In this document: one piece after another, positions 1-64,000 of the stretch
Layout: every line of letters begins with the position of its first letter
Numbering within the stretch: the first letter of the stretch is position 1
Source of the DNA: Escherichia phage SSBS18_WS_10_728
Sequence record: MT322327.1
DNA length: 64,000 bases
Reading direction: 5' to 3' (one strand)
The notes under the pieces: generated by a model
The model's database searches: none
What the model saw: the letters and a program-made list of their open reading frames with translations, nothing else
What the model was told of the DNA's origin: nothing
Made by a program: the position numbers and the translations under genes

Positions 1-227
1 CTCATTATGTTTTCTCCAAATAATTAGTCATGTTTCTCCTTAAAAAAGACGGTACAGAGACCGTCAAGGAGAAACCACAATGTACGTCAGAGACATACTG
101 TATAAGGCTTCTTATAAAGTATAACTCTGTAAAAAAGCCCTGTCTAAAAATACTCTTCGGTAGCGAAAGGAAGAATACTTATAGCAGGGCATTATTATTA
201 TTTTAATTGAGAGAGAGTAAAATAACT

Positions 228-303
228 TGGAGAATCCGAAGGGACTCGAACCCTTATAAACCTGTTTTGCAGACAGGCACATAGCCATTTCTGTCACGGA
301 TTC
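228..303 (-). tRNA. tRNA-Cys (anticodon GCA)
   Basis: Manual fold: acceptor GAATCCG/CGGATTC, T-arm GGGTTCGAGTCCC, anticodon loop CUGCAAA, encoded CCA. Confidence 0.6.
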
Positions 304-307
304 AAAT

Positions 308-400
308 TGGAGGAAGATACCAGACTTGAACTGGTACACCGATTTCTCAGCTACTGGCAGTTTAGCAAACTGCTCCCTTACCTTTTAGGGTTAATCTTCC
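308..400 (-). tRNA. tRNA-Ser (anticodon GCU), class II with long variable arm
   Basis: Acceptor GGAAGAT/ATCTTCC, anticodon stem GCAGT/ACTGC with loop UUGCUAA, T-arm ACCAGTTCAAGTCTGGT, CCA encoded; 93 nt. Confidence 0.55.
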
Positions 401-401
401 A

Positions 402-1136
402 TTATTTCTGTAATGCGTTCTTCATTTCTGGTGTTGCAATAGTGTCAATCACACCAGTTTTACAAGCATCATCAAACCAGTCTGGTAAGATACCTGCTAA
501 GAACCCATTGATATTCGTTTTAAGGTACTCTGCAATAAGGGCAGCTTCTTCTTCAATCATCTGAACAACTTCATCTGCATAAGCTGTAATCTTTGAAATA
601 CCTTCATTAATCTTATTAACAGCTTGGTTAGCTAAATCAGAAATAGTATCAAGACCTTTATCAATAGCATCCTGTAAGTCACTTAATACATCATTAACAC
701 CATCTAGTGTACTGTTAATCATATCCATAGCTTTTTGACCATACTCTGTAGCAACACCCATAATACCACTAAACGGTGTACAGCCAACTTGTTCCCCTGC
801 TGCACCCATAACATTAGAATAGCCTTTTGCTACCTGCATACGTGATGAAAACTCATCAATGGACTTTTGACCATAATCCGTCAGTGTTTTAGTGGTTGAT
901 GTAGTGCTTGTCAGACTCGTTGTAAAGCTGTTAAGCAGAACTGTTGTAAGTCCAGCAGCAACAAGTTTATCCTTTATTGTAGGGTCTGTTACAGAGCTAA
1001 TAGAGCTTACAAGTGATGTAGAGGCAGCTACGGTTCCACCTAGAACTGCTGCACCAGTAATAAGGGGATTAGAAAACCCTCTACCGGTTTTTAAGAGATT
1101 AAAAATCTCCTTACCTTGTTCTGTCATCTCTTTCAT
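402..1136 (-). CDS. hypothetical protein (Thr/Ser-rich)
   Basis: ORF 402..1199; start moved to internal ATG at 1136 (AAAGG RBS) because the 5' end overlaps tRNA-Phe. Confidence 0.45.
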   Translation of the reverse strand: MKEMTEQGKEIFNLLKTGRGFSNPLITGAAVLGGTVAASTSLVSSISSVTDPTIKDKLVAAGLTTVLLNSFTTSLTSTTSTTKTLTDYGQKSIDEFSSRMQVAKGYSNVMGAAGEQVGCTPFSGIMGVATEYGQKAMDMINSTLDGVNDVLSDLQDAIDKGLDTISDLANQAVNKINEGISKITAYADEVVQMIEEEAALIAEYLKTNINGFLAGILPDWFDDACKTGVIDTIATPEMKNALQK

Positions 1137-1152
1137 TAAGCACCTTTGAAAT

Positions 1153-1228
1153 TGGTAGTCCAGTGGGATTTGAACCCTCTTCTCATGTTTTTCAGACACG
1201 CGCTTTAACCATATAAGCTACTTGGACT
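1153..1228 (-). tRNA. tRNA-Phe (anticodon GAA)
   Basis: Acceptor stem 6/7 bp, T-arm GGGTTCAAATCCC, anticodon loop CUGAAAA, CCA encoded. Confidence 0.6.
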
Positions 1229-1234
1229 ATAAAT

Positions 1235-1310
1235 TGGGGTGACCTACGGGATTTGAACCCGTATAGACCATGTTCACAGCATGGGTCATTACCGTTTATG
1301 ATAAGGCCAC
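1235..1310 (-). tRNA. tRNA-His (anticodon GUG)
   Basis: Acceptor GTGGCCT/AGGTCAC, T-arm ACGGGTTCAAATCCCGT, anticodon loop CUGUGAA. Confidence 0.55.
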
Positions 1311-1341
1311 ATTTAAGGACTCTCGTAAGAACCCTTAGAAG

Positions 1342-1417
1342 TGGCAGCGGCATAAGGATTTGAACCTTAATAAGACAGCTTCAGAGACTGCTGCATTGCC
1401 AGTTATGCTATACCGCT
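1342..1417 (-). tRNA. tRNA-Gln (anticodon CUG), tentative
   Basis: D-stem GCAT/ATGC, anticodon stem GCAGT/GCTGT with loop CUCUGAA, T-arm TAAGGTTCAAATCCTTA, CCA encoded. Confidence 0.5.
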
Positions 1418-1422
1418 AAATT

Positions 1423-1501
1423 TGGTACTCCATATCGGATTCGAACCGATACATAACACAGATTTTAAGTCTGGCCTCTCTGCCAATTGGAGTAATGGAG
1501 C
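1423..1501 (-). tRNA. tRNA with Leu-type anticodon UAA but short variable arm (isotype uncertain)
   Basis: T-arm ATCGGTTCGAATCCGAT, CCA encoded, D-loop AATTGGCAGAG shared with tRNA at 2246..2323; anticodon loop CUUAAAA. Confidence 0.4.
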
Positions 1502-1503
1502 AT

Positions 1504-1578
1504 TGGCGGGGGATGTTGGAATTGAACCAACTTCTTCGATTTCAAAGACCGAGGTTTTAACCTTGTAAACTAATCCCC
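1504..1578 (-). tRNA. tRNA-Gln (anticodon UUG), tentative
   Basis: T-arm GTTGGTTCAATTCCAAC, anticodon stem TCGGT/ATCGA with loop CUUUGAA, CCA encoded. Confidence 0.5.
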
Positions 1579-1587
1579 TTTAAATCT

Positions 1588-2145
1588 TTACTTTCTCAGT
1601 GGATGAATAAAGAATGCCAACATAACTCTTTCCCTTGAGAATGCTCTTTCTTCTGGGACAACACTTTTAAGTTTCCAACCAACATAAATTCTCCAGTAGA
1701 ATTGTTTACCAAAGACTTTAATTGATGGGATAAAAGCGAATAACCCCCAAGCATTGCTGTTCCACATTAGGAGATAACCTGTCTGATTATCTTCAGGGTC
1801 AGAGCTTACGTTGATATTACCTTTCCACTTAGTAACATCTTTTACATCTCTTCCTAACACATGGTAAGAGAAGTTATAAGCTTTGTTTCTCCAGAGCCAT
1901 CCAACTCTCTGCAAATAGACACCCAGCTTACCAATCTTTCTAATCTTAGCCCATCTTTTAATGTGACCTTCATCACCATCAATAGGGTTGTCATATGTCT
2001 CCATCCATCTGAATCCAAAAGGTAGATGTCCTTTCTTCTCACTATAGAATGGAACTACAAAAGGTGCTAAGATAACTGCTAAGATTGCTGCCAATGGGTC
2101 TAGCAAAGCTAGGAAAATCCATGAAGCATACTTCAAATATCTCAT
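1588..2145 (-). CDS. hypothetical membrane-anchored protein inside the tRNA cluster
   Basis: 185-aa ORF, hydrophobic N-terminus, AAGAGG RBS 8 nt upstream of ATG. Confidence 0.55.
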   Translation of the reverse strand: MRYLKYASWIFLALLDPLAAILAVILAPFVVPFYSEKKGHLPFGFRWMETYDNPIDGDEGHIKRWAKIRKIGKLGVYLQRVGWLWRNKAYNFSYHVLGRDVKDVTKWKGNINVSSDPEDNQTGYLLMWNSNAWGLFAFIPSIKVFGKQFYWRIYVGWKLKSVVPEERAFSRERVMLAFFIHPLRK

Positions 2146-2164
2146 TTAAATAGCCTCTTTAAAT

Positions 2165-2240
2165 TGGCGCAGGATAAGGGATTCGAACCCCTATTAACAG
2201 CTTCGTAGACTGTTGCTCTATCCATTTGAACTAATCCTGC
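2165..2240 (-). tRNA. tRNA-Arg (anticodon ACG)
   Basis: Acceptor GCAGGAT/ATCCTGC perfect, anticodon stem ACAGT/GCTGT with loop CUACGAA, T-arm GGGGTTCGAATCCCTT. Confidence 0.55.
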
Positions 2241-2245
2241 AAAAT

Positions 2246-2323
2246 TGGTGTTCCAAGACGGATTCGAACCGTCACTAGTACAAGGTTTGAGCTTGCATCC
2301 TCTGCCAATTGGGATACTGGAAC
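2246..2323 (-). tRNA. tRNA with Leu-type anticodon CAA but short variable arm (isotype uncertain)
   Basis: T-arm GACGGTTCGAATCCGTC, anticodon stem GCAAG/CTTGT with loop CUCAAAC, CCA encoded. Confidence 0.4.
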
Positions 2324-2324
2324 A

Positions 2325-2399
2325 TGGTACTCACTAAAGGACTTGAACCTTTTTCTTCATCTTGTAATGGTGATGTTTTACCATATAAACTAAGCGAGT
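2325..2399 (-). tRNA. tRNA-Val (anticodon UAC), tentative
   Basis: D-stem GTTT/AAAC, T-arm AAAGGTTCAAGTCCTTT, anticodon loop AUUACAA. Confidence 0.4.
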
Positions 2400-2494
2400 G
2401 TGGAAGAGGTCTGAAGTTGTGCCGCTAACTCAACTCCGTGGAATTTGTTACGGTCTTCAGTTGACACCAGCGGTCTTTCACTTGACCTCTGAAT

Positions 2495-2571
2495 TGGTGC
2501 TGCTCACAGGACTCGAACCTGCATTTCCATCCTTACAAGGGATGTGTAATAGCCAATTATACGAAAGCAGC
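2495..2571 (-). tRNA. tRNA-Thr (anticodon UGU)
   Basis: Anticodon stem CATCC/GGATG perfect with loop CUUGUAA, T-arm GCAGGTTCGAGTCCTGT, CCA encoded. Confidence 0.6.
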
Positions 2572-2577
2572 ATTGTT

Positions 2578-2652
2578 TGGAGCATCCAGAGGGAATCGAA
2601 CCCTCAACCTCAGTTTGGAAGACTGTAATTTTCCCGTTTAAACTATGGATGC
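2578..2652 (-). tRNA. tRNA-Gly (anticodon UCC)
   Basis: Acceptor GCATCCA/TGGATGC perfect, T-arm GAGGGTTCGATTCCCTC, anticodon loop CUUCCAA. Confidence 0.55.
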
Positions 2653-2658
2653 ACTAAT

Positions 2659-2734
2659 TGGTGGAGTCACTGAGAATTGAACTCAGTTCCCAAGTTTGCA
2701 AAACTCGAATTTTAACCATATAAACTATGACCCC
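2659..2734 (-). tRNA. tRNA-Ala (anticodon UGC)
   Basis: Acceptor GGGGTCA with G3:U70 pair, T-arm CTGAGTTCAATTCTCAG, anticodon loop UUUGCAA. Confidence 0.6.
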
Positions 2735-2740
2735 AATGTT

Positions 2741-2816
2741 TGGTACAGGTGGAGGGAATTGAACCCATCGTCTTACTGATTAAGAGTCAGCCGCATAACC
2801 ATTTTGCTACACCTGC
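2741..2816 (-). tRNA. tRNA-Lys (anticodon CUU), tentative
   Basis: Acceptor GCAGGTG/CACCTGT, anticodon stem GCTGA/TCAGT with loop CUCUUAA, weak T-stem; paralog of tRNA at 4057..4132. Confidence 0.45.
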
Positions 2817-2823
2817 ATTAATT

Positions 2824-2901
2824 TGGTAGGAGACAAGGGATTCGAACCCTCAAACACCAACTTCTAAGGATGGTAGGTTTACCAATTACCGTCAATCTCC
2901 C
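2824..2901 (-). tRNA. tRNA with Leu-type anticodon UAG but short variable arm (isotype uncertain)
   Basis: T-arm GAGGGTTCGAATCCCTT, CCA encoded, anticodon loop CUUAGAA with 4/5-bp stem. Confidence 0.4.
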
Positions 2902-3156
2902 ATTAAATCTTTTTAGAGAACTTCTAAGAACCTAAGCAACAAGGTTCCACAACAAGCTGTAATAACCTTAGAAGCCCTCTAAAAAGACCTAAATAGGTCT
3001 TTACATAGTCTTGTTTAATCCGGTGACTAGAACCTTTGGAGAGCTTGATATTATCTCTTCTCCGTGACACCTACTAGGTGCTTTACTGTGCGTGTACGAC
3101 AATACACGAGGGATAAACCGAAAATGCGAGCAAGCATGACGGTGTAAATCTTATTA

Positions 3157-3246
3157 GGCGGTAAGTAAAGGAGTCGAACCCTCACCGTATCTCTACAGTG
3201 GCAACAGTTTTCAAGACTGTTTGGCTGCCATTAGCCGCTACCTACC
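3157..3246 (-). tRNA. tRNA-Ser (anticodon UGA), class II
   Basis: Acceptor GGTAGGT/ACTTACC, anticodon stem ACAGT/ACTGT perfect with loop CUUGAAA, long variable arm, T-loop TTCGACT; 3' CC encoded. Confidence 0.6.
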
Positions 3247-3259
3247 CCTAATAAGACTT

Positions 3260-3342
3260 TGGCATGGGACGGAGGAGTTGAACCCCTTTGAAACGGTTTT
3301 GGAGGCCGTTGCTCATGCCTTAGAGTCTTAACATCGTCCCAC
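3260..3342 (-). tRNA. tRNA, possibly Trp (anticodon CCA); atypical length
   Basis: Acceptor GTGGGAC/GTCCCAT, T-arm AGGGGTTCAACTCCTCC, CCA encoded, hairpin with loop CUCCAAA; D region ~7 nt too long in my fold. Confidence 0.35.
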
Positions 3343-3484
3343 ACTATAATTCGAAGCTTACCGTATTTTCGCAACACTGTAAAGCCCCTTCTCAGATTAT
3401 TTACATGTTCTGGAAAACATGAGATACAGACCACCTCCTTACACGGAGACCCGATAAGGTCGTCTAAGCAATCTGCTAACTATT

Positions 3485-3561
3485 TGGCACACCCTACAGG
3501 ATTCGAACCTGTAACTCAATGATTAGAAGTCATTTGCTCTGTCCAGTTGAACTAAGGGTGC
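3485..3561 (-). tRNA. tRNA-Arg (anticodon UCU)
   Basis: Anticodon stem AATGA/TCATT perfect with loop CUUCUAA, T-arm ACAGGTTCGAATCCTGT, CCA encoded. Confidence 0.6.
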
Positions 3562-3854
3562 ATTAATCTTTAAAGACTCTCTTAGAAAGCCCTTAAAGAT
3601 GCCCACTTTATTAATCATACCGTGGGCTAGTACGCCAAATTCTTTGATGAGGGATTGGAAGACCTCACTGGTGTTTAGCCTATCAAGCTACTGCCAGAAA
3701 AACATTGTCGTTTGCATTTATTTTAAATTTGCAAAATAGACGCTACGCAACGAAAACTATTCAGAATATGTACAACAAATTTCCCCACATTGTGTTACGT
3801 CTAACGCTCATGTATTGGTGTTTGAATTATACATATTATGAATCATTTTTAGTT

Positions 3855-3883
3855 ACTATAAAGCGGTCACATCTCAATGTCAA
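3855..3883 (-). promoter_or_regulatory. sigma70-like promoter reading leftward into tRNA genes
   Basis: Minus strand: -35 TTGACA, 17-bp spacer, -10 TATAGT. Confidence 0.5.
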
Positions 3884-3898
3884 CAACTTTATTGAAAT

Positions 3899-3974
3899 TG
3901 GTACTGGTAGGTGGAATCGAACCACCGATATTCCCTTATCAGGGGAGTGTTATAACCTTCTTAACTATACCAGC
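3899..3974 (-). tRNA. tRNA-Ile (anticodon GAU)
   Basis: Acceptor GCTGGTA/TACCAGT, T-arm GGTGGTTCGATTCCACC, anticodon loop CUGAUAA. Confidence 0.55.
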
Positions 3975-3975
3975 T

Positions 3976-4052
3976 TGGAGGTTCAGATGGGAATCGAACC
4001 CACATTCATAGGGCTTATGAAACCCCTGCATTACCTTATCTGCGACTGAACC
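3976..4052 (-). tRNA. tRNA-Met (anticodon CAU; elongator or Ile2-type)
   Basis: Acceptor GGTTCAG/CTGAACC perfect, anticodon stem GGGGT/GCCCT with loop UUCAUAA, T-arm GTGGGTTCGATTCCCAT. Confidence 0.55.
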
Positions 4053-4056
4053 ATAT

Positions 4057-4132
4057 TGGTAGAAGTGGAGGGATTCGAACCCATCGCCTGTCAGATTAAA
4101 AGTCTGCCGCATCACCATTCTGCTACACTTCC
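4057..4132 (-). tRNA. tRNA-Lys (anticodon UUU)
   Basis: Acceptor GGAAGTG/CACTTCT, anticodon stem GCAGA/TCTGA with loop CUUUUAA, CCA encoded. Confidence 0.5.
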
Positions 4133-4333
4133 ATTAAATTATCTTTGTAGATAAGCTACCCAGACTTGCTTAAGGTCTGTAGCGATGTGCCTTGTTGGGT
4201 TTAAATCTAGAATTTACCCTTTCACCCTTTGTGGTCGCATACTCACAGGTAAGCTTAATAGCTCACCTACAAAGATAATTACCAGACCGTTGTTTATCAT
4301 CTTAAGTGCTACCATTACACCAACTCGACATCT

Positions 4334-4357
4334 GCCGAGTGAAGGAATCGAACCTTC
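4334..4357 (-). other. orphan tRNA T-arm-like element (possible tRNA remnant)
   Basis: Perfect T-arm GAAGGTTCGATTCCTTC on minus strand but no matching 5' acceptor strand or CCA nearby. Confidence 0.3.
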
Positions 4358-4393
4358 GCCTTTTCTTTACCGGAGAAATAGATTGTTTAAGTT

Positions 4394-4413
4394 TTGCTGT
4401 AAACGGTCTTCTG
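4394..4413. repeat. tRNA-cluster repeat copy A (TTGCTG-N5-GGTCTTCTG)
   Basis: One of four 20-nt copies; CCAGACC partner at 4281 and 4424. Confidence 0.6.
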
Positions 4414-4483
4414 TAAATTTGTTGAGCCAGACCAAGTTTTAAATTTTTTCAAAATTAAATTGGCTTGAAAATATCATACGTGC

Positions 4484-4503
4484 TTGCTGAATTTGGTCTT
4501 CTG
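4484..4503. repeat. tRNA-cluster repeat copy B
   Basis: TTGCTGAATTTGGTCTTCTG; CCAGACC partner at 4424. Confidence 0.6.
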
Positions 4504-4591
4504 CTCCTTTAAAGAACACTCGTAAGAACCCTTTAAGGGAGGGGCTAAAATAGCCCTCTCAAAACATCATCTTGAAATACTTATTATAATT

Positions 4592-4669
4592 TGGCGGTTA
4601 CGAAGGGATTTGAACCCTCATCATCTCCCGTGACAGGGGAGTATTTTAACCAGATTAAACTACATAACC
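4592..4669 (-). tRNA. tRNA-Asp (anticodon GUC)
   Basis: Anticodon stem CTCCC/GGGAG perfect with loop CUGUCAC, T-arm GAGGGTTCAAATCCCTT, CCA encoded. Confidence 0.65.
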
Positions 4670-4675
4670 TTTATT

Positions 4676-4763
4676 TGGTGTGCCGTGTAGGAGTCGAACC
4701 TACCGAGTCTCAATGACAAGGGATTTACAGTCCCCACCGCTACCATCTACGGGATAACGACAC
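4676..4763 (-). tRNA. tRNA-Tyr (anticodon GUA), class II
   Basis: Acceptor GTGTCGT/ACGGCAC, anticodon loop CUGUAAA, long variable arm, T-arm GTAGGTTCGACTCCTAC, CCA encoded; 88 nt. Confidence 0.6.
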
Positions 4764-4772
4764 ATTTAAATT

Positions 4773-4849
4773 TGGCGGTTAGTCAGGGATTCGAACCCTG
4801 TGCCATTCGCTTAACAGGCGACCGCACATACCTTATGTGCTTCCTAACC
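4773..4849 (-). tRNA. tRNA-Asn (anticodon GUU)
   Basis: D-stem GCAC/GTGC, anticodon loop CUGUUAA, T-arm CAGGGTTCGAATCCCTG, CCA encoded. Confidence 0.6.
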
Positions 4850-4900
4850 TTAATACATTGCCAGACCGTGTTTTTTCTTTTATCCGCAAAAAGTATTTTG

Positions 4901-4920
4901 TTGCTGAATACGGTCTTCTG
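4901..4920. repeat. tRNA-cluster repeat copy C
   Basis: TTGCTGAATACGGTCTTCTG, 6 nt from 3' end of tRNA-Met; CCAGACC partner at 4861. Confidence 0.6.
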
Positions 4921-4926
4921 CAAAAT

Positions 4927-5003
4927 TGGAGGCGGGTGCAGGAGTCGAACCTGCCGATACCATGCTAATGAGACATGTGAGACGCCCTTTCTCTATACCC
5001 GCA
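4927..5003 (-). tRNA. tRNA-Met (anticodon CAU), possible initiator
   Basis: Anticodon stem CATGT/GCATG with loop CUCAUUA, T-arm GCAGGTTCGACTCCTGC, unpaired 1:72 position, CCA encoded. Confidence 0.5.
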
Positions 5004-5067
5004 ATTCTTAATGACCAGACCAAATCTCTTCTTTGTCCGATTTACCTTCAGATGAATAAGATTAAGT

Positions 5068-5087
5068 TTGCTGTAATTGGTCTTCTG
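5068..5087. repeat. tRNA-cluster repeat copy D
   Basis: TTGCTGTAATTGGTCTTCTG, 7 nt from 3' end of tRNA-Glu; CCAGACC partner at 5015. Confidence 0.6.
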
Positions 5088-5094
5088 TCAAAAC

Positions 5095-5172
5095 TGGCGT
5101 TCCAGAAGGGATTTGAACCCTCAAATATCCACTTTGAAAGAGTGGTGACTTTACCATTTTGTCCACTGGAAC
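5095..5172 (-). tRNA. tRNA-Glu (anticodon UUC)
   Basis: Anticodon stem CCACT/AGTGG perfect with loop CUUUCAA, T-arm GAGGGTTCAAATCCCTT, CCA encoded. Confidence 0.6.
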
Positions 5173-5179
5173 ATTAATT

Positions 5180-5256
5180 TGGTCTCTGTTGGAGGACTTG
5201 AACCTCCGGCCTTACCGCCCCAAACGGAACGCTCTACCAAGCTGAGCTAAACAGAG
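5180..5256 (-). tRNA. tRNA-Pro (anticodon UGG)
   Basis: Acceptor CTCTGTT/AACAGAG perfect, anticodon loop UUUGGGG, T-arm GGAGGTTCAAGTCCTCC, CCA encoded. Confidence 0.6.
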
Positions 5257-5374
5257 ATAAACTTTTCAAACTCTATGTAACCACTTTAACATTATTTTTT
5301 AGTGGTTGTCAAGAACTTTTTTAAAATATTTTTCAGTATCTTAGAAAAGCTCTCATTTCGTTTCTATGTAGAAC

Positions 5375-5403
5375 ATATTAAAGGGTATCAAACACATTGT
5401 CAA
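5375..5403 (-). promoter_or_regulatory. sigma70-like promoter for the tRNA cluster, with palindromic spacer
   Basis: Minus strand: -35 TTGACA, 17-bp spacer, -10 TAATAT; spacer is part of hairpin AAGGGTAT...ATACCCTT. Confidence 0.5.
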
Positions 5404-5421
5404 TACCCTTTTTAAAACTTT

Positions 5422-6837
5422 TTACCAGATGTAACGGTCAATCATTACTGCTTTGAGCATTACGCTGGTTGGGTCAAACTTCTCACCACCAAGCAGAGCT
5501 TTTAAAGTGGCTGGAGAGAACCCTGATACCATTGCTACACCGTTATCCTTAACAGATACTTCGCAAGTACCATTACGGTTTGCTAAGTACCAGAATACCA
5601 GTTGTGGCATTTCGTATCCAGCTTTTTTGTACTTACTACGAATTGCTTCAAAGTTTGTACGACCATTTGCACCATCAACCTGATTAAACTCCATATCAGA
5701 GAAGATGATAAGCTTACTTGGCATATCTTTCTGAGTCAAGTTGTTTCTCTTACCTGTCTCAAGAATACGGTCAAAAGCTGCTTGTAAATTAGTTGAACCA
5801 TACTCAACATGACGCATCACCTGACGATGACGGTTTCGTAAATCACCACTCAGTTCGATGAAGTGAGGGTTTGTTGAGTAAACCATTAACTCATTCTTAA
5901 AGCAACCAGTATTGCGTTCTGCTACATACAAGGCAAGTGATACACCAATATCAAGTGCAGTGATTGAACCAAGATTCACCCAAGACATTGAGCTTGAAAC
6001 ATCAGTCATACACAAGATGTTCTCACCTTCTGCCATCCAGTTTGGTAGTGCTTTCCACTGCTCATTGGCAACATCTGCATTACCATGTTTGATAGACTTA
6101 ATCACATCGTATGGGTAAACAGCACCAGCGTTAATCTTAGCCTCACCCTTTGAGAGTGACTCGATGTAAGCTTTGTAACGTTCTCCATCTTTACGGTTAA
6201 AGAGTTTTTGGTAACGTGCAGCAGCAAGAGAAGGAATCTTACTGTAGTCGATTTTACCAAACTCATTAGCAGAGATTTTTTGCTCAACTGTATCAGAAAG
6301 TGCAGACAACAGTGTGCGGTACTCTTTCTCACTCAAGTTAGCAAACTTGCAGAAACGTTTTACAAACTGTTTGTGGCGTGGTTTTACTCGTGGTAACCAC
6401 TTGGCTGCTAAACCTGCTGTTTCAGGGTCTAGTAATGCTGCTTCTAAGTGCTTAAAGGCATCTGTCTCAAAACGAGTACCTACGAAGATTTTGAAGTCAT
6501 CAAAACGACCAAGCTCTGCAATCTTATCCATAATGCGAAGAACCTGTGTAGGCTCTAAAACTTTATCTTCAATTGCTTGAAGTAAAACAGTTCTGAAGGC
6601 TTTACGCTCACCCATACCTTCTCGTACATCTCGCATGTGAAGCAAAATACGAACTGCAACATCAACATCCTCACGCAAAGCTTTGTAGAACAAATCTGGT
6701 AAGATTTCTACATTACTACGGCTGGAACCAGCAGCTTTGTAAAAGTCCACAAGAGCAGACATTGATGAAGTATGGTTTACAGCACCATTTTCAGTTCGAC
6801 CTGCATGAAGGTGCGCATGTTTAAATAATTCGCTCAT
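5422..6837 (-). CDS. vWA-domain protein (MIDAS motif DxSxS), possibly DUF2828-like
   Basis: 471-aa ORF; motif MTDVSSSMS; GAGAG RBS upstream. Confidence 0.55.
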   Translation of the reverse strand: MSELFKHAHLHAGRTENGAVNHTSSMSALVDFYKAAGSSRSNVEILPDLFYKALREDVDVAVRILLHMRDVREGMGERKAFRTVLLQAIEDKVLEPTQVLRIMDKIAELGRFDDFKIFVGTRFETDAFKHLEAALLDPETAGLAAKWLPRVKPRHKQFVKRFCKFANLSEKEYRTLLSALSDTVEQKISANEFGKIDYSKIPSLAAARYQKLFNRKDGERYKAYIESLSKGEAKINAGAVYPYDVIKSIKHGNADVANEQWKALPNWMAEGENILCMTDVSSSMSWVNLGSITALDIGVSLALYVAERNTGCFKNELMVYSTNPHFIELSGDLRNRHRQVMRHVEYGSTNLQAAFDRILETGKRNNLTQKDMPSKLIIFSDMEFNQVDGANGRTNFEAIRSKYKKAGYEMPQLVFWYLANRNGTCEVSVKDNGVAMVSGFSPATLKALLGGEKFDPTSVMLKAVMIDRYIW

Positions 6838-6918
6838 ATTTTACTCTCTTCTCTCATTTGTTGTTTGATGTGACAGACTTTAGAGCAACTTTGTAGAGTC
6901 TGTCAACACCTTTTAAAA

Positions 6919-7290
6919 TTATTTTTTGAGAGTCGCTACAGCAGAGAACGTTGGTTTGTTATCTGTCTGAGGTTGACCAGCACTATCAGGGGTCTTCTTA
7001 GTGTCTGCTGCAAGTGCTTTCATCTCACCTGCTGAGTGAGTAAAGATGGTCTTACCGACCTCAATCATACTCTTGATGTTTACGTCATCTGTGTTTAACC
7101 CGAACTCTGCAAGCTTAGCAGCATCCCTTGTAACAATCGCCTCAAACAGCTTTGCAGCAAACTCAGCAGAATTATCAATGGTCAGTTGAGCTTTTACAAG
7201 TGAACTTTTGTTACGAGAGCCTTTTGGTCTTCCAGATGGGTTTCCAGATTGGCCTTTTTTAAACTGGCCTTTGTTTGTTCTGTTTTTCAT
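6919..7290 (-). CDS. hypothetical protein with basic Gly/Pro-rich N-terminus
   Basis: 123-aa ORF, AAGAGG RBS. Confidence 0.5.
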   Translation of the reverse strand: MKNRTNKGQFKKGQSGNPSGRPKGSRNKSSLVKAQLTIDNSAEFAAKLFEAIVTRDAAKLAEFGLNTDDVNIKSMIEVGKTIFTHSAGEMKALAADTKKTPDSAGQPQTDNKPTFSAVATLKK

Positions 7291-7539
7291 TGGTATGCCT
7301 CTTATAAGACCTCTTAAAAGGCTTTTAAGATAAAAGATAGATATCCAGAAAGATATCTGTTTAAATAGCCTTTTTAGAGGAACCTTTTAAGTTATCTTCT
7401 AAGTATTTATAAGCCTACACCTTGTCAAGTCCTTTGTCAACAACTTTTTTAACTTGCAATAGTTCTTGACTTGTTGTATGGATTACTGTACCATCTTACT
7501 TAAAGCTGTAGGTCTGCCTTGTTCTACAAAGGAGACTTA

Positions 7540-7701
7540 ATGAGAAAATCAAATAACCCGAAGAAAGGTAAAAATACCAATCACTGTAAGGAATCAAAAA
7601 GGGTAGAGTTACTCTACTATTCATCCTCTGAAATTGGTCTGTACCTGTTCTTTCAAAATTACAGAAGACAAGAGGATTATCTATGTGTAGTTCCCAATTA
7701 G
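7540..7701 (+). CDS. hypothetical small protein
   Basis: AAGGAGA RBS before ATG at 7540; downstream of TTGTCAA-type promoter motifs at 7420-7450. Confidence 0.35.
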   Translation: MRKSNNPKKGKNTNHCKESKRVELLYYSSSEIGLYLFFQNYRRQEDYLCVVPN

Positions 7702-7916
7702 AAATCGCAGATATTATAGATTTATATCAAACTGCAAAGAGTCATGGCTATATAACCTCAATTGGAAAGAATAGTCACTATGATGCTTTGACTGGAATGT
7801 ATTTCAGGGCAATGGCTCAATCTAGTGAACAACACTTAGTGGTTTCTTCCAGTGAGTTTACTTCGTTTCTCTATTGCAGCAAAATCATAAATCGCAGGAG
7901 AACTGAAAAATGTTAA
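7683..7916 (+). CDS. hypothetical protein
   Basis: 77-aa ORF with AAGAGGA RBS. Confidence 0.45.
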   Translation: MCSSQLEIADIIDLYQTAKSHGYITSIGKNSHYDALTGMYFRAMAQSSEQHLVVSSSEFTSFLYCSKIINRRRTEKC

Positions 7917-8500
7917 CAGTAAGTTTTAATTACAATAGTGATGGCTCTGTATCAATTAATTCACCGTATGCAAATGACCTATTGAAAGAGTTAGTTAACC
8001 AGTGTGAAAGAGGTCTTCACTATGTTCCAAATTCTTTTAAGCAGAAGACTATCGCTAACAATCTGATGCGTGTGACGGTTACAACATCAAATCCAAACTA
8101 TGATATTGATAGTGAAAGCCCTTATTCTTTAGTGGCTCTTGGAGAGTGTAGTCAATTTAAGCTTGTCTGCCACGACTCAGAAACATTTCTTAAGGTGTTT
8201 TCCAACCTTATTCACAATAATAAGTACGGGTATGTTGATGGTAGTGTAAACTTCTATCCAGCAAACTATACATGCCTATTGATTGATAATATGAGAAGTA
8301 GCAAGCAAGAGCCTACAGAAATCTCATTTGATGTGAACTCTAGTCCAGACGCAGAAACAAGTAATAACTTTGATATGAGTTACGCGCTATCACTTAGTAA
8401 GAAATCCGAGTTCATTGATTATGTCAATGGATTTGGTTTTAAGTTTGACGAGAACATGAATCTCAAAAAACTTAAGAACCTACTTAAGACCAAAGCTTAA
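7910..8500 (+). CDS. hypothetical protein
   Basis: 196-aa ORF with AGGAG RBS. Confidence 0.55.
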   Translation: MLTVSFNYNSDGSVSINSPYANDLLKELVNQCERGLHYVPNSFKQKTIANNLMRVTVTTSNPNYDIDSESPYSLVALGECSQFKLVCHDSETFLKVFSNLIHNNKYGYVDGSVNFYPANYTCLLIDNMRSSKQEPTEISFDVNSSPDAETSNNFDMSYALSLSKKSEFIDYVNGFGFKFDENMNLKKLKNLLKTKA

Positions 8501-8547
8501 GTATAAACAGGGGCTAATGCCCCTTTATCTATTTATAAGGATATTTA

Positions 8548-8919
8548 ATGAAGGCTAAGAGTGCAAAAGACTTTTATTGCTTCCTACAATCCTATATCAA
8601 TTCCGTGGAGAAAGGTGATAGATATAATCTTAAAGATGTTATTACATCACCTTTAACATGGAGACTTAGCAAATGGCCTGAAGAAGATATCACACCCACT
8701 AGTAAACAACCTACCTACATCCCAGATATTAATCTCCCAGATTCAGATAAGTTATTGTACCCAATGTTCCACATTGTTGGGCTTGGTACATTTCTTATGG
8801 ATATCCAGTATGTAATTGGTAAGGGTTATAAGGTTGAAGGTATTGTTGTTGGTGATGTATCTCCACAACATAAAGGCTATTTTAGATTAAACGCACGTTT
8901 AGAGGCTAAAAAGAAATGA
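8548..8919 (+). CDS. hypothetical protein; paralog of N-terminal domain of next gene
   Basis: 123-aa ORF; shares FxDLQYxI and W(P/R)Ex(D/A)I blocks with 8916..10049 product. Confidence 0.55.
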   Translation: MKAKSAKDFYCFLQSYINSVEKGDRYNLKDVITSPLTWRLSKWPEEDITPTSKQPTYIPDINLPDSDKLLYPMFHIVGLGTFLMDIQYVIGKGYKVEGIVVGDVSPQHKGYFRLNARLEAKKK

Positions 8920-10049
8920 TTAAAGCAAAGACTTACCCAGACTTCAAAGAATTTGTAAAAGGTTTCGTTGCAAATGTAAAGGCTGGTAAGAGATATGATT
9001 TTAGAACATATCAAGAAGCTATTTTACCACTCACCTATAGCTCATATTGGCCTGAAGCTGATATTGCAGAGGTTGAGAAGTTTGACTACAAACCAGACTA
9101 CAAAGTTCCTTTCAGTGATGAACTTCTTTACAGTGTTGGTGCACAGATGAGAACTGCTGATTTCTTCATGGATTTACAGTATGCAATCATCAATGGTAAA
9201 GATGTTGACACAGTATATTGTGAATGGTTGGCAAGAGTTAAGCCGTTCTCAATGTTGAATGCTAAGTTGAAGGATGCCATTAAGCCACCAGTAATTACTC
9301 AGCAGCCAACAAACCAAACAGTCAATGAGGGTGGAGCACTTACCCTAAGTGTTCTCGCAACCAATGCCACTGGGTATCAATGGAAGAAGGATGGTGAGGA
9401 TATCTCAAGTGCCACTTCTGCAACTTACACAAAACAGTCGGTAGCTCCTTCTGATGCTGGCTCATACACTTGCGTTGTGTCTGGAGAGGGTGGAACAAGT
9501 GTCACCTCAGATGCAGCAACAGTTACTGTTAACGCACTACCTGTTATTACCAAGCAACCTTCTAGTCAGACTATCAATGAAGGTGGGAACATCAACTTAG
9601 CAGTGACTGCAACAGGTGCAACTGGTTACCAATGGAAGAAAGATGGTGCTAACATCCCTTCAGCTACGAAGGCCAACTACAGCAAATCTGGTGCGCTTCC
9701 AGCAGATGCAGGTTCTTACACATGTGTTGTGACTGGTGCTGGAGGTTCTGTTACTTCTAGCCCTGCAACAATTACGGTAAAGGCTTTGCCAGTTATCACT
9801 CAACAGCCAGCAAATCAAGAAATCACTGAAGGAGAGACCTTAACGCTGAATGTTGTGGCTACTGGTGCAACAGGTTATCAGTGGAAGAAAGGTGAGGAAG
9901 TCATCCCAGACGCAACTGCTGCAACTTACACCAAAGAAGGTGCAACCGCTGCTGATGCAGGAAGCTACACCTGTGTAGTGACTGGCGCAGGTGGCTCTGT
10001 AACATCTAATGCAGCAACAGTTACAGTTAACCCAACAGGGGAGGCATAA
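8916..10049 (+). CDS. protein with three tandem Ig-like domains
   Basis: 377 aa; three ~90-aa repeats each with GYQWKKDG and GSYTCVV motifs; ATGA start overlap. Confidence 0.6.
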   Translation: MIKAKTYPDFKEFVKGFVANVKAGKRYDFRTYQEAILPLTYSSYWPEADIAEVEKFDYKPDYKVPFSDELLYSVGAQMRTADFFMDLQYAIINGKDVDTVYCEWLARVKPFSMLNAKLKDAIKPPVITQQPTNQTVNEGGALTLSVLATNATGYQWKKDGEDISSATSATYTKQSVAPSDAGSYTCVVSGEGGTSVTSDAATVTVNALPVITKQPSSQTINEGGNINLAVTATGATGYQWKKDGANIPSATKANYSKSGALPADAGSYTCVVTGAGGSVTSSPATITVKALPVITQQPANQEITEGETLTLNVVATGATGYQWKKGEEVIPDATAATYTKEGATAADAGSYTCVVTGAGGSVTSNAATVTVNPTGEA

Positions 10050-10513
10050 TGCAACTCTCAAGAAAAGGTTTAGAGGCTATTAAGTTCTTTGAAGGTCTGA
10101 AGTTAGAGGCTTACAAAGATTCTGCCGGAATCCCAACAATCGGGTATGGTACAATCCGTATTGACGGGAAACCTGTTAAGATGGGTATGAAAATCACGGC
10201 TGAACAAGCTGAACAGTATCTTCTCGCAGATGTTGAAAAGTTCGTTGCAGCAGTGAATAAAGCTATCAAGGTTCCAACTTCTCAGAATGAGTTTGACGCA
10301 CTTGTAAGTGAAACATACAACATCGGTATCACAGCTATGCAGGATTCTACATTTATCAAGCGCCACAATGCTGGTAATAAGGTAGGTTGTGCAGAAGCTA
10401 TGCAGTGGTGGAACAAGGTCACAGTCAAGGGTAAGAAGGTCACTTCAAACGGACTGAAAAACAGACGTAGAATGGAAGCTGACATTTATCTTGACAGTGT
10501 ATACCCAAAGTAA
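10049..10513 (+). CDS. lysozyme, GH24 (T4 lysozyme / P22 gp19-like)
   Basis: Motif FEGLKLEAYKDSAGIPTIGYGT matches T4 lysozyme catalytic region; GGAGG RBS. Confidence 0.75.
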   Translation: MQLSRKGLEAIKFFEGLKLEAYKDSAGIPTIGYGTIRIDGKPVKMGMKITAEQAEQYLLADVEKFVAAVNKAIKVPTSQNEFDALVSETYNIGITAMQDSTFIKRHNAGNKVGCAEAMQWWNKVTVKGKKVTSNGLKNRRRMEADIYLDSVYPK

Positions 10514-10523
10514 TATCTTCATA

Positions 10524-10550
10524 GGCTCCTTCGGGAGCCTTTTTTATTTT
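10524..10550 (+). terminator. rho-independent terminator
   Basis: Hairpin GGCTCC-TTCG-GGAGCC followed by TTTTTTATTTT. Confidence 0.6.
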
Positions 10551-10564
10551 CTAAGGAGAACACT

Positions 10565-10963
10565 ATGAAGCTTTGGGCTAGTGACTTTGGGACTTTTAAG
10601 TACACTCGTAACGGTTCACTTGTACGCATCATTGGAAACAATGTAGTTTCAAGAGGTGACAAGGTGTATACACGGTTTACTGTAGAGCTTGTTGAACTGT
10701 CACCTATTGAGTCTGTGAACAATGGCATGTTCAAGTTTGAGACTTACAATGTCAATGAGCATGGACAATTCAATCCTCTTGGTGAAAGTGGACTTGATAT
10801 TATTTCAGAGCACCCATTGACAAAAGAGCAACTTGCAGGTTACTATAAAACTGTTCTGGAAAGGCAGTTAGCAACACATGAACAAGAAGCTAACTACCAT
10901 TTACAGCATTGCGAAACTTTAAGAGCAAAAATCGAACAAGCAGAGAGAGGTTTTTATGAATAA
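10565..10963 (+). CDS. hypothetical protein
   Basis: 132-aa ORF, AAGGAGA RBS. Confidence 0.5.
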   Translation: MKLWASDFGTFKYTRNGSLVRIIGNNVVSRGDKVYTRFTVELVELSPIESVNNGMFKFETYNVNEHGQFNPLGESGLDIISEHPLTKEQLAGYYKTVLERQLATHEQEANYHLQHCETLRAKIEQAERGFYE

Positions 10964-11351
10964 TAACAGTCATATCCACGTTAAAGTTGATGTCAGTCGT
11001 TACAGCGAAAATGAGGAACTAGACCTGCAAGATGCTCTTCTATTTGAGAAGAATGGCAATCTCCATTTGCATTTTGAAGGTACAAATACGTACCTCCACA
11101 GATGCCGAGATGATGCAGACGGTTGTCCTGTTTTTGCTTGGTATAATTTAGAGTTTCCTCTTTATGCCATCCACTATCCAGATGGTGGAGAAGACTGGAC
11201 TACCCAATCAATCTTTGATGAACTTAACGGTATTCCTGTTGAGCAAGAAGAGCAAGAGCCTGTTGAACTCACCTTCACCTTCGTCAAAGAAGAAACGGTT
11301 GGTGATTTGTCAGTAACTGAAGCTATTCAGGTAACACAGGTTATTCGTTAA
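10956..11351 (+). CDS. hypothetical protein
   Basis: 131-aa ORF, overlapping start. Confidence 0.5.
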   Translation: MNNNSHIHVKVDVSRYSENEELDLQDALLFEKNGNLHLHFEGTNTYLHRCRDDADGCPVFAWYNLEFPLYAIHYPDGGEDWTTQSIFDELNGIPVEQEEQEPVELTFTFVKEETVGDLSVTEAIQVTQVIR

Positions 11352-11644
11352 TGAGTAAAGTACAGGTTATTTTCCCTATTTGTGACTTCTCACTAGAACG
11401 TGAACTTGACCTGTACGAAGAAATTACTGACGAAATCATCTGGTCTGTTGTAGAAGAGGCTATCAAGAAACTGTATGGTGGCCTCTTAAATCCATCAAGT
11501 AAAAAGCTTAACACTAAACAAGTAGCTGATACGTACACTTCATACGATGCTTACAACAAACCTTTTGAGAATACCTGCTTTGACCTTATGGTAGGTAATA
11601 ATAAAGTCAACTATTTCTTCGTCAGAGAGTTTAACGATGAGTAA
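11351..11644 (+). CDS. hypothetical protein
   Basis: 97-aa ORF. Confidence 0.45.
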   Translation: MSKVQVIFPICDFSLERELDLYEEITDEIIWSVVEEAIKKLYGGLLNPSSKKLNTKQVADTYTSYDAYNKPFENTCFDLMVGNNKVNYFFVREFNDE

Positions 11645-11981
11645 GCTCCATGTCACAGTGTACAAAAACTTCTCAGATATCAAAGAGTCTTTAACTAATA
11701 AGCTTGACATGCAACGGAAAAGGCTCTTTTTAATGTACGATATCGACAACTACAACCACCCTAAAGAGTTCAACTACAAAGATGGTACAAAGGTTGTCGA
11801 ATTTGAAGATTCTGTAACGGTGTATGTTAAACACGACTTACCAGCAAAGTACATAGGAATGCTAGAGTACTACATATTCAAACATACAGGTATGCGTGGT
11901 GAAGCTGTTAAGATATCTTCTATAGAAGTTTTTGAGAAACCTAACACACAACTTAAAAAGTATTTAATGAGGAAACTGTAA
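11637..11981 (+). CDS. hypothetical protein
   Basis: 114-aa ORF, ATGA overlap. Confidence 0.45.
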   Translation: MSKLHVTVYKNFSDIKESLTNKLDMQRKRLFLMYDIDNYNHPKEFNYKDGTKVVEFEDSVTVYVKHDLPAKYIGMLEYYIFKHTGMRGEAVKISSIEVFEKPNTQLKKYLMRKL

Positions 11982-12571
11982 TGTCTGAAGAGCAACAGGA
12001 TATTATCCCACAAGTAACACTGGTTCAACATTTTGGAAACATTGAAGGGTGTGTTGCACTTTTTCAACCAAGTATCAATTCCCCTGCAAAAGTTTGCAAG
12101 TTGACTATGAATGTTAATAACATTAGTGTCTGTCTTGTTGATGAAGTCCAGTACTTCAAGTTTAATGACAGAGAAGTTGACGCTGCACTATTGAAGTACC
12201 GAGCAAATCTCGAAAAAGATATTGACCATAAAGAGCTTGTCACATTGTTTGGTGACCTTCACAAGCTTCTTGAAAAGGTTATGAAGCGTACATACTACAT
12301 GAACAATGGTTCAATTATCACCACCATGATTTCACCATGTATCTCTGAGCCAATTCTGACCGATGATGGTGGGTACTATGTTGTAGCATCAGCAGATTCT
12401 GACTGGTGGATGAAAAATACAGCACTTAAGACGGTTATTGAGGCTATTCGTGAGCATATCCCTTCATTCAGCCCGTGGAAAGGTAAAGGTGATGACTTTA
12501 TCGCATTGTTGAGTGAAGAAAGCAGCAAACGTAGTGCATTGATGCCTAAGAAATACTCTTGCAGAGTATAA
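11981..12571 (+). CDS. hypothetical protein
   Basis: 196-aa ORF, GAGGA RBS. Confidence 0.5.
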   Translation: MSEEQQDIIPQVTLVQHFGNIEGCVALFQPSINSPAKVCKLTMNVNNISVCLVDEVQYFKFNDREVDAALLKYRANLEKDIDHKELVTLFGDLHKLLEKVMKRTYYMNNGSIITTMISPCISEPILTDDGGYYVVASADSDWWMKNTALKTVIEAIREHIPSFSPWKGKGDDFIALLSEESSKRSALMPKKYSCRV

Positions 12572-12629
12572 AATATTATCTATAATGGGAGCTATCGAGA
12601 GGTAGTTCCCTTTTTAGTTTCTTAAGAAG

Positions 12630-12863
12630 ATGCGTGGTGAAAGAATGAAAAAGCTAACTACAGTTGAAGATTACTACAAACTGTCCCTATTAGAACAATA
12701 TCGTAGAAGTCAGAATATCAGGAAATGCTATGGCAAACACGCTGAAGGTGACTTTTACCGTTGCTACGATGCAGATTTAAAAGGTGTAACACCTAGAGGG
12801 AAAGTCCTGCAAAGACTTGTTGACCTTGAGTGGGACAAACGATTGAGAGGGGTTGGGAAATGA
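12630..12863 (+). CDS. hypothetical protein
   Basis: 77-aa ORF; start ambiguous (12630 or 12645). Confidence 0.4.
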   Translation: MRGERMKKLTTVEDYYKLSLLEQYRRSQNIRKCYGKHAEGDFYRCYDADLKGVTPRGKVLQRLVDLEWDKRLRGVGK

Positions 12864-13363
12864 TTTACGAAGAAAGATATAAGATAGATTATCAGGATAC
12901 TCGTCATCATACTTCTTTGAGAGTAACCAAACCAAATGGAGATACTGGTATTATAGCACATTTTGGTGGTGATTATTGGTATGGCACAGGTTGCTTTGAA
13001 GGTTACAATAAAGAATACTTGAAAGCTTTCTACAGAGACTTTACAAATGACTACAACAGGGTTGTTGACGAAAAGAATAAGTGCATTAAGCATGAACACC
13101 ATGCCAGAGGTTGTTTAAGTACGGTAATGATACTGGCATTTTTCTTAGCAACATTACTGGCAGTATCAGCAATCAGTTACATAGCTCAAGATTTAACCAT
13201 TACACAGATTACCGCAAAGGTATATGATGTCTGGTACTTGTATGCTGTTCCTTTAGCTGGTATCATCATCTCACTAATGAGATTCAGAGTTCATAAGAAA
13301 CGACTCAAGGACTCTGAGGTTAAACTTGAAGAGGTAAGTAAAGAATGCAACCTACAATTATAG
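12860..13363 (+). CDS. hypothetical protein with C-terminal transmembrane segment
   Basis: Start moved to ATG 12860 (GAGGGG RBS, ATGA overlap). Confidence 0.45.
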   Translation: MIYEERYKIDYQDTRHHTSLRVTKPNGDTGIIAHFGGDYWYGTGCFEGYNKEYLKAFYRDFTNDYNRVVDEKNKCIKHEHHARGCLSTVMILAFFLATLLAVSAISYIAQDLTITQITAKVYDVWYLYAVPLAGIIISLMRFRVHKKRLKDSEVKLEEVSKECNLQL

Positions 13364-13439
13364 CTGTATGTATTCGTTTTGCAATCGCTGAAATGATTAA
13401 CAAGGCAATCTTGAAAGATGCCTATGGAGAAACTAAGTA

Positions 13440-13664
13440 ATGATTAAGACACCTGTACCAATTTTTGGATTCCCTTCTATTGAAGAGTTCAAAGTTTATC
13501 TTGACAAAAACTTCTACAATGAGCAGCCTGTTACTCTGCTGAAGAGTGATTTATCAGAGCTTCTTGATATGGTTATCAAGGCAACTTCTGAGAAGGAACC
13601 TGAGCAGAAAGCTGAGAAGAAGACTAGTAAGAAATCTGAAAAGAAAACTGAAAAGTCTGAGTAA
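13440..13664 (+). CDS. hypothetical protein, Lys/Glu-rich C-terminus
   Basis: 74-aa ORF. Confidence 0.4.
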   Translation: MIKTPVPIFGFPSIEEFKVYLDKNFYNEQPVTLLKSDLSELLDMVIKATSEKEPEQKAEKKTSKKSEKKTEKSE

Positions 13665-13717
13665 TAACTTGAGGGGTTACTTGATAGCCCCTTTGTAGAA
13701 ACTTAGAAGGTAGCGAA

Positions 13718-14182
13718 ATGAAAATTAAAGAAGTTGTTCAAAAAGCAATGCTTGACAACTCAACTAAAGATGAAATGTACAAAGAGATTTGTGATAAGTT
13801 GAATTGTTCAAGACATGCTGCTAAGGCTCTTGTACATTGCTTTATCTGGGAATGCTCAGAAGCTTATATGCAATATGTAGCTTTTGAAAGTTCTCATCTT
13901 CTAGGTGATGTAGAAGCTGGTGAGAAACTAAAAGAACCTGAGATGAAAACAGTCCCTAAAGTTGGAAATGTATACCCACTTAAAGATTTCAAGACTGGAA
14001 AGGTTGTTGCAAAAGGTGTAGTAGAGCATGTTTATGATGACGGTGAATACTTACTTAAAGTATTTGAGTATGATAGCCACCATACACACTTATGTGGGCT
14101 TACATTCTTTGTAACAAAAGAAGACCTCATTAAAAACAAAGACAACAAGTTTGCAGTCCCAGATTACCAAGTCTTACGATAA
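13718..14182 (+). CDS. hypothetical protein
   Basis: 154-aa ORF with RBS. Confidence 0.5.
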   Translation: MKIKEVVQKAMLDNSTKDEMYKEICDKLNCSRHAAKALVHCFIWECSEAYMQYVAFESSHLLGDVEAGEKLKEPEMKTVPKVGNVYPLKDFKTGKVVAKGVVEHVYDDGEYLLKVFEYDSHHTHLCGLTFFVTKEDLIKNKDNKFAVPDYQVLR

Positions 14183-14195
14183 TGGTGTAATAGAT

Positions 14196-14744
14196 ATGGA
14201 AAAAGATAATTTAAAAGATGTTGAAGGTAACTATCTAGTTCTTGACTGGAGTGATGCTCAAGAAGCACTCTCTGAAGAAAGCCTTGACAGATTAAAACAG
14301 ATTGTTTTTGCAGTACGGAGTTACAGAGAAGTTAAAAATGGTAAAGACCCACTTGAAGGAGTCTTTGTAGAGAAGTCTTATCCGTTCTATGAAGACACTT
14401 TACAGAAAGTTAAGATGTACTTTAGACAGAAGAACCGTAAAGTGGTCACTATGGTATCTCTTGGTGGACAGAGTATGTCTGTGATGGAAGATATCAACCC
14501 TAAGAGACCGAGTAAAGGTGTTTGTATAAAAATCACAGGTCATGAAGAGTATATCTCAGTGGATGACTTTAGTTCATTCTGTAATGGTTCTGCTGTCTTT
14601 AATGGGTTCCACTATGATATCCGAGTGTACCCAATCAAGGGAGATGATATCATGATGCAGATATTCGATAGTAACAATGGATTTGCTCATTTTTATCAGA
14701 CAACCAAGTCATCACTGAAGACAGTTCTAGAAACACTGATTTAA
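14196..14744 (+). CDS. hypothetical protein
   Basis: ORF 14151..14744; likely start at ATG 14196. Confidence 0.45.
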   Translation: MEKDNLKDVEGNYLVLDWSDAQEALSEESLDRLKQIVFAVRSYREVKNGKDPLEGVFVEKSYPFYEDTLQKVKMYFRQKNRKVVTMVSLGGQSMSVMEDINPKRPSKGVCIKITGHEEYISVDDFSSFCNGSAVFNGFHYDIRVYPIKGDDIMMQIFDSNNGFAHFYQTTKSSLKTVLETLI

Positions 14745-14752
14745 AATATTTT

Positions 14753-14787
14753 AAGAGCCTCCTTAATTGGGGGCTTTTTAATTTTTA
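14753..14787 (+). terminator. rho-independent terminator ending the plus-strand block
   Basis: Hairpin AGCCTCC...GGGGGCT followed by TTTTTAATTTTT. Confidence 0.55.
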
Positions 14788-14789
14788 TA

Positions 14790-16360
14790 AAATTTTATCG
14801 GTTGTCCCAACCTCTGGGTCACCATCATATGTGAATAAAATATCTATCCTTCTTAACAGCCTTCTTAATCTTACTCTCTATATAGTTATATAGTACTATA
14901 TAGTATCTTAGTATCTATCTAGTGGTCTTAATAGCACCTCTGTATAGCCCTTCTAAACACTCTTCTAACAAGCCTTCTTAACAGCCTATACAATCACCTT
15001 AACCATTCCTCTACACCCTCTTAGAAGCTCCTATACACCTCTTAATCTCTAGGTTAGCTATGATACTCTCTATAGGTGTTCACTAGGAAATACTAAGCCT
15101 CTATATAGACTGTTTTAACAAACTTAACAGGAATATCTTTACAGACCTTATCTCACAAGGTCTAACACGGTACTAACAAGGTATCTTATAAGCCTGTTTA
15201 TGCCTGTATTTTTAAAAGACTGTCTAGGTAATTATTCAGAATTTTAAAATTTTTATAAAATAGGACTATCAAGTCATTTTTTAGGGTCTTTGAAGGAACT
15301 GAAAAATATCTGTAGAGTTGATTCGGTAGAGCCTACCTCATGATGTATATCTGCTTGGTAGCCCTTAACATCCTTGTAACATCCCCTTTGCAGAATTTTA
15401 AAATATCATTAACAATCTCTTAACAGTTGCTACATCTTCTTAACATCTCTTCAGAGGTCTTAACAGATTCTTAACAGAACTAACAAGAGCTTAACAGTTT
15501 TTTAACAAGTGCTGAATAGTCTTTACAGAGGTTTAACAGATGACTAACAAGTCCTAAGAAGTTAATTTTAAAGGGTTATTTTGTAAAGATAATTAACAAG
15601 TTCCTAACAAGTGTTTAACCTTTTTAACAAGCTATTAACATGGTCACTATCTCTTGGTCTATAGTTCCCTCTCCCTCTTAGTGACCCTTTAAACATACCT
15701 CTTAAAAGCTCTCCATAGCTCTTTGTAAGCTCTTTTAAGTCTCTTCCTAGTAGTTACACCCCCAACTATACAGAAAGCTATTTATAGGGCTTTACAGGAG
15801 CTTTTAAGGCTATGTCAAAGACTCTTACAAGGCTTTTACGTGGTTTTAACAGAGATTTAACAAGGGGCTAACAAGTTGCTAACAAGTACCTTAAAAGCAT
15901 AACTATGTAGGGTTTGTTAAGAAATTGTTAAGAAAATGTTAAGGGGGCTAGCATTTACGTAACTTTATAGCCTCTTTTACGTAACTTTGAAGTAACTTTA
16001 TAGCCTCTTTTACGTAACTTTATAGCCCCTATAACATACTTTTTAGTGACTATCAAGGGGGTTGTTTAGTTATTCACAAGATACTAACGAGATGATAAAG
16101 CTTACACCCTTATAAGATTCTTTTAAGGCTCTGGTAAGCTTTATAAAGGGATTTTAAGGGTGAAGTAATGCAATCCCTTAAGTTAGGTTAAAAAGGCTGT
16201 TATAGGGCTTTATAGAGCGTTTTAGTGGTTGCCCTTCCCTTTCGGGTTATGGGCTTATATTTAAGTTGATTTGATAAAAGGCTATAGAGTAGACTATAGA
16301 GTTATTGCTTTTAAGGTCTAGTAAGATTCTGGAAAGGAAAGGGAAAGGATTTAATAAGAC
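14790..16360. repeat. 1.6-kb noncoding region dense in short direct repeats
   Basis: No ORF of 60 aa or more on either strand; about 20 copies of TTAACAG/TAACAAG, TATATAG runs, ~23-bp direct repeats TACGTAACTTTATAGCCTCTTT at 15955-16030. Confidence 0.7.
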
Positions 16361-16362
16361 GT

Positions 16363-16387
16363 AAAAAAGCCCCATTTAAGGGGCTGT
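16363..16387 (-). terminator. rho-independent terminator ending the minus-strand small-gene array
   Basis: Minus strand: hairpin AGCCCC-TTAAAT-GGGGCT followed by TTTTTT. Confidence 0.55.
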
Positions 16388-16423
16388 AAAGGTATCTGGG
16401 GCTATTTAGCCCCGTTGCGGCGT

Positions 16424-16672
16424 TTAGTTAGTGCCTTCTTTGTCGTAGTACAGGGAGACTATTTTTTCACCCCAATAGTGAAAAGTGTAACCATCTTTAA
16501 GAACTTCCTGTTTTGTTTCTTTCCAGAACTCATCAGAAGGATTATAGTCTTTGATGGTCTGACTGATAAGACCTTTCACCATTTCAAAGGCGTTATCAGT
16601 GCCAACAAGGTCAAATTTAACATCCAGAGAGTAGAAGCCGAATTCGTTAACAGTTGCGCGAATAGTTGCCAT
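16424..16672 (-). CDS. hypothetical small protein (array gene a)
   Basis: 82-aa ORF preceded by conserved leader cassette. Confidence 0.5.
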   Translation of the reverse strand: MATIRATVNEFGFYSLDVKFDLVGTDNAFEMVKGLISQTIKDYNPSDEFWKETKQEVLKDGYTFHYWGEKIVSLYYDKEGTN

Positions 16673-16745
16673 TTTAGAATCTCCTAGTTTAAGGACTTTG
16701 TTTAGTGGGGAAGGTCATTCCCTCCCGTTGATTAGTAATTTACTG
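16670..16745 (-). promoter_or_regulatory. conserved leader cassette, type A hairpin
   Basis: Minus sense GGGAGGGAATGACCTTCCCC-ACTAAACAAAGTCCTTAAACTAGGAGATTCTAAAATG. Confidence 0.6.
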
Positions 16746-17003
16746 CATGTTGGCGTATGTTGCAAGCCTTTTTTCGTTGTATTTTGTAAGAATCTCACAA
16801 GATAAAACATCATATTTTGTAATAGCGTTGCCTTTGTCGAGGTCAAAGAATCCAAATGTTTTACCATCTTTGAAGCCCACAACCTCGTAAGACTCTTTGA
16901 TGATTTCACCATTGAACAAATCACTTTCGATACGGTGGAATAATGCTACATCCTCTTTATCGGTTGCAATCTGTAACAGTGTGGTCAATTCTACGTGTTC
17001 CAT
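16740..17003 (-). CDS. hypothetical small protein (array gene b)
   Basis: 87-aa ORF with variant leader. Confidence 0.5.
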   Translation of the reverse strand: MEHVELTTLLQIATDKEDVALFHRIESDLFNGEIIKESYEVVGFKDGKTFGFFDLDKGNAITKYDVLSCEILTKYNEKRLATYANMQ

Positions 17004-17060
17004 TTTGAATCTCCAGTTTAGGATTTTATTTAGTGGGGGAGGTTATCCCCCGTTAAAAGA
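17001..17060 (-). promoter_or_regulatory. conserved leader cassette, type A variant
   Basis: Variant leader with GGGGGAGGTTATCCCCC hairpin. Confidence 0.5.
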
Positions 17061-17064
17061 CACT

Positions 17065-17595
17065 TTATAGATTCTTGGTTGTCTCGTCAATATCTTTTTC
17101 AATATCTTTTAAAGTTTTTTCTAAGTTCTTGATATTGAACGTTAAACCTTCACCGAGGGTCTGAGAGTAACCGTTAGGACGATGGTCGTAAAGCTCGATA
17201 TCTTCCACATCGGATAGGCTTACTCTTTCACCATTTGCAGCGTAGGCCATTGAAACAGTATTTACAGGGGCTTTATAGAACTTGTTTAAGGACTTGATAG
17301 AACGTTCGTAAGCCATTTTATAACCGTTTAAAAGGCTTTTAACGTGGTTGTGAACGTTTTTACACTCATCCAAGTAAATCCCTAAGAATAGCGGTAATAA
17401 TTCTGCTACAGCTTGCATAAAGTGAGAGACTACAACTGTTGCAACATTACGACGATGAACGTAATAAGCCCCGTTTTCTGATTTAGTGATGGTTGCAAAG
17501 TGTACCCCATTGCAGCGAAATTCATAGGTATCTTTAACAGGCTTAGACATTACAGCATTTGAGCGAATGTAGTTGATAGCTTGAAATTTGTTCAT
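17065..17595 (-). CDS. hypothetical protein (array gene c)
   Basis: 176-aa ORF with conserved leader. Confidence 0.5.
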   Translation of the reverse strand: MNKFQAINYIRSNAVMSKPVKDTYEFRCNGVHFATITKSENGAYYVHRRNVATVVVSHFMQAVAELLPLFLGIYLDECKNVHNHVKSLLNGYKMAYERSIKSLNKFYKAPVNTVSMAYAANGERVSLSDVEDIELYDHRPNGYSQTLGEGLTFNIKNLEKTLKDIEKDIDETTKNL

Positions 17596-17660
17596 TTTTG
17601 AATCTCCTAGTTTAAGGACTTTATTTAGTGAGGAAGTTCATTCCCTCACCGTTGATTAGT
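17593..17660 (-). promoter_or_regulatory. conserved leader cassette, type A
   Basis: Leader plus hairpin GTGAGGAAGTTCATTCCCTCAC. Confidence 0.6.
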
Positions 17661-17818
17661 AATTTACTTGTTTTGATATCTGATTGCAAGCAATTTTTTA
17701 AGTTTATCTATAAAGAATCTTTTAAGTTAATCCCTTTTAGATAAACCCCCTCGAACAAAGTTACCAATGTCAAGGGGTATTGTCAACACTTTTTTAAAAG
17801 TTTTTTGTAAGTTATTGA

Positions 17819-18160
17819 TTAACTGATGAATATTTTTTCAGGTTTTACATAGCTGATACGCTGACTTTTTAGGAGGTCATCCCAGATTAGCGCGGCAATA
17901 TGAGAATAACCGGATTCACGTAAGAGCTTCATTGCTTTACTTCTCGTTTCGAATCTGGTTGCATAGTACTCACTATTCAAAACAGTTTTATTCCCTTCGT
18001 TATCTGTATGGATAATCTGCATCACTTGAAAGGGGCTGGTATCCTCGCCTTTGTTCCATTGCTCAAAGTATTTTAGGCACTGCATAGGTGACAGCTTATC
18101 GCTTACTTGAGTTGACCAAGATGAATTCTCTTTATCAGTAATTACAGTTACATAAGCCAT
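17819..18160 (-). CDS. hypothetical protein (array gene d)
   Basis: ORF 17819..18205; start set to ATG 18160, which directly follows the conserved leader. Confidence 0.5.
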   Translation of the reverse strand: MAYVTVITDKENSSWSTQVSDKLSPMQCLKYFEQWNKGEDTSPFQVMQIIHTDNEGNKTVLNSEYYATRFETRSKAMKLLRESGYSHIAALIWDDLLKSQRISYVKPEKIFIS

Positions 18161-18235
18161 TTTTGAATCTCCTAGTTTAAGGACTTTATTTAGTAGGGAG
18201 GTCATCCCTCCCGTTGATTGACAATTTACAGACTT
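18160..18235 (-). promoter_or_regulatory. conserved leader cassette, type A
   Basis: Leader plus hairpin GGGAGGTCATCCCTCCC. Confidence 0.6.
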
Positions 18236-18248
18236 TTATCAGGCTTGT

Positions 18249-18482
18249 CTAGTCTTTTTCAATGATAATTTCATATTGACCATCTACGCTGTCAAAATAG
18301 ACACCATCTTCATCTTCTGTCTTAAAGTAACATTGTATATCATCACTGGCGGGGTAGTCTTGTCTTGCTATCTGACAGACCTGAACGGCATTTTCTTTAC
18401 TTCCTGTAAACTCCTCAAGCCCTTTAAAATCACATGAATGACCATTACAAATAGAAAGGATAAGATAAACGGTTGTCAGCAT
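18249..18482 (-). CDS. hypothetical small Cys-containing protein with hydrophobic N-terminus (array gene e)
   Basis: 77-aa ORF; non-conserved upstream region with AGAGGG RBS. Confidence 0.45.
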   Translation of the reverse strand: MLTTVYLILSICNGHSCDFKGLEEFTGSKENAVQVCQIARQDYPASDDIQCYFKTEDEDGVYFDSVDGQYEIIIEKD

Positions 18483-18545
18483 GATTGAAGCCCTCTAAAT
18501 GGCCCTGTGTGGGCCTTAAGTTAAAAGTTGGTGTCTTTGTACTGC

Positions 18546-19109
18546 TTATCCTAAAAAGTCCTTTAAATTGCGTTCTGTGAGGTTTTCCGTGATTTTATCC
18601 AGTAGGTCACAAAACACGGAACTATCACCGCTATTCTGTACAATTTTTGCAATACTCAACAAATCATCATCAATATAGCCCAAATTGCGGTTAGTTGTAT
18701 CAGGTACAAAGAAAGGTGCATACATCGCACTAAATTTTGTTGAGTGTATGCTAACAATCCAATTTTTATCAAAGTATCCGGTAAAGCTGGCAATTTCGCT
18801 CATGTTGTCACAAGAATAATCATCCTCTAGTTCTTCCTCTGGGATATCCATTTCAATAACAATCACGTCCTGCGTTTCCATTTGGAAAGCGGCCGTAATA
18901 AGCCCCGACTCTAAGGCACTTTGAATGCAGCGTTCACGGATGTAAGAGTCTTCCTCATCTTCCATACATTCCATTTTGATAACCTTATCCATTGGGTAAA
19001 CGTAGAAACAATCGTCCATGTAGGAGCAGTTCCAGATACCTTCCGGCTTGTCGCCACCATTCAGCAGGTTTACAAAGTTTTTCAGAGTAGTTCCGTGATA
19101 GCATTTCAT
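18546..19109 (-). CDS. hypothetical acidic protein (array gene f)
   Basis: 187-aa ORF with conserved leader. Confidence 0.5.
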   Translation of the reverse strand: MKCYHGTTLKNFVNLLNGGDKPEGIWNCSYMDDCFYVYPMDKVIKMECMEDEEDSYIRERCIQSALESGLITAAFQMETQDVIVIEMDIPEEELEDDYSCDNMSEIASFTGYFDKNWIVSIHSTKFSAMYAPFFVPDTTNRNLGYIDDDLLSIAKIVQNSGDSSVFCDLLDKITENLTERNLKDFLG

Positions 19110-19200
19110 TTTTGAATCTCCTAGTTTAAGGACTTTGTTTAGTGGTAAAGCTCTTTATCTGGGGCTTACTGTACAGACTTATAAGCCCCTTGTAAAGTAC
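19107..19200 (-). promoter_or_regulatory. conserved leader cassette, type B hairpin
   Basis: Minus sense AAAGTACTTTACAAGGGGCTTA-loop-TAAGCCCCAGATAAAGAGCTTTACCACTAAACAAAGTCCTTAAACTAGGAGATTCAAAAATG. Confidence 0.6.
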
Positions 19201-19201
19201 T

Positions 19202-19405
19202 TTATCGGTTATTTTTGACAACTTTTAAAACTGCAAGATAACCTAAGCAATAAGAGTCGCCGAAGAGAGTCCTACCCATGAAAGAATCCTCTTTAATATC
19301 CTTTGCAGTGACAGTTTTTTCTACGCCGTGGGAAAGGACTACATCGCCAACTTTGATATCTTTGATATGAGTAGTTTCAATGTTTAAACCGTTGATAATA
19401 GCCAT
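19202..19405 (-). CDS. hypothetical small protein (array gene g)
   Basis: 67-aa ORF with conserved leader. Confidence 0.45.
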   Translation of the reverse strand: MAIINGLNIETTHIKDIKVGDVVLSHGVEKTVTAKDIKEDSFMGRTLFGDSYCLGYLAVLKVVKNNR

Positions 19406-19470
19406 TTTTGAATCTCCTAGTTTAAGGACTTTGTTTAGTGGGAAGGTAATTCCCTCCCCGTTGATGTGTA
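19403..19470 (-). promoter_or_regulatory. conserved leader cassette, type A
   Basis: Leader plus hairpin GGGAAGGTAATTCCCTCCCC. Confidence 0.6.
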
Positions 19471-19505
19471 ATTTAATCTATCTGAAAACCAGTGTCAACA
19501 GTTTT

Positions 19506-19910
19506 TTAGAGTTCTGCATAAATTGCGTCGCAGATATTACGAAAATCGTGATTTGTTAAGTTACGTTGCAACCATGTTGCGAAAAAGTCAGCGATTGCAA
19601 AATTAGCGTCATACTCAACAGATAGCCACACTTTAACAGCAAATCGAAACATTTTCAAGTCTAATTCTTTATTCATAACCTTTGATTTGCCTAACATGTC
19701 AGCCATCTCATATTGTGCACCGTCTAGCGTGATACCTGCTGCAACGTCAGCCAATGAGTTTTTTACGCTTTCAACGTCTAAGATAACACTTTGAATCTTA
19801 CCAATAATGTTGTGTAATGTTTCGTCCGGTGCTGATGACGTGATAACATTAATCCGGTTGACGGTCAAACGCGCTTTTAAGATTGATAACTCACGATTAT
19901 TAATAGCCAT
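19506..19910 (-). CDS. hypothetical protein (array gene h)
   Basis: 134-aa ORF with variant leader. Confidence 0.5.
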   Translation of the reverse strand: MAINNRELSILKARLTVNRINVITSSAPDETLHNIIGKIQSVILDVESVKNSLADVAAGITLDGAQYEMADMLGKSKVMNKELDLKMFRFAVKVWLSVEYDANFAIADFFATWLQRNLTNHDFRNICDAIYAEL

Positions 19911-19995
19911 TTTAGAATCTCCAATTTAGGATTTAGTTAGTAAAGCTCTTTATCTGGGGCTTACTTTATCGAACTATAAGCCCCTTGTAAAGTAC
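19908..19995 (-). promoter_or_regulatory. conserved leader cassette, type B variant
   Basis: Type B hairpin GGGGCTTA...TAAGCCCC with variant RBS region GGAGATTCTAAAATG. Confidence 0.55.
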
Positions 19996-19996
19996 T

Positions 19997-20269
19997 TTAT
20001 GCTAAATGCAGCTTTTTACCTTTTACCATGATGTAAGTTGATGCGCTATTACTATAAACATCCTGATAAATTCTGCGCAAACGGCCTTCGTAGTATACTT
20101 TCCAACTGGTTGGAATCTTTTTCCCGTATCCTGTAGCAGTTTTTTGGAGTCCTGCAACTTGCCAATCTAAGATATGTTGTTCGGCTTGTAAATCCTCGAA
20201 GTGCATTACACCGTTCACATAGTGACGAAGGGTTACATTTAAAGTGCGACCGTTGTTAGTAGTATACAT
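19997..20269 (-). CDS. hypothetical protein (array gene i)
   Basis: 90-aa ORF with conserved leader. Confidence 0.5.
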   Translation of the reverse strand: MYTTNNGRTLNVTLRHYVNGVMHFEDLQAEQHILDWQVAGLQKTATGYGKKIPTSWKVYYEGRLRRIYQDVYSNSASTYIMVKGKKLHLA

Positions 20270-20340
20270 TTTTGAATCTCCTAGTTTAAGGACTTTACTT
20301 AGTGGGGAGGTTATTACCTCCCGTTGATTAGTAATTTACT
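20267..20340 (-). promoter_or_regulatory. conserved leader cassette, type A
   Basis: Leader plus hairpin GGGGAGGTTATTACCTCCC. Confidence 0.6.
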
Positions 20341-20357
20341 TGTTTTAAAAACCAAAA

Positions 20358-20690
20358 TCAAGAGGAATTTTTTCGTTTGTTCAATTCTTGGACAATTACA
20401 GCGTAATAGTCTTTTAAGTCACTAATATTTAAAGCATTTATCAGAGAGTTATAATCATCCACTAACTGAAAATCATCTTTGAAAATGTCACTTATCTGAT
20501 AGGTTTTCGCTTTATATCTGAAGCTCATCTCTAGCCGCTTTATTTGCTCATCACTGAGGCGCCCTAGAAAGCTTTCTACAAGGTTATTGCTAACCTGCTG
20601 TGTGATTGCCTTATTTGCTAGATTATAGGCTTTATATGCCTTATATAGCGCGAAAATGGCAATGATTGCAGTGATACCAGTCATTAACAT
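20358..20690 (-). CDS. hypothetical membrane-anchored protein (array gene j)
   Basis: 110-aa ORF with N-terminal TM helix; start overlaps stop of upstream gene (translational coupling). Confidence 0.45.
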   Translation of the reverse strand: MLMTGITAIIAIFALYKAYKAYNLANKAITQQVSNNLVESFLGRLSDEQIKRLEMSFRYKAKTYQISDIFKDDFQLVDDYNSLINALNISDLKDYYAVIVQELNKRKNSS

Positions 20691-20980
20691 GGTGTTTCCT
20701 CTTTACGTGATACTTTGCCATTTACAGTTATCTCATAAGAATCTAGTAAGTCACTTTTAGATTTTACTGGACTTTTAAAAGTATCATCATAGACATTTAC
20801 TTGCAATACAGGTTTTTTATATTCCCTGCAACTATTCCATAAGCAAATCACTACACGACGGCCTTTTATTTTGCCGTGTAACCATTCCATAACATCATGA
20901 CTATTCCTTGATGTCTCTATAAAATCAATTTTGTTGAGTAATTTGCTGAGGTTTTCCCTAACTTTATTTGATAATTTCAT
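20684..20980 (-). CDS. hypothetical protein (array gene k)
   Basis: 98-aa ORF with variant leader. Confidence 0.5.
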   Translation of the reverse strand: MKLSNKVRENLSKLLNKIDFIETSRNSHDVMEWLHGKIKGRRVVICLWNSCREYKKPVLQVNVYDDTFKSPVKSKSDLLDSYEITVNGKVSRKEETPC

Positions 20981-21070
20981 CTTTGAATCTCCTAGTTTAA
21001 GGGTTAATTTGATAAATCTCTTTATCTGGGGCTATCATATCCGCTTGTTAGCCCCGTGTAAAGAAATCTA
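20978..21070 (-). promoter_or_regulatory. conserved leader cassette, type B variant
   Basis: CTTTATCTGGGGCTA...TAGCCCCGTG hairpin with leader. Confidence 0.5.
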
Positions 21071-21071
21071 T

Positions 21072-21584
21072 TTAGTTCTTAAAGATATTCATCACTGAAT
21101 CTTTTAATGCTTCCAAGCGTTCTAATACTTCAGATTCTGCGTCTGCGTTGTTCACTTCCTCTTTTAGTCTGTCATCTAAATCATCGCCGTCACTGTAGCA
21201 CCAATCGAAAGCATAACCAATATAAAAACTCTCTAAAACCGTGCTACCGTTTGCATCTACAACTTTCGCGGCAATGTTATACTCTGAAGCCTCTAAATCC
21301 CTTTCTAGTTCTTTCTGTAAGCTCGTGTAAGCCTCTTTCGATGGATTCTCACGGCCTTGTTTTGCATAGTCACTTGAAAGCTGCTTAAGGCTGTAATGTA
21401 AAGGGATTGCATATTTAAATTCATTACGCTGACAGTTAAGATTTTTAATAGTTACACCGCCTTGATGGTCATCTGTAAATTTCCAATTATCAAGGTTATG
21501 ACTTGCTTCGTAGCAATTAACAGCCTCATAAATGATGGAAAATTTTTCTTTTACAACTTCAAAGGTAGCGTCTACAGTTTTCAT
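21072..21584 (-). CDS. hypothetical acidic protein (array gene l)
   Basis: 170-aa ORF with conserved leader. Confidence 0.5.
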   Translation of the reverse strand: MKTVDATFEVVKEKFSIIYEAVNCYEASHNLDNWKFTDDHQGGVTIKNLNCQRNEFKYAIPLHYSLKQLSSDYAKQGRENPSKEAYTSLQKELERDLEASEYNIAAKVVDANGSTVLESFYIGYAFDWCYSDGDDLDDRLKEEVNNADAESEVLERLEALKDSVMNIFKN

Positions 21585-21678
21585 TTTTGAATCTCCTAGT
21601 TTAAGGACTTGATTTAGTGGTAAAGCTCTTTATCTGGGGCTTAAGATATCAACTTTTAAGCCCCTTGTAAAGTACTTT
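21582..21678 (-). promoter_or_regulatory. conserved leader cassette, type B
   Basis: Same architecture as 19107..19200. Confidence 0.6.
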
Positions 21679-21679
21679 A

Positions 21680-21937
21680 TCAGATTAAATTGCCAGTTAA
21701 TGATAAGTGCATTTTGTAACCTTGTTTAGTAAACACGTTCACTTTACCGATGGATTTTACACCTTTAAAGAGGTTATTTGAACTGCGTTTTAAGGTTAAC
21801 TTTTTATCAGCCTTCACGCCCCATCTTACAGCAGTTTGTTTTCCGTTGTCAACCACTTTCCCGCCTAACTTTTTCGCCATGATGCGAGCGTCATCACGAG
21901 TTTTTGCAGGAACTACAACGTTTTTGATAATAGCCAT
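21680..21937 (-). CDS. hypothetical basic protein (array gene m)
   Basis: 85-aa ORF with leader. Confidence 0.5.
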   Translation of the reverse strand: MAIIKNVVVPAKTRDDARIMAKKLGGKVVDNGKQTAVRWGVKADKKLTLKRSSNNLFKGVKSIGKVNVFTKQGYKMHLSLTGNLI

Positions 21938-22024
21938 TTTAGAATCTCCAATTTAGGATTTAGTGGTAAAGCTCTTTATCTGGGGCTTACTTTATCTAAC
22001 TATAAGCCCCTTGTAAAGTACTTT
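21935..22024 (-). promoter_or_regulatory. conserved leader cassette, type B variant
   Basis: Near-identical to the copy at 19908..19995. Confidence 0.55.
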
Positions 22025-22025
22025 A

Positions 22026-22406
22026 TCAGTTAATTTTGAAAATTGTCACATAGCCGTCACTGCCGATTATTTGAGACACTCCAGCTTTTTCCACTGAATA
22101 GCCCATATTTTCAAGATGATAAACAGCATCATCATAACCATATGCGCCACCCTGATAACGTCTCTTATCGCATCTTATCAGGTTTTTACCACGTCCTGCA
22201 AGTGCATTCAGTACGGCTTTTTCACTTGATAGCGTACCATCTAACATGGTTGCCGTGTAATGGTTGATTTTATTCCCGTTAATATCATACTTAAAATTGA
22301 ATGCGTGAACAACAATCAATTTGCCGTTAAATTTTTCATCAAGTGACTTCTCCAGTGCGTTGCGGAAGTTGTCTTTGTTGATGAATTTCGGTGCACGATA
22401 AGCCAT
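22026..22406 (-). CDS. hypothetical protein (array gene n)
   Basis: 126-aa ORF with leader. Confidence 0.5.
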   Translation of the reverse strand: MAYRAPKFINKDNFRNALEKSLDEKFNGKLIVVHAFNFKYDINGNKINHYTATMLDGTLSSEKAVLNALAGRGKNLIRCDKRRYQGGAYGYDDAVYHLENMGYSVEKAGVSQIIGSDGYVTIFKIN

Positions 22407-22493
22407 TTTTGAATCTCCTAGTTTAAGGTTAATGTAGTAAAGCTCTTTATCTGGGGCTTAAGATATCAGCTTTTAAGCCCCCTGTAAAGTACT
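22404..22493 (-). promoter_or_regulatory. conserved leader cassette, type B
   Basis: Type B hairpin plus CTAGGAGATTCAAAAATG. Confidence 0.55.
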
Positions 22494-22494
22494 T

Positions 22495-22701
22495 TTATTT
22501 ATCGTAGTAGTAAATTGCTGTCTGTCTTGTAAACTTCTTAGTGTTTCTTGTAAGGTAGCAATTAGAATTAATAGCCGTTTCTACATAGTTGCAATAGTCG
22601 GCTTCTGATATTCTGGACCATACGCCACAGATTTTCATGTAAAAACGTTTTGCCTTTGTGTTAACGTTAGTTGTAACCATTAATTCACGATAGTAAGTCA
22701 T
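22495..22701 (-). CDS. hypothetical small Cys-containing protein (array gene o)
   Basis: 68-aa ORF with partial leader. Confidence 0.45.
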   Translation of the reverse strand: MTYYRELMVTTNVNTKAKRFYMKICGVWSRISEADYCNYVETAINSNCYLTRNTKKFTRQTAIYYYDK

Positions 22702-22740
22702 TTTTGGATTCTCCAGTTTAGGAAGTGGGCTGGCTTGCCC
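22699..22740 (-). promoter_or_regulatory. conserved leader cassette, divergent copy
   Basis: CATTTTTGGATTCTCCAGTTTAGGAAG then hairpin GGGCTGGCTTGCCC. Confidence 0.4.
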
Positions 22741-22799
22741 GTCTGATGCAAATATTAAATAACCATAGTCAAAGAGTCAATAGGAATTTTAAAAATATT

Positions 22800-23150
22800 T
22801 TTGCAAAAAAAAAAAAAACTGTAATGAAACGGGCGCACGCGACTACCACAAAACAGAACTACAATCAAGAATTATTTTTCAATCCGCTACAAATTTTTCT
22901 GTTGACTTTTATTTTCAGATGTGGTAGCCTTGTGAGAAATGGCGACATCCCCACCTGCACCCACCTACCTGCACAATTCTAAAATGATTTTTCTTGCCCG
23001 ACCTGAGCGGGGTCTGCACGTTTTGAAAATAAAAAAGCTCTTTGGAGATTATCTGCACAGTTTGAAAATGAATTTTCTCTTTGGAGTTCAAAATTTTCTC
23101 TACAGATTTCTCTACAGAACTCTACCTGCACAATTCTAAAATGAAAAAGC
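22800..23150. repeat. intergenic region with 14-nt poly(A) tract and four CTGCAC-N-TTTGAAAATG-like repeats
   Basis: A14 at 22805-22818; repeats at ~22966, ~23016, ~23058, ~23126. Confidence 0.6.
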
Positions 23151-23217
23151 CCTCCTTACCTGAAAAATTTACCAGATAAGAAAGGCTTAGTCTATTGTGA
23201 ATATTATACAGATTTTC

Positions 23218-24003
23218 TTAGTTCTTTGCGCCTAAAAAGGTAACTTCTGGTGAAGAGAAAATTTCCTCAACATTCTCATCAGTTCTTGCATAGATATATG
23301 TGTCTGCATCACTGCCAAATGTTACTGCAATTCTGTGATTGCTCTTCGACAGGTGGGTAACTAGAGCGTTACTTAGAGACATCTTTTCAACCGGAGGGTT
23401 ACTTTGATGTATCTCGCCTTTTCTTCGTCTGAAGAGGGTAACTGCATCATCAGTGAACGTTACTACACCTGCAAAGTATTCTGGTTCACAGTAGTTCTTC
23501 CAACCTGAGCGTAACTTGTGGTACATCTCCCCTTCGTAGACATACAGATACACATCTACACTCTTCATCACCTGATTAATGATAACGGTAACGGCTTGAG
23601 GGTCCAGTCCACCGATACCTGCACCAATCATAGGTAACCCAACTTTCTTCAACTGATTCACTTCACAGTATCTGTTAAACTGTTTCAAAGATGACTCTAA
23701 AGCACTGTATCGAGCATCTTTACCAGTCTTAAGCTGAGTGTAAAGGTTAGCTATACGGCCTTGTTTTAAACGTGCTACAGAGAAATTGCCTAGTAAATTC
23801 TCACAGGGCTTGTGGCCTATTCCACCTGCATACAGATAAACTTCTGTATCAGTCTCATATGCTTTTGGGTAAAGTTTAGAAATCTTGTCAGCGATACCTG
23901 CACCCATTAAGTTCATACAGTTGCAACCGTGACCGATGACGTCAAACTTACCTTTATCAAATGCTGCAAAGATATCACCATTGATAATTTTTACAATACC
24001 CAT
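23218..24003 (-). CDS. macro-domain protein (ADP-ribose binding/hydrolase-like) with C-terminal extension
   Basis: N-terminal motifs NGDIF, VIGHGCNCMNLMGAGIA, IGAGIGGL typical of Macro/Appr-1-p processing domains. Confidence 0.6.
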   Translation of the reverse strand: MGIVKIINGDIFAAFDKGKFDVIGHGCNCMNLMGAGIADKISKLYPKAYETDTEVYLYAGGIGHKPCENLLGNFSVARLKQGRIANLYTQLKTGKDARYSALESSLKQFNRYCEVNQLKKVGLPMIGAGIGGLDPQAVTVIINQVMKSVDVYLYVYEGEMYHKLRSGWKNYCEPEYFAGVVTFTDDAVTLFRRRKGEIHQSNPPVEKMSLSNALVTHLSKSNHRIAVTFGSDADTYIYARTDENVEEIFSSPEVTFLGAKN

Positions 24004-24240
24004 TTAGCATCTCTCCCAAGATTCTTTATCTTCTGAAGGTTTTACACGTTGCCCTTCGTGGTCTACCCAGATACATCCACAACCTTCACAGATTACTGGC
24101 ATTGCATAGCCAGCTTTAAAGTCATCTTCAGTGATAAGACCTTTTAAGTCCCCTGTATCACGTCCGAACATTTCGATAGCACAGTCTTTGCAGAAATCAG
24201 CCATGAATAATTGCCTCTTGAGTGATGATACCTTTACCAC
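24004..24240 (-). CDS. small Cys-rich (zinc-ribbon-like) protein
   Basis: 78-aa ORF with CKDC...CEGCGC motifs; abuts macro-domain gene. Confidence 0.4.
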   Translation of the reverse strand: MVKVSSLKRQLFMADFCKDCAIEMFGRDTGDLKGLITEDDFKAGYAMPVICEGCGCIWVDHEGQRVKPSEDKESWERC

Positions 24241-24430
24241 AGCGACTTTTAAAATCTTCTAATGGTTCAGATATGAAGCCACGTAAACGGTCACTGAATT
24301 TACGTTTTAAACCCTTCTTATAAGTTAACACATCTTCCCCTGCAAACGGAACGACTTCATCTCTCCCTATGAATACTGCTGAACGTACAATCTTGCGGGT
24401 CTTTTTATCTCTGGCTAGTATTACTTTCAT
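24197..24430 (-). CDS. hypothetical protein
   Basis: 77-aa ORF. Confidence 0.4.
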   Translation of the reverse strand: MKVILARDKKTRKIVRSAVFIGRDEVVPFAGEDVLTYKKGLKRKFSDRLRGFISEPLEDFKSRCGKGIITQEAIIHG

Positions 24431-24770
24431 AGTTTACCTTCTCAGTTAGCTCATACAAGTCAACATGCTCAATGCTATCAATGTTGATACCAATCTTTTT
24501 GAAGCGTTCTATCACTTCGTTGTCAGTCATCCATATCAGACACCAATGATTGTGGATGGATTCTTCAAGGAGGTCAACACAATCTTTAAAAGTTTTTGTA
24601 TCACTCCTTGTTCCGACTACTGCGATTGTTCCATACAACCACTTACCATTACCATAAGATACTTGTGCTACGCCAACTTCTTTATCTTTCTCGTAGTAAA
24701 CGGCTACAAAGTCTCTTCCATTAATCTGCATTTGTAAGTTCCTCTGTTGGTAATTCACCATTTTCAGCAA
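24405..24770 (-). CDS. hypothetical protein
   Basis: 121-aa ORF. Confidence 0.45.
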   Translation of the reverse strand: MLKMVNYQQRNLQMQINGRDFVAVYYEKDKEVGVAQVSYGNGKWLYGTIAVVGTRSDTKTFKDCVDLLEESIHNHWCLIWMTDNEVIERFKKIGINIDSIEHVDLYELTEKVNYESNTSQR

Positions 24771-25035
24771 AGTACTGAAGGTATGGCAATAACTCTTTCA
24801 CCTGTTCTTGGCTGAGCTTCATTCTTTGGTTACCTACAAAATCTTTGCCTACTAATGATGGGATATCAAGTGTTTTCCAGCCACCATCTAGGTACTGAAC
24901 AGAGACCTCTTTAGCACCTAGCCAAATACATGGTTCATATGATGAACTCTCTTGTAAAGTACAAATTTCCCCTTTAGCATCTTTAAATTCTGCATAAGAA
25001 AATCCACGATTGGTTGACTGGAATTGCATAATCAT
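24721..25035 (-). CDS. hypothetical protein
   Basis: 104-aa ORF. Confidence 0.45.
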   Translation of the reverse strand: MIMQFQSTNRGFSYAEFKDAKGEICTLQESSSYEPCIWLGAKEVSVQYLDGGWKTLDIPSLVGKDFVGNQRMKLSQEQVKELLPYLQYFAENGELPTEELTNAD

Positions 25036-25301
25036 TTCCTCGTTTTAAGAACTGCTAAGATTTCTTTAGAATCTGGTAAGAACCATGTGTAGTGATTCTC
25101 TTTGATTTCTGGATGAGTGTCAACCTTTATTTTGAACTCTTTACCAACATGCTTAAGCTGTGCTGTGACACCTTGCATAAAGATATGACACATCACGTTA
25201 TCCATAATGGTTGGTGAGAAATCAACCCGCATATAAGTTTCTTTTGGTCGTGGTAGCAGTAAGTACCCTTCTACATAGAAAGTGTCTTCGCTCTCTGTCA
25301 T
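25032..25301 (-). CDS. hypothetical protein
   Basis: 89-aa ORF. Confidence 0.45.
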   Translation of the reverse strand: MTESEDTFYVEGYLLLPRPKETYMRVDFSPTIMDNVMCHIFMQGVTAQLKHVGKEFKIKVDTHPEIKENHYTWFLPDSKEILAVLKTRK

Positions 25302-25567
25302 TGCTGTTTATTCCCTAATAAAATCATGTCAATAAGGTTATTAGCTTTTATTGTGCACTGATAAAAACCATCACGATAAAACTCAAGGGCTGCTGCCACA
25401 TCACTACCAGTATTACCTTTGACGGTGAATCTTGATTCTTCTTGTGTGTACTTATCACTCTCACTTACTTGGGAGTTTTTGAATGTACTGTTCACTTTGT
25501 TCGTTGAACACCCTGACATAGTTATCAGTAACACAAACATTATAAAACTCTGGCTTAGTTTTTTCAT
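25298..25567 (-). CDS. lipoprotein (lipobox MSGC); candidate o-spanin (Rz1-like)
   Basis: Signal peptide with lipobox Cys; gene overlaps the 3' part of 25461..25808 in another frame. Confidence 0.45.
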   Translation of the reverse strand: MKKLSQSFIMFVLLITMSGCSTNKVNSTFKNSQVSESDKYTQEESRFTVKGNTGSDVAAALEFYRDGFYQCTIKANNLIDMILLGNKQQ

Positions 25568-25808
25568 ATGTTAGTACCTCTTTTGTATGCTTATTCTTAG
25601 CAAGCACATCTTTCAAATCATTTTTGTAATTGGTGCTGAGTGTGGCTAAACCTTCCTGATAAGCATCTTTGGCAACACTTATTAGTTTCTCATTATTTAG
25701 TTCAGTTTCAGCAACTTGGTAGTCTCTGTAAGAGTATCCTCCCCAGACACCTGCTCCAACTAAGAAAACAATTATGAAAGTAGCTTGACAGAACTCTTTA
25801 AATGTCAT
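25461..25808 (-). CDS. N-terminal-TM protein; candidate i-spanin (Rz-like)
   Basis: TM helix FIIVFLVGAGVWGGY then helical domain; overlapping lipoprotein gene. Confidence 0.45.
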   Translation of the reverse strand: MTFKEFCQATFIIVFLVGAGVWGGYSYRDYQVAETELNNEKLISVAKDAYQEGLATLSTNYKNDLKDVLAKNKHTKEVLTYEKTKPEFYNVCVTDNYVRVFNEQSEQYIQKLPSK

Positions 25809-25825
25809 TTAACAATCTCCTGAAA

Positions 25826-25852
25826 TGAAAAAGGCTCCCGAAGGAGCCTGTA
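25826..25852 (-). terminator. rho-independent terminator
   Basis: Minus strand: GGCTCC-TTCG-GGAGCC then TTTTTCATTT. Confidence 0.55.
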
Positions 25853-25860
25853 TCTTAACC

Positions 25861-26325
25861 TTAACCGAGGACTTTAGCAAGGACATTTGCAGCCATCGAA
25901 GAAGCTTTTGCAGCAGCAGCTACCCCAGCTTTAATAGCGTTATCCTTGATAGCAGATACCGTTGCAGCATCAGTAAAGAGATAAGTAGTTGTTTTAGAAC
26001 CACTTGTAAAGGAAAGCATAAGAGCAGTTTCCAGATTGAAAGAGCGATACGGAGCACCTTCTTTAACGATACCTTCAGCACCTAACTCTGAAGCCATACC
26101 CATATCATAGATAGTCATCAGGTTTTCTTTGTGTGCAGTCGTTGAGCCAGCACCTTTGACGTGTTTCTTAACATTAAGAAGAGCACGGTATTCTCGGATG
26201 TTACCATCTGCTTTTACATTGACAGCACGGAAGATTTTACCCTCAAAGTTGCTTTTGATAATGTTACGAACTACTTCAGATTTGTTTGCCGTAACGTCCA
26301 GTGCTACCGTAATGATATTGTTCAT
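25861..26325 (-). CDS. hypothetical protein
   Basis: 154-aa ORF, Ala-rich C-terminus. Confidence 0.5.
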   Translation of the reverse strand: MNNIITVALDVTANKSEVVRNIIKSNFEGKIFRAVNVKADGNIREYRALLNVKKHVKGAGSTTAHKENLMTIYDMGMASELGAEGIVKEGAPYRSFNLETALMLSFTSGSKTTTYLFTDAATVSAIKDNAIKAGVAAAAKASSMAANVLAKVLG

Positions 26326-26335
26326 AAGTTTTCTC

Positions 26336-27031
26336 TCAATGTTTTACTAACATAGTTTTAATGTGCGGAAGGATTCTGTTTACCTTCTGAACATTCTTCT
26401 CTGTATCTTCTATAAAACATACTATATTAAAGTAAGGAAGAATGCAAGACTGAATCATCCTGACTTTCAAACTTTCTGCATTTATAGAGTTAGTTCCAAA
26501 ACCACGCATAAAAAGCATGTAATCGTGCTCTATGTTATGCCTTAAAAACATCTCAGTAGGTATTCTCTGAGATTCACCTCTCGCTGTCAAGAGTCCAATG
26601 GCAGCGTGATTAGCAATTGCATCAATAATACTAAAAACATACGTTGGTTTTGCTCTTACAGAGTCAAGAAGATTAGTGTACTGTGAGAATGACCCATCAG
26701 TCAATTCCGTTGAGCAATCTTCGTGATTAAAATTTGTAAGAACACCATCAATATCTGCTAAGATGAGGTTACCTTTTTCTACAAGGTCTTTATTGACTAT
26801 GACTAAACTGTCACGTCTTACACCTATAGATTGTCCAGTCTCTTTGTCCACAACGTTCACAATTGGTTCTGATGTGTGGAACTCTTCAAGTGAACATACA
26901 ACCTCTCTTGCAGTGTCTTCAAAATCCCTGCACTGTTCTGGAGTCCATATACAGGAATCAAGACCTAACTCATGAGGATGCAAGTCGTAAGCATGACACA
27001 GCACTTCATCAGACTTTCTTAATTTTTTCAT
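26336..27031 (-). CDS. HAD-like phosphatase / 5'-nucleotidase-like protein (tentative)
   Basis: DxDGV-type motif ILADIDGVLT; motif lies ~90 residues in, so assignment is weak. Confidence 0.4.
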   Translation of the reverse strand: MKKLRKSDEVLCHAYDLHPHELGLDSCIWTPEQCRDFEDTAREVVCSLEEFHTSEPIVNVVDKETGQSIGVRRDSLVIVNKDLVEKGNLILADIDGVLTNFNHEDCSTELTDGSFSQYTNLLDSVRAKPTYVFSIIDAIANHAAIGLLTARGESQRIPTEMFLRHNIEHDYMLFMRGFGTNSINAESLKVRMIQSCILPYFNIVCFIEDTEKNVQKVNRILPHIKTMLVKH

Positions 27032-27557
27032 GATTTACCTTAGAAATGTTTGTTGCAAATTCACATTGAGCGATGACTTTCATATTGTTATAGACATCTT
27101 GAGAGTATTTCTTAGCTTTAGGAATTTTGTACGAGTACCCAGCATTATATGATGCTAAAACTTTTTGTAAAGTCTTCTTTGACTTTGGTTGACCGTGTAC
27201 CTTAGTCCAAAATTCAAGCTCTTTGTGTGTTTCCTTTGCAGCATAGTCAAAATCTTTTAAGAGTTTCTTTTTAGCCACATTAGGACTAATTTTGTTACGC
27301 TTTACAACAGTCTTCAAGTGATTCTGGAAAATACCATAGTCATGGGTCTTTTTATTCTCTACCTTCAGACCTAACTCTGACTCTTGTAAGGCTATAGCTG
27401 CTAGAGTGATACCCCAGCCTTTGCCCATGTTGTTCTCACCATACTGGTAAGCCTTTAACATGTTAACTTTTTGGCTAATTGATAGCTCTGGGCAGTCAAC
27501 TGCATAAGCTAATTGTGCTGTAAACATTAAGCACAAACCTAGAATCAATTTCTTCAT
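27009..27557 (-). CDS. secreted lytic transglycosylase (SLT domain)
   Basis: Signal peptide MKKLILGLCLMFTAQLAYA; SLT motifs ALQESELG, GIFQ, SYNAGYS. Confidence 0.55.
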   Translation of the reverse strand: MKKLILGLCLMFTAQLAYAVDCPELSISQKVNMLKAYQYGENNMGKGWGITLAAIALQESELGLKVENKKTHDYGIFQNHLKTVVKRNKISPNVAKKKLLKDFDYAAKETHKELEFWTKVHGQPKSKKTLQKVLASYNAGYSYKIPKAKKYSQDVYNNMKVIAQCEFATNISKVNHEKIKKV

Positions 27558-27618
27558 TGGTTCTCCTGTTTAGTTTATCGTGACAACAATTATACAGCAC
27601 TCTGCACAAAATACAAAT

Positions 27619-27650
27619 AAAAAAGGCCGCCGAAGCAGCCTTTTAAGAAA
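27619..27650 (-). terminator. rho-independent terminator (possibly bidirectional)
   Basis: Hairpin GGCCGCCGAAGCAGCC flanked by A-run and T-run. Confidence 0.5.
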
Positions 27651-27657
27651 TTACTTA

Positions 27658-28767
27658 TTAGATTTCACGTTTACGTTGAGAGATGAGTTCACCAGCAGTA
27701 CCAACGATGACATGCAAAGCTTCAGTCTTACCATCCCATGCTTTCAGCACTTTACGTTGATTATCAACGATTGCTGCAACTTCATAACGAGAGGAACGCA
27801 TCTTCATATCGTTGTAATCAGTTGGAACAGATACAACATCTCGTGGATGGACACGAACCTTCAGGATGGTATCACCTGAGAAGCAACGAACATAATCCCA
27901 AGCACCAACATGAAGACCTTGAGAGCAAGTTACGTTACGGTTGTTATCAACCATCCAACGTGGCATCTCTACAATGTTACCCAAATCATTAGGTACTTTG
28001 TAGGTGTGAGAGTCAACCAGCTTGCCTTCACGAGTAGAGACTTTCTTCCAACCAATGATATAGCCTTCTTCATCAATTTCAACATCAAGGTGTGATACAA
28101 ATACCCAAAGTTGTTCTACAGAATCTTTAGATGGGTTTTCCATCAGTTTTTCGAAGAACATTACAAGTCGTTCAAAACCTTTATCACCAGTTTTCATCAT
28201 ATGAAGAATACGGTCAACCAGAGTAGAACGCATCTCAACAGCACCGTAGAAGAGCTTGTCACCTTTGATTGTGATAGCACCCTGAGTGAAGTTTTCGATA
28301 GACTTACGAATGTTCATCAGTTCAAATGCTTTCTTGAACTCACCTTTCACAACATGAACTACAATCTCTTGATAGTTCGGATGAGTAGACTCAACAATTT
28401 CAGATTCTGAACCGTAAGTCATAATTACAGAGTCACCAGTAATCATGTACTCAATCTTGTCATCTTTCTGCATAGCTTCATGCAGTTTATTTACTGGAGC
28501 TTTCTGTACAGCATCTTTAACGGCCTTTTCAACTGGTTTGCCAGCTTTCTTTTTAACTGACTTAGCAACTTGCTTTAAGGTCTTCTTAGCTGGTGTAGAA
28601 GTCACCTTCTTCTTACCTTTTAAGGTTGCTTCATGACGCTCTACAGCACGACCAACTGAACGGGTTGAAGTATTGAACTTCTGTGCAATAGCTGTTTTAG
28701 TCAGCTTACCTTCTTTAACCAGTTCGTAAATTTCTGCGTCAATCTGTGCTTTAGTTTTAGTAGTCAT
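27658..28767 (-). CDS. hypothetical protein with N-terminal HTH and Lys-rich linker
   Basis: 369 aa; HTH-like segment TKTAIAQKFNTSTRSVGRAVER. Confidence 0.5.
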   Translation of the reverse strand: MTTKTKAQIDAEIYELVKEGKLTKTAIAQKFNTSTRSVGRAVERHEATLKGKKKVTSTPAKKTLKQVAKSVKKKAGKPVEKAVKDAVQKAPVNKLHEAMQKDDKIEYMITGDSVIMTYGSESEIVESTHPNYQEIVVHVVKGEFKKAFELMNIRKSIENFTQGAITIKGDKLFYGAVEMRSTLVDRILHMMKTGDKGFERLVMFFEKLMENPSKDSVEQLWVFVSHLDVEIDEEGYIIGWKKVSTREGKLVDSHTYKVPNDLGNIVEMPRWMVDNNRNVTCSQGLHVGAWDYVRCFSGDTILKVRVHPRDVVSVPTDYNDMKMRSSRYEVAAIVDNQRKVLKAWDGKTEALHVIVGTAGELISQRKREI

Positions 28768-28813
28768 CTTATTACTCTCTCTTGTTAGTTAATAAATCAT
28801 TTTGTAAGGCTAT

Positions 28814-28842
28814 TCTAAGGGGCTTTGAAGCCCCTTGTCAAA
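28814..28842 (-). promoter_or_regulatory. sigma70-like promoter with palindromic 17-bp spacer
   Basis: Minus strand: -35 TTGACA, spacer AGGGGCTTCAAAGCCCC, -10 TAGAAT; upstream of 27658..28767. Confidence 0.55.
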
Positions 28843-28846
28843 CACT

Positions 28847-31213
28847 TTAATCGTAAATTGTAGTCCCTTCTGGAACACACTTCACATCAAAGCCTAAGAA
28901 CTTACTCACTTCGATGGGTGACACTTTATTCCAATCTAAATGAGAAAGCAAGAAGTTTTCTTGTTTTCTTTTTGAAAGGTAGTTTGTCACCTTAATGACC
29001 ATACGGTCACCAGCTTTCTTAATTTTCTTGTACAGCTTTGTATCGTTGTCAAGGCAGTCTTTCAAAGTTTGCAATCTACTAATAGTGTAAGTGTATGCAA
29101 ACGGTGCAGCAACGTATTGGATTTTACCAAACATTGCCTCAACAGCGTCTTCATTGCCTTCTAAGAAGATAGTTTTGTTTGTGTCTCGTGAATAGCAATA
29201 GCCACGAGAAATCTTCCTGTTATTGAACGTAAAGTTTCTGGCAATAATCCAACTGCTTGTAAGGTCAAGGACACCATTCATATAGATACGTGTCATATAT
29301 CTGTTATGGTTAATCCAGTGAACATCAGTTAAGCTGTCGTTCAAGAGCTTCTCATCTACTTCAATCCAGTCTTCTGGTATCTTTTTCCAATTTGCTTTTC
29401 GGAAAACATAGACTGTCTTTCCAATGACATTGGCAACTGACTTAGCTACATCATCTGGAGATGAGCAAAAACATTCACCATCAACAGTATCACCTACTGC
29501 CTTGATATAAAGTTGAGGCTCTTCAATTGTGTCTAAGTCTTCTGACACCTCTGTGTATGAGGCTACACCTTCTGCTGGAACAGCTTTCCAGAGTTTTACA
29601 ACACCTCTTACAGCTTCTTTACGCTGATAATGGTGTTCCTTATCAGACATCTTCACAATCTTTAACAAGCTTTTATCAAGTTTGTGCAGATTGATTAAGT
29701 CGTCTAACTCTTTCTCAGTAGAGAATACAAAGACAATACCGTTGTATCTGTGAAACAGATTTGACTCACTGGCATAGTCTCGACATGCACCACGCAAGAT
29801 TTGATTGCGTCCTACAGTCTTCTCAGTACCATTTTTATTGCGACGGTCATTGATAACAAACAAAAACTGTTCAATTTGGCTTTTACGCATTGCGCCAAAG
29901 ATATTGAACATACTTGCCTCTTGAGTGTAGGAAAGTGATGTTGCACGAATCTTACTCTCTAAAGAGTTGAACTTGACATAAGCAACTGGGTCATAAAGAT
30001 AATCTACTTTAGGGATATTGTTCCCGTTCCTATCAACCTTAATATTACCTTTACCGTCACGTTCATAAATGACTGAGCCGTCTTCTGCGTAGATAATTCC
30101 ACGACGAATGTTTAGTAATTCTTCTTCCAGAGAATCAAGCTTAACACCACCCCACTCTAGCTTTGGACACACAGCATTAAACATCTCTCGTGAGTTCAAA
30201 CGTAACTCAGCATAAGCCTGTGCAGCATCCATGAGTGTAGGTTGGTTATTAACTTTCTTGATAACATCCTTTGTAATTGCTTCGGTTATCTTTTTAGTAG
30301 CCTCAATGATAACATTTTTTGTCGTGTCATTCATCTGCAATGCTTCACGAGAAGCTGCAATAGCAACTGAACCAATAGGCATGTAGATGTTTACAAGGTC
30401 TACGCTCCTACGGAAAAATTCTGGCAAGACTTTGAAGAAATCATCACCAAGTAATGCTTCCATATTAACAGGGTATGCAATGTTACCCATCACCACATTA
30501 AACTCTGTCCTATTAGCACCAGAACGCCAGCTTTGCTTATGAATCATAGCATCGTAAACACCTTCTTCACGGGCAATGACGTTCATATCTGCTAGTACAT
30601 CGTCATACTCGATATTACTTTCCGGTTTTACAGCAAAGTATGAGTATACGTGACCAGCTTCTTCAAAGAACTTTGAAATACGGTGGTCAGCAACTGCTAC
30701 ACGTACAGCTAAGCCATTTGGCTCTTTTGTTGGGTTAGTAGTAAGTTTAGTCACTTGAGGGATACCATTCTCAAGATAAACAGAGTACTTATTAACAACA
30801 CCTCCAACATAGCTAGACACTGTGAATGACTGCGCAATTGCAAATGGGGATTTTGAGCCGATACCCATTGCACCAATGTAGTCATTAGAGTCATTCTTCG
30901 TAGAAGCCCCGTAGTTTAGGTACAAACTCATAACTTTATCATGAGTCAATCCAGTTCCAAAATCACGAACTTCAAAGTAAGGCTCAAAACGAGTAGGTAA
31001 ATGCACATGGAACGGGATGTTCTCTTTTCCAGCCTCTTTCTGAGCATCTACTGCGTTACATGACAGTTCACGAATCACTGCCCTTTCTTTAAAGGTATAT
31101 ACACCAGAACTTAAAAGGCTGAACATTTCAGGTGTCATTGTAATCTGTGCTTGAGACGTCTCTAAAGAAGTTGAACTCTTAATCACTTCTGCGTGGTCGT
31201 TTACCATGCGCAT
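28847..31213 (-). CDS. GHKL-family (Hsp90/HtpG-like) ATPase domain protein
   Basis: 788 aa; N-box RELSCNAVDA, G1 box VRDFGTGLT, G2 box GAMGIGSKS. Confidence 0.55.
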   Translation of the reverse strand: MRMVNDHAEVIKSSTSLETSQAQITMTPEMFSLLSSGVYTFKERAVIRELSCNAVDAQKEAGKENIPFHVHLPTRFEPYFEVRDFGTGLTHDKVMSLYLNYGASTKNDSNDYIGAMGIGSKSPFAIAQSFTVSSYVGGVVNKYSVYLENGIPQVTKLTTNPTKEPNGLAVRVAVADHRISKFFEEAGHVYSYFAVKPESNIEYDDVLADMNVIAREEGVYDAMIHKQSWRSGANRTEFNVVMGNIAYPVNMEALLGDDFFKVLPEFFRRSVDLVNIYMPIGSVAIAASREALQMNDTTKNVIIEATKKITEAITKDVIKKVNNQPTLMDAAQAYAELRLNSREMFNAVCPKLEWGGVKLDSLEEELLNIRRGIIYAEDGSVIYERDGKGNIKVDRNGNNIPKVDYLYDPVAYVKFNSLESKIRATSLSYTQEASMFNIFGAMRKSQIEQFLFVINDRRNKNGTEKTVGRNQILRGACRDYASESNLFHRYNGIVFVFSTEKELDDLINLHKLDKSLLKIVKMSDKEHHYQRKEAVRGVVKLWKAVPAEGVASYTEVSEDLDTIEEPQLYIKAVGDTVDGECFCSSPDDVAKSVANVIGKTVYVFRKANWKKIPEDWIEVDEKLLNDSLTDVHWINHNRYMTRIYMNGVLDLTSSWIIARNFTFNNRKISRGYCYSRDTNKTIFLEGNEDAVEAMFGKIQYVAAPFAYTYTISRLQTLKDCLDNDTKLYKKIKKAGDRMVIKVTNYLSKRKQENFLLSHLDWNKVSPIEVSKFLGFDVKCVPEGTTIYD

Positions 31214-31399
31214 AATACTTTCCTCTTAGTTTACTGTTAAGTCACTTATTAAACATTTTACCAGAACCGCCACACATAGGGCAACAACCTGCTCTTGTAT
31301 AACCTTCTCCATTACAGTAGTCACATTTTTTGTGCTCTGCATAGTACTTGCAAAGAAGGTAAACAAACACTGCTACACTACCAAGTGACAGTAAAATTT

Positions 31400-31747
31400 C
31401 TATCCAATACGCTTGCATGACTCACCTCTCATATTCTTGTAAAGGATAAAACTTCTGTCATGAACAATACTTGTAGACACTGCAAAATTACTTTCAAGCA
31501 TCTGTTTGTTTGGATTGTAGAAGCTTTCTTTAAACTCGTCAAGTGCAAATTGGTGATTGTCTGGAAGACCTTTTACACAGACCTTTATTGTAATTGCTGC
31601 TGCAACCTTGCCAGTCAGTTCTTCTTTGGCTGCTACTAAGATTTTGTTAAGGAACTTATGACCATTTTCAGGCTTCTTGATGTTCTCCCAACGCTCTTCT
31701 AAGACAATATTGATGTTCATTTCTTTGATTTTCATAATTTTTACCAA
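31400..31747 (-). CDS. hypothetical protein
   Basis: 115-aa ORF. Confidence 0.45.
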   Translation of the reverse strand: MVKIMKIKEMNINIVLEERWENIKKPENGHKFLNKILVAAKEELTGKVAAAITIKVCVKGLPDNHQFALDEFKESFYNPNKQMLESNFAVSTSIVHDRSFILYKNMRGESCKRIG

Positions 31748-32085
31748 GTCCAGTTAACGAGGATGCCATCGAAACCTTTTGCTAAAGGTACACCCTCGTG
31801 TTCATAAAACTCAGGATTAACTTCGAATCCACGATTTTCAATATACTCTATCATGTATTTCATTACAAAGCTAATCTCTTCGTAGTCATCTGGGTCTCTG
31901 CCAAAGAACTGTTCTATGACAAACATACCTTCTTTTGTAGCAAATTGGCAGTGATGATTGTAGACACCTTCACAAAACTTTTCAAACTTTTCTTTACCGA
32001 GAACTTCAAGGATGTCTGTATAGGCAACTTGTAAGTATTTCGGTTGTACAGGTTTCTTGTTAAACCATATGGAAAGGTTGTCCAT
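31741..32085 (-). CDS. hypothetical protein
   Basis: 114-aa ORF. Confidence 0.45.
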   Translation of the reverse strand: MDNLSIWFNKKPVQPKYLQVAYTDILEVLGKEKFEKFCEGVYNHHCQFATKEGMFVIEQFFGRDPDDYEEISFVMKYMIEYIENRGFEVNPEFYEHEGVPLAKGFDGILVNWTW

Positions 32086-32101
32086 AGCATTCTCCAGAAA
32101 T

Positions 32102-32124
32102 TAAAAAGGCTCCCGTAGGAGCCT
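32102..32124 (-). terminator. rho-independent terminator
   Basis: Minus strand: GGCTCC-TACG-GGAGCC then TTTTTAATTT. Confidence 0.55.
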
Positions 32125-32138
32125 CTTATCATATACTT

Positions 32139-33920
32139 TTAAAGCTGCTTGTCAATATTATTTCGAATATCACCAAGAGTTGTGTAGCCGAACTGCTCAG
32201 AGTCGCTAAAGACCAAGCGTAAAGCACAAGCTGGGTGTTCAAGTGCATCTGCAAAGCTTTGGAACCCATAGCCATCTACAGCTTTCAGATTTTCACCATC
32301 CCACATAGGTGCTACACCACCAAAAGCAGACTTCTTAACACCGCTGTCTGTTTTAGGGTCTTTTGCAAGCATAATCTCTTTACCACCAATGCTTGCCAGA
32401 GTTGCTTTAACAGCAAATGCAAAGGTGTCACGAGTCATGTACTGGTAAGTGTAAGAACCTACACCAAACACTACGTTAGAGCTTGCAAAACCCATTTCAT
32501 ACAAACGTTTCAGGATTTCGTTTGCACGTTCCAACGTGATAGAGTCACCATAAATAAGCCCGATATGCTCATCCAGTACTTTAAAGCCTTTAGAGTTGAT
32601 AGTTCCTCCAAAGATATTATACAGTGTCTTGATAGCTCCATCAATCTCCGCTACAGGACGTGTGACAACGTTTGCAGAACCAACCATATAAGCGTTTTTC
32701 AACAGCACTGTATCAGCAACTTCAAAGTCTTCTCTGTCAACAACCATTTCGTAGCCTTCTGACAGTAGCCACCCAGCAATACCATAGTTGATGTTTTCAA
32801 GCTTCATGTTCAGAACAGCATTCAACATTGTGTCGCTGGCTTCCAGCTTGCTTAGGTGTTCGTAATAAGCCTTTTTAGCACACTCTAAGTGGATTGCTTT
32901 ATAGCCTGTGACAATATGTACAGGGTCTCCAGAGTCAGGACGAATTACCAGTTTGCCATCACGTTCCATAATCTCTTTACGGAGTTCTGGGAGTATCACT
33001 GATACAGTTCTCCAGAAGTTATAAGTATCTGAAACAACACTTGCAATACCAGTTGGGTAAGTTTCTGTTAAGAAACGACGGAAGGTTTGTAACTCACCTT
33101 TAAAGCGTCTTTCTTCTTCAATCAACTCATTCCCACCTTCCCAAGCAATGTTTGCACACATGACAGAGTGCTCGGTGGCTGGTACAGAACTACCAATATC
33201 AGAGATTGGGTAGGACTGCCCATAGATGCGTTTAGCTGTATACACAGCAGGGAAGCTATCAGTCCCTTTAAAGCTGGTTAAGTGACCTACAGCGTTAAAT
33301 GCGTCATCAGTAAAGCCGGACATACCACGCATAGCAAAATCATGGCACTGATAAGGTAAATGTAAGTCATTGTCACAAGTAAGGTCAGACCACTTCTTAC
33401 AGATACGTTTGTAGTGCAATGCAATAGTTGCAATGGTACAAGCCTTCCAAATCTCAGCAGAGAAAGCATCTTCCAGATACCCCGCTACCCAATGGAAACC
33501 TGAAACAGTGTTCTGGAAGACAACCATTGGTACACGCATAGGAACAACTGTGCCTTCTTCTACAGCGTATACTTCAACTGGTAGATAACCTAAGTCGTGA
33601 AGTGCTTCCCAATGTTCTCGACCAATAGCATCTTTACCCAGAACACCGTTCATGACTTCTAAGATTTCGTCAATTGCTTCTTTTTTGTCACGTTCAAAGA
33701 AGGTGGCGTTCCAGTGGTCTATCAAGTAATCTTTAACAAAACGTTGAATACCAAAAGCTACTACACCATCAATTGCTAAAGGGCTGTTAAACCATTTATC
33801 ACTACGTGGTGTCAGGTTAAACATCAAGTACTCTGTCGCACTAGGATACTGATAAATATGGCCAGACTTGTAAGCATCCGCGTTTAAACCTGCTGGTACT
33901 GCATAAAGTGATTTAGTCAT
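32139..33920 (-). CDS. nicotinamide phosphoribosyltransferase-like (NAMPT/NadV family; possibly Namat)
   Basis: Motifs VPATEHSVM, VVSDTYN, IRPDSGDP; start set to ATG 33920 with GAGAGA RBS. Confidence 0.75.
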   Translation of the reverse strand: MTKSLYAVPAGLNADAYKSGHIYQYPSATEYLMFNLTPRSDKWFNSPLAIDGVVAFGIQRFVKDYLIDHWNATFFERDKKEAIDEILEVMNGVLGKDAIGREHWEALHDLGYLPVEVYAVEEGTVVPMRVPMVVFQNTVSGFHWVAGYLEDAFSAEIWKACTIATIALHYKRICKKWSDLTCDNDLHLPYQCHDFAMRGMSGFTDDAFNAVGHLTSFKGTDSFPAVYTAKRIYGQSYPISDIGSSVPATEHSVMCANIAWEGGNELIEEERRFKGELQTFRRFLTETYPTGIASVVSDTYNFWRTVSVILPELRKEIMERDGKLVIRPDSGDPVHIVTGYKAIHLECAKKAYYEHLSKLEASDTMLNAVLNMKLENINYGIAGWLLSEGYEMVVDREDFEVADTVLLKNAYMVGSANVVTRPVAEIDGAIKTLYNIFGGTINSKGFKVLDEHIGLIYGDSITLERANEILKRLYEMGFASSNVVFGVGSYTYQYMTRDTFAFAVKATLASIGGKEIMLAKDPKTDSGVKKSAFGGVAPMWDGENLKAVDGYGFQSFADALEHPACALRLVFSDSEQFGYTTLGDIRNNIDKQL

Positions 33921-33966
33921 CTTTTTAATCTCTCTCAAAATGGGGCTTGTAAGCCCCTATAAAGTT

Positions 33967-34848
33967 TCAATCAATGGTTACTACAGTAACTTGTGCATAA
34001 TGTGTTAAGCCACGGTCTTTAGCTTCCCCTAAAGAGTTTGTAGTGTAGATATGGTCAATACCATTGTCAAGTAAGTTTTCAACCCCTTTAGAGAAAATGC
34101 CATGAGTTACATAGAGTTCCACACGTTTTGCACCTGCTTCACGAAGATGTTTAGCTGCCTCTATGAAGGTTCGACCACCATCACAAATATCATCCAGAAT
34201 CATGACGGTTTTATCTGTCAAATCAACATCATCAAGGATTCGCATACCAGTAATTTCACCAGTCTTAAGGTTGCGTACTTTAGACATTGTGATATATGGT
34301 TTATCCACCTCTTTAGCAGTCTCTTCAGTCTTCTTAGCTGCACCTGCATCTGGGGCTACCAAGAAATCAATGCGTGGGTCACTTGCAAAGTGTGCTGCTA
34401 CATCTTTTTGCTTCATGCTCTGAAAGCACTTAAATAAGTTTTCTGCAACATTACTGTGAGGGTCAAGAGCACATACTGCATCAAAACCCATTGCATTAAC
34501 GAGGTTGGAAAAAGCTTTCAGTGCTGCTGAATCACCTTTGAACATATGGCGGTCATATCGAGCATTCGGTAAGAACCCGAAAACAACGGTTTTCATCGCT
34601 GATTTGTATGGAACAAGGCTGTCAACGGCATCCTTAGCCAAAGCTAATGCAAACAGTGTATCTTTATCATATCCCTGCACAGTCAATATAACATTGTCAA
34701 TCTTACCAGCATTACGCTCAGTAAACTTAACAAAATCTTCAGAGAAGTTTCCACCAATTTCTCCAGATGGGAATTGGATGATATTAAATTTTTCTGTGTG
34801 GAAGAATTTCTCTTGTGCGGTGACAACGGCTTCAATAATAGTTTTCAT
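33967..34848 (-). CDS. ribose-phosphate pyrophosphokinase-like (Prs family; possibly ADPR pyrophosphokinase)
   Basis: PRPP-binding loop VMILDDICDGGRT and Prs-like N-terminal half; start set to ATG 34848. Confidence 0.7.
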   Translation of the reverse strand: MKTIIEAVVTAQEKFFHTEKFNIIQFPSGEIGGNFSEDFVKFTERNAGKIDNVILTVQGYDKDTLFALALAKDAVDSLVPYKSAMKTVVFGFLPNARYDRHMFKGDSAALKAFSNLVNAMGFDAVCALDPHSNVAENLFKCFQSMKQKDVAAHFASDPRIDFLVAPDAGAAKKTEETAKEVDKPYITMSKVRNLKTGEITGMRILDDVDLTDKTVMILDDICDGGRTFIEAAKHLREAGAKRVELYVTHGIFSKGVENLLDNGIDHIYTTNSLGEAKDRGLTHYAQVTVVTID

Positions 34849-34861
34849 AGCTCTCTCTCTC

Positions 34862-35140
34862 TTAATCAAAAGTTACGTTTGTTACTGCCATTGCAGATTT
34901 GCATTTTGCAGGGTCTACAACGTGATAAAGTACACTACAGTTGCCTGTGCTGTCTGGTACAGGTTTAACCCATTGTTGCTTGACAGTTGGTTCTCCTAAG
35001 TCTTTGTAAGAGCCATCTGTAAAATTGTTTACCATCTCAAGTGCAATTGGTTCTGGAACATGACCACGAATCATATACATCTCACAACCATTTCCAGCAT
35101 CACTTATTAGGTCTTTTATTTCCCAATCTGCTTTAGCCAT
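34862..35140 (-). CDS. hypothetical protein
   Basis: ORF 34862..35167; start probably ATG 35140. Confidence 0.4.
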   Translation of the reverse strand: MAKADWEIKDLISDAGNGCEMYMIRGHVPEPIALEMVNNFTDGSYKDLGEPTVKQQWVKPVPDSTGNCSVLYHVVDPAKCKSAMAVTNVTFD

Positions 35141-35648
35141 TGTAAGTTGCCCTATAAACTGTCTCAAACTTCAACAGGAGAGATATTGCCAAATCTGTAT
35201 AGTTGTTGTCAAGCACATCTGGCATATTATTTTTGATATATTTCTCTTGCTCTTCATAGGTCATCTTAGGAATGCTTAGGAGTCTATCTCCTTGCTTCTG
35301 GTTATCAGCTTTAGTTTGGATAAACCAGTTTGCACAGTGATGCTCGCCACCTTTTGTAACAGGCTTGTGGTGACCTAATGTGAAGGACTGGTTACCTGTG
35401 TACCTACAAAGCTTATTGAGCACTGCAATGGTGTTCTTAACAACAAAACATTCATACAGGTTGTCTATGGTGTAATATGGATAATAGCGGAATAGTGCTC
35501 TTTCACGAGTACTATCACGATTCCAGAGAATCATGTGATTTGAGTTAGAAGGGTCGTATTGGTGGGAGTCAATGAACTCTTGACGTTCCTCAAAGCTTAG
35601 TCTTAGAACTGACATTGCAGCCGAACGTTTTAGATTTGACAGATACAT
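35133..35648 (-). CDS. HNH endonuclease
   Basis: Motif GHHKPVTKGGEHHCANW. Confidence 0.55.
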   Translation of the reverse strand: MYLSNLKRSAAMSVLRLSFEERQEFIDSHQYDPSNSNHMILWNRDSTRERALFRYYPYYTIDNLYECFVVKNTIAVLNKLCRYTGNQSFTLGHHKPVTKGGEHHCANWFIQTKADNQKQGDRLLSIPKMTYEEQEKYIKNNMPDVLDNNYTDLAISLLLKFETVYRATYNG

Positions 35649-35699
35649 TTTATCTCCAAAATAAAAAGGGAACCTTTACAGTCCCCTTATAGTATCTGT

Positions 35700-36020
35700 T
35701 TACTGAGCTACTTTCAAGATGCTTGTGAACGAGATTTCACTCTCATCCATAAACTCTTTTGCTTCTCCAGTAACTTTTACAAAGTTATCTAGGCAGATAA
35801 TCTTCTTATCTTTCTTGCTGTAGGTTAGTTTAACCTTTTCAATATCTTTCTTAGAGCTTTCCTCTTCATTGAAGAGTTTTACAGCTTCTTTGAATGGTAG
35901 ATATGAGCCGTCATCATCACTAATGAACCCTGTACCACAATAGTAGTAGTTATGTTCTTTAGCCATAAACTGGCACAGTACGAAAATCTGTAATTTACGA
36001 GTGTTATAAACTTTGCTCAT
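35700..36020 (-). CDS. hypothetical protein
   Basis: 106-aa ORF. Confidence 0.45.
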   Translation of the reverse strand: MSKVYNTRKLQIFVLCQFMAKEHNYYYCGTGFISDDDGSYLPFKEAVKLFNEEESSKKDIEKVKLTYSKKDKKIICLDNFVKVTGEAKEFMDESEISFTSILKVAQ

Positions 36021-36022
36021 GA

Positions 36023-36307
36023 TTATTTAGCCTTCTTGTTACGTTTACGGTTACGAGCTTTCTTAGCTGCACGTTTAATTGCTGCTGCACCAGTTGGTCG
36101 ATGTGCTTGTTTTTTACCACCTTTTCCACGTCCAACGTGGATGTAAGGCTGCTGTTCAATTTGGCTTGCAAGAACCTGTGCAACTGCTGAAGCATCTACA
36201 CCAACTTGCTTTCCAGTCATAGAAACAATTGCTGCTGCTTTTGCCAGTGCCTTCAAGAAGCCAGCTTTCATATTACCTAAAATTCCCATTTTTAGTCTCT
36301 CTCTCAT
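36023..36307 (-). CDS. hypothetical basic protein
   Basis: 94-aa ORF, Lys/Arg-rich C-terminus. Confidence 0.4.
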   Translation of the reverse strand: MRERLKMGILGNMKAGFLKALAKAAAIVSMTGKQVGVDASAVAQVLASQIEQQPYIHVGRGKGGKKQAHRPTGAAAIKRAAKKARNRKRNKKAK

Positions 36308-36582
36308 TAAAGTTTAATACAGAACTTATGAAGTTCTTCTTCAGTGATACCTATCGGAGTGATACCTTCTCTGATATTTTGAATCCTGTAGAAGTCTCCA
36401 AACTTATCTGATTCATGAATGACAAACGTGACATTCTTTACAATCGTTGCAAGAGCACATAATGAACGTGAACCAAATTTTTCTCTCGTATAAATCATCC
36501 AAGCATCTAACTTGTTGATGTCGTAAGTCCACTTACCAGAATAATCATTCTGCTCGCCATTGACAATCACCTTGCCACCCAT
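36307..36582 (-). CDS. hypothetical protein
   Basis: ORF 36307..36663 trimmed to ATG 36582 (GGAG RBS) to limit overlap with nrdG. Confidence 0.4.
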   Translation of the reverse strand: MGGKVIVNGEQNDYSGKWTYDINKLDAWMIYTREKFGSRSLCALATIVKNVTFVIHESDKFGDFYRIQNIREGITPIGITEEELHKFCIKL

Positions 36583-37030
36583 ACTCTTTTCTCCAGAGGT
36601 TTTGGTTATCAGAACCACGATATGGTTTAACTGTGGGTTTAGATGAATCATACTTACCATCAATCACCACGTCAACATATTTCATCACATCTAGGTGGAT
36701 TTTTTCGTGTAACTGAAAACCTGTCCAAAGCCATATAGACTTTTCTGGATAAACAGTTTTAATACGCTTGCATATGTTGGTGACCTCTTGAATGTTTCTA
36801 TCATCCAGAGGCTCCCCACCAAGTATTGATAGCCCACTGATGGCCTTATCATCCATTAACTTAATGATGCCGTAGAGGTTTGCATAAGTAAACTCTTTAC
36901 CAGCATTAAACTTCCAAGACTCCCTGTTAAAGCAGCCTTCACAGTGATGTTTACAGCCAGCTACGAAGAGACTTACACGAACCCCTTCACCATTAGCTGT
37001 GTCAAATGGTCGAATCTCCATGTAATTCAT
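36545..37030 (-). CDS. nrdG: anaerobic ribonucleotide reductase activating protein (radical SAM)
   Basis: Cys cluster GCKHHCEGCFN; adjacent to nrdD. Confidence 0.75.
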   Translation of the reverse strand: MNYMEIRPFDTANGEGVRVSLFVAGCKHHCEGCFNRESWKFNAGKEFTYANLYGIIKLMDDKAISGLSILGGEPLDDRNIQEVTNICKRIKTVYPEKSIWLWTGFQLHEKIHLDVMKYVDVVIDGKYDSSKPTVKPYRGSDNQNLWRKEYGWQGDCQWRAE

Positions 37031-37061
37031 CTAGTTACCTCACCAATACTATTTAATTGTT

Positions 37062-37457
37062 TTACTCATACACTACCTGACAAGGAACATATTTAGTAAT
37101 AAACTCTTCACAGTGCTCTTTAATGAAGTCTTGTAAGAGCACACAGTCTTGTGCACAAGTCATGAGTGCAATATACTCTGGGTTCATAATGTTTTCAATG
37201 GTGTAGAAGACAACATTGTCAGATAATTCATGACCGTCTTCTTCAGACCAAGTTCCAGTGACTACAGCTAGTTTATCAAGTAACTCATTAGTTAATGCTA
37301 CACCGTCTTCTACGGAATCACTTAGAACGTTGTCACTGATATACAATGTGAAGGTTGTATGGAATATTGAATATCTTACGTGACTCTTTTCGCAAGAGCC
37401 ACACTCTGAGGCGTAATCTTTAATCCACTCTAACTGTTTTTTGTTCAACTTAATCAT
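37062..37457 (-). CDS. hypothetical protein
   Basis: 131-aa ORF. Confidence 0.5.
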   Translation of the reverse strand: MIKLNKKQLEWIKDYASECGSCEKSHVRYSIFHTTFTLYISDNVLSDSVEDGVALTNELLDKLAVVTGTWSEEDGHELSDNVVFYTIENIMNPEYIALMTCAQDCVLLQDFIKEHCEEFITKYVPCQVVYE

Positions 37458-37654
37458 AATTTCACCTTAGTTGGCAATGCACTGAATGCTATAGCTAACC
37501 CTAAAAATGGTTTGAAGCATGACCATAAATCCATCTGACCATGATATGCGAAACTCCATTGTGGGTCTGAAAAACCCCATACCATAACACTAACCCCAAA
37601 GAAGAAGATTAGTATGTGGAGTATGTATATCAACGTTTTTGGTGTTTTAAACAT
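37454..37654 (-). CDS. small membrane protein
   Basis: 66-aa hydrophobic ORF. Confidence 0.4.
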   Translation of the reverse strand: MFKTPKTLIYILHILIFFFGVSVMVWGFSDPQWSFAYHGQMDLWSCFKPFLGLAIAFSALPTKVKL

Positions 37655-37808
37655 TTTAACTTATCTCTCAACTCACAATAGGAGAGTCCTAAAAAGAACC
37701 CTAGTAAGACAGAACCTATGAAAAACCCAATAATACTCTCTGCCATATCTAACATCCAATAAAAAAGGTGATGTAAGCCTATCAAGACTCACACCACCTT
37801 GTCAAGTT

Positions 37809-39953
37809 TTACATAGAGACTCTATCACGAATCTCAGCAATTTTTGCATCGTTCATTCGGGATTCACCTTTAATCTTAGTCCACCCAAGATACCCACACA
37901 CCCTGTTAATCACAGAGATATCATGTGAATGGCAAACCTCACATTCTTCAACATCAGCCTTTGGTCTGTTACCACAATGCTCACAGATTGCTAGGTCAAA
38001 GTTAAGTCCCTGATAAAAACCTTTCAGCATCCCTCTTGTAATACAACTCTTAAGTGCTGTTAAGTTTTCTGGGTTAGCTACCCTGACATACTGGATTCTG
38101 CCACCTCTACAGATATGGAAGAATGGCTCTTCTAAGTCCTGCTTCTCAAATGGTGAGATGTCTGCTGCAACATTCATATGGAAACTATTTGTAAAGTATT
38201 CCTTGTCAGAAACACCTTTGATAACACCAAACATTTCTCTGAACTGTTTTAGCTGAGTTCCACAAAGTGATTCTGCTGGAGTACCATAGACAGCGTATAA
38301 GAAGCCATCTTCATTTTTAAACTCTTCAGTTTTCATGTTGATGTATGCCAGAACATCGTATGCAAAACTATAGCTTCCAACTTCATGAAGTCGTTTACCT
38401 TCAGCGAGAACAGATAACTCATCAAGCGCAGTAACCCCAAAAGAAGCTGTGAAGGACTTCACGATATCCCAACCAACCTTATCAGTAGGCTTCTTAGTCC
38501 CTTTGTACAGACCACCTTGTGTGAACGCAAGAGGGTTAGAGCTTGCTGGCATGTTAGCAATCATTTCATAGCGTTTCTTGTGGAAGCTGCGAATCATCTC
38601 TAGGTACTTATCAAGCTCTTTCCAGAAATCTAAACCATTATCTTTAGAATACTGGTAAATCATTGGCAAGTTCAAAGATACAGCACCAATGTTAGCACGA
38701 CCTACATAGAACTCTTCCCCATTCTCGTTAAGATATGGAGATAAGAAAGCTCTGCAACCCATCGGTGAAATCACCTTACCAGAACGCTTAAAAGCATCTG
38801 CTACAGCACCATGACCAGATACACTTAAGAAATCTGGATACATCGCTTTAGAGCAACACTCAATAGCTTTTTCAAACAACCTTGCTTGGCATACATCAAG
38901 TTTATGTCTTGTCTCTTCATAGATATACACAAGTTTAGGAAACACAACAGGTTTTTTGCTTTTTCCTTGCCCGTTCATCCTTACATTAAGGATTGTATTG
39001 GCAATCATAAACTGAAGGCGGTTATCTTCATTGTGCATATCTGGTTCCAACAGGCCAAATGTCAGAGTAGTAAATGCAAAATCACCGCGACTGCAAGGAA
39101 CAGTGTTAAGTTTCATTTCAAGAGATTGGAAACCTTGTGTTAACTCATTCTGTAATTGCTCCATTACGTAATTATAGTGTTGCTCTTTAGGTATTCCGTA
39201 CTCTTCAGCTTTCTCTGAGTGGTACACTAAAGATTTTTTAGCATACGGTACAAGTACCTTGTCAATCTCTGCTAAAGTAAAGCCACCAAATTGCTGTGCA
39301 GTTGCTGAAAGAACTACATCACCAATAACCTGTAAGGCTGACAGCACAGACTTCGGTTCACAGTATTCAATTCCAGACATTTCAAAGCCACCTTTCAGTA
39401 CTTTACCAATGTCGAACAGGCAACAGTTGATACCACCAAAAATTAGGTCTCTCAAGTCATGGATGTAGATAAACCCTTTTTCAATGGCTTCAAGTTCCTC
39501 TGGTGTTAAATGGTACTGTTTAAAGATTTCTTTAGTCAGATAACCACGAATAATTGAACCTTTTGTAGAAATTAAACTGCTGTCAAAGTTAGCATTTTCA
39601 CGGTCACCTAAGAAGAGTGTATCTCTAGTCTTTTGGTAAAGCTCGTCCCAATTTTGAGCAACCTCTTTACGGTAATTTCTATATGTTGAGTAGGACTCAT
39701 AAATCTCGTGATTAACTTCTGCCAAAGCACCCTCAACAATACTGTGAATATCATTTACCGAGATGAGCAAATTATTCTGCTTAGTGGACTTTACCAGAAT
39801 CCTCATAAATGCTGACTCAAGAGCTTGGGTAACATCTGGTGGAAGTTCTTTATACCCAACCCTGTTAGCTGACTTAGTTACTGCTGCTAAAACTTTTTTG
39901 ATATCAGGTTCTTCAAGTGAGCCATTCTTTTTAATAATCTGTACTTTGTTCAT
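37809..39953 (-). CDS. nrdD: anaerobic ribonucleoside-triphosphate reductase
   Basis: C-terminal Zn ribbon CEHCG...CEVCH and glycyl-radical motif RVCGYLG. Confidence 0.8.
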   Translation of the reverse strand: MNKVQIIKKNGSLEEPDIKKVLAAVTKSANRVGYKELPPDVTQALESAFMRILVKSTKQNNLLISVNDIHSIVEGALAEVNHEIYESYSTYRNYRKEVAQNWDELYQKTRDTLFLGDRENANFDSSLISTKGSIIRGYLTKEIFKQYHLTPEELEAIEKGFIYIHDLRDLIFGGINCCLFDIGKVLKGGFEMSGIEYCEPKSVLSALQVIGDVVLSATAQQFGGFTLAEIDKVLVPYAKKSLVYHSEKAEEYGIPKEQHYNYVMEQLQNELTQGFQSLEMKLNTVPCSRGDFAFTTLTFGLLEPDMHNEDNRLQFMIANTILNVRMNGQGKSKKPVVFPKLVYIYEETRHKLDVCQARLFEKAIECCSKAMYPDFLSVSGHGAVADAFKRSGKVISPMGCRAFLSPYLNENGEEFYVGRANIGAVSLNLPMIYQYSKDNGLDFWKELDKYLEMIRSFHKKRYEMIANMPASSNPLAFTQGGLYKGTKKPTDKVGWDIVKSFTASFGVTALDELSVLAEGKRLHEVGSYSFAYDVLAYINMKTEEFKNEDGFLYAVYGTPAESLCGTQLKQFREMFGVIKGVSDKEYFTNSFHMNVAADISPFEKQDLEEPFFHICRGGRIQYVRVANPENLTALKSCITRGMLKGFYQGLNFDLAICEHCGNRPKADVEECEVCHSHDISVINRVCGYLGWTKIKGESRMNDAKIAEIRDRVSM

Positions 39954-39972
39954 TATTGCCCCTTTACATGCT

Positions 39973-39998
39973 AAAAAGGTCTCCGAAGAGACCCTTTC
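39973..39998 (-). terminator. rho-independent terminator
   Basis: Minus strand: GGTCTC-TTCG-GAGACC then TTTTTAG. Confidence 0.5.
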
Positions 39999-40001
39999 AT
40001 T

Positions 40002-40208
40002 TTAAATCTTTTTAGAAAACTTTGAAATGAGTTTTCTTAGTTTTTTAGTGATGCCTAGCTGTATCTCTAATATTTCAATGATAACCCATAGTAACATGGC
40101 TCCAAACAATGAACCTTGTTCAAAATCAGTAAATAGGTTAACAACAAGCATACCAATCACAATGGCTGGTGCATCAACAACCAAGCCTTCCCAAAGGCGT
40201 TTAAGCAT
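40002..40208 (-). CDS. small membrane protein
   Basis: 68-aa hydrophobic ORF. Confidence 0.4.
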   Translation of the reverse strand: MLKRLWEGLVVDAPAIVIGMLVVNLFTDFEQGSLFGAMLLWVIIEILEIQLGITKKLRKLISKFSKKI

Positions 40209-40443
40209 TATTCACCTCTGCCATAAAATTCTGTAGTGTTCCGACAGGCTTTAGATTTTGACCATCCGTTTTCATGATGAATGGCATCTGGCGAACTGGC
40301 ATCTGTGCAATATCTATCAGGTCTGACAGTTCATAATCCTGCCCTAACATTCTCACAACATGGTCAACACCACGAGCTTTTGCAAAATTCTTTGCAGTCT
40401 CACACTGAGGGCATCCAGTTTTGGAGTAAATTACATAAGTCAT
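40201..40443 (-). CDS. glutaredoxin/NrdH-like redoxin
   Basis: CPQC active-site motif; between nrdB and nrdD. Confidence 0.65.
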   Translation of the reverse strand: MTYVIYSKTGCPQCETAKNFAKARGVDHVVRMLGQDYELSDLIDIAQMPVRQMPFIMKTDGQNLKPVGTLQNFMAEVNNA

Positions 40444-41516
40444 TAAGGAACCTCTAAAAATCCACTATTCAAATCATCTACAACAGTATTCAATAAATAC
40501 GCACCGTTCTGTTGCTCCTGATTAGCATTCTGCTCTTTATCAATTTCCATCTTCTTAATCATATACTTCAAAGGTGGTTCTTTAGGAGCTACAAAATCTC
40601 TAGGAATGCCAAACATATCATACAGTGGGGCAGCATTATAGTAAACCCACTCATGAAGAAGCTTTGTATTTAACCCAACTACAGCACGTCCTTCGGAGAA
40701 GATATAATACGACCATTTTTCTTCGCTTTCAACTACTTCATCTAAGATTACTTTAATCTCTGGAAGAATTTGTTGGAAAGCTTTTTGCCACTCATCATCT
40801 CTTAAAGTTTCTTTTAAAACTTCAATATCAATTTTAGTGTGAAGGATTTCATCAAGCATAATTTTCTGGACAGCTTGAGCAATACCCTGAAATTTATCTT
40901 GAGCATCAAGTGCAAAAGTACATGCAAAGGATGCCATAAAGGATATACCTTCCAGTGCAGTCACTGCAAATAGACCTTTTAGAATCACTTTATGGAAGTG
41001 CAAAGGGTCTTTGTCCAGAAGTGAGTCACGGACATAACTCAGCCGATAGTTGATACCTTCATCCAGCAATTCTTCAAGAACACGATTCACAGTTTTTAAT
41101 CGGTCTTGTACAGCAATGTTCTGGTTAATCTCATCTAAGATTGTTTCAGGGTTTTTAATACACTGTCTTACAATCTCCGAGTAAGTAAGAGCATGTAGGT
41201 TTTCAATCTCAGACTGCTTCATAATTGCAGTTGCATAAATGTCATCAGAGATGAATGGTGCAAAAGCAAACGCTAAACTCTTAGCAACTTGGGTGTCTGC
41301 TTCCCACTGCCACTTAAGAATCTCAAGCATTACACCTGACATTGATGCTGGTACGCTTTCAAAGTCAAGACGTGATTGTTCAAAAGGGAACTCATCTTCT
41401 GACCAATCTTGTGCTTTTTGTTGTTTGTACAGTTCAAAGATTTTTGGGTAGTGTTTATTAAGTGAGTCAAATGTCTTTCTCTCACCACCTAAAAAGATTG
41501 GGTGTTGGTTAATCAT
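40443..41516 (-). CDS. nrdB: ribonucleotide reductase class Ia beta subunit
   Basis: Start set to ATG 41516 (AAGGAGA RBS); adjacent to nrdA. Confidence 0.8.
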   Translation of the reverse strand: MINQHPIFLGGERKTFDSLNKHYPKIFELYKQQKAQDWSEDEFPFEQSRLDFESVPASMSGVMLEILKWQWEADTQVAKSLAFAFAPFISDDIYATAIMKQSEIENLHALTYSEIVRQCIKNPETILDEINQNIAVQDRLKTVNRVLEELLDEGINYRLSYVRDSLLDKDPLHFHKVILKGLFAVTALEGISFMASFACTFALDAQDKFQGIAQAVQKIMLDEILHTKIDIEVLKETLRDDEWQKAFQQILPEIKVILDEVVESEEKWSYYIFSEGRAVVGLNTKLLHEWVYYNAAPLYDMFGIPRDFVAPKEPPLKYMIKKMEIDKEQNANQEQQNGAYLLNTVVDDLNSGFLEVP

Positions 41517-41770
41517 AGTGTGATTTCTCCTTTCTTTATCATCTCTAAGGCTTGTTTTCTGTCTAAAACTTCCCAATTTTCTTTGTTAAACATGTCATAA
41601 GGTCTTGCATAGATTTTACCATCTGCTGTAGAGATGTAAGAGACACCAGCGACCCATGAGTCATCCTTCTGTTTTATCATCATATCTGTGCTACTCACAT
41701 AGTACAGCGTTTTCCGAGGTTTGTGGAGCAAGTATATGGGCCATTCGTGATTTGCTATTAAGTCTTTCAT
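41513..41770 (-). CDS. hypothetical protein between nrdA and nrdB
   Basis: ORF trimmed to ATG 41770 (GGAGAAA RBS). Confidence 0.4.
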   Translation of the reverse strand: MKDLIANHEWPIYLLHKPRKTLYYVSSTDMMIKQKDDSWVAGVSYISTADGKIYARPYDMFNKENWEVLDRKQALEMIKKGEITL

Positions 41771-41825
41771 AGTTTCTCCAAAGTTATTTTTAGAGGGTCT
41801 TTTACGACCCTCATAGTTATTAAAA

Positions 41826-44060
41826 CTAAACACCACAACCCTCGCAATAAGCATCTTGCAGTGCAGACTTACCTACACCGATGCGACTGTTAAGGTAGTA
41901 CATGGTTTTCATACCTACTGAGTTGGCATAAATCATGTACTTCAAAGCTTGAGCCAATGATACCTTCTTAGCTTTTGCGTAGTCAACATAGAAATCTGAA
42001 GAGATAGCTTGACCAGTGAACTTTTGAACAATTGCATAACAATCAATAAGGTCAAAGGTGTCAATATCCCAAGCAATTTCATAGACATACTTCAACTCTT
42101 CATAATCTGGAACAATAAACAGTACGTTACCAGTTGCAGACTTTTTAGTTAAAATAAAGTCACGAATTGGGTACAAGCCATTTGTCGTATTAGTTGCCAG
42201 TGAAGAACTCTCATTAGGCATGTAAGCTTCTAATACAGAGTTACGGATTCCACCATTTTCTTTAATACGTTGTGCTAAGTCATCCCAATCATATCTTAGT
42301 TTTGCATCATGCTTCTCATCAATCTTCTTGTTAGCTGTCTTTGGAGGAACCCACCCTTCAGGATACTTAGTGAACTTCATGTATTCAGGTACACCACGTT
42401 CTTTAGCAAGTCTTAAAGAAGCTTCATGCAGATAGTAAGAGTGCATCTCTGCAAGTTCGTGAAGCTTTGTCTTACCTGCTCTTGAAGAGTAGTTCACGTA
42501 GTTTTTCGCAAGGTAATGAGCCACATTTGTAAGGCCAATACCAACAGAGCGACGCTTCTGAACATGGTTACGCATCGACGGATACGGATAATCCATAAGG
42601 TCAATAACGGAGTCAACCATTGCAAGAGCATAATAAGCAACGTCAGCGTATTCATCTTCTGAAATTCTCCCTGCAACCAAACTAGCTAGGAAGCAAAGAG
42701 CCACCTCACCATCCTCTTTCACAGCATCATCTCTGTAAAGGTCTGTCTCCTTCTCAAAGCCATATACTGGCAACACAATTTCCATACAAAGATTTGACAT
42801 CTTCAAAGGTTCTTTAAATGGTGTATGTGTGTTTGCATTATTCGTGAAGAATGGGTACACACGACCTGTTGCATAACGCTGCTGGATAAACAGTTTAGCA
42901 ATTTCACGAGCCTTTACTCGTCTGTGCTTAACACCTGAATGAACTGCGTGACCAACTGCCATAGCAAACTCATCAGCAGATGCTGTGTAGAACATGTCAT
43001 AGAGTTTTGGTGCATCCTTGTAAGAGAATAACAACCAGTCTGTATCATATTGAACACACTGCCAGAAATAATCATTTGTGCCGAATGAGTAGTCCATCTC
43101 GTTAATACGTTTCGAAGGAACCGTTGTAGGGTGCTTCAAACGTAGTAAATCTTCAATCTGCGGGTCTAGAGCAGTGTAGAAGTTGTTAGCTGAACCACCA
43201 CGACTCTTCTGTTTATTTGCCTCTACAGATGAACGTACAAGCTTGTAATAAGGTAGCTTACCCATGTGTTCGATAGTGTTTTGACGGATACCATCACCAA
43301 TAGTGCGAGTCTCCATCAGCATACCAATACCAGCTTGCTTTGTAGTCATATCATAAGCAACCTTTGCAGCAATACCAAGTGACTCAGCAGTATCATTTGC
43401 CTTAATCAAACAACATGACGCATAACCTGACTTAGTGGCTCTTAAACCATTCAGATAAGGCGTAGGAGCATTAATCTTCAGGTCAGATAGGTAAGTGTAC
43501 AGCTTAATAACATCTTGCAGTCTACGGTGTTTTGGTTGCTTCTCAAAGGCTTTCATAGCCATACCCATAAACATAAATTGTGGTGACTCAAAAAGTCTTC
43601 CAGTTTTAATATCACGGATACCATATTTGTCTCTGAACTGTTTCAACACTGCATAGCCGTAAGAGATATCTTTTGAGTGCACAATGTACCCTTGCAGGTA
43701 TTCAAGCTCTTCCTGAGAATAGTCCATCTTCTCCCAAAGTCCTGCTCTCTCCATATTTTTAACGAAGGTAACCAGCGTAGGAACCTTAGTAAAGCCGCCA
43801 AAGGCTTCTTTGTAGATAATACCCAGAAGTAGCCGTCCAGCCATGTCTGAGTACTCTTGAGTTTGTTTATCAACACAAACATCAATCATGGCTTGGTGCA
43901 TTTCTTTTGTAGTGCAACCTTCATAGACACGTTTCATGGCTTCCATAGTGACTTCTGACCAGATAATTCCACGCTTGTCTGCCCATGATGCCCACTTATT
44001 CAGTCTTTCTGGGTCAAAGCTTACTACTGTACCGTTTGATTTTTTAATTGTCTTAATCAT
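41826..44060 (-). CDS. nrdA: ribonucleotide reductase class Ia alpha subunit
   Basis: 744 aa; active-site region SNLCMEIVLP. Confidence 0.8.
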   Translation of the reverse strand: MIKTIKKSNGTVVSFDPERLNKWASWADKRGIIWSEVTMEAMKRVYEGCTTKEMHQAMIDVCVDKQTQEYSDMAGRLLLGIIYKEAFGGFTKVPTLVTFVKNMERAGLWEKMDYSQEELEYLQGYIVHSKDISYGYAVLKQFRDKYGIRDIKTGRLFESPQFMFMGMAMKAFEKQPKHRRLQDVIKLYTYLSDLKINAPTPYLNGLRATKSGYASCCLIKANDTAESLGIAAKVAYDMTTKQAGIGMLMETRTIGDGIRQNTIEHMGKLPYYKLVRSSVEANKQKSRGGSANNFYTALDPQIEDLLRLKHPTTVPSKRINEMDYSFGTNDYFWQCVQYDTDWLLFSYKDAPKLYDMFYTASADEFAMAVGHAVHSGVKHRRVKAREIAKLFIQQRYATGRVYPFFTNNANTHTPFKEPLKMSNLCMEIVLPVYGFEKETDLYRDDAVKEDGEVALCFLASLVAGRISEDEYADVAYYALAMVDSVIDLMDYPYPSMRNHVQKRRSVGIGLTNVAHYLAKNYVNYSSRAGKTKLHELAEMHSYYLHEASLRLAKERGVPEYMKFTKYPEGWVPPKTANKKIDEKHDAKLRYDWDDLAQRIKENGGIRNSVLEAYMPNESSSLATNTTNGLYPIRDFILTKKSATGNVLFIVPDYEELKYVYEIAWDIDTFDLIDCYAIVQKFTGQAISSDFYVDYAKAKKVSLAQALKYMIYANSVGMKTMYYLNSRIGVGKSALQDAYCEGCGV

Positions 44061-44077
44061 TTTTGAATCCTACAGAT

Positions 44078-44100
44078 GAAAAGAGCCTCCGAAGAGGCTC
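44078..44100 (-). terminator. rho-independent terminator
   Basis: Minus strand: GAGCCTC-TTCG-GAGGCTC then TTTTCATC. Confidence 0.5.
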
Positions 44101-44106
44101 CCTAGT

Positions 44107-44442
44107 TTAAATCTTGAAAATTTGCTCATTCTGCCACATATCGTAAAACTTATCACTTACCTTTGTGACTGAAGAGGTGTGCATACAATTCAGGAACCAT
44201 GATGGTGCACTAGCATCCATAATTGTTTCAAGTTTTTGTGTGACATTCACATCCATGTCTGCAACAACGTAATTACCTCGCATCTTGCAAACAATTCTTC
44301 CAAACAAGATTGCACTTCTACCTCTTCGGTCGTCACAGTACATAACTGTGTCCCCGTGCTTAACATCTTGTCCGATACTATCAACACCTAATTTAGCACC
44401 TGAGATAATGTCATCATAAGACAGCTTTTTTGCTTTAGACAC
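44107..44442 (-). CDS. hypothetical protein
   Basis: 111-aa ORF. Confidence 0.5.
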   Translation of the reverse strand: MSKAKKLSYDDIISGAKLGVDSIGQDVKHGDTVMYCDDRRGRSAILFGRIVCKMRGNYVVADMDVNVTQKLETIMDASAPSWFLNCMHTSSVTKVSDKFYDMWQNEQIFKI

Positions 44443-44767
44443 GGTATTTCTCCAAGTTTCTTTTTAGATATAACCAACCATAGTCAGTTCTTTCTACACC
44501 CATGAAGAGTGGAGCCATTACAACTTTACCAAAAGTATTCCTGTGTTGACAGATTTCAAAAGAATACTCTTTCTCAATATCAATCCCGTATTTGTACAGA
44601 ACTGCTTTTAAAACTTGTTCATTATCCAGAAGTGTATCTGGAGTCTCACCATACTTCTCAAGTAACGGGTCATTCATAAACACCGTCATAGAGATATTGT
44701 AGTTTGAGAAGTGGCTCTTCTGAGCCACACCTTCTTTATTAATGTTCTGTGAATCCATTATAACCAA
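44435..44767 (-). CDS. hypothetical protein
   Basis: 110-aa ORF. Confidence 0.5.
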   Translation of the reverse strand: MVIMDSQNINKEGVAQKSHFSNYNISMTVFMNDPLLEKYGETPDTLLDNEQVLKAVLYKYGIDIEKEYSFEICQHRNTFGKVVMAPLFMGVERTDYGWLYLKRNLEKYRV

Positions 44768-45494
44768 CCCCTTTTAACCAGCACTTCAGGTTATTAGCAT
44801 CATAATTCAGTTTCGGGTATGAGGTTACATGGAACTGCTCACCATCATAGTAGATAATATCTGCAATCCATAGTCCATTCTCTTTACAGAAATCTTTATC
44901 TGCTTTAGAGGTAATTGGATTAACTTCTACAAAACCATCTACACCCAAATCCTTTAAGCTACCTACAATACCTTTGCAGATAACGCATGTGTCAGATACT
45001 ACCACAAAAAGTTCTTGGCTTTCAAGTTCTACAATGTATTCACCAAGCTGAACTTTAGGGAGATTAGACTGTTTCATAATCTTCCCATCGGCTGCACGAA
45101 CAATTGCATACCACTCTTTACCATCAACTACTGACATTCTGATGATACACTCTTGACCAGTACGCTTCTCAATATCTGCAAGACGTTTTAAAGCTTCTTC
45201 ATAGTCATCTGTGTACTTCAGGTCATTATTATGGCAAACAGCTTTCATAGCACCGTTATGGTCATGTTGTGACAGGTAAATCAAACCGTCAAGAACATAT
45301 TGCAAATCTGCCTGAGCATCCAGTGTCTCAATTGGGTCTTTCTCTTCAATTGCCTTCACAAGTTCTTTTGCTTCTTCAAGCATACATAAAGATTGAGACT
45401 TTAAAGATTCCCAATACTCGTCACTGTAAGGCTGCTTTTGGGTGTTTCCACAACGAAGGTTCCAGTTTTTTACTGATTCTCTTGAGTTAAACAT
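44739..45494 (-). CDS. MazG-like nucleotide pyrophosphohydrolase domain protein with C-terminal extension
   Basis: N-terminal motif EEAKELVKAIE...DAQADLQYVLDGL. Confidence 0.45.
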   Translation of the reverse strand: MFNSRESVKNWNLRCGNTQKQPYSDEYWESLKSQSLCMLEEAKELVKAIEEKDPIETLDAQADLQYVLDGLIYLSQHDHNGAMKAVCHNNDLKYTDDYEEALKRLADIEKRTGQECIIRMSVVDGKEWYAIVRAADGKIMKQSNLPKVQLGEYIVELESQELFVVVSDTCVICKGIVGSLKDLGVDGFVEVNPITSKADKDFCKENGLWIADIIYYDGEQFHVTSYPKLNYDANNLKCWLKGVGYNGFTEH

Positions 45495-45733
45495 TCGGAC
45501 TCCTTAAAATATTTGTTAACCTTTAGCTCTCGCGTTTCAATATATTCCAGATGCTCACGTAGCTCTTGACGTTTAAGCATTAGGTGCTGCATTTGAGATT
45601 CAACAGCTTCAACTTCTTTAATGATTGACTCTCTGGCATTTGCAAGAATGCGCTCAAGTTCTTCAATCTTGCTGTCAACTTTTGCTACATGACTCACAGC
45701 TTTACTTTTGTTAAACATTTTATTCTCTCTCAA
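45470..45733 (-). CDS. hypothetical coiled-coil protein
   Basis: 87-aa ORF. Confidence 0.4.
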   Translation of the reverse strand: MRENKMFNKSKAVSHVAKVDSKIEELERILANARESIIKEVEAVESQMQHLMLKRQELREHLEYIETRELKVNKYFKESECLTQENQ

Positions 45734-45739
45734 TAGTTA

Positions 45740-46237
45740 TCAAGCACAATTCGCTTTCATTACCTTATGGATTCTTTTTTCAGCATCTTCATAAGTTTCT
45801 TTAGTAATAAACTTAATTGCTGCAATATTGGCATTGTAGAAGAGTCTGAGCTTAGAGTCAATCCTTTTTGTCATTACATCGAATTTATGTTGGAGATTTG
45901 CTTCACCATAAACTAGGCCACCTTTCGTGTAGTAGGTTTGGATAATGTAAAAGTCAAAAAATTCCTTTCCAAAGCTCTCGATATCTTTTTTAATATACTC
46001 AGAAGAAGTCTCATAAGTCATCCAATCACTCTCCTTAGTGACTACCTTCTTCCGAGTCTTGCCAGCAACTTTTCTTTTGGTCACACTATTAAGCTGTTTC
46101 TTTCCAATATAATACTGTCCGGTTTTCTTACAGTGTACTAAATAGACAAAACCAAAATGTTTAGTGGGGTCAACTTCCCCACATAAAGATACCCAATGAC
46201 CATAGGTAGGGCAATTACCAAATCCTTTAATCTTCAT
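45740..46237 (-). CDS. GIY-YIG endonuclease-like protein
   Basis: N-terminal GFVYLVHCKKTGQYYIGKK resembles GIY-x10-YIG motif. Confidence 0.5.
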   Translation of the reverse strand: MKIKGFGNCPTYGHWVSLCGEVDPTKHFGFVYLVHCKKTGQYYIGKKQLNSVTKRKVAGKTRKKVVTKESDWMTYETSSEYIKKDIESFGKEFFDFYIIQTYYTKGGLVYGEANLQHKFDVMTKRIDSKLRLFYNANIAAIKFITKETYEDAEKRIHKVMKANCA

Positions 46238-47267
46238 TCATACACGGCTCCCAATTATATTTCTTAAAAGAGAAATCGTCTTTCTTGTTTCTTTCCTGAT
46301 AAGCTAAGAAAAAGTGTTGCTGCATTAATTCTAAAGGTGTTCTGGTGATTGTCTGACCATCCCACGATACATAGGTGTATGACTCTTTCTTAGCATAAAG
46401 CTCATAAATTGCATCAAGACACTCTTTGTAAGTGGTTTTACCTTCAAGGGCTTTCATTATAGTAGCCTTACCAACGCCCTTCAAACCAAAATAATTATCC
46501 GCATTATCACCAGCCACAGCTTGGTAGCAAAGAAATTTAAAACCTACCCCTACTGTCTTTTTAGCTTTTGGTGTCGATTTTATTGGGCAATCCCAGATAT
46601 CACCAACGTTATTGTCAGCAATAAAAATTAGTGGTGACTTTTCATAAGTCATATCAATACAATAAGTACCTTCAGCTTGTCGAAGGTCTTTATCAATGCT
46701 CATAAGAGCAGCTTTCTTACCCATCTTTTCAGCTTTAGCAATTACGATTGAATCGGCTTCGAAGCCACCCCTTAAGAGCTTGAACTCTGGTCTGGATAAA
46801 AGATATTCACGACAAGCGACTAAGTGCGTTGGTGTGACAGCATCTTTACGGTTACCTTGATATTGGTGCTCAAGACCTTTAACGTCTTTATGTTTATGTA
46901 CACCTTTCTCTGTTAAGTAACCTACCCAAATTCTTTCTTTACCAACAACCTTAAGCCATTCCTGAAGAACCTGCTGAGTAGCCATGATAGCTTCTTTTTC
47001 ACTCTTAGCTTCTTTCCAGGTCTGTCTTTCCCATTCATCCTCATCAAATGTTAGGCCAAGCTCTTCCACAAAGATTCTCTGGTCTGCTAACCATCTTGCA
47101 GCATCTTTTGCATTATCAAATGGTTCAGACTCTTCTGCTGTGAGTTTATTGACGTATTTATATTTTGCTTTCTCAACTACACAAGCACCTTTATAGGCAA
47201 TACTGTCAGAGTCAATAAAGACATGTGTAACTGAATCGGGAAGTTTTGTTAGCGTATACTTCTCCAT
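46227..47267 (-). CDS. 5'-3' exonuclease / flap endonuclease
   Basis: H3TH motif GVGFKFLCYQAVAGDNADNYFGLKGVGKATIMKAL; GGAGAG RBS. Confidence 0.75.
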   Translation of the reverse strand: MEKYTLTKLPDSVTHVFIDSDSIAYKGACVVEKAKYKYVNKLTAEESEPFDNAKDAARWLADQRIFVEELGLTFDEDEWERQTWKEAKSEKEAIMATQQVLQEWLKVVGKERIWVGYLTEKGVHKHKDVKGLEHQYQGNRKDAVTPTHLVACREYLLSRPEFKLLRGGFEADSIVIAKAEKMGKKAALMSIDKDLRQAEGTYCIDMTYEKSPLIFIADNNVGDIWDCPIKSTPKAKKTVGVGFKFLCYQAVAGDNADNYFGLKGVGKATIMKALEGKTTYKECLDAIYELYAKKESYTYVSWDGQTITRTPLELMQQHFFLAYQERNKKDDFSFKKYNWEPCMNED

Positions 47268-47329
47268 TGTGACTCTCCATATGAAAAAGCCCCATACTAA
47301 GTACAGGGCTTTAAAGTAACTTTTAGAGA

Positions 47330-48187
47330 TTAATCTTCTGTATCGAAGTCTTCATCTTCTTCATCATCTGGGTCTGGCAAGTCTTCATCGTCGCCATCAT
47401 CAGAAGCATTAGAAGGTTTGTGGTCTGTTGCGTCTTCTTCAGTGATTTCACCGTTATCTTCAACACCATCAAGACCAAGCATAGCCAGTTCGTCTTCATC
47501 CAGTTCAGGTTCACCGTTAGCACCGTTACCACCAGTGTAAGGTACAAGGGTATCAATGATAAACTGTTCCTGAATAGGTTTTGTCAGAACATTGTTCTCA
47601 AAAGTGTAGAAGTGAGTAGAAAGAATCACACTACCGAAAGAACCGTTACCGACTGCAATATCTGGATGAATTACATCATAGTTCTTGTCATCTTCATGTT
47701 TATCAGATGCCTGAGCTTTGATTTTCTTCATCGGCTGTTTAACAGCTACACGCTTACCATTCACTTCTTCAATCAGCATTACAGGGAATGACTGTTTAGC
47801 TGTCCACACAGCACCATCTTTATAAGCTGCTGCACGACTTACTTTCAAGATGTAGTAAGTGTCTGCTTCAAATGGTGGTTTGCAACCAAACTTCTCTTCG
47901 AAGTCATCTGCATCAACTGCTTCAGTAGTAACTTTATCCCAACCTTCTGGGTTTTTCTTGGACTTAGTAAACTCTTTAAATAGTTTGTTACCATCTTCTG
48001 CCAGAATTGAAACACTGTAGTTACAGTCTTTGCCTGGGAATTTCTTATCAATGGATTTACCTTTTCCCGGACGTGGTGAAGTGTTCAGGTAATAAAACCA
48101 GACATCTTTCAGAAGGTAACGCAGAGTTTGACGTTCAGTACCGTTGTACTTCTCTACCGGAGCTTTCATTTTAACAACTTTAGACAT
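47330..48187 (-). CDS. single-stranded DNA-binding protein-like (acidic C-terminal tail)
   Basis: C-terminus DDGDDEDLPDPDDEEDEDFDTED; sits in the replication block. Confidence 0.5.
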   Translation of the reverse strand: MSKVVKMKAPVEKYNGTERQTLRYLLKDVWFYYLNTSPRPGKGKSIDKKFPGKDCNYSVSILAEDGNKLFKEFTKSKKNPEGWDKVTTEAVDADDFEEKFGCKPPFEADTYYILKVSRAAAYKDGAVWTAKQSFPVMLIEEVNGKRVAVKQPMKKIKAQASDKHEDDKNYDVIHPDIAVGNGSFGSVILSTHFYTFENNVLTKPIQEQFIIDTLVPYTGGNGANGEPELDEDELAMLGLDGVEDNGEITEEDATDHKPSNASDDGDDEDLPDPDDEEDEDFDTED

Positions 48188-48405
48188 TATTTAAACCTCT
48201 ATCTCAATTTATGAAGAGTACCAATTCTAATTTGTTGATACTCTATTGTCAAATATTAATTACTGGAAGTTGTGCTTATCTTTAGAAGCTGCTTTACGTG
48301 CAGTTTTTCCAGTTCTCACACGCTTCTCTTCATAGTATTTTGCTGGTTTACCAGCAGTGGCTTTTAAGGAATCCCCAAAAACTTGTTCAAATGCTTTAGA
48401 GTGTT

Positions 48406-48699
48406 TCATGATATTCTCCGATATACTTGATATTCAAACACATTTTCTTTAATTATAAACAGCCAACCAATATTATGTTTAGGTATAGTAATGGTGACTG
48501 TGATTATGCTGTGATGGAACTTTTCTTCTACCTCAACGCCTCCATCACATTTCATGTAGAGCATTCTATAGAACCTATCAACCTTTGTCAAACACTCTTC
48601 CTGAAATTCATTTAAACTTTTTTCTTCAAAGAAGGGTATGAACCCCTCTCTTTTATAACTATCATTCAGTTTCGAATGGGCAGTCATCTGCATCCTCAC
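48406..48699 (-). CDS. hypothetical protein
   Basis: 97-aa ORF. Confidence 0.4.
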   Translation of the reverse strand: MRMQMTAHSKLNDSYKREGFIPFFEEKSLNEFQEECLTKVDRFYRMLYMKCDGGVEVEEKFHHSIITVTITIPKHNIGWLFIIKENVFEYQVYRRIS

Positions 48700-50647
48700 T
48701 TAATACAGGTGGAATCGTTGAGCTTTGACGCTGTTCTTCAGTATAGACTTCACCAGTCTCACGGTCAAATACTTCATCCTCATAATGAGGTAAAGAGTCA
48801 TCATAATGGTCTTCAGCTTCACCAATACCAAACTGTTGACGAATATTTTCTGCTGCACCATCAATGTCAACACCACATCCAGAAGCTTTGATAAGACGCC
48901 CTGTATCTGGATTGTACCAAGTATGACCAGCAATACCTGTTGACTTACCATGACGACGACACTTAGTTAACTTGATTTTTGTCAAGTTTTTCTTAACAGG
49001 GTCTGGGTCAACCTTGTTACGCATTAACAGAATGTTGTTCATGGAAATCTGGAAATACGCACCAGAACCCTTAATATCCTCTTCAGAGATGTCCCCACCT
49101 TCAGAGTTAGCTTTCTGACCACCTGCGCTCTTACGAACGTGGCAGACGTTCACCTGTGCATACTGGTAGCGTTTGCAACGACGCAATAGCTCAGACAAAA
49201 CTTCCTCTTCATCCGTATCTGAACGTGACAGAGCCAACGTAATAGGGTCAAGAATGATAATCTTACAGTCTAAACTATTAACAAGATAGTCTACAAACTC
49301 AAGCAGGTTATCTTGGTCAATTGCCCCTTGATGGTCAACAATATGGATGCGACGGCCTTTTGAAAGCTCGGCGTGTGCTTCCTTTAATTCATCCCAATCT
49401 CGTTCATCATAAGGAATCTCAGAAATCTGCTTACTAAGGTGGATTGCACAGAGCATCTCCATCAACTCTTCATAGGTATCTTCTACCGGAATTACACCAA
49501 TATTATAATCAGTTTCTTTCCAAGCAGTGTAAATCATTTCACGGGTGTAAGCTGATTTGCCTACTGAAGATGGTGCTGCCAGAGTTGTAATCTCACCTAA
49601 ACCGTAACCACCATAAGTTAGCCTGTTCAAGTCCCCGAAAGATTCTGGGAAAGGAATCAATGGAATCTGACCACGATTCTTCATTGCCTCAAAACCATCT
49701 GCAAAGTTCTTGATACCAGCAGGGCAGTAGCGAGGTGCGTTATAGATACGCTGCTTAAATCCTTCCAGAACTGTATCTTTCTCTTTATAGAACTTTGTCC
49801 ACCATTCGTTAAGGTCTTTTACACCCTCTGGATACTGGAATAAGCGAACCTTCTCAATCGGAAGGATACCAGCAGCCTCTTTGGTAGCTTTAGCACCTGC
49901 TTCATCATTATCGAAGCACAAGTAAATCTCATCAAATGATGTGATGTACTGATAGTTATCTTTGATAGATTTAATGTTTGCGCCTGATGGGACAGATACG
50001 TGACAGTAATTCTTACGGCGAGACTTGTCTTTAATCGCCAAAGAAGTCATATAGATTGCTGTGGCACATTCCATCTCACCTTCCCAGATGAATAGACGGT
50101 TGCCACCTTCTGGAGCAATCCATGAACCGAACATTGCCAGTTCACCTTTAATATCTCCAACACCACCTGAAAAGTCTTTTAGCTTACCACGTAGGTGTTC
50201 TTTTGGATGGTCTTCGGGATAACGGTGACGAACACGGTAGCCAACATGTTCTAGCTTGCCATCTTCATTACGTTTGTAAGTTGGGTAGAAATGTGCATCA
50301 ATTTCACCGTCACTGTCAATGTCAACCTTGATGCCTAAACGTTCAAGGACTTTTGCAGGAATCTTCCTGTCTTTCAAGTCCATTGCTTCTAGGTTTTCTT
50401 TTACATCGTCTAAATCCATTCCACGGAAAGTACGGTTTTTATTATCTGAACCAGTAGAATAAGTGCTCACGATTTGTCCTTTATCAAAATCCCACTCTGG
50501 GAAACCTTTGTTACAACTAAAGCAAGTCATCGAATAAGAATCATCGTCATGATGATAGATTGAACCAGCATCTGATGAACCACAACGTGGACATGCACAA
50601 TGACCAATAAACTGACCAGCCTCTTTCAATTTACGACCTTTAGACAT
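48662..50647 (-). CDS. bifunctional DNA primase-helicase (T7 gp4-like)
   Basis: N-terminal Zn finger CxxC...CxxC, TOPRIM LCFDNDEAG, Walker A APSSVGKS, Walker B IIILDPIT; start at ATG 50647 with GAAGAGG RBS. Confidence 0.8.
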   Translation of the reverse strand: MSKGRKLKEAGQFIGHCACPRCGSSDAGSIYHHDDDSYSMTCFSCNKGFPEWDFDKGQIVSTYSTGSDNKNRTFRGMDLDDVKENLEAMDLKDRKIPAKVLERLGIKVDIDSDGEIDAHFYPTYKRNEDGKLEHVGYRVRHRYPEDHPKEHLRGKLKDFSGGVGDIKGELAMFGSWIAPEGGNRLFIWEGEMECATAIYMTSLAIKDKSRRKNYCHVSVPSGANIKSIKDNYQYITSFDEIYLCFDNDEAGAKATKEAAGILPIEKVRLFQYPEGVKDLNEWWTKFYKEKDTVLEGFKQRIYNAPRYCPAGIKNFADGFEAMKNRGQIPLIPFPESFGDLNRLTYGGYGLGEITTLAAPSSVGKSAYTREMIYTAWKETDYNIGVIPVEDTYEELMEMLCAIHLSKQISEIPYDERDWDELKEAHAELSKGRRIHIVDHQGAIDQDNLLEFVDYLVNSLDCKIIILDPITLALSRSDTDEEEVLSELLRRCKRYQYAQVNVCHVRKSAGGQKANSEGGDISEEDIKGSGAYFQISMNNILLMRNKVDPDPVKKNLTKIKLTKCRRHGKSTGIAGHTWYNPDTGRLIKASGCGVDIDGAAENIRQQFGIGEAEDHYDDSLPHYEDEVFDRETGEVYTEEQRQSSTIPPVLSEDADDCPFETE

Positions 50648-50840
50648 TAGCACCTCTTCGTTGTAGTTCTGCCTTCAATCCGTTTTCAATTTTGTCCAGT
50701 TCATGAATTTCATCTGCAATCTCTTTCCTTCGTGATTCAACTCTCTTAAGACGTTCAATCATTACCTCATTGGAAAGAGATGAGAGTTCCACTAAACGAT
50801 GGTCAATAACTTTGAAATTATCTTTTACTCTCATCTTCAT
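50640..50840 (-). CDS. hypothetical small coiled-coil protein
   Basis: 66-aa ORF. Confidence 0.35.
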   Translation of the reverse strand: MKMRVKDNFKVIDHRLVELSSLSNEVMIERLKRVESRRKEIADEIHELDKIENGLKAELQRRGANV

Positions 50841-50848
50841 CCTCTCTT

Positions 50849-51592
50849 TTAAATTTTCAGGATAGCTCTTAGCTTGCTTTCAAGGTCTTCAAGAGTACCA
50901 TTATTATGGATAATGTCACGCGCATATTTGGTAGAAATTCCATTTTCTGAAACATGTGATGAAACCTTATCCACATTGTCTCTTTTTACTTCAATAATTT
51001 GGTGTGCAAATCTACTCAGCCACTCAGCTTCAGAGTCAAATCTTAAGTCACTGATTAAAACAACACCTTCTTGATTTCTAAGTGAGCAAACGTCAAAGAA
51101 ATTTGCCATTCGTTTTTCAAGGTCTTTAGCCCAGAATTTGTCACCCATAACTTTACGGATAACTTCAGTTCCCCAAATCTGTTGAATTTGTCTTGATGAA
51201 AATTTATACTTTTTACTAAACCCCAGACGTGTTAACAAAGTTGGTTTAGCAACCTTCTTTAGTTCCATAATTAACCGTCCGGTTAACTCTGACATAAGTT
51301 TAAAGTCCGTATGATAACGTTCACCTCTGAAGGTAAACTCCATAGCTTCTGTGACTTTGAACATCAGTTCAGGGTATGATAAATCAAAAACCTGTGGAGT
51401 TTCTTTAGTTTCACCGTACAGGTCATTCCAAGTCAAGTCAAATATCTTTGATGCAGAGAGTTTAAGGTTGTCTGCATAGGCCATTACTGCAACATTGTAA
51501 CCATACTCATCTTCTAGGATATTCTTAACAATCGAACATGAGGTATCCTTTCCAGAACGTGCCTTTCCAGTAAATGCGATAATACTACTCAT
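50849..51592 (-). CDS. deoxynucleoside monophosphate kinase (T4 gp1-like)
   Basis: P-loop AFTGKARSGKDT; start set to ATG 51592 with AAGGGAGA RBS. Confidence 0.65.
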   Translation of the reverse strand: MSSIIAFTGKARSGKDTSCSIVKNILEDEYGYNVAVMAYADNLKLSASKIFDLTWNDLYGETKETPQVFDLSYPELMFKVTEAMEFTFRGERYHTDFKLMSELTGRLIMELKKVAKPTLLTRLGFSKKYKFSSRQIQQIWGTEVIRKVMGDKFWAKDLEKRMANFFDVCSLRNQEGVVLISDLRFDSEAEWLSRFAHQIIEVKRDNVDKVSSHVSENGISTKYARDIIHNNGTLEDLESKLRAILKI

Positions 51593-51653
51593 TCTATCTC
51601 CCTTCATTACTAAAAAGCCCCCAACTAAGGAGGCTTGTAAGGTTTATAAAGAC

Positions 51654-52466
51654 TTAGTGCAGTTGGTCAGTATTAATCTGTGAATACTCTTTTTCAGCCA
51701 TAGCTGAGATTTGCTTCACAAAATCGTCACCAAAGTTAATACGCAGTTTCTCTTCAATGATTGAAGCACCGATGTTAACCAAAACATCATTGATTGCTTG
51801 CATACTCACACCACCAGTCATGCTCTCAATGAACTCAATGCTTGTACCCATCATCTGTGAAAGTTGGATTAGTGCAGTGATATTCATCATCGTGGAGATA
51901 GCTGGAATCATCAATGCAACTTTCACCTGAAGTGGTTCTATATCAGCTACAGAATCATTTTTTACAGCTTCTTCCAAAGATTCTTTGGTTTGCTGGATAA
52001 TCTCTTTGATTCGTGGGTTTAACTCTTCTACACCCCAATCAAGTTTTTCATATCGTGACAGCTTCTCTTCCATTCGCTTCTCAAGAGCAGCCATAACAGC
52101 ACTCGTTGACGAAATTAACAGGTCAATTAGCTCATTATTATCTAAGAGCAGTAGCGAGTCTTTTTCTTCAGAAGTCATAGCAATATAGTCATTTTTCTGC
52201 ATTTCATAAAAAATGAACTCTGCAAGAGCATCAACACCTACAACGATAGATGCTAAAGCAAGTTTTTTGTCGCAAAGCATCATGTTGACCTGTTCTGCAA
52301 AAGCACCGTTATCAGACTTGTCTTTAGGTAGGTTATAGCTTGCAGGCATAAACTGTTCTGTGTAGTTGTTTCCACGAAGAATCATAGCCATGCTTTCTAC
52401 GGCATTGATTAAGAATGCTTCGTCAATACCTTTTTCTTCAAGCATTTGTTCTACATTGATATTCAT
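51654..52466 (-). CDS. hypothetical protein
   Basis: 270-aa ORF. Confidence 0.5.
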   Translation of the reverse strand: MNINVEQMLEEKGIDEAFLINAVESMAMILRGNNYTEQFMPASYNLPKDKSDNGAFAEQVNMMLCDKKLALASIVVGVDALAEFIFYEMQKNDYIAMTSEEKDSLLLLDNNELIDLLISSTSAVMAALEKRMEEKLSRYEKLDWGVEELNPRIKEIIQQTKESLEEAVKNDSVADIEPLQVKVALMIPAISTMMNITALIQLSQMMGTSIEFIESMTGGVSMQAINDVLVNIGASIIEEKLRINFGDDFVKQISAMAEKEYSQINTDQLH

Positions 52467-52467
52467 A

Positions 52468-52890
52468 TTATTTCTCTCTCAGTTGGTTAAGTTTCTTTCT
52501 AGAACATTTTAAGTTTTCGGATGAAGAAAAGTCAAGTGTCTTTTCAGAACGTGGATAGTAATGTCTATCCCAAGAAGTTTCAACATCGTTAATCAGTGAC
52601 GCTAGATTACACAGGTCTGTACCACTTTGCAACCTCTTTTTAAGAGAATCTAGTAAAGCAACTGTGTCTTTAGCTTTACGCCTCGCTGTAGCAACATCTT
52701 TCATATGCTCAAATACAGAGCATTTTAAGTCATCTTCATAGTTTTCAGACAACTCTATTTCATGTTGTATATCAACCATTCTCCTGTGATGGTGAGCATA
52801 TTCCCGTTGAGCAGCAATGTCAAGTTCTTCCAACTTCTGCAAAGCTCTAACAAAGTCAGCTATGTCTGGGTGAACAAACATTTTCTGCAT
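52468..52890 (-). CDS. hypothetical protein
   Basis: 140-aa ORF. Confidence 0.5.
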   Translation of the reverse strand: MQKMFVHPDIADFVRALQKLEELDIAAQREYAHHHRRMVDIQHEIELSENYEDDLKCSVFEHMKDVATARRKAKDTVALLDSLKKRLQSGTDLCNLASLINDVETSWDRHYYPRSEKTLDFSSSENLKCSRKKLNQLREK

Positions 52891-53147
52891 GTAAGCCTCT
52901 TTTAAGTAACTATTAAGTTTTAATCTTTTATCTTAACGTATTCTATACGTTATACTTTAAAGCTTTTTAAAAGCTATTAAATAATCTTTTAAGAGTTTTA
53001 AAGTATCTGTATAGTTAAACTGTTAAGTAACCTTTTAAGTAAAAACCCACTTCGCAAAGATTAACACCTTGTCAAGTACATTGTCAACTTGCTTTTTATA
53101 ATTTTTTGCAGTAATGTATGAGGTTAATGATTTTAGAGGGAGTAAAA

Positions 53148-55290
53148 ATGGAAAACGTAGATTTTAAAAACTTACATTTAGTTGGTGATACAGAAACTGA
53201 TGGTTTACTCCTTGAGTTCACTAAGGTGCACGTAATGGCTTTCGCAGACTATAAATCTGACGATGAAGAGCCACCTGTATGGGTCTTTACAGACGAGCCT
53301 ATCCTCGGTCACAAGTATACCAAGCACATTAAGGGTGGTTTACGTGAAGGTGTTGAGTTTGCGTTAAAGGCAAAACGACTTTGCATCCATAATGGTCTGG
53401 GATATGACTGGTGGGTTTTCAATCACATCGCACCTGATTTGTGGAACTTTGATAATCCAAAGTGTAAACCGTGGAGTAATTTCTTTCAGGACTCTCTTAT
53501 CCAGTCTCGTGTTCAGTGGATGGATAGACCAACTCCAAAAGGCTATAAAGGTGCTCATGGCTTGGCTGCATGGGGTGCTCGTGTTGGTGTACGTAAACCA
53601 GAGATTGAACATTGGGGTGTGTGGAATGCAGAAATCTTCACTCGTGTTGTGGAAGATATCCGTATTAACGCCAAAACTAAACGTGCACTGGATAATGAAT
53701 ACCTGAAGTTAAAGAAGTGTGGTATAGACACTTATGAAACCTATATGCGAGCTAAAGAAACATCTTTCTGGATGAGTCAACAAGCTATCAATGGTTGGAA
53801 AGCTGATAAAGAGCTTATGGAGTTCCATGTAAAGGAGCTTGACAAGTTGACTAATGAGCTTGCTTCGGAAGTTGAACCACACCTTCCTCCAACTATTAAG
53901 ACCAAAGGTAAAGTCACTGGAGAAGAGTTTGCAAAAGCTTGGAATGAGTATGTGGAAGCGTTCGGTCATGCAGATGGACTGAAGAGAATTACCAAGTACC
54001 CTAAGACGAAGTACCGTCAGCAGGTACGTAACGGTGAGATGCAGACATACGAAATCAAACCATTTGGTAAGCCAACTACAAAGATTTTTAACATTGAAAA
54101 GAGAAATTGTTATACACCAACCAACTCTGTAACTGGTGAAGAGTACAAGGAAGGTTTTGTAGCAATGAAGGATGCTCGTGCAATTTGCAATGAGTTGAAT
54201 GCAAAGATTGGTAAGAAATGCAAAGACTGGAAGCCAGTAAAAACAGTTAAAACTGTGAAGTACTATAACAGTCATGTTGTTAACCACTTTGAGCTTGAGT
54301 CAAGTCGCTACACAGGTTTGATTGATGCACCATATACCCCAATTGAGTTCGAAGTTTCTCGTATGACTCAGGTAGCAGTTGTTAAAGACTACTTGAAATC
54401 AGTTGGTTGGATTCCAGATGACTGGAACTACAAGAAAGACTCAGATGGTCGTCCTGTCAAAGTTTGTCGTTTCAAAGACAACAAAAAGATGATTACAAAG
54501 CATCCTAAGTGGCAGGAGATGGTTGAACGGTGTGGCTTGAGTTATGTTGAACATGAAGGTGTCCAGTACATTGAACATAACTGGTCTGTGAAGAAGTACA
54601 CAGATTTGCTTGAGCCTTGCTTAATCCGTACTTCACCAAAACTTACTGAATCTTCTTACGATACGATTGAAGGTGAGCTTGGACAGAAGATTGCTAAGTA
54701 CTACACTTTGATGCACCGACGCAGAACTATTGAGAACTCAAAGGATGATGAAAAAGGCTGGTTGAACCAGATTCGTCCTGATGGTCGCCTTAGTGCTGGT
54801 GCAATGGTATTTGGTACTTCAACTGGACGTATGACACAATATGGTATTGTAAACGTACCGTCTGGTGCTGCTGTCTATGGGGAACCGATGAGGGCAGTGT
54901 GGATTTGTGAAGAAGGTACTAACGTTGTCTCTGTAGACATGAACTCAGCCCAGCTAGTTCTCCTTTGTAACTTTATGGGTGACAAAGAGTTCACTAAAGC
55001 AGTAACTGAAGGTAAAGAGTCAGTAGAATTTACCAAGCAAGAAGATGGGAGATATTATTGCAAACATCTTGATAAGTACCTTAATCCAGAAACTGATAAG
55101 TATCTTCGTTATGATGCTGAGAATGACCTCTATGAAGTCTACACAGGTACTGATGCACATACACTGAACAGTATCTATTTTGCATTGAACAAAGAGGATG
55201 ACATTATTCGTTGTAGAGAAACTCAGGATGAAGAACTTCTTCACGAGATAACTAAAGGCCGTAAGAAGGCTAAGAATGGTATCTATGCGT
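53148..55290 (+). CDS. DNA polymerase family A, exon 1 (3'-5' exonuclease and N-terminal polymerase domains)
   Basis: Exo I motif VGDTETDGL; motif A VDMNSAQLVLL; AGAGGGA RBS before ATG 53148; reading frame is interrupted where polymerase motif B begins. Confidence 0.75.
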
Positions 55291-55557
55291 CAGTGGCGCA
55301 TGTAAAACGTTGTGAATTGCTGGAAGCCTAAGTCTGAGAAGATACGGTAATCAGCAGCGAAGCCTCTTGAGAGGAACGTTCAGAGACTATCGAAAAGCAT
55401 ACTTAATGTATGAACTGAGTAGAGTAGGGTGGTAAGCTAATGACCATTCCCAAGTGCAACGGTAGCATCCTGCTACGTGATATAGTCCGACACTCCGTAG
55501 AAATGCGGAGAAGTTCATAAGAGAACTGGTACACCTTGCGAGTGTATTGACCAGATG
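55291..55557 (+). ncRNA. group I self-splicing intron in the DNA polymerase gene
   Basis: Exon 1 ends in U paired to G of internal guide GCGCA (P1 = exon UGCGU with intron GCGCA); intron ends in G; splicing restores in-frame motif B ...IYALLFGAGDEKF... Confidence 0.7.
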
Positions 55558-56114
55558 TATTGTTCGGTGCAGGTGATGAGAAGTTTGCCAAAACTATCAA
55601 GGCATCATCTACGGAAGAAGGTGCATTGACTAAACAAACTTACTATATGCGTCTGCCAAAGATTAAGAAGTTACTTGATAGCTTAGAAGCCGATTTTAAG
55701 GCGTCTAAAAAGGCTCTGGAAGAGGTTTTCGGGAAGAACTCTTCAATTGCTAAAGGTGGTTATATCAGGGTTGCTGGAGCATGGATATGGTGCAAATCTC
55801 CACATAAACTGCTGAACTACCTTCTGATGAGTTCGGAAGCACAGATTCAGAATGAGGCCATCAACCTAGCAGCAAGAAAAGCTTGTGAAGATGGTCTGAC
55901 AAAACTGAATGCTCGAAAACCAGCTATCGGAGCAAGGTTACTTCTGGCATATCACGATGAAAATAGTTGGGAATGTCCAGAGGGTATGACACATGATATG
56001 AAAGCAATTGCTGACTGGATGTATGGACAAGCTTCAAAAAACTTAGGTTTGAGGAAAGAAACACTTGTAACTGGCACAGCAAAGGTTGGTAAGAGTTGGT
56101 ATGAGGTACATTGA
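55558..56114 (+). CDS. DNA polymerase family A, exon 2 (motifs B and C)
   Basis: LFGAGDEKFAK matches T7-type motif B YGAGDEK; motif C YHDE; no ATG start, in frame after splicing. Confidence 0.75.
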
Positions 56115-56117
56115 TTG

Positions 56118-56651
56118 ATGGATTTTATTTCACAAGAACGTTTAAAGGAGCTGCTGCACTATGACCCCGAAACAGGGGTCTTTACTTGGCTTCGTAGAGA
56201 AGGTAAATCAAGAGCTGTTAGTGTTTTTAACAGTAACTATGCAGGAAAGGTAGCAGGTAATATCCAGACTGATTCAAGTGGTCATAAACAGATTAGTATC
56301 TATTTTGACAAGAAAGCACATAAAGCACACAGACTCGCATGGCTTTACGTGTATGGCAAGATGCCAAAAGGTATCATTGACCATATCAACGGAGACTCAC
56401 TTGACAACAGGATTGTAAACTTAAGGGAAGCAGATGATTTTCAAAGTGCTTGGAATAAAGGTAAACCAGTCACCAATAAATCTGGGTACAAGGGTGTAAG
56501 CCTTAAGAAGAAGTCTGGTAAGTGGGTCGCACAGATAAGTTATAAAGGTAAGAAGATGTTTTTAGGTTACCATGATACACCTGAAGAAGCCCATAAAGCT
56601 TACTGTGAAGCTGCTGTGAAACTCCACGGAGAGTTTGCAAAACTATCTTGA
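56118..56651 (+). CDS. HNH endonuclease with AP2 DNA-binding domain
   Basis: HNH motif DHINGDSLDNRIVNLR and AP2-like GYKGVSLKKKSGKWVAQISYKGKKMFLGYH; directly after the polymerase. Confidence 0.65.
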   Translation: MDFISQERLKELLHYDPETGVFTWLRREGKSRAVSVFNSNYAGKVAGNIQTDSSGHKQISIYFDKKAHKAHRLAWLYVYGKMPKGIIDHINGDSLDNRIVNLREADDFQSAWNKGKPVTNKSGYKGVSLKKKSGKWVAQISYKGKKMFLGYHDTPEEAHKAYCEAAVKLHGEFAKLS

Positions 56652-56702
56652 CAAGGTGCTCATGGAAGAGTACCTTATACAATATCTTATATAGGAGGTG
56701 AT

Positions 56703-56921
56703 ATGAAACTTTCAGACGTTATTCAGCAACTTCACGACAACTGCTATACTCCAGAGTTGATTCAAGATATGCTTATTGTAGTTATGCCTAGCAAGTTCGT
56801 AAAAGGTTTTAATAGTGAATCTTTAAAGTCTGCGCATATCCTTATCGTTGACGGTAAGATTGCAAGAGACCGTACAGGTGTTCTTAAGGGTGAACGTATC
56901 AATATTGACTTATCATTTTAA
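56703..56921 (+). CDS. hypothetical protein
   Basis: 72-aa ORF with GGAGG RBS. Confidence 0.45.
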   Translation: MKLSDVIQQLHDNCYTPELIQDMLIVVMPSKFVKGFNSESLKSAHILIVDGKIARDRTGVLKGERINIDLSF

Positions 56922-56930
56922 GGAAAAGGT

Positions 56931-57137
56931 ATGGAAGTCCTAGTAAACTATATCTATTGTTATGATGTTGTTCACTCCACTACAACCGTAGCTCAACGTA
57001 ACCCAATCGTCCCACGAGAAGGTGAGTTTGTTCGAATCGATGGTTGGACTTACACTGTGGAAAGCATCATTCATAAGTTTGATGTTGCTGGTGATGTACA
57101 GGTTATTGACGTAGAGATTGGTGGTAAGAGAAAATGA
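56931..57137 (+). CDS. hypothetical protein
   Basis: 68-aa ORF. Confidence 0.4.
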   Translation: MEVLVNYIYCYDVVHSTTTVAQRNPIVPREGEFVRIDGWTYTVESIIHKFDVAGDVQVIDVEIGGKRK

Positions 57138-57352
57138 CTGTAGAAGATAAATTAAAGAACGCAGTTCTTACAGAAGATGGTGCGCTTGAAACATTCATTC
57201 TTCGTGTTGATGGTAAGTTATTCCGGTGTCGTTGTGGGTCAAACTGTTTCCATAAACCAGATAAAAACGACTTAGAGCTTTACGCATGTAATGCTTGCGA
57301 CACTTGGTATCACTCAGAGGTTAAAAATGACAATTCTATACAAACAAAATAA
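57134..57352 (+). CDS. zinc-ribbon protein
   Basis: CRCGSNC...CNAC motifs. Confidence 0.45.
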   Translation: MTVEDKLKNAVLTEDGALETFILRVDGKLFRCRCGSNCFHKPDKNDLELYACNACDTWYHSEVKNDNSIQTK

Positions 57353-58427
57353 AGATGGCTCTTTTAACGTCTGGTCATGCGTTGCTGTAGGTGACAAAGT
57401 TATTACAACCTACGGTAAAGAAAATGGCAAGATGATGTTTGAAGAGTATACAGCAGAACCGAAAAACATCGGTAAAAAGAATGAGCGTAACGCTGAACAG
57501 CAAGCTCTCTTTGAAGTTGCTGCTAAGTATAAAAAGCAGGTTGACCGTAAAGGCTACGCTTACACAAAAGAGTCTGCACAGAATACTGAGAAGGTAGGTG
57601 TGCAGCTTGCTCATGATGCTGCAAAGGTTAGTCATGCAAAGTATCTGAAGTTCCCTGCTGACGCTCAACCAAAACTTGATGGTGTCCGTTGTAGGATTTC
57701 AAGAGATGCTGATTCAGTCAGCTTCACGGCTTATTCTCGTGAGAATACTGTTTACAACGTCCCAGAAGAACTAATCCCAGATTTGCTTTTGTTGCTTAAA
57801 TTTCATCCACAAGTAGAAGACTTTGATGGTGAGATTTATGCTCATGGTTGGGACTTAGAAGATATTGTGTCTATGATTAAGAATGCTGACAATCCAGACC
57901 GACATCTACTCCAGTTCTACTGGTACGATATCTGTGACAGTACTAAGACGTGGCCTGAGCGTAGAGATATTATTGAGACTTCACCATTGAATGACTTTAG
58001 AGATGGCTGTAAAGTTGTCCCTGTTAAGTCTCGTCGTGTAAATTCTTGGGAAGAGTTCGATGAAGCTCATGATAAGTGGGTTGAAGTTAAGTTTGAAGGT
58101 GCAATGTACCGTTCAATCTCTGAAGACTCCTTTTATGAGTGCTGTCACCGTTCATACTTCTTGATTAAGCACAAGAAGATGCACACTGAAGAGTTTAAAG
58201 TAACTGGTGTAAAGACCGATAAACGTGGTCATGGCAAGTTCGTTGTAGAGACTCTTCCTAACGTCTTTGTAGATGTCTCATGGAAGACTACTCATGAGAA
58301 GAAACAGTATCTTGCTGAGCATCCTGAAGAGTTTATCGGGAAACCTTTAACGGTTCAGTTCCAGAAGATGACTCGTAAGGGGTCTTTACAGTTTCCTGTT
58401 GGTCTCGTTATTAGGGATTATGAGTAA
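57327..58427 (+). CDS. ATP-dependent DNA ligase
   Basis: Motif I KLDGVR with downstream EGAMYR and IKHKK; start at ATG 57327 (GAGG RBS). Confidence 0.65.
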   Translation: MTILYKQNKDGSFNVWSCVAVGDKVITTYGKENGKMMFEEYTAEPKNIGKKNERNAEQQALFEVAAKYKKQVDRKGYAYTKESAQNTEKVGVQLAHDAAKVSHAKYLKFPADAQPKLDGVRCRISRDADSVSFTAYSRENTVYNVPEELIPDLLLLLKFHPQVEDFDGEIYAHGWDLEDIVSMIKNADNPDRHLLQFYWYDICDSTKTWPERRDIIETSPLNDFRDGCKVVPVKSRRVNSWEEFDEAHDKWVEVKFEGAMYRSISEDSFYECCHRSYFLIKHKKMHTEEFKVTGVKTDKRGHGKFVVETLPNVFVDVSWKTTHEKKQYLAEHPEEFIGKPLTVQFQKMTRKGSLQFPVGLVIRDYE

Positions 58428-58499
58428 AAAGTTGTTGACATAGAAAATTTGGTGAGTATACTGAGCAGCATAAACCAACGGGTACTCACCAGCATCACT

Positions 58500-58760
58500 T
58501 AAGAGTCTTTTAAGAGGGTTTTTAAGTGATGTCCGGTCGGGTGAGGTAGGGTTAAGTATTGTCCGGTACGGTCGGGTAAAGTACGGTATGGTAAGGCAAG
58601 GCTAGGTCTGGTATGGGTAGTTAATCGGAGCTACATTAAAATGAGACTTACCTTTTTAAAAGGTCTTTGAAGAGGGTCTTTTAACAAAGTATTGTATGGT
58701 ATAGTTTGGTTAGGTATGGTAGGGTATGGTAAGGTAATGTATGGAAGGATGGCAGTAGCC
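58500..58760. repeat. G/T-rich tandem short-repeat array
   Basis: About 15 spaced copies of GGTAtGG / GGTAAGG / GGTAGGG; noncoding. Confidence 0.6.
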
Positions 58761-58868
58761 TTATAAAAAATCTGCCAAATAAGCTATAAAATCTGTTGAC
58801 AAGTCAGGTGTTATAGCTTATTTTTATACTCAATGTAATACAAAATTTAATATAACTTTGAGGTCATT

Positions 58869-59252
58869 ATGAAAAAGATTTTATTAGCTGCTGCAATGGT
58901 TATGGCAATAAATTTACCAGTCAATGCAACAGAACTCCCAAATGTGGACTTATCAGGTGTTCCAGAAGATACTTGCCAGATTGTTAAAGGTGTTGCGCTA
59001 TCTAAAGGTGAGCTACTTAAACCAATCTCTGAAGAGTCTTTGACAGAGATGACTGATAAGGTAACTGACTACCAGTATCGTGTTCTTGGAGAGTATTTCC
59101 TGCAATCTGCAAATATTAAAGAAAAGCACCATGATGATATTGATGTACAGGCTATGCTCAACCATCGCATCCAGTTTAAAGAAGATTTGATGCAAAAAGC
59201 TATGTATGGTGTTGAGTATTTCTTAGAAAACAGAAGCTGCACAGGTATTTGA
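58869..59252 (+). CDS. secreted protein (signal peptide)
   Basis: N-terminus MKKILLAAAMVMAINLPVNA. Confidence 0.5.
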   Translation: MKKILLAAAMVMAINLPVNATELPNVDLSGVPEDTCQIVKGVALSKGELLKPISEESLTEMTDKVTDYQYRVLGEYFLQSANIKEKHHDDIDVQAMLNHRIQFKEDLMQKAMYGVEYFLENRSCTGI

Positions 59253-59253
59253 T

Positions 59254-59466
59254 ATGGCTCTTAAAAAGTTACACCCCAGAAGCGGTTATGGTAAGATAAT
59301 TGACGATACAGACGGCTTTACAGTCTTTACAGTTATCTGTCAAGATGATTCACAGATTGAAAAGGCTCTTGACGATTATCTTAATGATGAACGTGAAAAG
59401 GTTAGGGCTACAAACATAGATTCACTGATTGACACTTCACGCAAACGGAAGAAGAAAGATGAATGA
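59254..59466 (+). CDS. hypothetical protein
   Basis: 70-aa ORF. Confidence 0.4.
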   Translation: MALKKLHPRSGYGKIIDDTDGFTVFTVICQDDSQIEKALDDYLNDEREKVRATNIDSLIDTSRKRKKKDE

Positions 59467-59758
59467 GGTTTTTGACCCTTATGCTCCACAAGATGATTGG
59501 GAGGCTGACAGAGAGGCTGAAATGGAGAGTTATATTTGTCCAATGGATGTAGACGAAATGAGAGATTTCGTTGCACATCGTTTTAAGAGAGAGATTAAAT
59601 CCAGAGGTCTTTCTCAAGAGCAAGTTGCTAAAATTTGTGGTATCTCTCAGGCTCGTGTATCCAACATAATCCACCTCACTGGTAATGTCTCCCTTGAGTA
59701 TATGTTGGAAGTATGCGAAAAATTTGGTGTTAATTTTAATTTAAGGCTGGCAGATTAA
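59459..59758 (+). CDS. HTH (XRE-like) DNA-binding protein
   Basis: HTH segment LSQEQVAKICGISQARVSNI; start likely ATG 59459. Confidence 0.5.
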   Translation: MNEVFDPYAPQDDWEADREAEMESYICPMDVDEMRDFVAHRFKREIKSRGLSQEQVAKICGISQARVSNIIHLTGNVSLEYMLEVCEKFGVNFNLRLAD

Positions 59759-59759
59759 T

Positions 59760-60119
59760 ATGAAACGTGAAAACATTATCCACTCTGAAAACTTCGCATT
59801 AGGCTTTTATGGTGTGCCTACTCACCTTGAAAAGTATTATGGTGTAAAGATTCTCTCCAATCTCATTATGGCTTACAAAGATGGTAAGATTAAGCACACT
59901 GAGAAGAAACGTGTCATGGGTTATATGGCTGTAGGTTCAGCAATCTCTAACATTAAGCTGGAGACAACTAGCAGCCAGATTGTGAAAGACCACTTCATCA
60001 AAGAGCTTTACCACAATCTTGATGGTGTAGATGTTCAGGCTGTTTGGCTGGATGTTGATGGTCACAACTACACAAGCTTCGTTTTCAAAAACGATGACAT
60101 TAAATGTTTGTTCCCATAA
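59760..60119 (+). CDS. hypothetical protein
   Basis: 119-aa ORF. Confidence 0.45.
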   Translation: MKRENIIHSENFALGFYGVPTHLEKYYGVKILSNLIMAYKDGKIKHTEKKRVMGYMAVGSAISNIKLETTSSQIVKDHFIKELYHNLDGVDVQAVWLDVDGHNYTSFVFKNDDIKCLFP

Positions 60120-60132
60120 TAGGTGATTAACT

Positions 60133-60648
60133 ATGATTGATATCTACTTACAAGATGCCCATGCAGATTTCCTTAAAACGATGCTTAAAAAGTTTATGGC
60201 TTCACAGGGTGATAATGAAGCATCTTTTAAAATAGTTACATGTGGCGACGAAGCTGGTTTTGTTGAGATTGAACATGAAGGTACTGGAAAGACTGTTTGT
60301 AAGCTACCTGATAGCATGTTCTCTAGCACATTCTTAACAAAGACTAGTATAAATGTTAAGCTTGTACCTCAGATTGAAACATACTCTGGTACAGATTACC
60401 CCAAAGGTTTTAAGTCACTGATGAAGTACTTCTTAGATGACTTTGTGAGTAATCTTCTGAGAGAGGTAAAAGAAAGTCGTACAGTGTTGACTGTAGAGAA
60501 TATGGGAGGCACTATTAGAGTTACTTCTGACTGCTTTGTTATGAGCCTCTTTGACTTCGTTCCTAAGAACTTTTATGGTATTCTGGATGAAGAAGATGAC
60601 TGTGTAGACTTTATATTGGCTCTTGAGCCAGTTTTTGAGGTTAAATAA
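60133..60648 (+). CDS. hypothetical protein
   Basis: 171-aa ORF. Confidence 0.45.
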   Translation: MIDIYLQDAHADFLKTMLKKFMASQGDNEASFKIVTCGDEAGFVEIEHEGTGKTVCKLPDSMFSSTFLTKTSINVKLVPQIETYSGTDYPKGFKSLMKYFLDDFVSNLLREVKESRTVLTVENMGGTIRVTSDCFVMSLFDFVPKNFYGILDEEDDCVDFILALEPVFEVK

Positions 60649-60909
60649 ATGAAAATTGAACACTGCTATGAGTCTGACGGAGCACCTATCCGTTGTCCAC
60701 ATTGTGGATGTACAGACTTACAAGGCGAGGTAAGTGAAATAGTCAACGGTCATATTGCGGAAGAGAGTACAAGGTGCACAGGGTGTAGTGAAATTATTGC
60801 TTTCTGGGCTTATGGTTCATACCAACCTACACCACACTTAATCTACCATAGCAATAAAGCTGTGAAGAATGTTATCAACTGGTTCATTAAGAAAGGATTT
60901 ACAAAATGA
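60649..60909 (+). CDS. hypothetical zinc-binding protein
   Basis: CPHCGC...CTGCS motifs. Confidence 0.4.
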   Translation: MKIEHCYESDGAPIRCPHCGCTDLQGEVSEIVNGHIAEESTRCTGCSEIIAFWAYGSYQPTPHLIYHSNKAVKNVINWFIKKGFTK

Positions 60910-61451
60910 TTAAATTAATCTTTGCAAGTGGTGAAAATGGTGAGTTTGGTACTCCAACTGGTATGCCGTGGCCTCGACATAAACAGGATATGCAAGAGTT
61001 TAAGAGACTCACTAAAAACAACTTAGTAGTGATGGGTAATGAAACTTTCAAGACTCTGGGAAGTAAGCCTTTACCAGAACGTGCAAACCTCATCTTAACA
61101 AATTCTGTACCATATTTAGGCATAGATTTTGGCAAAGATGATGTAATGTATGCTAAGGCCAGTAAAGAATCCTTTGGAGCATTTTTGAACTATCTTGATA
61201 GCTCTATTGATGAAGATGTCTTTGTAATTGGTGGTGCAGGTGTCCTTGTCAATGCTTTACCGTATGCTGGTGTAGTTTTCCATACAGTTTTCCATAAAGT
61301 TACTGAAGAGGCCACTGTGCATTTACCTTTTGAAAACTTCTTTGAGAAGCTGTATGATAACCGTGTATTTACAAAGGTGCAGTCAAAACCATCAGAGGAT
61401 GGTAAAGCAACCTTTGAAATTTATGTTCCACAAGTAAAAGGACACTTTTGA
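60906..61451 (+). CDS. folA: dihydrofolate reductase
   Basis: N-terminal LIFASGENGEFG...MPW and VVMGNETF align with DHFR. Confidence 0.8.
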   Translation: MIKLIFASGENGEFGTPTGMPWPRHKQDMQEFKRLTKNNLVVMGNETFKTLGSKPLPERANLILTNSVPYLGIDFGKDDVMYAKASKESFGAFLNYLDSSIDEDVFVIGGAGVLVNALPYAGVVFHTVFHKVTEEATVHLPFENFFEKLYDNRVFTKVQSKPSEDGKATFEIYVPQVKGHF

Positions 61452-61452
61452 T

Positions 61453-62352
61453 ATGTCACAAGCAGATACAAGTTACAAAAATATCCTGAACCATGTTTTA
61501 TCAGTTGGTGAACTGCGTACTACACGAACTGGAGATGTTATCTCTGCTTTTGCTCCACCTCAGTTTCGTTTTGATATGCGAACTGGTTTCCCGCTCTTAA
61601 CATCTAAACAGGTGTTTACACGGCAAGTTATTGGGGAAGCTTTATGGTTCCTGAACGGTGAGAATAAACTGGGTGAACTCCGTTACCGTACTTGGGGTGA
61701 AAATGATGGGGAACGCTGGACTATCTGGTCAGATGATTTTAAACGCTGGTTAAGCTCTAATTATTCTTCTGAACAAGATTGGTTAGAGGATGCAGGTGGG
61801 AGAATCTATGGGGTTCAGTGGAGAAACTTCGAAGGTCATAACGGTTGTGTTGTAGACCAGCTAGAGACCTTAGTAACGAAGATGAAGGGTGATATCACAG
61901 ACCGTTACATGCTTGTTAATGCTTGGAATGCAGCAGATATTGCAGCAAACTCAATGGCTTTAGCACCTTGTCATGTTCTGTTTCAGATTTATATCACTAA
62001 TGAGGGTGAAGTTGACTTACAATGGTATCAACGTTCAGTAGACACCTTTTTAGGACTTCCGTTTAATATTGCTTCTTATGGTTTTATTCTGGAAGTTCTT
62101 TGTAAGATGACTGGATACACTCCACGGTACTTGATAGGTGTCTTTGGAGATACTCAGATTTATCAGAACCATATGAAGCAGGTTTATGAACTGATGAACA
62201 ATGAAGAGTTCCATGCACCAACTTTTGAGATTGGCCTACCACTTAACACTTTAAGTGACTTAAAACATCTTACCGCAAGTGACTTTATCGGTGGAATTAA
62301 CAACTACCAACATGCAGGAAAGATTGAAGCACCTTTGTCAGTAGGTAAATAA
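61453..62352 (+). CDS. thyA: thymidylate synthase
   Basis: Active-site region LAPCHVLFQIYI and R..RTGD..S motif. Confidence 0.8.
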   Translation: MSQADTSYKNILNHVLSVGELRTTRTGDVISAFAPPQFRFDMRTGFPLLTSKQVFTRQVIGEALWFLNGENKLGELRYRTWGENDGERWTIWSDDFKRWLSSNYSSEQDWLEDAGGRIYGVQWRNFEGHNGCVVDQLETLVTKMKGDITDRYMLVNAWNAADIAANSMALAPCHVLFQIYITNEGEVDLQWYQRSVDTFLGLPFNIASYGFILEVLCKMTGYTPRYLIGVFGDTQIYQNHMKQVYELMNNEEFHAPTFEIGLPLNTLSDLKHLTASDFIGGINNYQHAGKIEAPLSVGK

Positions 62353-62355
62353 AAC

Positions 62356-62382
62356 AAAAAGGCTCCCGTAAAAAAAGGAGCC
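62356..62382. terminator. bidirectional rho-independent terminator
   Basis: Hairpin GGCTCC-N-GGAGCC flanked by A-runs and T-runs between convergent genes. Confidence 0.55.
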
Positions 62383-62389
62383 TTAAACT

Positions 62390-62761
62390 TTACTTTTCAG
62401 TATTCTTTGTGTTCTTTTCAGTAATAGCTTGGAGGGCTGATACTGACTGAGCCAGATTGTTCACACTATCAGAGAATTTATCAAGAGTCTTAGTAAGTTT
62501 TGCGTTTTCACCCTTAACATTCTCTAACTGGACTTTCTGGTTCTCCATCCCTAGCTGAAGCAGCCTCATATCAGACTGTAAATCACGAATAGCTGAATAA
62601 TTACTTTTGGAATAATTATCTAGCTGCTGTAACTTTGTTGTGATAGACACTTCTTGCTTACCATCCGAGACTTGCATGGTGGTATACATACCAATAACAC
62701 TAAAAATACCAACTACAATTGCACCAATATTATTTTTAAAAGCTTCCTCTAGCCACTTCAT
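62390..62761 (-). CDS. membrane-anchored coiled-coil protein
   Basis: N-terminal TM helix then Gln/Leu-rich helical region. Confidence 0.45.
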   Translation of the reverse strand: MKWLEEAFKNNIGAIVVGIFSVIGMYTTMQVSDGKQEVSITTKLQQLDNYSKSNYSAIRDLQSDMRLLQLGMENQKVQLENVKGENAKLTKTLDKFSDSVNNLAQSVSALQAITEKNTKNTEK

Positions 62762-62955
62762 TTATTCTCCCCCTTAAAAGCTTTTTCTAAGTTATCTACG
62801 AACTCATCATCAATAGGTGTGTCTGTCTTACTCGCAAGGTATCTTGCAAGCCTAAAGAACACTTTCTCAATCATGTATTCACTTAGAAGGGATAAAATGA
62901 GTTTCCAGAAGAAGCTACCTAGATTTTTTAGAAGAATTGCTAGGATTGTAGGCAT
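62758..62955 (-). CDS. small membrane protein (holin-like?)
   Basis: 65-aa ORF with hydrophobic N-terminus. Confidence 0.35.
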   Translation of the reverse strand: MPTILAILLKNLGSFFWKLILSLLSEYMIEKVFFRLARYLASKTDTPIDDEFVDNLEKAFKGENK

Positions 62956-63034
62956 TTAATCACCTCATCAGCCAAGATGGTGAGAATACCCATAAAGAAT
63001 ATTAACACCATCTTAACAATCAGTCAACAAGGGA

Positions 63035-63973
63035 TTAAGCAGTTCTCACCCAAGCCATTAACTTGTAGAACTGGTTAGTAACACTAAATGCTGAACCAGA
63101 ACCTGTACCACCAGTGTTGCCACTTACTGTATGACTGTGAGCACCAATACCAACACTGTGAGCGTGGTTACCAGCAGAACCAGCAGTACCACTTACAGAG
63201 TGGGTGTGAGCACCACCGCCATCAGTGTAACCCGGACCTGTACCGATTCTACCACCACCACCACCAGAATAGTGTGTAGAGTTCTGACCAATCCATGAGA
63301 TAGCGTGGTTGTGGTGACCAGCAGATGAAGTAGAGCCACTTACAGAGTGGGTGTGAGCACCAGTCGTGTTAGTGTTTTTGGTTCCGTAGTCAAAAGATGA
63401 AGTGGTAGCAGAAAAACTGTGAGTGTGTGAAGGCAAGTTCCCAACAGCTAACGTCACAGAGTCTGAACCACCAGTTGTAGCAACATCTGAACCGTTTGCT
63501 GCTGCAATTCTGATAGTTCTACCAACACCATTGTTGAGGTACGTCCAAGTTAGACCAGGCAGTGCTGTATTAGGGTTAACATTACTGTTAAACCACGTTA
63601 CAATACCAACTGGATAGATTTTATTAAGGTCTGTAGAGTCACTTACTGCCTGTGCAATCTTCTGGTCAGTTTCAGCTTTAGTGTATGCACCAAGCTCCGA
63701 AGGGGTTGGCTTCTGAGCCTCTGTGTAAACCTTAGACCACTTAGCCTCAAAACCTTTACTGTCTACAGATGTTCTGTACCACATCCCACCATTTTTATAC
63801 TGGAACTTTAGTTGCGCACAGGCAGTAGAAGATGGCACCGCCTGATACATTTGAAATACAAGTGATGTGTAATCACCATTTGGTGATGTTACATTATATA
63901 AGCCTGTTTTAGCGTTCCATGCCACACCATCTGCATTCTGCTCTGTGCCATTCCCTGTAGAACCTGCAAGCAT
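63035..63973 (-). CDS. tail fibre protein fragment with His-rich HxH repeats (possibly continues beyond window)
   Basis: Repeated GxHTHSVSG / HAHSV / HSHTVSG motifs like metal-binding fibre tips. Confidence 0.5.
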   Translation of the reverse strand: MLAGSTGNGTEQNADGVAWNAKTGLYNVTSPNGDYTSLVFQMYQAVPSSTACAQLKFQYKNGGMWYRTSVDSKGFEAKWSKVYTEAQKPTPSELGAYTKAETDQKIAQAVSDSTDLNKIYPVGIVTWFNSNVNPNTALPGLTWTYLNNGVGRTIRIAAANGSDVATTGGSDSVTLAVGNLPSHTHSFSATTSSFDYGTKNTNTTGAHTHSVSGSTSSAGHHNHAISWIGQNSTHYSGGGGGRIGTGPGYTDGGGAHTHSVSGTAGSAGNHAHSVGIGAHSHTVSGNTGGTGSGSAFSVTNQFYKLMAWVRTA

Positions 63974-64000
63974 GAATCTCTGATTAGCTGCTGTCTGAGT

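What the first reader, a model, noticed from the sequence alone, without database searches (positions are those of the whole stretch)
25298..27557. Possible second lysis module, separate from the GH24 lysozyme
A lipoprotein gene (lipobox MSGC) overlaps out of frame the 3' part of a gene for an N-terminal-TM helical protein, the hallmark of an Rz/Rz1 spanin pair. Nearby is an SLT-domain transglycosylase with a cleavable signal peptide. The GH24 lysozyme is 15 kb away on the other strand, so the phage may carry two muralytic enzymes with different export routes, or the secreted SLT may act in entry or superinfection control.
Basis: partly seen in the sequence, partly recalled or inferred. Interest (0 to 1): 0.45.

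Follow-up and report, generated by a model that had tools for sequence, protein, structure and literature searches.

The report
Known spanins plus secreted Vs.1-like transglycosylase
This stretch of a Felix O1-like phage holds the phage's single, already catalogued spanin gene pair (the last step of host lysis) and, in a separate transcription unit, a secreted cell-wall-cutting enzyme homologous to the uncharacterised T4 protein Vs.1; it is not a second lysis cassette.

Summary
The window is a Felixounavirus, about 97% identical in DNA to phages SME50, skuden and Mushroom. An 89-aa lipoprotein gene (25298-25567, -) overlaps by 107 nt, in the +1 frame, the 3' end of a 115-aa gene with an N-terminal transmembrane segment (25461-25808, -). 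Divergence patterns show that both frames are under selection.

This pair is already annotated as i-/o-spanin in many GenBank records. It is listed in the overlapped class of the published spanin census and described in the Mushroom genome paper. It is the only lipobox gene in the 64 kb. It therefore completes one scattered, T4-style lysis system: predicted holin 1588-2145, GH24 endolysin 10049-10513, spanins here.

The "SLT" gene (27009-27557, -) encodes a GH23-fold enzyme with an intact catalytic Glu-Ser motif, the other family-1 transglycosylase motifs and a cleavable-type signal peptide. It is the homologue of T4 Vs.1, found in more than 2,000 phage genomes, and I found no reported function. 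Two genes and a terminator-like hairpin separate it from the spanins. Some records call it "RegB-like", which is an annotation slip.

Verdict: real, ordinary, already known. The only open question is what Vs.1-family enzymes do.

The parts
25298..25567 (-). o-spanin (outer-membrane lipoprotein subunit), 89 aa. Predicted SPII cleavage is before Cys20, giving a 70-aa mature protein with one free Cys (Cys71).
   Evidence: The lipobox rule is met and +2 is Ser. Family matches: phrog_4180 at 1.6e-50 and phrog_456 'Rz-like spanin' at 1.1e-4. Annotated o-spanin in Mushroom, SME50, skuden and Mordin. Homologous to the Kuravirus Paul o-spanin (E = 1e-11), whose record note reports a LipoP SpII score of 18. 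Third-position bias in its own frame.
25461..25808 (-). i-spanin (inner-membrane subunit), 115 aa. N-terminal TM segment at residues 6-24 and a periplasmic domain with a conserved Cys92.
   Evidence: phrog_1152 'Rz-like spanin' at 8e-42. TM segment. Annotated i-spanin or Rz-like spanin in many records. Cys92 invariant in alignment A4. AF2 gives all-helical secondary structure, but pLDDT is only 60.6.
25461..25567 (-). 107-nt dual-coding overlap: the i-spanin C-terminus and, in the +1 frame, the o-spanin signal peptide and lipobox.
   Evidence: Divergence is half that of the flanks, with no codon-position bias. A 68-nt patch is about 80% identical to Kuravirus spanin genes.
25832..25849 (-). 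Terminator-like hairpin (AGGCTCC-TTCG-GGAGCCT followed by a T run) between orf154 and the i-spanin ribosome-binding site.
   Evidence: Scan result and sequence. A terminator is annotated at the same place in Mordin.
25861..26325 (-). Conserved 154-aa protein of unknown function.
   Evidence: phrog_2267 at 2.4e-50, function unknown. No Pfam, NCBIfam or PDB match. Its position is conserved in Mordin, SUSP1 and Omen.
26336..27031 (-). 'Polynucleotide kinase'-annotated protein, 231 aa. Only the HAD-type 3'-phosphatase part is recognisable (DIDGV at residues 93-97).
   Evidence: phrog_3970 at 4.4e-134. Residues 84-219 match positions 158-282 of the 295-position phrog_505. No Pfam or PDB hit.
27009..27557 (-). 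Vs.1-family secreted GH23 enzyme (lytic transglycosylase or muramidase), 182 aa. Signal peptide residues 1-19. Catalytic Glu59-Ser60, GxxQ78, Y137-N-A-G140, Y151. Probable Cys22-Cys165 disulfide.
27589..27616 (-). Promoter-like site upstream of the Vs.1-like gene: TTGTAT, 16 nt, TATAAT.
   Evidence: Read directly from the sequence. The -35 element matches only 3 of 6, so the automatic scan did not list it. This is weak evidence.
27621..27644 (-). Terminator-like hairpin (10-bp stem followed by a T run) after rIIB.
   Evidence: Scan result. A terminator is annotated at the same place in Mordin.
10049..10513 (+). GH24 endolysin, 154 aa, with no N-terminal hydrophobic segment.
   Evidence: PF00959 at 3.7e-41. 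phrog_7 endolysin at 7.4e-59. No TM segment found.
1588..2145 (-). Predicted holin, 185 aa, with a single N-terminal TM segment, lying inside the tRNA cluster.
   Evidence: Equivalent to CPT_Mushroom87, annotated 'holin' and described as class III in PMC4392139. TM segment at residue 9. The only family matches are Pfam DUF7338 and phrog_2143, both of unknown function, so the assignment rests on topology alone.

Best explanation
The region contains two unrelated functions.

(1) Spanins. Genes 25461-25808 and 25298-25567 are the phage's only two-component spanin, in the overlapped architecture.
- The i-spanin is anchored in the inner membrane by its N-terminal TM helix.
- The o-spanin is lipidated at Cys20 and sorted to the outer membrane, because residue +2 is Ser.
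- The two bind through their periplasmic C-terminal parts and probably form disulfide-linked homodimers through Cys92 and Cys71.
- When the holin releases the cytoplasmic GH24 endolysin and the wall is degraded, the complexes are freed and disrupt the outer membrane. This is the last step of lysis.
- Holin, endolysin and spanins are unlinked, as in T4.

(2) Vs.1-like enzyme. Gene 27009-27557 is a homologue of T4 Vs.1. It is a small GH23 glycan-strand-cleaving enzyme exported by Sec, with its signal peptide cleaved after Ala19.
- Its position suggests it has its own transcription start, between the rII genes and a phosphatase gene.
- It most likely makes limited cuts in the sacculus from the periplasmic side before lysis. 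It would be an accessory wall-remodelling activity, not the lysis enzyme.

What is shown here: gene anatomy, dual coding, homology, fold and motif conservation. What is inferred: export, lipidation, membrane fusion, timing, and the physiological role of the Vs.1-like enzyme.
For: Spanins:
- Lipobox, TM segment, ribosome-binding sites and +1-frame overlap.
- Dual-coding selection signature.
- Unique lipobox ORF in the window.
- phrog_1152 Rz-like spanin at 8e-42.
- Annotated i-/o-spanin in relatives.
- Felix O1 is listed among overlapped spanins in PMC6139136.
- PMC3185647 notes that no holin-lysin cassette is present.
- T4 has the same kind of arrangement: spanins pseT.3/pseT.2 lie beside pseT and away from e and t.
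- One conserved periplasmic Cys in each subunit.

Vs.1-like enzyme:
- Invariant E59, G63, Q78, Y137, N138, G140 and Y151 in 21 homologues down to 30% identity.
- Best sequence-profile PDB hit is the Sec-exported T3SS transglycosylase EtgA.
- Signal-peptide-like N-termini in the T4-like Vs.1, Det7 gp70 and Omen homologues.
- AF2 leaves residues 1-19 disordered and folds the rest.
- Cys22 and Cys165 co-occur in 15 sequences and are both absent in 4, which fits a periplasmic disulfide.
- Full-length similarity to T4-like Vs.1 at E = 1e-16, with matches in 2,143 phage records.
- Terminator-like hairpins on both sides of the SLT-phosphatase-orf154 block.
- Not among the virion proteins listed for Felix O1, where by gene order it would be gp3.
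- From established knowledge, not tested here: T4 lysozyme (e) mutants fail to lyse although they carry vs.1. A Vs.1-type enzyme therefore does not replace the endolysin.
Against: - No experiment on this phage's spanins or on any Vs.1 homologue was found.
- The lipobox has Met at -3, outside the strict [LVI] consensus. This Met is conserved in the family, and deviant lipoboxes are accepted.
- The mature o-spanin has no proline, unlike lambda Rz1.
- The i-spanin model is of low confidence (pLDDT 60.6).
- The window protein scores just under Pfam's SLT cutoff, and Foldseek E-values are modest (best 6.5e-3).
- No dedicated signal-peptide or lipoprotein predictor (such as SignalP or LipoP) was available; the calls are rule-based.
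- The terminator directly upstream of the spanin ribosome-binding site leaves the spanin promoter unidentified.
- The timing of expression of every gene here is inferred from position only.
Confidence: 0.82

Rival explanations
1. A true second lysis module. The Sec-exported SLT is a second endolysin held inactive in the periplasm until the membrane is depolarised. It would work with the adjacent spanins independently of the GH24 lysozyme.
For: A muralytic GH23 fold with an intact active site plus a signal peptide. It lies 1.2 kb from the spanins on the same strand. Sec-exported endolysins exist in other phages (own knowledge: oenophage fOg44 Lys44).
Against: - Two unrelated genes and a terminator-like hairpin separate it from the spanins.
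- The distance to the spanins is not conserved; in Omen it is 2.7 kb greater.
- In T4-like phages the homologue Vs.1 sits beside regB and vs, about 75 kb (by record coordinates) from the spanins.
- There is only one spanin pair in the window.
- T4 e mutants do not lyse despite carrying vs.1 (established knowledge).
- The published description of this phage group gives one T4-like lysis system.
Confidence: 0.08
2. The secreted GH23 enzyme acts in phage-phage or phage-host conflict rather than in wall remodelling for the producing phage. Examples would be superinfection control, or altering the wall or its turnover products to affect incoming phages or host signalling.
For: Its position among the rII and nucleotide-metabolism genes suggests early expression. 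Its periplasmic location is the same compartment where the T4 exclusion proteins Imm and Sp act (own knowledge). It is conserved across three families of large virulent myophages. No function has been reported.
Against: There is no direct evidence. Catalytic residues are strictly conserved, which points to real wall cleavage. Nothing in its gene neighbourhood is exclusion-related.
Confidence: 0.08
3. The 182-aa protein is a T4 RegB-like endoribonuclease, as annotated in phages Mushroom, Mordin and dinky.
For: GenBank product names and notes only.
Against: - BLASTP against a T4-like RegB gives E = 19.
- There is no Pfam RegB hit at E <= 0.1.
- The true homologue is Vs.1, the gene next to regB.
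- The fold is GH23.
- A cleavable signal peptide is incompatible with a cytoplasmic RNase.
Confidence: 0.01
4. The SLT is a SAR-type (signal-anchor-release) endolysin rather than a protein with a cleaved Sec signal.
For: An N-terminal hydrophobic stretch lies in front of a muralytic domain.
Against: - The hydrophobic core is only about 14-16 residues (LILGLCLMFTAQLAYA).
- It is Leu/Phe-rich rather than Gly/Ala/Ser-rich.
- It is followed by a canonical A-x-A site (A17-Y-A19|V), and homologues show the same short n-h-c pattern.
- A cytoplasmic GH24 endolysin and a predicted large-hole (class III) holin are present.
Confidence: 0.03

Closest known systems
Felix O1 gp6/gp7 and their orthologues (for example Mushroom CPT_Mushroom124/123), the overlapped-class spanins of SpaninDB (Kongari et al. 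2018)
   Same: Orthologous genes. The i-spanin is 98-100% identical to those of FO1a, FSL SP-107 and VpaE1. Lengths, the 107-nt overlap and the gene neighbourhood are the same.
   Different: Nothing of substance. Some records leave the o-spanin unannotated or start it at an internal Met.
Lambda Rz/Rz1
   Same: A type II inner-membrane protein and an outer-membrane lipoprotein encoded in the +1 frame of the same DNA. Each has periplasmic Cys residues. The inferred role is outer-membrane disruption after wall degradation.
   Different: - Overlapped rather than embedded architecture.
- No detectable sequence similarity to lambda Rz/Rz1 was seen in these searches.
- The i-spanin is shorter (115 against 153 aa) and the mature o-spanin longer (70 against 40 aa).
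- The o-spanin has no proline and carries a conserved LE[FW]Y[RQ]D..[FY]..C motif.
- The pair is not adjacent to the holin or endolysin.
T4 PseT.3/PseT.2 spanins
   Same: They are unlinked to the endolysin and holin, lie among early/middle genes, and sit next to the polynucleotide kinase/phosphatase gene. This matches the 'T4-like lysis system' described for this phage group.
   Different: - The T4 genes overlap by only 4 nt, which counts as the separated class.
- Gene order relative to pnk is reversed.
- No T4-like phage appeared among the listed tblastn matches to the i-spanin.
T4 Vs.1 (NP_049725) and its homologues in Tevenvirinae, Ackermannviridae (Det7 gp70) and Ounavirinae
   Same: About 180 aa, with a signal-peptide-like N-terminus, the E-S, GxxQ and YNxG motifs, and 31% identity over 172 aa at E = 1e-16. 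All are of unknown function. A marginal SLT match was noted in 2006.
   Different: The Ounavirinae proteins add a Cys22-Cys165 pair and an Asp at position 73. The neighbours also differ: rIIB and a phosphatase here, regB and vs in T4.
Specialised small lytic transglycosylases of secretion systems (EtgA of the EPEC T3SS; by own knowledge also IagB, IpgF, VirB1 and P19)
   Same: - Best sequence-profile match in the PDB is EtgA, E = 1.3e-4.
- A single GH23 domain of 150-190 aa, exported by Sec.
- Asp73 aligns with the EtgA Asp of the YDIG motif.
   Different: It is encoded by a virulent phage with no associated secretion apparatus. No partner protein is known that would localise or activate it. 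Identity is only about 20%.
Exported endolysins (own knowledge: the Sec-dependent Lys44 of phage fOg44; the SAR endolysins P1 Lyz and phage 21 R21)
   Same: A muralytic enzyme that reaches the wall without a holin hole.
   Different: In those phages the exported enzyme is the only endolysin. Here a canonical cytoplasmic GH24 endolysin is present, and the N-terminus looks cleavable rather than SAR-like.

Membership tests
Two-component spanin: i-spanin | A single N-terminal transmembrane domain (type II, N-in/C-out). | tested here: met
   Residues 6-24, FCQATFIIVFLVGAGVWGG, KD19 = 1.75. There is no other hydrophobic segment.
Two-component spanin: i-spanin | A mainly alpha-helical (coiled-coil) periplasmic domain. 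| tested here: inconclusive
   AF2 predicts helices at 39-57, 65-79, 85-92 and 95-111, but mean pLDDT is 60.6 and only a monomer was modelled.
Two-component spanin: i-spanin | Sequence membership of a recognised Rz-like family. | tested here: met
   phrog_1152 'Rz-like spanin' at E = 8e-42, covering the full length. Matches in 402 phage records, many of them annotated i-spanin.
Two-component spanin: o-spanin | A lipoprotein signal with a lipobox Cys. | tested here: met
   MKKLSQSFIMFVLLITMSG|C20 fits the PROSITE PS51257-type rule. Met at -3 lies outside the strict [LVI] consensus but is conserved in Mordin, SUSP1 and Paul. The Paul orthologue carries a LipoP SpII note. LipoP and SignalP were not available here.
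Two-component spanin: o-spanin | Outer-membrane sorting (no Asp at +2) and a short soluble mature domain. | tested here: met
   Residue +2 is Ser21. The mature protein is 70 aa.
Two-component spanin: pair | The o-spanin gene is embedded in, overlaps or immediately follows the i-spanin gene, and both are maintained by selection. | tested here: met
   A 107-nt overlap in the +1 frame. Divergence is 11-12% in the overlap against 21-25% in the flanks, with frame-specific third-position bias. The overlap is conserved as far as Kolesnikvirus (137 nt) and Kuravirus.
Two-component spanin: pair | At least one periplasmic Cys for homotypic disulfide links (507 of 528 systems in PMC6139136). | tested here: met
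   i-spanin Cys92 is invariant. o-spanin Cys71 is conserved in Mordin, SUSP1, Paul and Omen.
Two-component spanin: pair | Function: required for outer-membrane disruption; complements lambda Rz/Rz1. | not testable with these tools
   No experiment on this spanin family was found in the papers read.
GH23 / family 1 lytic transglycosylase (SLT domain) | A catalytic Glu followed by Ser, plus the GxxQ, (A/S)YNxG and downstream Tyr motifs. | tested here: met
   E59-S60, G75-I-F-Q78, S136-Y-N-A-G140 and Y151. E59, Q78, Y137, N138, G140 and Y151 are invariant in 21 homologues.
GH23 / family 1 lytic transglycosylase (SLT domain) | A goose-lysozyme/SLT fold. | tested here: met
GH23 / family 1 lytic transglycosylase (SLT domain) | Reaches Pfam PF01464's curated score. 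| tested here: not met
   19.3 bits against a cutoff of 21.3 (E = 8.9e-4). Five more distant homologues do carry PF01464. This is a statistical threshold, not a structural feature, and the motif and fold tests override it.
GH23 / family 1 lytic transglycosylase (SLT domain) | The reaction product is 1,6-anhydro-MurNAc (transglycosylase) rather than a hydrolysis product (muramidase). | not testable with these tools
   Asp73 aligns with the extra Asp of EtgA, so hydrolytic activity cannot be excluded.
T4 Vs.1 family | Full-length similarity to T4 Vs.1, including the signal-peptide-like N-terminus. | tested here: met
   BLASTP E = 1e-16, 31% identity over residues 1-155. tblastn hits are labelled Vs.1.
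Sec (SPI) secreted protein | n-h-c signal peptide with small residues at -3 and -1. | tested here: met
   Rule-based reading only: MKK, then LILGLCLMFTAQL, then A17-Y-A19|V. AF2 leaves residues 1-19 unstructured. Homologues show the same pattern. SignalP was not available.
SAR endolysin | An uncleaved, weakly hydrophobic, Gly/Ala-rich N-terminal TM domain of about 20 residues. | tested here: not met
   The hydrophobic core is short and Leu/Phe-rich, and an AxA site follows it.
T4 RegB endoribonuclease | Sequence similarity to RegB. | tested here: not met
   BLASTP E = 19. No Pfam hit.
Contiguous lysis cassette (holin-endolysin-spanin) | Lysis genes adjacent to one another and co-transcribed. 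| tested here: not met
   Predicted holin at 1588-2145 (-), endolysin at 10049-10513 (+), spanins at 25298-25808 (-). The Felix O1 paper reports no holin-lysin cassette.

The most novel reading that the evidence does not exclude
The Vs.1-family secreted GH23 enzyme may be a conserved but never characterised pre-lysis function of large virulent myophages of Gram-negative bacteria. Matches occur in more than 2,000 phage genomes, including T4-like, Vi1-like and Felix O1-like phages. An enzyme exported to the periplasm could nick or remodel the sacculus during infection. Possible purposes are allowing cell enlargement during prolonged infection or lysis inhibition, priming the wall so that endolysin and spanins act faster, or interfering with superinfecting phages. 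Under this reading it would be a distinct step of infection, separate from the holin-endolysin-spanin pathway.
Probability: 0.3. Interest if true: 0.45.

Novelty: already known. Interest (0 to 1): 0.15.

Why it matters
For this window it matters little. The spanins are textbook components and are already annotated and catalogued.

There are two practical gains:
- Annotation can be corrected. The 'RegB-like endoribonuclease' and 'putative lysin' labels should read 'Vs.1-like secreted GH23 transglycosylase'. Several relatives have truncated or missing o-spanin calls.
- A very widespread phage enzyme family still has no assigned role. It has an intact active site and a signal-peptide-like N-terminus in the homologues examined. 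It could be studied by simple knockouts in T4 or Felix O1-like phages.

Tried and rejected
- **Second spanin or u-spanin near the GH24 lysozyme.** A six-frame lipobox scan of the whole window found only the known o-spanin, plus three implausible TTG-start ORFs that lie antisense to or out of frame with real genes.
- **RegB homology.** Rejected.
- **SAR endolysin.** Rejected on the length and composition of the hydrophobic region and the AxA site.
- **Single-sequence PDB searches.** The SLT, the phosphatase and orf154 gave nothing useful. Only the profile search reached EtgA.
- **NCBIfam.** No meaningful hits for the spanins or the SLT.
- **Literature on a function for Vs.1.** Searches on vs.1 with transglycosylase, regB or periplasmic, and on phage periplasmic transglycosylase with superinfection, found only the 2006 comparative-genomics remark. 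The T4 genome review (PMC150520) is not held.
- **AF2 of the i-spanin.** The model is low-confidence and helical. It fits the expected shape but does not prove a coiled coil.
- **Holin by homology.** The Mushroom 'holin' equivalent matches only DUF7338 and a PHROG of unknown function, so that assignment stays topological.
- **Spanin promoter.** No room for one was seen between the upstream terminator and the spanin ribosome-binding site, and none was identified.


Full report
**Identity of the window**

A 3-kb query around the finding matches 259 phage records. 257 of them match over at least 80% of its length. The best matches are about 97% identical: Escherichia phages SME50 and skuden, and Salmonella phage Mushroom, all Felixounavirus in the Ounavirinae. 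The window is therefore a Felix O1-like virulent myophage genome.

**Check of the observation**

All genes in 24.0-31.2 kb lie on the - strand.

- ORF 25461-25808 encodes 115 aa. It has AGGAG 8 nt upstream and one hydrophobic segment at residues 6-24.
- ORF 25298-25567 encodes 89 aa. It has AAGAGG upstream and starts MKKLSQSFIMFVLLITMSG|C. This fits a PROSITE-type lipoprotein rule, and residue +2 is Ser.
- The two ORFs share 107 nt, with the lipoprotein in the +1 frame.

The overlap is not a chance ORF, for two reasons.

- A six-frame scan of all 64 kb finds no other credible lipobox ORF.
- Compared with Citrobacter phage Mordin and Escherichia phage SUSP1 (about 80% identical), the i-only and o-only segments differ at 21-25% of sites. 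Those differences concentrate at third positions of the correct frame (28 of 52 and 26 of 41). The shared 107 nt differ at only 11-12%, with no positional bias. Synonymous changes collapse in control frames. This is the signature of two overlapping coding frames under selection.

The third gene, 27009-27557, encodes 182 aa starting MKKLILGLCLMFTAQLAYA|VDCP. The GH24 lysozyme is at 10049-10513 on the + strand (PF00959, E = 3.7e-41).

**The pair is a known spanin**

- The 115-aa protein matches PHROG 1152 'Rz-like spanin' at 8e-42. The lipoprotein matches phrog_4180 and, weakly, phrog_456 'Rz-like spanin'.
- The orthologues are annotated i-spanin and o-spanin in Mushroom, SME50, skuden, Mordin, SUSP1 and many others.
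- Kongari et al. 2018 list Felix01, FO1a and UAB_phi87 as a group within the overlapped architectural class.
- The i-spanin here is 100% identical to proteins encoded by FSL SP-107, LF82P5 and VpaE1_ev108.

The family extends beyond this genus. In Erwinia phage Omen (Kolesnikvirus) I found a full 91-aa lipobox ORF overlapping the annotated Rz-like spanin by 137 nt. It also occurs in phiEco32-like podophages (Kuravirus), with the same overlapped layout.

Conserved features are one periplasmic Cys in each subunit (i-spanin Cys92, o-spanin Cys71) and a C-terminal o-spanin motif LE[FW]Y[RQ]D..[FY]..C.

An AlphaFold model of the i-spanin is all-helical but of low confidence (pLDDT 60.6).

**It is not a second lysis module**

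The lysis genes are scattered across the window.

- The equivalent of Mushroom's annotated holin is window 1588-2145 (-). It is a 185-aa protein with one N-terminal TM segment, lying inside a cluster of 26 tRNA genes. It matches only families of unknown function, so the assignment rests on topology.
- The endolysin is at 10 kb on the other strand.
- The spanins are at 25.3-25.8 kb.

The Felix O1 genome paper already noted the absence of a holin-lysin cassette, 'as with coliphage T4'. T4 itself carries its spanins pseT.3/pseT.2 beside the polynucleotide kinase gene pseT and away from e and t. Here too a pnk-like gene (26336-27031) lies just upstream of the spanins. Only its HAD 3'-phosphatase part is recognisable. 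The region therefore holds the third component of a single lysis system.

**The SLT-like gene**

Sequence evidence:

- Pfam SLT scores just under its cutoff (19.3 against 21.3 bits). PHROG 600 has no assigned function.
- 21 homologues down to 30% identity keep E59, G63, Q78, Y137, N138, G140 and Y151 invariant, and S60 nearly so. These are the E-S, GxxQ, YNxG and Tyr motifs of family 1 lytic transglycosylases.
- A profile of the alignment finds the T3SS-associated transglycosylase EtgA as the best solved relative (E = 1.3e-4). Goose-type lysozymes follow.

Structural evidence:

- The AlphaFold model is confident for the mature domain (mean pLDDT 84.7; residues 21-165 mostly above 90). It leaves residues 1-19 disordered.
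- Foldseek lists the same families with probability 1.00 but modest E-values.

The protein is therefore a GH23 enzyme with an intact active site.

Evidence for periplasmic location:

- The N-terminus has a positively charged start, a short Leu/Phe-rich core and an A-Y-A site. This is the pattern of a cleaved Sec signal, not of a SAR anchor.
- The same pattern occurs in the homologues examined.
- Cys22 and Cys165 are present together in 15 homologues and absent together in 4. This fits a disulfide that forms only in the periplasm.

**Homology to T4 Vs.1**

- tblastn finds matches in 2,143 phage records. They include Tevenvirinae hits labelled 'Vs.1 conserved hypothetical protein', Ackermannviridae (Det7 gp70), Aeromonas, Vibrio and Acinetobacter T4-like phages, and all Ounavirinae.
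- In a T4-like genome the match is the gene between regB and vs.
- Pairwise BLASTP to that Vs.1 gives E = 1e-16 and 31% identity from residue 1 to 155. Against RegB it gives E = 19.
- The 'endoribonuclease, T4 RegB-like' label in Mushroom, Mordin and dinky is therefore a slip onto the neighbouring gene's name.
- Nolan et al. 2006 already recorded the marginal SLT match of vs.1 and suggested 'some role in cell lysis'.
- I found no paper that assigns a function.

**Relation of the SLT gene to the spanins**

- The order rIIA-rIIB-SLT-phosphatase-orf154-i-spanin-o-spanin is conserved in Felixounavirus, Mooglevirus and Suspvirus.
- In Kolesnikvirus the SLT-phosphatase pair is kept, but five extra genes separate it from the spanins.
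- Terminator-like hairpins follow rIIB (27644-27621) and orf154 (25849-25832). Both are annotated as terminators in Mordin.
- A TTGTAT-16-TATAAT site lies between the first hairpin and the SLT start.
- The SLT-phosphatase-orf154 block therefore looks like its own unit. The linkage to the spanins is loose.
- The protein is not among the virion proteins identified for Felix O1, where by gene order it would be gp3. With a cleaved signal peptide it is unlikely to be an entry enzyme.

**Most likely mechanism**

Spanins. The steps below are inferred from the family; the anatomy is shown here.

1. The i-spanin inserts into the inner membrane, and the o-spanin is lipidated and sorted to the outer membrane.
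2. The two form periplasm-spanning complexes held within the wall meshwork.
3. The holin releases the GH24 endolysin and the wall is degraded.
4. The freed complexes then disrupt the outer membrane.

Vs.1-like enzyme. It is exported by Sec and cuts glycan strands from the periplasmic side before lysis. I consider an accessory wall-remodelling or priming role most likely. It is probably not an autonomous lysis enzyme, because T4 lysozyme (e) mutants do not lyse although they carry vs.1. That point is established knowledge, not tested here. Its real role remains open. Superinfection-related roles and a back-up endolysin role are kept as rivals with low weight.

**Novelty and score**

The proteins already exist in public records, at identical or nearly identical sequence. 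The spanin assignment is published, and the SLT similarity of the Vs.1 family is published. The finding is real but ordinary. What remains of interest is that a very widespread, apparently active, exported phage muralytic enzyme family has no known role.

Noticed in passing
window 27009-27557 (-); L001 4989-5537; L004 5213-5761: The Vs.1-like GH23 protein is annotated 'endoribonuclease, T4 RegB-like' in Mushroom and Mordin and 'protein RegB' in Salmonella phage dinky. It has no similarity to RegB (E = 19). It is homologous to Vs.1, the gene adjacent to regB in T4-like phages, so this is an annotation slip that has spread between records.
   Followed up: yes
window 26336-27031 (-): The 'polynucleotide kinase' has only a recognisable HAD-type 3'-phosphatase part: DIDGV at residues 93-97, matching the C-terminal half of T4-PseT-like PHROGs. 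No P-loop was seen. The first roughly 85 residues are unassigned. T4 also places its spanins beside pseT (L012 7003-8782).
   Followed up: partly
L002 3299-3520; L009 8437-8712: There are o-spanin annotation errors in relatives. skuden_106 starts at an internal Met and so lacks the signal peptide. Erwinia phage Omen annotates only a 42-aa stub (Omen_097), whereas a full 91-aa lipobox ORF overlaps the i-spanin by 137 nt.
   Followed up: yes
window 25501-25568: A 68-nt patch of the spanin overlap is about 80% identical in DNA to the spanin genes of phiEco32-like podophages (Kuravirus, for example phage Paul). The proteins are otherwise only about 28-37% identical. This could reflect strong dual-coding constraint or exchange between unrelated phage groups.
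   Followed up: partly
window 1588-2145 (-), within tRNA cluster 228-5256: The gene equivalent to Mushroom's annotated class III holin sits between tRNA-Gln and tRNA-Arg, inside a cluster of 26 tRNA genes. It matches only Pfam DUF7338 and phrog_2143, both of unknown function. ARAGORN places the tRNAs on the - strand, whereas the Mushroom record lists them on the opposite strand to the holin.
   Followed up: partly
window 12830-13363 (+): A 177-aa protein with two C-terminal hydrophobic segments (phrog_4343, unknown function) lies about 2.3 kb downstream of the endolysin on the same strand. It is another membrane protein that could be considered as a holin or antiholin candidate.
   Followed up: no
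protein P0036 (ENA metagenome, 136 aa): A metagenomic protein joins residues 1-37 of the i-spanin to the N-terminus of the pnk-like protein. It is either an assembly chimera or a natural deletion or rearrangement variant.
   Followed up: no
window 23218-24003 (-): A 261-aa macro-domain protein (PF01661, E = 1.3e-7) is annotated 'phosphatase' in relatives. T4-like phages carry an A1pp/macro 'putative phosphatase' (tk.4) near vs.1, and Kuravirus Paul has an Appr-1-p processing gene directly after its o-spanin. The recurring neighbourhood is unexplained.
   Followed up: no
window 25832-25849 (-) and 25809-25831: A strong terminator-like hairpin ends only about 12 nt before the i-spanin ribosome-binding site, leaving no room for a promoter. 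How and when the spanin genes are transcribed (read-through, or a promoter overlapping the hairpin) is unclear.
   Followed up: no

What the first reader, a model, noticed from the sequence alone, without database searches (positions are those of the whole stretch)
28814..28842. sigma70-type promoters whose 17-bp spacer is a perfect palindrome
TTGACA-AGGGGCTTCAAAGCCCC-TAGAAT on the minus strand places a hairpin-forming palindrome exactly in the spacer. The same design appears at 5375-5403, where the -35 lies inside the hairpin AAGGGTAT...ATACCCTT, and in the type B cassettes, where TTTACA abuts the GGGGCTTA/TAAGCCCC hairpin. The palindrome could double as the upstream gene's terminator or as an operator, a compact terminator-promoter overlap.
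Basis: seen in the sequence. Interest (0 to 1): 0.5.

Follow-up and report, generated by a model that had tools for sequence, protein, structure and literature searches.

The report
Promoters overlapping hairpins in Felix O1-like phage
A Felix O1-type phage places host-type early promoters on top of short GC-rich hairpins, the same compact promoter/stem-loop cassette design (PeSL) already described in T4-type phages, so the finding is real but is a new example of a known kind.

Summary
The window is a Felixounavirus genome. The site lies between rIIA and rIIB. It reads TTGACA-AGGGGCTTCAAAGCCCCT-TAGAAT on the minus strand (28841..28812). The palindrome is 9+2+9 and shares one base with each hexamer.

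The design is not chance. It is kept in 30 relatives and recurs at 5403, 6906, 48252 and in six repeated "type B" cassettes, where the -10 (TAnnnT, 17 nt from TTTACA) sits in the hairpin loop.

Stems show compensatory changes across genera. Non-Watson-Crick pairs in type B are G.U 126 to A.C 2, so the sense strand is what pairs. I infer this is RNA read through from the upstream gene.

The hairpins lack the U tract that this genome's canonical terminators have. They are therefore attenuators or 3'-end elements at best, not classical terminators. An operator reading is disfavoured.

The anatomy, the flanking ORFans and the single-gene deletions with both ends inside neighbouring cassettes match the PeSL cassettes of T4-type phages RB49/phi1. 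I confirmed the same layouts in RB49. There is no sequence homology, and I found no report of them in Felix O1-like phages.

Verdict: new member of a known kind. No transcript data exist, so function is inferred.

The parts
28836..28841 (-). -35 hexamer TTGACA of the rIIB promoter, 5 nt after the rIIA stop codon
   Evidence: Kept in the relatives down to 76% rIIB identity, except one TTGACT.
28817..28836 (-). Interrupted palindrome AAGGGGCTT-CA-AAGCCCCTT (9+2+9). As RNA it folds as GGGGCU-UCAA-AGCCCC, about -12.5 kcal/mol.
   Evidence: GGGGCT/AGCCCC is kept in all relatives down to 76% rIIB identity except two that carry a C.A mismatch. The centre is CA or TG.
28812..28817 (-). -10 hexamer TAGAAT, 18 nt from the -35 and 45 nt upstream of the rIIB ATG (28767)
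   Evidence: TAGAAT or TAAAAT in relatives.
28847..31213 (-). rIIA gene. Its read-through transcripts would carry the hairpin.
27658..28767 (-). rIIB gene served by the promoter
5375..5411 (-). Promoter TTGACA-N17-TAATAT (5403..5375) ahead of the 26-tRNA cluster. The -35 is in the loop of AAAGGGTAT/ATACCCTTT (5380-5411). Tail TTTAATAT scores 3.0, close to a real terminator for the upstream 471-aa gene.
6868..6909 (-). Promoter TTGACA-N18-TAAAGT (6906..6877). The -35 lies in the left arm and the discriminator in the right arm of a 12-13 bp hairpin.
   Evidence: The distant clade keeps pairing through G.U changes.
48215..48252 (-). Promoter TTGACA-N17-TAGAAT (48252..48224) with the -10 in the loop of AGAGTATCAA/TTGGTACTCT
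   Evidence: The distant clade has GGGAGTAY/GTACTCCC with the -10 still in the loop.
19146..19204 (-). Type B cassette copy: TTTACA-N17-TACAGT. Inner hairpin GGGGCTTA/TAAGCCCC at 19161-19189. Outer helix includes the -35 region.
19941..19999 (-). Type B cassette copy (TTTACA-N17-TAAAGT, hairpin 19956-19984)
21013..21070 (-). Type B cassette copy (TTTACA-N17-TATGAT, hairpin GGGGCTA/TAGCCCC 21028-21055)
21621..21679 (-). Type B cassette copy (TTTACA-N17-TATCTT, hairpin 21636-21664)
21967..22025 (-). Type B cassette copy (TTTACA-N17-TAAAGT, hairpin 21982-22010)
22438..22496 (-). Type B cassette copy (TTTACA-N17-TATCTT, hairpin 22453-22481)
16700..20340 (-). Region with type A cassettes: promoter TTGnnA-N17-TAAATT, then about 10 nt later a GGGAGG..CCTCCC hairpin in the 5' UTR. 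Hairpins at about 16709-16725, 17035-17051, 17628-17649, 18196-18212, 19440-19459 and 20305-20322. One promoter is at 19498..19470.
33942..33957 (-). The same GGGGCT-loop-AGCCCC hairpin between two genes with no promoter around it. It shows that the hairpin exists as an element in its own right.

Best explanation
The rIIA-rIIB site is a PeSL-type composite regulatory element of a Felix O1-like phage. It is a host sigma70 (early) promoter for rIIB laid over a GC-rich stem-loop.

The promoter restarts transcription 45 nt before rIIB. Transcripts initiated there do not contain the complete hairpin. The hairpin forms only in sense RNA that has read through from rIIA. There it most likely attenuates or pauses read-through and/or leaves a protective 3' stem-loop on the upstream message. 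This insulates the promoter and partly uncouples the two genes.

The same logic, with the hairpin shifted relative to the hexamers, is used at 5403, 6906, 48252 and in the repeated type B cassettes of the ORFan-rich region. There the roughly 60-100-nt repeats also act as recombination substrates that delete or insert single genes.

Shown: the sequence anatomy, the conservation, the covariation, the strand asymmetry, the lack of a U tract, and the deletion junctions inside cassettes. Inferred: promoter activity, and what the hairpin does to RNA.
For: Identity and context:
- Felixounavirus, rIIA/rIIB intergenic region.

Promoter:
- The site scores 11/12 against consensus and is conserved in 30 relatives.
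- In 93 distinct type B cassettes TTTACA is invariant. T/A/T of the -10 are kept in 86-87 of 93, with random middle positions, at 17-nt spacing.

Hairpin selection:
- 98.8-99% of cells are paired over 20 pairs.
- Compensatory changes occur at pairs 5-63, 9-59, 22-46 (G-C to U-A in Erwinia phage Omen) and 28-40. Slid controls give 30-57% paired.
- Sites 48252 and 6906 keep pairing in a distant clade through compensatory and wobble changes.

Sense strand:
- G.U 126 against A.C 2 among non-Watson-Crick cells.

Read-through role:
- Every overlapping hairpin ends at or before the predicted +1 region and follows a co-directional gene by <=25 nt.
- The first promoters of divergent units have no hairpin.
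- The same hairpin occurs without a promoter at 33942.

PeSL match:
- The published definition gives five stem-loop positions, including between -35 and -10 and overlapping the -10, plus reporter evidence for promoter and attenuator activity (PMC2839356).
- The same code run on RB49 found TTGACA-GGGGATC..GATCCCC-TATAAT and forms with the -10 in the loop.
- Flanking genes have unknown function.
- Gene content varies module by module.
- Deletions of genes c and d have both ends in neighbouring cassettes.
Against: There is no transcription start or 3'-end mapping for any Felix O1-like phage in the searchable literature. The Felix O1 genome paper did not list these promoters.

The hairpins lack U tracts. 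Scores are 0.01-2.1, and 3.0 at site 5403, against 3.5-5.3 for canonical terminators. Efficient intrinsic termination is therefore unlikely for type B and site 6906, and the true RNA-level effect is unknown.

The rIIB site itself shows almost no stem variation, so its own covariation evidence is nil. Two relatives carry a C.A mismatch. The rIIB site is single-copy next to core genes, unlike typical PeSLs. Type B copies are paralogues and the relatives are related, so the counts are not independent.
Confidence: 0.6

Rival explanations
1. The palindrome is a double-stranded DNA operator. A dimeric phage or host regulator binds GGGGCTT/AAGCCCC in the spacer and shuts off, or times, early promoters.
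For: The site has perfect dyad symmetry in the core promoter, a classic operator position. The GGGGCT..AGCCCC motif recurs at 9 or more places, against 0.01 expected for the short-loop form. Arm centres are about 11 bp apart at rIIB and about 21 bp apart in type B, one and two helical turns.
Against: The gap between arms ranges from 2 to 14 nt. Other promoter hairpins have unrelated arm sequences: AGAGTATCAA, GTGTTGACAGACT and AAAGGGTAT. Pairing, not sequence, is conserved. Within one genome pair 28-40 is A-T, T-A or T.G, and Omen has GGTG/CACC. Wobble pairs break DNA symmetry and occur on one strand only. The same hairpin occurs away from any promoter.
Confidence: 0.07
2. The hairpins are RNA processing or stability signals, not terminators. 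The two-helix type B form (11 bp, a 3x3 internal loop, then 9 bp) is an RNase III-type site like those between phage T7 early genes. The short forms are 3' exonuclease blocks.
For: The type B structure has 20 pairs in two helices with covariation in both. There is no U tract. Pairing is sense-strand only. The comparison with T7 early-mRNA RNase III sites comes from my own knowledge and was not tested.
Against: No cleavage data exist. The rIIB, 48252 and 5403 stems are only 6-10 bp, too short for RNase III. Part of the outer helix (CTTTA/TAAAG) may be invariant because it is the -35 region, not because it pairs.
Confidence: 0.2
3. The hairpin acts in DNA. Cruciform or single-strand hairpin extrusion on supercoiled phage DNA modulates the promoter, for example by presenting the -10 as a single-stranded loop or by blocking the spacer.
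For: The -10 lies exactly in the loop in type B, at 48252, and in Omen, where GGGGGT-TAAAAT-CCCCCC makes the -10 the loop. The centre of the rIIB palindrome flips between CA and TG repeatedly on the same flank haplotypes. This suggests the DNA palindrome is physically active, possibly through template switching.
Against: A cruciform needs both strands to pair. The antisense strand would carry up to three A.C mismatches in many type B copies. The hairpin's register relative to the -35 and -10 differs from site to site, which argues against one RNA-polymerase-contact mechanism. Type A hairpins lie wholly downstream of the promoter.
Confidence: 0.08
4. The overlap has no joint function. These are ordinary gene-end hairpins and promoter-like hexamers that coincide in AT-rich intergenic DNA.
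For: Promoter-like hits are common: 76 found in 20 kb against 52 expected. -10-like hexamers also sit next to canonical terminators.
Against: Shuffles give 0.025 such overlaps against 2-7 observed. The hexamers, their spacing and the stems are conserved together across genera while flanks and loops drift. The same designs occur in RB49.
Confidence: 0.05

Closest known systems
PeSL (promoter-early stem-loop) cassettes of T4-type phages RB49/phi1, PST/T4 and nt-1/KVP40 (Arbiol et al. 2010, PMC2839356; Comeau et al. 2014, PMC4122927)
   Same: Both have a sigma70-like -35/-10 at 17+/-1 nt. Both have a G-run/C-run stem-loop that lies between the hexamers or overlaps the -10 or the -35. The upstream stop codon sits just ahead and an SD plus ATG just behind. 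Both are repeated in an ORFan-rich variable region, and recombination between copies removes or adds single genes. My own scan of RB49 shows TTGACA-GGGGATCACCGATCCCC-TATAAT and GGGAGTA-gTAAGAT-ACTCCC forms, the same two layouts as the rIIB site and type B/48252.
   Different: The host phage lineage differs: Ounavirinae, not Straboviridae. There is no detectable sequence homology beyond the SD region. Type B has a second, outer helix that includes the -35 region. The rIIB copy is single and sits between core genes. Mini-circles and promoter/attenuator activity were shown for RB49/phi1 but are untested here.
Canonical intrinsic (Rho-independent) terminators followed by a promoter
   Same: A GC-rich stem of similar stability (-10 to -14 kcal/mol) lies right after a gene end, and a promoter restarts transcription.
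   Different: There is no U tract. Scores are 0.01-2.1 for four of the five site classes, against 3.5-5.3 for ten canonical terminators. The elements overlap instead of lying in tandem. A tandem example in this window is the terminator at 27621-27644 followed by a promoter. Site 5403 (score 3.0), and an Omen element whose loop is the -35 and whose T tract is the spacer, bridge the two classes.
RNase III processing hairpins between phage T7 early genes (from my own knowledge)
   Same: Intergenic position. Two helices separated by an internal loop, about 20 bp in all, in the type B form. Would leave a 3' hairpin on the upstream mRNA.
   Different: No cleavage evidence. T7 sites do not overlap promoters. 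The rIIB hairpin is far too short.

Membership tests
PeSL cassettes | sigma70-like -35 and -10 hexamers about 17 nt apart | tested here: met
   rIIB is TTGACA-18-TAGAAT, and 17 nt in distant relatives. Type B is TTTACA-17-TAnnnT in 86-87 of 93 copies. Sites 5403, 6906 and 48252 also fit.
PeSL cassettes | Stable stem-loop, often poly-G/poly-C, in one of five positions relative to the promoter | tested here: met
   Between the hexamers at rIIB. Over the -10 in type B and 48252. Over the -35 at 5403 and 6906. Downstream of the -10 in type A. The same layouts were seen in RB49 with the same code.
PeSL cassettes | Upstream stop codon ahead, Shine-Dalgarno and start codon at the 3' end | tested here: met
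   The stop codon lies 5-20 nt before the -35. GGAGA-N6-8-ATG follows in type A/B, and GAGAGAG..ATG at rIIB.
PeSL cassettes | Repeated copies concentrated in a variable region next to genes of unknown function | tested here: met
   Repeat families D1-D4, D8 and D12 lie at 16.6-22.8 kb. Ten flanked proteins match only PHROGs of unknown function. Gene content varies among 22 loci. This is not met by the rIIB copy itself, which is single and shares only 25 of 32 nt with type B (D8).
PeSL cassettes | Recombination between copies creates single-gene indels | tested here: met
   In L032, L038 and L042, a 92-97-nt stretch aligns to both window cassettes that flank the missing gene. A 76-nt case lies between type A copies.
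PeSL cassettes | Excised mini-circles; measured promoter and attenuator activity | not testable with these tools
   Needs inverse PCR on infected cells and reporter fusions, as in PMC2839356.
PeSL cassettes | Carried by T4-type myoviruses; sequence related to the RB49/T4/KVP40 cassettes | tested here: not met
   The window is a Felixounavirus. blastn-short of 11 cassettes against 50 kb of RB49 gave E-values no better than shuffled RB49. I therefore file it as PeSL-like: same design, independent lineage.
Intrinsic terminator | GC-rich stem with a short loop | tested here: met
   The rIIB stem is 6-9 bp with a 2-4-nt loop, at -12.5 kcal/mol. Type B loops are 11-14 nt.
Intrinsic terminator | U-rich tract directly after the stem | tested here: not met
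   Tail scores are 1.83 for rIIB, 0.12-0.21 for type B, 0.01 for 6906, 2.07 for 48252 and 2.97 for 5403. Ten canonical terminators score 3.5-5.3. The terminator scan calls none of them.
Palindromic operator | Fixed half-site sequence and spacing across the regulated promoters | tested here: not met
   Gaps range from 2 to 14 nt. Arms are unrelated at 5403, 6906 and 48252. Compensatory and wobble changes occur within arms.
RNase III site | About two helical turns of duplex RNA, often with an internal loop | tested here: inconclusive
   Type B has 11 + 9 pairs around a 3x3 loop with covariation. The rIIB hairpin has 9 pairs at most. Cleavage cannot be tested with these tools.
Rfam families | Match to a curated covariance model | tested here: not met
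   No hit near gathering score in 16-53 kb.

The most novel reading that the evidence does not exclude
The promoter-embedded hairpins are not terminators at all. They are a distinct RNA-level punctuation system: processing or 3'-protection signals that act only on read-through transcripts, RNase III-type in the two-helix type B form. They would be fused to promoters in mobile cassettes that arose independently in Ounavirinae and in T4-type phages. That would make 'promoter-over-hairpin' a convergent general design of virulent coliphage early regions. A rarer variant is that the hairpin works in DNA and presents the -10 as a single-stranded loop.
Probability: 0.2. Interest if true: 0.6.

Novelty: new member of a known kind. 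Interest (0 to 1): 0.4.

Why it matters
Transcription of Felix O1-like phages is poorly understood. These phages are widely used for Salmonella typing, biocontrol and therapy. The original genome paper found few promoters and could not say how transcription passes the many terminators (PMC3185647).

These cassettes give a concrete map of likely early promoters. The type B cassette alone matches 1441 places in 288 phage records, all apparently Ounavirinae. They also explain the single-gene presence/absence mosaic of the ORFan region.

Finding the PeSL design outside T4-type phages, without sequence homology, suggests convergent evolution of compact promoter/hairpin modules. The missing U tract, together with one-strand wobble pairing, sharpens an open question: what do such hairpins actually do?

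Tried and rejected
- An Rfam scan of 16-53 kb at E<=1 gave only three chance-level hits.
- Literature searches for Felix O1/Felixounavirus promoters, hairpins or transcript mapping found only generic BPROM/neural-net predictions. One search with min_terms=2 was uninformative.
- Sequence homology between window cassettes and RB49 PeSLs was not better than shuffles.
- Canonical terminator reading: rejected for most sites because no U tract follows the stem.
- Operator reading: rejected because of variable spacing, unrelated arms and strand-specific wobble pairs.
- The first hairpin/promoter overlap test, at >=10/12 with perfect stems, caught only 2 sites because type B scores 9/12. It was replaced by an MFE comparison with in-coding decoys.
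- The L031 relative (59% rIIB identity) has a different hairpin over the presumed -10, but its -10 (TCTAAT) is doubtful, so I did not lean on it.

Full report
**What the window is**

A 2-kb query around the site matches 259 phage records. The best match is Escherichia phage CL1 at 98.6% identity, and nearly all hits are Felix O1-like myoviruses (Ounavirinae, Felixounavirus). The site lies between the genes annotated rIIA and rIIB. The window also holds a cluster of 26 tRNA genes on the minus strand. A long minus-strand block of early-type genes runs from about 52.9 kb down to 16 kb.

**Checking the observation**

On the minus strand, 28841..28812 reads TTGACA AGGGGCTTCAAAGCCCCT TAGAAT.
The spacer is 18 nt, or 17 nt if the poorer -10 TTAGAA is used. 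The quoted coordinates are off by 1-2 nt.
- The inverted repeat is AAGGGGCTT-CA-AAGCCCCTT (28817-28836). It is 9+2+9, borrows the last base of the -35 and the first base of the -10, and has a centre that is not self-complementary.
- The rIIA stop codon lies 5 nt before the -35. The rIIB ATG lies 45 nt after the -10.
- The second site is as described. At 5403..5375 the sequence is TTGACA-N17-TAATAT, with the -35 in the loop of AAAGGGTAT/ATACCCTTT.
- The type B cassettes are as described.

**Is it more than chance?**

- In 40 dinucleotide-preserving shuffles of the window, promoter-like sites (>=10/12) that enclose a perfect GC-rich hairpin of >=6 bp occurred 0.025 times per shuffle (maximum 1). 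Two were observed.
- I used promoter-like hits inside coding sequence as decoys. Of 18 intergenic hits with a downstream gene, 9 fold at <= -8 kcal/mol, against 11% of 148 decoys (Mann-Whitney p = 1.8e-4).
- Six of the nine are paralogous type B copies. The independent cases are rIIB, type B, 6906 and 48252, plus 5403, which heads tRNA genes and was not in that list.
- The 81-nt RNA around the rIIB site has z = -2.1 against shuffles.

**Anatomy of the other sites**

- Type B, six copies: TTTACA, one base, left arm GGGGCTTA, an 11-14-nt loop that contains the -10, then right arm TAAGCCCC, which forms the discriminator. The predicted start falls just past the right arm.
- Site 48252: TTGACA-N17-TAGAAT with the -10 in the loop of AGAGTATCAA/TTGGTACTCT.
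- Site 6906: TTGACA-N18-TAAAGT with the -35 inside the left arm and the right arm running from the -10 into the start region.
- Type A cassettes: TTGnnA-N17-TAAATT, followed about 10 nt later by a GGGAGG..CCTCCC hairpin in the 5' UTR.
- A GGGGCT-loop-AGCCCC hairpin also stands alone between two genes at 33942-33957, with no promoter.
- In every overlapping case the left arm lies upstream of the predicted start. Only RNA arriving from the upstream co-directional gene could therefore form the hairpin.
- The first promoters of the two divergent regions have no such hairpin. The sample is small.

**Conservation of the rIIB site**

In 30 IMG/VR relatives, the block TTGACA / GGGGCT-loop-AGCCCC / TA[G/A]AAT is kept down to 76% rIIB protein identity, while the downstream leader drifts. 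The more distant clade has GGGGCTGAAAAGCCCC with a 17-nt spacer. Stem variation is minimal. Two relatives have a C.A mismatch, so this site gives conservation but no covariation.

The two central bases are CA in 10 and TG in 13 close relatives, with no intermediates. Both states occur on the same flank haplotypes. The centre of the palindrome has therefore inverted repeatedly.

**Conservation and covariation elsewhere**

I collected 93 distinct type B cassettes from 28 loci.
- Anchored on the invariant TTTACA, positions +24, +25 and +29 are T, A and T in 86-87 of 93. Positions 26-28 are nearly random. This is the signature of a -10 element, TAnnnT at 17 nt.
- On a gap-free alignment of 37 cassettes, a two-helix structure is 98.8% paired. 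The outer helix has 11 pairs and includes the -35 region. The inner helix has 9 pairs. Versions with partners slid by 1-3 columns are 30-57% paired.
- Pair 28-40 is A-U 16, U-A 12, U.G 8. Pair 24-44 is C-G 18, U.G 17, U-A 1.
- Adding two cassettes from Erwinia phage Omen (Kolesnikvirus) gives a clean double change in the G-run, GG[G>U]G / C[C>A]CC. It also adds changes at pairs 5-63 and 9-59. That makes 4 pairs with compensatory changes, and the inner helix is 100% paired.
- Sites 48252 and 6906 keep their hairpins in a distant clade through compensatory and wobble changes, with the -10 still in the loop.
- Among non-Watson-Crick cells in type B, 126 are G.U and 2 are A.C. The structure therefore pairs on the sense strand only. 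This points to RNA read through from upstream. It argues against a symmetric duplex operator or a cruciform.

**Terminator or not?**

The promoter-embedded hairpins are as stable as the canonical terminators of the same transcription unit (-10 to -14 kcal/mol), but they lack the U tract. I scored the 15 nt after the last G:C pair with a d'Aubenton-Carafa/TransTerm-style tail score:

| Element | Tail score |
|---|---|
| Ten of the eleven hairpins scored as canonical terminators | 3.5-5.3 |
| Site 5403 | 2.97 |
| Site 48252 | 2.07 |
| rIIB | 1.83 |
| Type B | 0.12-0.21 |
| Site 6906 | 0.01 |

The consensus terminator scan calls none of the embedded hairpins. Site 5403 could be a fair terminator for the 471-aa gene ahead of the tRNA promoter. 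The rIIB hairpin, followed by the A/U-rich -10, could attenuate weakly. Type B cannot be a classical terminator.

In Omen there is one fully canonical overlap. The hairpin GGGGGC-TTTACA-GCCCC has the -35 as its loop, and its T tract serves as the spacer before TATACT. Another hairpin has a loop that is exactly the -10 TAAAAT.

**Comparison with what is known**

The literature search found the PeSL (promoter-early stem-loop) cassettes of T4-type phages.
- Arbiol et al. 2010 describe sigma70-like early promoters with a poly-G/poly-C stem-loop. The stem-loop lies between the -35 and -10, overlaps either box, or lies just upstream or downstream. The cassettes are concentrated in hyperplastic ORFan regions.
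- They report reporter evidence for strong promoter and attenuator activity.
- They also show that recombination between cassettes yields gene indels and mini-circles (PMC2839356; PMC4122927).
- I ran my own code on the RB49 ORF185-229 region. It found TTGACA-GGGGATCACCGATCCCC-TATAAT forms, with the hairpin filling the spacer as at rIIB, in six intergenic regions. It found -10-in-loop forms such as GGGAGTA-gTAAGAT-ACTCCC, as in type B and 48252, in six more.

The population features also match.
- The ten proteins flanked by cassettes hit only PHROGs of unknown function.
- Gene order is collinear, but single genes come and go among 22 loci.
- At deletion junctions, 92-97 nt of the relative aligns to both window cassettes that flank the missing gene: gene c in L032, and gene d in L038 and L042. 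A 76-nt case lies between type A copies.

Two things do not match.
- The phage is not T4-type.
- There is no sequence similarity to RB49 cassettes beyond the SD region, at E-values no better than shuffled RB49.

The type B cassette occurs at 1441 places in 288 phage records, all apparently Ounavirinae. None of the 15 papers in the library that contain 'PeSLs' concerns Felix O1-like phages. The Felix O1 and UAB_Phi87 genome papers list only generic promoter predictions.

**Conclusion**

They are best read as PeSL-like composite promoter/stem-loop cassettes in a second, unrelated myovirus lineage.

The promoter part and the sense-strand hairpin are well supported by comparative evidence. What the hairpin does to read-through RNA is inferred and open. 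The candidates are weak termination or pausing, 3'-end protection, and, for the 20-bp type B form, possibly RNase III processing.

An operator is unlikely. A DNA-level role is not excluded, but the one-strand wobble pairs and the variable register argue against it.

Noticed in passing
window 28826-28827, and L002-L030 at the same position: The two central bases of the rIIB palindrome are CA in 10 and TG in 13 close relatives, with no intermediates. Both states occur on the same flanking haplotypes. This looks like recurrent inversion of the palindrome centre, possibly by template switching or hairpin-mediated events.
   Followed up: partly
window 14745-16246: A 1.5-kb stretch without ORFs. It contains 22/11-nt direct repeats (TTTACGTAACTTTATAGCC) at 15954-16043 and two back-to-back GGGGCT/AGCCCC hairpins at 16368-16413. 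It may be a genome end or an origin-like region.
   Followed up: no
window 58526-58752: A run of 10-nt periodic GGT-rich repeats in a 441-nt gap between plus-strand genes (family D5).
   Followed up: no
window 9357-10034: Three tandem repeats of about 250 nt inside the ORF at 8916-10049, suggesting a protein with three repeated domains (families D18 and D20).
   Followed up: no
window 32104-32155 and 35666-35717: Good promoter-like hexamers abut canonical terminators directly: TTGACA-16-TATGAT and TTGAAA-17-TACTAT. A transcript started there would begin in the terminator stem.
   Followed up: no
L121 (Erwinia phage Omen), intergenic gaps 6754..7107 and 7679..7751: One element is a canonical terminator whose loop is the -35 (GGGGGC-TTTACA-GCCCC) and whose T tract is the spacer before TATACT. 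Another is a hairpin whose loop is exactly the -10 (GGGGGT-TAAAAT-CCCCCC).
   Followed up: partly
window cassette leaders (e.g. 21584-21600) versus L120 (RB49) 21672-21688: The leader TAGGAGATTCAAAAATG of the window cassettes is nearly identical to TAGGAGAATCAAAAATG in RB49 PeSLs. The distant-clade form of site 48252 (GGGAGTA..TAAGAT..TACTCC) resembles RB49 PeSL arms. Neither is statistically distinguishable from chance or convergence.
   Followed up: partly
window 228-5256: 26 tRNA genes lie in one minus-strand cluster, apparently driven by the 5403 promoter/hairpin element.
   Followed up: partly

What the first reader, a model, noticed from the sequence alone, without database searches (positions are those of the whole stretch)
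32139..34848. Adjacent Prs-like and NAMPT-like genes: candidate NAD+ reconstitution (anti-defence) module
A ribose-phosphate pyrophosphokinase homolog (PRPP-binding loop LDDICDGGRT) sits directly upstream of a nicotinamide phosphoribosyltransferase homolog (VPATEHSVM, VVSDTYN, IRPDSGDP) on the same strand, with no NMN adenylyltransferase in the window. This pairing matches the recently described phage two-enzyme NAD+ reconstitution route (Prs-like ADPR pyrophosphokinase plus NAMPT-like transferase), which would counter NAD+-depleting host immunity. It is distinct from the NadV + NMNAT salvage pair.
Basis: partly seen in the sequence, partly recalled or inferred. Interest (0 to 1): 0.8.

Follow-up and report, generated by a model that had tools for sequence, protein, structure and literature searches.

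The report
Known phage NAD+ rebuilding operon (NARP1)

Summary
Two co-oriented minus-strand genes, 46 nt apart, encode a Prs-like protein (33967-34848, 293 aa) and a NAMPT-like protein (32139-33920, 593 aa). No NMN adenylyltransferase was found among 108 ORFs in the window.

The window is a FelixO1-like phage (Felixounavirus). The two proteins are 96% and 97% identical, without gaps, to gp79 and gp80 of phage Bas63 (JohannRWettstein). That is the operon whose deletion defined NAD+ reconstitution pathway 1 (NARP1; Osterman et al. 2024).

- **Adps:** the catalytic-loop lysine is kept (K190, equivalent to SPbetaL1 K162).
- **Namat:** 17 of the 19 published ligand-contact residues are identical and two are conservatively substituted. 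The ADPR-PP selectivity motif is present (GSYTYQYMTRD).

That paper's tables already list FelixO1 and its relatives.

Side observations:
- The same phage encodes an unlinked Macro-domain protein (23218-24003). It belongs to the same family as Adpp, the ADPR-1''-phosphate phosphatase that extends NARP1 against aRES defence. The published search looked only within two genes of NARP1.
- This Namat carries a roughly 90-residue insertion found only in Ounavirinae.

The parts
33967..34848 (-). adps: ADPR-pyrophosphate synthetase (Prs-like), 293 aa. Catalytic-loop Lys K190 is at codon 34279-34281. The PRPP-type loop LDDICDGGRT lies at 34168-34197.
   Evidence: 96% identity, no gaps, to Bas63 gp79. 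Pfam Pribosyltran + Pribosyl_synth. phrog_619 5e-98. K190 aligns with SPbetaL1 Adps K162. Scores below every NCBIfam Prs equivalog cut-off.
32139..33920 (-). namat: nicotinamide ADPR-transferase (NAMPT-like), 593 aa. The selectivity-clamp helix motif GSYTYQYMTRD (aa 488-498) lies at 32427-32459. Clamp loop residues are K42-W43. R327 corresponds to SPbetaL1 R306.
   Evidence: 97% identity, no gaps, to Bas63 gp80. 1.7e-127 to the SPbetaL1 Namat crystal structures 9w5w/9w5x. Residue mapping. Motif definition.
32628..32909 (-). Lineage-specific insertion inside namat (aa ~338-431). Absent from the crystallised SPbetaL1 enzyme; a shorter, unrelated-looking insert sits at the same site in Vibrio phage IW18.
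   Evidence: Alignments. tblastn of the segment finds only Namat genes of 253 Ounavirinae records. No credible Pfam match (best E 0.036, below cut-off).
33942..33957 (-). GC-rich hairpin (GGGGCU-UACA-AGCCCC, then AUUUU) in the 46-nt adps-namat spacer. Possibly a weak attenuator or an mRNA-stabilising element (inferred).
   Evidence: MFE -13.8 kcal/mol, z -2.77. The stem is identical in Bas63 and the loop differs. Not called by the terminator scan because the T-run has only 4 T.
32104..32127 (-). Terminator-like hairpin 12 nt after the namat stop codon; likely 3' end of the transcription unit (inferred).
   Evidence: 10-bp stem, 5 GC pairs, T-run. The AYO145A record annotates a terminator under this locus.
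35666..35688 (-). Terminator-like hairpin upstream. Together with the one at 32104-32127 it brackets a possible four-gene unit: two small ORFs, adps and namat (inferred).
   Evidence: 9-bp stem plus T-run.
34862..35648 (-). Two co-oriented upstream ORFs of unknown function (35133-35648, 171 aa; 34862-35140, 92 aa), equivalent to Bas63 gp77 and gp78. Possibly co-transcribed; not shown to belong to the pathway.
   Evidence: phrog_3500 and phrog_4726, function unknown. Weak HNH hit phrog_2214, E 1.9e-4, for the 171-aa ORF. No Pfam family. The published Bas63 deletion did not include them.
23218..24003 (-). Unlinked Macro-domain protein (261 aa: Macro domain aa 3-157 plus a ~100-aa C-terminal extension). 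Candidate ADPR-1''-phosphate phosphatase (Adpp-like). Membership in the pathway is speculative.
   Evidence: Pfam Macro 1.3e-07. phrog_335 'phosphatase' 1e-110, the same PHROG as the Macro gene inside the IW18 NARP1-AP operon. 27% identity, E 2e-13, to the biochemically validated Gary Adpp. The family profile hits OARD1/TARG1, DarG and yeast Poa1p.

Best explanation
The pair is the NARP1 operon of a FelixO1-like phage. When a host defence system (SIR2-HerA/Nezha, type I Thoeris, DSR1/2, SEFIR, Kongming and similar) cleaves NAD+ into ADP-ribose and nicotinamide, the first enzyme (Adps) uses ATP to put a pyrophosphate on the free ribose C1'' of ADP-ribose, giving ADPR-PP. The second enzyme (Namat) swaps that pyrophosphate for nicotinamide and regenerates NAD+ directly, with no NMN intermediate and no adenylyltransferase. 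This keeps NAD+ high enough for the phage to replicate. What is shown here is orthology and conservation of the functional residues. The chemistry is shown in the literature for the SPbetaL1 enzymes. The genetics and the ADPR-PP metabolite are shown for Bas63. Transfer of all this to the window's proteins is inferred from 96-97% identity.
For: (1) 96% (280/293) and 97% (578/593) identity, no gaps, to Bas63 gp79 and gp80, with flanking genes in the same order: rIIB, rIIA, three small ORFs, namat, adps, two small ORFs, nrdG. (2) In Bas63, deleting genes 79-80 gave about 20-fold fewer plaques on SIR2-HerA and deeper NAD+ depletion. ADPR-PP (m/z 720.010) appeared only with the wild-type phage. [quoted passage not shown] (3) All 25 mapped Namat positions are identical except four. 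The 19 published ligand contacts account for three of these: S190 to A and A362 to S are conservative, and R40 to K42-W43 is the Bas63-type clamp arrangement. The fourth is the variable motif position N397 to M495. The signature GS-X-phi-X-phi-X-phi-TRD reads GSYTYQYMTRD, with aromatic residues at motif positions 3 and 7. (4) Adps K190 aligns with SPbetaL1 K162, whose K162A mutant kills the pathway. (5) The window Adps is closer to Adps of the NARP1 operons of SPbetaL1 and IW18 (94.7 and 125 bits) than to host E. coli Prs (62.8 bits), and falls below all NCBIfam Prs equivalog cut-offs, for example 95.6 against 297. (6) None of the 13 Adps or 15 Namat differences from Bas63 falls on a mapped functional residue. 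Synonymous to non-synonymous codon differences are 37:13 and 89:15, which fits purifying selection. (7) No NMNAT in the window. (8) Felixounavirus entries are listed as Adps/Namat pairs in the 2024 supplementary tables.
Against: No enzyme from this phage, or from Bas63, has been assayed in vitro. The biochemistry and crystal structures come from SPbetaL1 homologues that are only 33% (Adps) and 43% (Namat) identical over the blastp-aligned regions. The Felixounavirus Namat carries a ~90-residue insertion of unknown role that the crystallised enzyme lacks. Namat also makes NMN from PRPP in vitro when ADPR-PP is absent, so some ordinary salvage activity is not excluded. I found no simple sequence signature separating Adps from Prs in the ribose-phosphate loop: DGGRT, SFGGT and DGGAS against DTGGT.
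Confidence: 0.95

Rival explanations
1. Ordinary NAD+ salvage booster. The first enzyme is a true PRPP synthetase and the second a true NAMPT/NadV that makes NMN. Host NadR or PncC/NadD would then finish NAD+ synthesis. This is what the database annotations say.
For: Nearly all GenBank records annotate the pair as 'ribose-phosphate pyrophosphokinase' and 'nicotinamide phosphoribosyltransferase'. The broad TIGR01251 Prs subfamily model passes its cut-off, 133 against 113. NF006629 passes for the second protein. [quoted passage not shown]
Against: [quoted passage not shown] ADPR-PP, not an NMN route, was detected. With both substrates present, only NAD+ was made. The window Namat carries the adenine-binding clamp motif that Nampt lacks. 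All Prs equivalog models fail by a wide margin.
Confidence: 0.03
2. Nucleotide-supply module. The Prs-like enzyme raises PRPP for purine and pyrimidine synthesis during phage DNA replication, and its position next to the NAMPT-like gene is incidental.
For: The operon sits among nucleotide-metabolism genes: nrdG/nrdD, nrdA/nrdB, dNMP kinase, thyA and folA.
Against: 97% of Adps-clade genes have a Namat neighbour across unrelated phages. The pairing holds in SPbetaL1, IW18 and Erwinia phage M7 in quite different gene contexts. The deletion phenotype is specific to NAD+-depleting defence.
Confidence: 0.01
3. Split three-enzyme pathway (NARP1-AP in trans). The pair works as NARP1 but is extended by the unlinked Macro-domain protein at 23218-24003. 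That protein would dephosphorylate ADPR-1''-phosphate, the product of aRES defence, to ADP-ribose and so feed Adps.
For: Same PHROG as the operon-encoded Adpp-type Macro, 1e-110 against 3e-50. 27% identity, E 2e-13, to the validated Gary Adpp, with shared H-x-CNC, MG-x-GIA and LP-x-IG-x-G motifs. The profile reaches yeast Poa1p ADPR-1''-phosphatase at 4e-9. aRES occurs in E. coli, Klebsiella and Enterobacter, and NARP1 alone fails against it. The published search looked only within two genes of NARP1 and lists no Escherichia or Salmonella phage. NARP1 and this Macro gene are both kept, in the same order, in the distant Ounavirinae phage M7.
Against: phrog_335 Macro genes occur in about 2,800 phage records, including the RB69 tk.4 gene and its T4-like homologues, so the family is far more widespread than NARP1-associated Macro genes. 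The window protein is closer to those Tk.4 proteins (33-40% identity) than to Gary Adpp (27%). The profile's best structural relatives are OARD1/TARG1 and DarG, so de-ADP-ribosylation or O-acyl-ADPR hydrolysis are equally open. Co-retention in Ounavirinae may simply reflect core-genome synteny. There are no data on Bas63 versus aRES.
Confidence: 0.25

Closest known systems
NARP1 of Escherichia phage Bas63 / JohannRWettstein, genes 79-80 (Osterman et al. 2024, bioRxiv 10.1101/2024.02.11.579819; published in Nature 2024 to my knowledge)
   Same: Same genus and same gene order. Identical protein lengths (293 and 593 aa). 96% and 97% identity. Same spacer hairpin stem, same Namat insertion, same K-W clamp loop.
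   Different: 13 and 15 amino-acid substitutions, none at a mapped functional residue. 93.7% nucleotide identity over the locus. In this window nrdD appears uninterrupted, whereas the Bas63 nrdD is annotated as joined from two pieces; this is unrelated to NARP1.
NARP1 of Bacillus phage SPbetaL1: Adps and Namat, the enzymes assayed in vitro and crystallised (PDB 9w5w/9w5x; PMC12774641)
   Same: Same two-gene order. Catalytic Lys in Adps. Conserved Namat catalytic core and the GSX-phi-X-phi-X-phi-TRD clamp helix.
   Different: Only 33% (Adps) and 43% (Namat) identity over the blastp-aligned regions. In SPbetaL1 the genes overlap with no spacer. The SPbetaL1 Namat is 491 aa and lacks the ~90-aa and ~15-aa insertions. 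Its clamp loop uses Arg40, where this protein has Lys42-Trp43.
NARP1-AP of Vibrio phage Gary / IW18: Adps-Adpp(Macro)-Namat (bioRxiv 10.64898/2026.01.28.702374)
   Same: Adps and Namat are homologous (38% and 40% identity over the blastp-aligned regions). A Macro protein of the same PHROG exists in this phage.
   Different: Here no gene lies between or within two genes of adps and namat. The Macro gene is about 8 kb downstream, has an extra ~100-aa C-terminal domain, and is only 27-28% identical.
NARP2 of Vibrio phage KVP40: Nampt (NadV) plus bifunctional Nmnat (NatV)
   Same: The second enzyme belongs to the same NAMPT superfamily. Both pathways restore NAD+ and counter NAD+-depleting defences.
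   Different: NARP2 uses PRPP and an NMN adenylyltransferase. No Nmnat is present in the window, and the window enzyme carries the Namat-specific adenine clamp.
Cellular Prs (E. coli b1207) plus NAMPT/NadV salvage
   Same: Same folds and chemistry type: pyrophosphoryl transfer to ribose C1, then displacement by nicotinamide.
   Different: 27% identity to E. coli Prs. Below all Prs equivalog cut-offs. The N-terminal segment of Prs is missing. The substrate is ADP-ribose rather than ribose-5-phosphate, according to the literature.

Membership tests
NARP1 (Adps + Namat) | Adps belongs to the phage Adps clade of the Prs family, not to cellular Prs | tested here: met
   96% identity to Bas63 gp79, one of the clade's seed sequences. 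Bit scores of 94.7 and 125 to Adps of the NARP1 operons of SPbetaL1 and IW18, against 62.8 to E. coli Prs. Fails all NCBIfam Prs equivalog cut-offs.
NARP1 (Adps + Namat) | Catalytic flexible-loop lysine in Adps (SPbetaL1 K162, B. subtilis Prs K197) | tested here: met
   K190 in MSKVRN aligns with K162 in GHKQRN. It is unchanged relative to Bas63.
NARP1 (Adps + Namat) | Namat homologue within ten genes of adps | tested here: met
   namat starts 46 nt downstream of the adps stop codon, on the same strand.
NARP1 (Adps + Namat) | Nampt-like catalytic core in Namat (nicotinamide and NMN-ribose contacts, catalytic His, R306) | tested here: met
   D15, Y17, F195, R198, D221, A248, H251, R327, D329, G458 and D459 are conserved. 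S190 to A196 and A362 to S460 are conservative changes.
NARP1 (Adps + Namat) | Selectivity-clamp helix signature GS-X-phi-X-phi-X-phi-TRD, with aromatics at motif positions 3 and 7 (absent from Nampt) | tested here: met
   G488-S-Y-T-Y-Q-Y-M-T-R-D498. The same pattern occurs in the SPbetaL1 and IW18 Namats. The third phi position is Met rather than the usual Asn or Val.
NARP1 (Adps + Namat) | Selectivity-clamp loop supplies a residue that stacks on adenine | tested here: inconclusive
   The loop reads TPRSDKWFNSP and is identical in Bas63. The paper states that when Lys occupies the third position, as in Bas63, the next residue (here Trp43) does the stacking. Position 42 maps to R40. The stacking itself rests on their AlphaFold3 model and was not tested here.
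NARP1 (Adps + Namat) | Enzymology: ADPR + ATP gives ADPR-PP; ADPR-PP + nicotinamide gives NAD+ | not testable with these tools
   Shown in vitro for the SPbetaL1 enzymes. ADPR-PP was detected in Bas63-infected cells.
NARP1 (Adps + Namat) | Counter-defence phenotype against NAD+-depleting systems | not testable with these tools
   Shown for Bas63 with genes 79-80 deleted on SIR2-HerA, and for cloned NARP1 against Thoeris I, DSR1/2 and SEFIR. Inferred here from orthology.
NARP2 (Nampt + Nmnat) | An NMN adenylyltransferase encoded in the same phage | tested here: not met
   No PF01467-type or Nudix hit among the window's 108 called ORFs. Felixounavirus Namats are flagged 'Adps-associated' in the 2024 table. 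The part of the genome outside the window was not scanned.
NARP1-AP (Adps + Adpp + Namat) | Macro-domain phosphatase within two genes of the NARP1 genes | tested here: not met
   The flanking ORFs (gp77, gp78, gp81 and gp82 equivalents) have no Macro hit. The only Macro gene is about 8 kb away, at 23218-24003.
NARP1-AP (Adps + Adpp + Namat) | Macro protein homologous to Adpp/Poa1p with ADPR-1''-P phosphatase activity | tested here: inconclusive
   Homology is met: phrog_335 1e-110, E 2e-13 to Gary Adpp, profile to Poa1p 4e-9. Activity is untestable, and the profile is at least as close to OARD1/TARG1 and DarG.
Bona fide ribose-phosphate pyrophosphokinase (Prs) | Reaches the curated equivalog score of a Prs model | tested here: not met
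   Best equivalog is NF002095 at 109.7 bits against a cut-off of 296; all others are lower. Only the broad TIGR01251 subfamily model passes.

The most novel reading that the evidence does not exclude
FelixO1-like phages (Ounavirinae) may run a split version of the extended pathway NARP1-AP. The unlinked Macro-domain protein at 23218-24003 would dephosphorylate ADPR-1''-phosphate made by aRES-type NAD+ phosphorylases, feeding ADP-ribose to Adps and Namat encoded 8 kb away. Its family is the same as the validated Adpp phosphatase, but it carries an extra C-terminal domain. The published survey required the Macro gene to lie within two genes of NARP1, so it would have missed this arrangement and undercounted aRES-resistant phages. 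No Escherichia or Salmonella phage is currently listed as NARP1-AP.
Probability: 0.25. Interest if true: 0.45.

Novelty: already known. Interest (0 to 1): 0.15.

Why it matters
For the finding itself, the value lies in annotation. About 250 Felixounavirus records still label these genes 'ribose-phosphate pyrophosphokinase' and 'nicotinamide phosphoribosyltransferase'. They are in fact Adps and Namat, a counter-defence module that predicts the phage will plate on hosts carrying SIR2-, TIR-, DSR- or SEFIR-type NAD+-depleting systems. This matters when choosing therapeutic phages, because FelixO1-like phages are widely used against Salmonella and E. coli. It adds no new biology. The side-lead, an unlinked Adpp-like Macro protein, would widen the known reach of NARP1 against aRES if confirmed, and would show that anti-defence pathways need not be operonic.

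Tried and rejected
1. I looked for an NMNAT, Nudix or RyR-type (RyDEP) partner anywhere in the window by Pfam-scanning the 108 called ORFs. None was found.

2. I looked for a Macro/Adpp gene inside or beside the operon. None is there.

3. I tried to derive a simple Adps-versus-Prs signature in the ribose-phosphate loop from four Adps sequences and E. coli Prs. The loop is not consistent among Adps (DGGRT, SFGGT, DGGAS against DTGGT), so I dropped it.

4. I scanned Pfam for the Namat insertion, the Macro C-terminal extension and the two upstream ORFs. Nothing credible appeared; the best hits were E 0.036 and 0.006, both below cut-offs.

5. I searched the aRES preprint and its supplements for Bas63, BASEL or Felixounavirus challenge data. 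There are none.

6. I checked whether the distant Ounavirinae phage M7 keeps the Macro gene without NARP1, which would have weakened the link. It keeps both, so the test was uninformative beyond showing conserved synteny.

7. The sigma-70 and terminator scan is not enriched overall (3 terminators found against 3.9 expected). The transcription-unit boundaries are therefore only an inference from two strong intergenic hairpins.

8. I did not run the large protein-database searches, structure prediction or fold search. Near-identity to experimentally characterised proteins had already settled the question.
Full report
**Observation**

The region holds two co-oriented ORFs on the minus strand. The upstream one runs from the ATG at 34848 to 33967 (293 aa). 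It carries Pfam Pribosyltran (2.5e-12) and Pribosyl_synth (2.1e-09) and matches phrog_619 'ribose-phosphate pyrophosphokinase' at 5e-98. The downstream one runs from the ATG at 33920 to 32139 (593 aa). It carries NAPRTase (2.2e-34) and NAMPT_N and matches phrog_448 'nicotinamide phosphoribosyl transferase' at 8e-202.

The two genes are 46 nt apart. The spacer contains a GC-rich hairpin and a GAGAG ribosome-binding site.

I made 108 rough gene calls for the whole window. Apart from the two target genes, which were scanned on their own, I scanned them against Pfam as concatenated pseudo-proteins. No NMN adenylyltransferase, Nudix or RyR-type family appeared.

**What the window is**

Megablast of the locus finds 257 phage records, nearly all Escherichia, Salmonella, Shigella or Citrobacter phages of the genus Felixounavirus, at 80-96% identity. 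The surrounding genes fit a FelixO1-like genome: rIIA/rIIB, nrdG/nrdD, nrdA/nrdB, thymidylate synthase, DHFR, a primase-helicase and 26 tRNA genes.

**Identity with the founding NARP1 operon**

One megablast hit is Escherichia phage JohannRWettstein (Bas63), at 93.7% nucleotide identity over the whole locus. Its genes bas63_0079 and bas63_0080 occupy the same positions in the same gene order. The window proteins are 280/293 (96%) and 578/593 (97%) identical to them, with no gaps.

Genes 79-80 of Bas63 are the operon with which Osterman et al. discovered NAD+ reconstitution pathway 1:
- Deleting them gave about 20-fold fewer plaques on SIR2-HerA cells and stronger NAD+ depletion.
- ADPR-pyrophosphate appeared only with the wild-type phage.
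- Purified SPbetaL1 homologues converted ADPR + ATP to ADPR-PP (Adps), and ADPR-PP + nicotinamide to NAD+ (Namat). NAD+ was the only product when PRPP competed.

The 2024 supplementary tables already list FelixO1, AYO145A, VpaE1_ev035 and JohannRWettstein as Adps/Namat carriers.

**Residue-level membership tests**

The 2026 structural paper on SPbetaL1 Namat (PMC12774641) defines two things: a Nampt-like catalytic core, and an adenine-binding 'selectivity clamp'. The clamp has a variable loop and a helix with the signature GS-X-phi-X-phi-X-phi-TRD. I mapped the window protein through the HMMER alignment to PDB 9w5x.
- The core residues are conserved: D15, Y17, F195, R198, D221, A248, H251, R327 (equivalent to R306, whose mutation abolishes activity), D329, G458 and D459.
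- The helix reads GSYTYQYMTRD, with aromatic residues at the two adenine-stacking positions. The SPbetaL1 and Vibrio phage IW18 Namats show the same motif.
- The clamp loop has Lys42-Trp43. This is the 'Lys, then the next residue stacks' arrangement the authors describe for Bas63.

For Adps, K190 aligns with SPbetaL1 K162 (K162A is inactive). The window Adps scores higher against Adps of the NARP1 operons of SPbetaL1 and IW18 (94.7 and 125 bits) than against host E. coli Prs (62.8 bits). It falls far below every NCBIfam Prs equivalog cut-off.

None of the 13 and 15 substitutions relative to Bas63 touches a mapped functional residue. Synonymous changes outnumber non-synonymous ones, 37:13 and 89:15.

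**Mechanism**

The best-supported explanation is that host NADases split NAD+ into ADPR and nicotinamide. Adps then pyrophosphorylates ADPR using ATP, and Namat couples ADPR-PP to nicotinamide, giving NAD+ in two steps without NMN or an adenylyltransferase.

The basis for each step differs:
- The chemistry is shown for SPbetaL1 enzymes that are only 33% and 43% identical over the blastp-aligned regions.
- The genetics and the metabolite are shown for Bas63.
- The step to this window is inferred from near-identity.

Two strong terminator-like hairpins on the minus strand, at 35688-35666 and 32127-32104, bracket two small ORFs of unknown function plus adps and namat. This suggests a four-gene transcription unit. 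That is an inference, because the scan is not enriched over shuffles. The spacer hairpin has an identical stem and a different loop in Bas63. It may attenuate transcription or stabilise the mRNA.

**Rivals**

- *Ordinary salvage (true Prs plus true NadV feeding host NadR or PncC).* This is what the database annotations say. It is contradicted by the delta-pncC delta-nadR result, by the ADPR-PP metabolite and by the clamp motif.
- *A pure nucleotide-supply role.* This is contradicted by the near-universal Adps-Namat linkage across unrelated phages and by the defence-specific phenotype.

**Things outside the finding**

1. *Namat insertions.* The Felixounavirus Namat is about 100 residues longer than the crystallised enzyme. 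There is a ~15-residue insert at aa 258-272 and a ~90-residue insert at about aa 338-431. The larger insert matches only Namat genes of 253 Ounavirinae records (45-100% identity) and no credible Pfam family (best E 0.036, below cut-off). The word 'insertion' does not occur in the structural paper.

2. *An unlinked Macro-domain gene.* A Macro-domain gene lies about 8 kb downstream on the same strand, at 23218-24003. A January 2026 preprint shows that aRES defence proteins split NAD+ into nicotinamide and ADPR-1''-phosphate, which NARP1 cannot use. It also shows that 15% of NARP1 phages insert a Macro-domain phosphatase (Adpp) into the operon to overcome this. Their search covered only two genes on either side of NARP1.
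   - Evidence for a link: the window's Macro protein falls in the same PHROG as the operon-encoded Macro of Vibrio phage IW18 (1e-110 against 3e-50). It is 27% identical (E 2e-13) to the validated Gary Adpp, with shared motifs. A family profile reaches yeast Poa1p ADPR-1''-phosphatase at 4e-9. No Escherichia or Salmonella phage is listed in their NARP1-AP table. The distant Ounavirinae phage M7 keeps NARP1 and this two-domain Macro gene in the same order.
   - Evidence against a specific link: the family occurs in about 2,800 phage records, including the RB69 tk.4 gene and its T4-like homologues. The window protein is closer to those than to Adpp. The profile's best structural relatives are OARD1/TARG1 and DarG, although the position of the TARG1 catalytic lysine is a family-invariant glutamine here.
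   - I rate a functional 'split NARP1-AP' at about 0.25.

3. *Other features.* A group I intron (Rfam RF00028, 60.6 bits) sits at 55279-55510, apparently in the DNA polymerase gene, with an HNH/AP2 endonuclease ORF a little further downstream. An AT-rich, ORF-poor 1.7-kb stretch at 14745-16414 is packed with TTAACAG/CTAACAAG-type repeats.

**Verdict**

The module is a near-identical orthologue of the founding, experimentally characterised NARP1 operon, in a genus already catalogued for it. Novelty: already known. Interest: low (0.15). The most novel reading not excluded is the unlinked Adpp-like Macro protein completing the pathway against aRES.

Noticed in passing
window 23218-24003 (-): Macro-domain protein of 261 aa: Macro domain at aa 3-157 plus a ~100-aa C-terminal extension with no family match. 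It is in the same PHROG (335, 'phosphatase') as the Adpp ADPR-1''-P phosphatase of NARP1-AP operons, and 27% identical (E 2e-13) to the validated Gary Adpp. The family profile hits OARD1/TARG1, DarG and Poa1p. It is unlinked to NARP1, so the published two-gene-neighbourhood survey would have missed it.
   Followed up: partly
window 32628-32909 (-), inside namat (aa ~338-431); also aa 258-272: Insertions of about 90 aa and 15 aa relative to the crystallised SPbetaL1 Namat. The large one occurs only in Ounavirinae Namat genes (253 records, 45-100% identity), has no credible Pfam match (best E 0.036, below cut-off), and is conserved in sequence within the subfamily. Its role is unknown.
   Followed up: partly
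window 33942-33957 (-): Hairpin GGGGCU-UACA-AGCCCC followed by AUUUU, in the 46-nt spacer between adps and namat. z-score -2.77. The stem is identical in Bas63 and the loop differs. Possibly an attenuator or an mRNA stabiliser.
   Followed up: partly
window 34862-35648 (-): Two conserved ORFs of unknown function (171 aa and 92 aa; Bas63 gp77 and gp78 equivalents) lie between an upstream terminator-like hairpin and adps, so they may be co-transcribed with NARP1. The 171-aa protein has a weak HNH-endonuclease hit (phrog_2214, E 1.9e-4).
   Followed up: partly
window 55279-55510 (+): Group I intron (Rfam RF00028, 60.6 bits against a gathering score of 50). It lies between an ORF at 53118-55331 and an ORF at 55560-56114 that carries the C-terminal part of DNA_pol_A. 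An HNH_3 + AP2 endonuclease ORF follows at 56118-56651. The DNA polymerase gene appears to be split by the intron.
   Followed up: no
window 14745-16414: A 1.7-kb stretch with no ORF of 45 aa or more and the lowest GC in the window (~0.35). It is dense in short TTAACAG/CTAACAAG-type direct and inverted repeats, with a reiterated ~22-nt unit at 15954-16043. Phages finno and garuso annotate it as 'repeat_region'. It is less conserved (80-92%) than the flanking genes. Possibly an origin or a regulatory region.
   Followed up: partly
window 228-5256 (-): Cluster of 26 tRNA genes covering 20 amino-acid specificities (all except Trp; Met twice). My crude gene caller produced several spurious ORFs over them.
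   Followed up: no
window 32128-32155 (-): Near-consensus sigma-70 promoter-like site (TTGACA-16-TATGAT, 11 of 12 matches). It overlaps the last codons of namat and sits immediately upstream of the terminator-like hairpin at 32127-32104, an odd promoter/terminator juxtaposition.
   Followed up: no
L002 (Vibrio phage IW18) 1-7468: In this Thalassavirus the Adps-Macro-Namat operon is flanked by genes annotated as RNA ligase (gp169 and gp182, RNA ligase 2). This is reminiscent of the tRNA-splicing context of yeast Poa1p, but may be coincidence.
   Followed up: no
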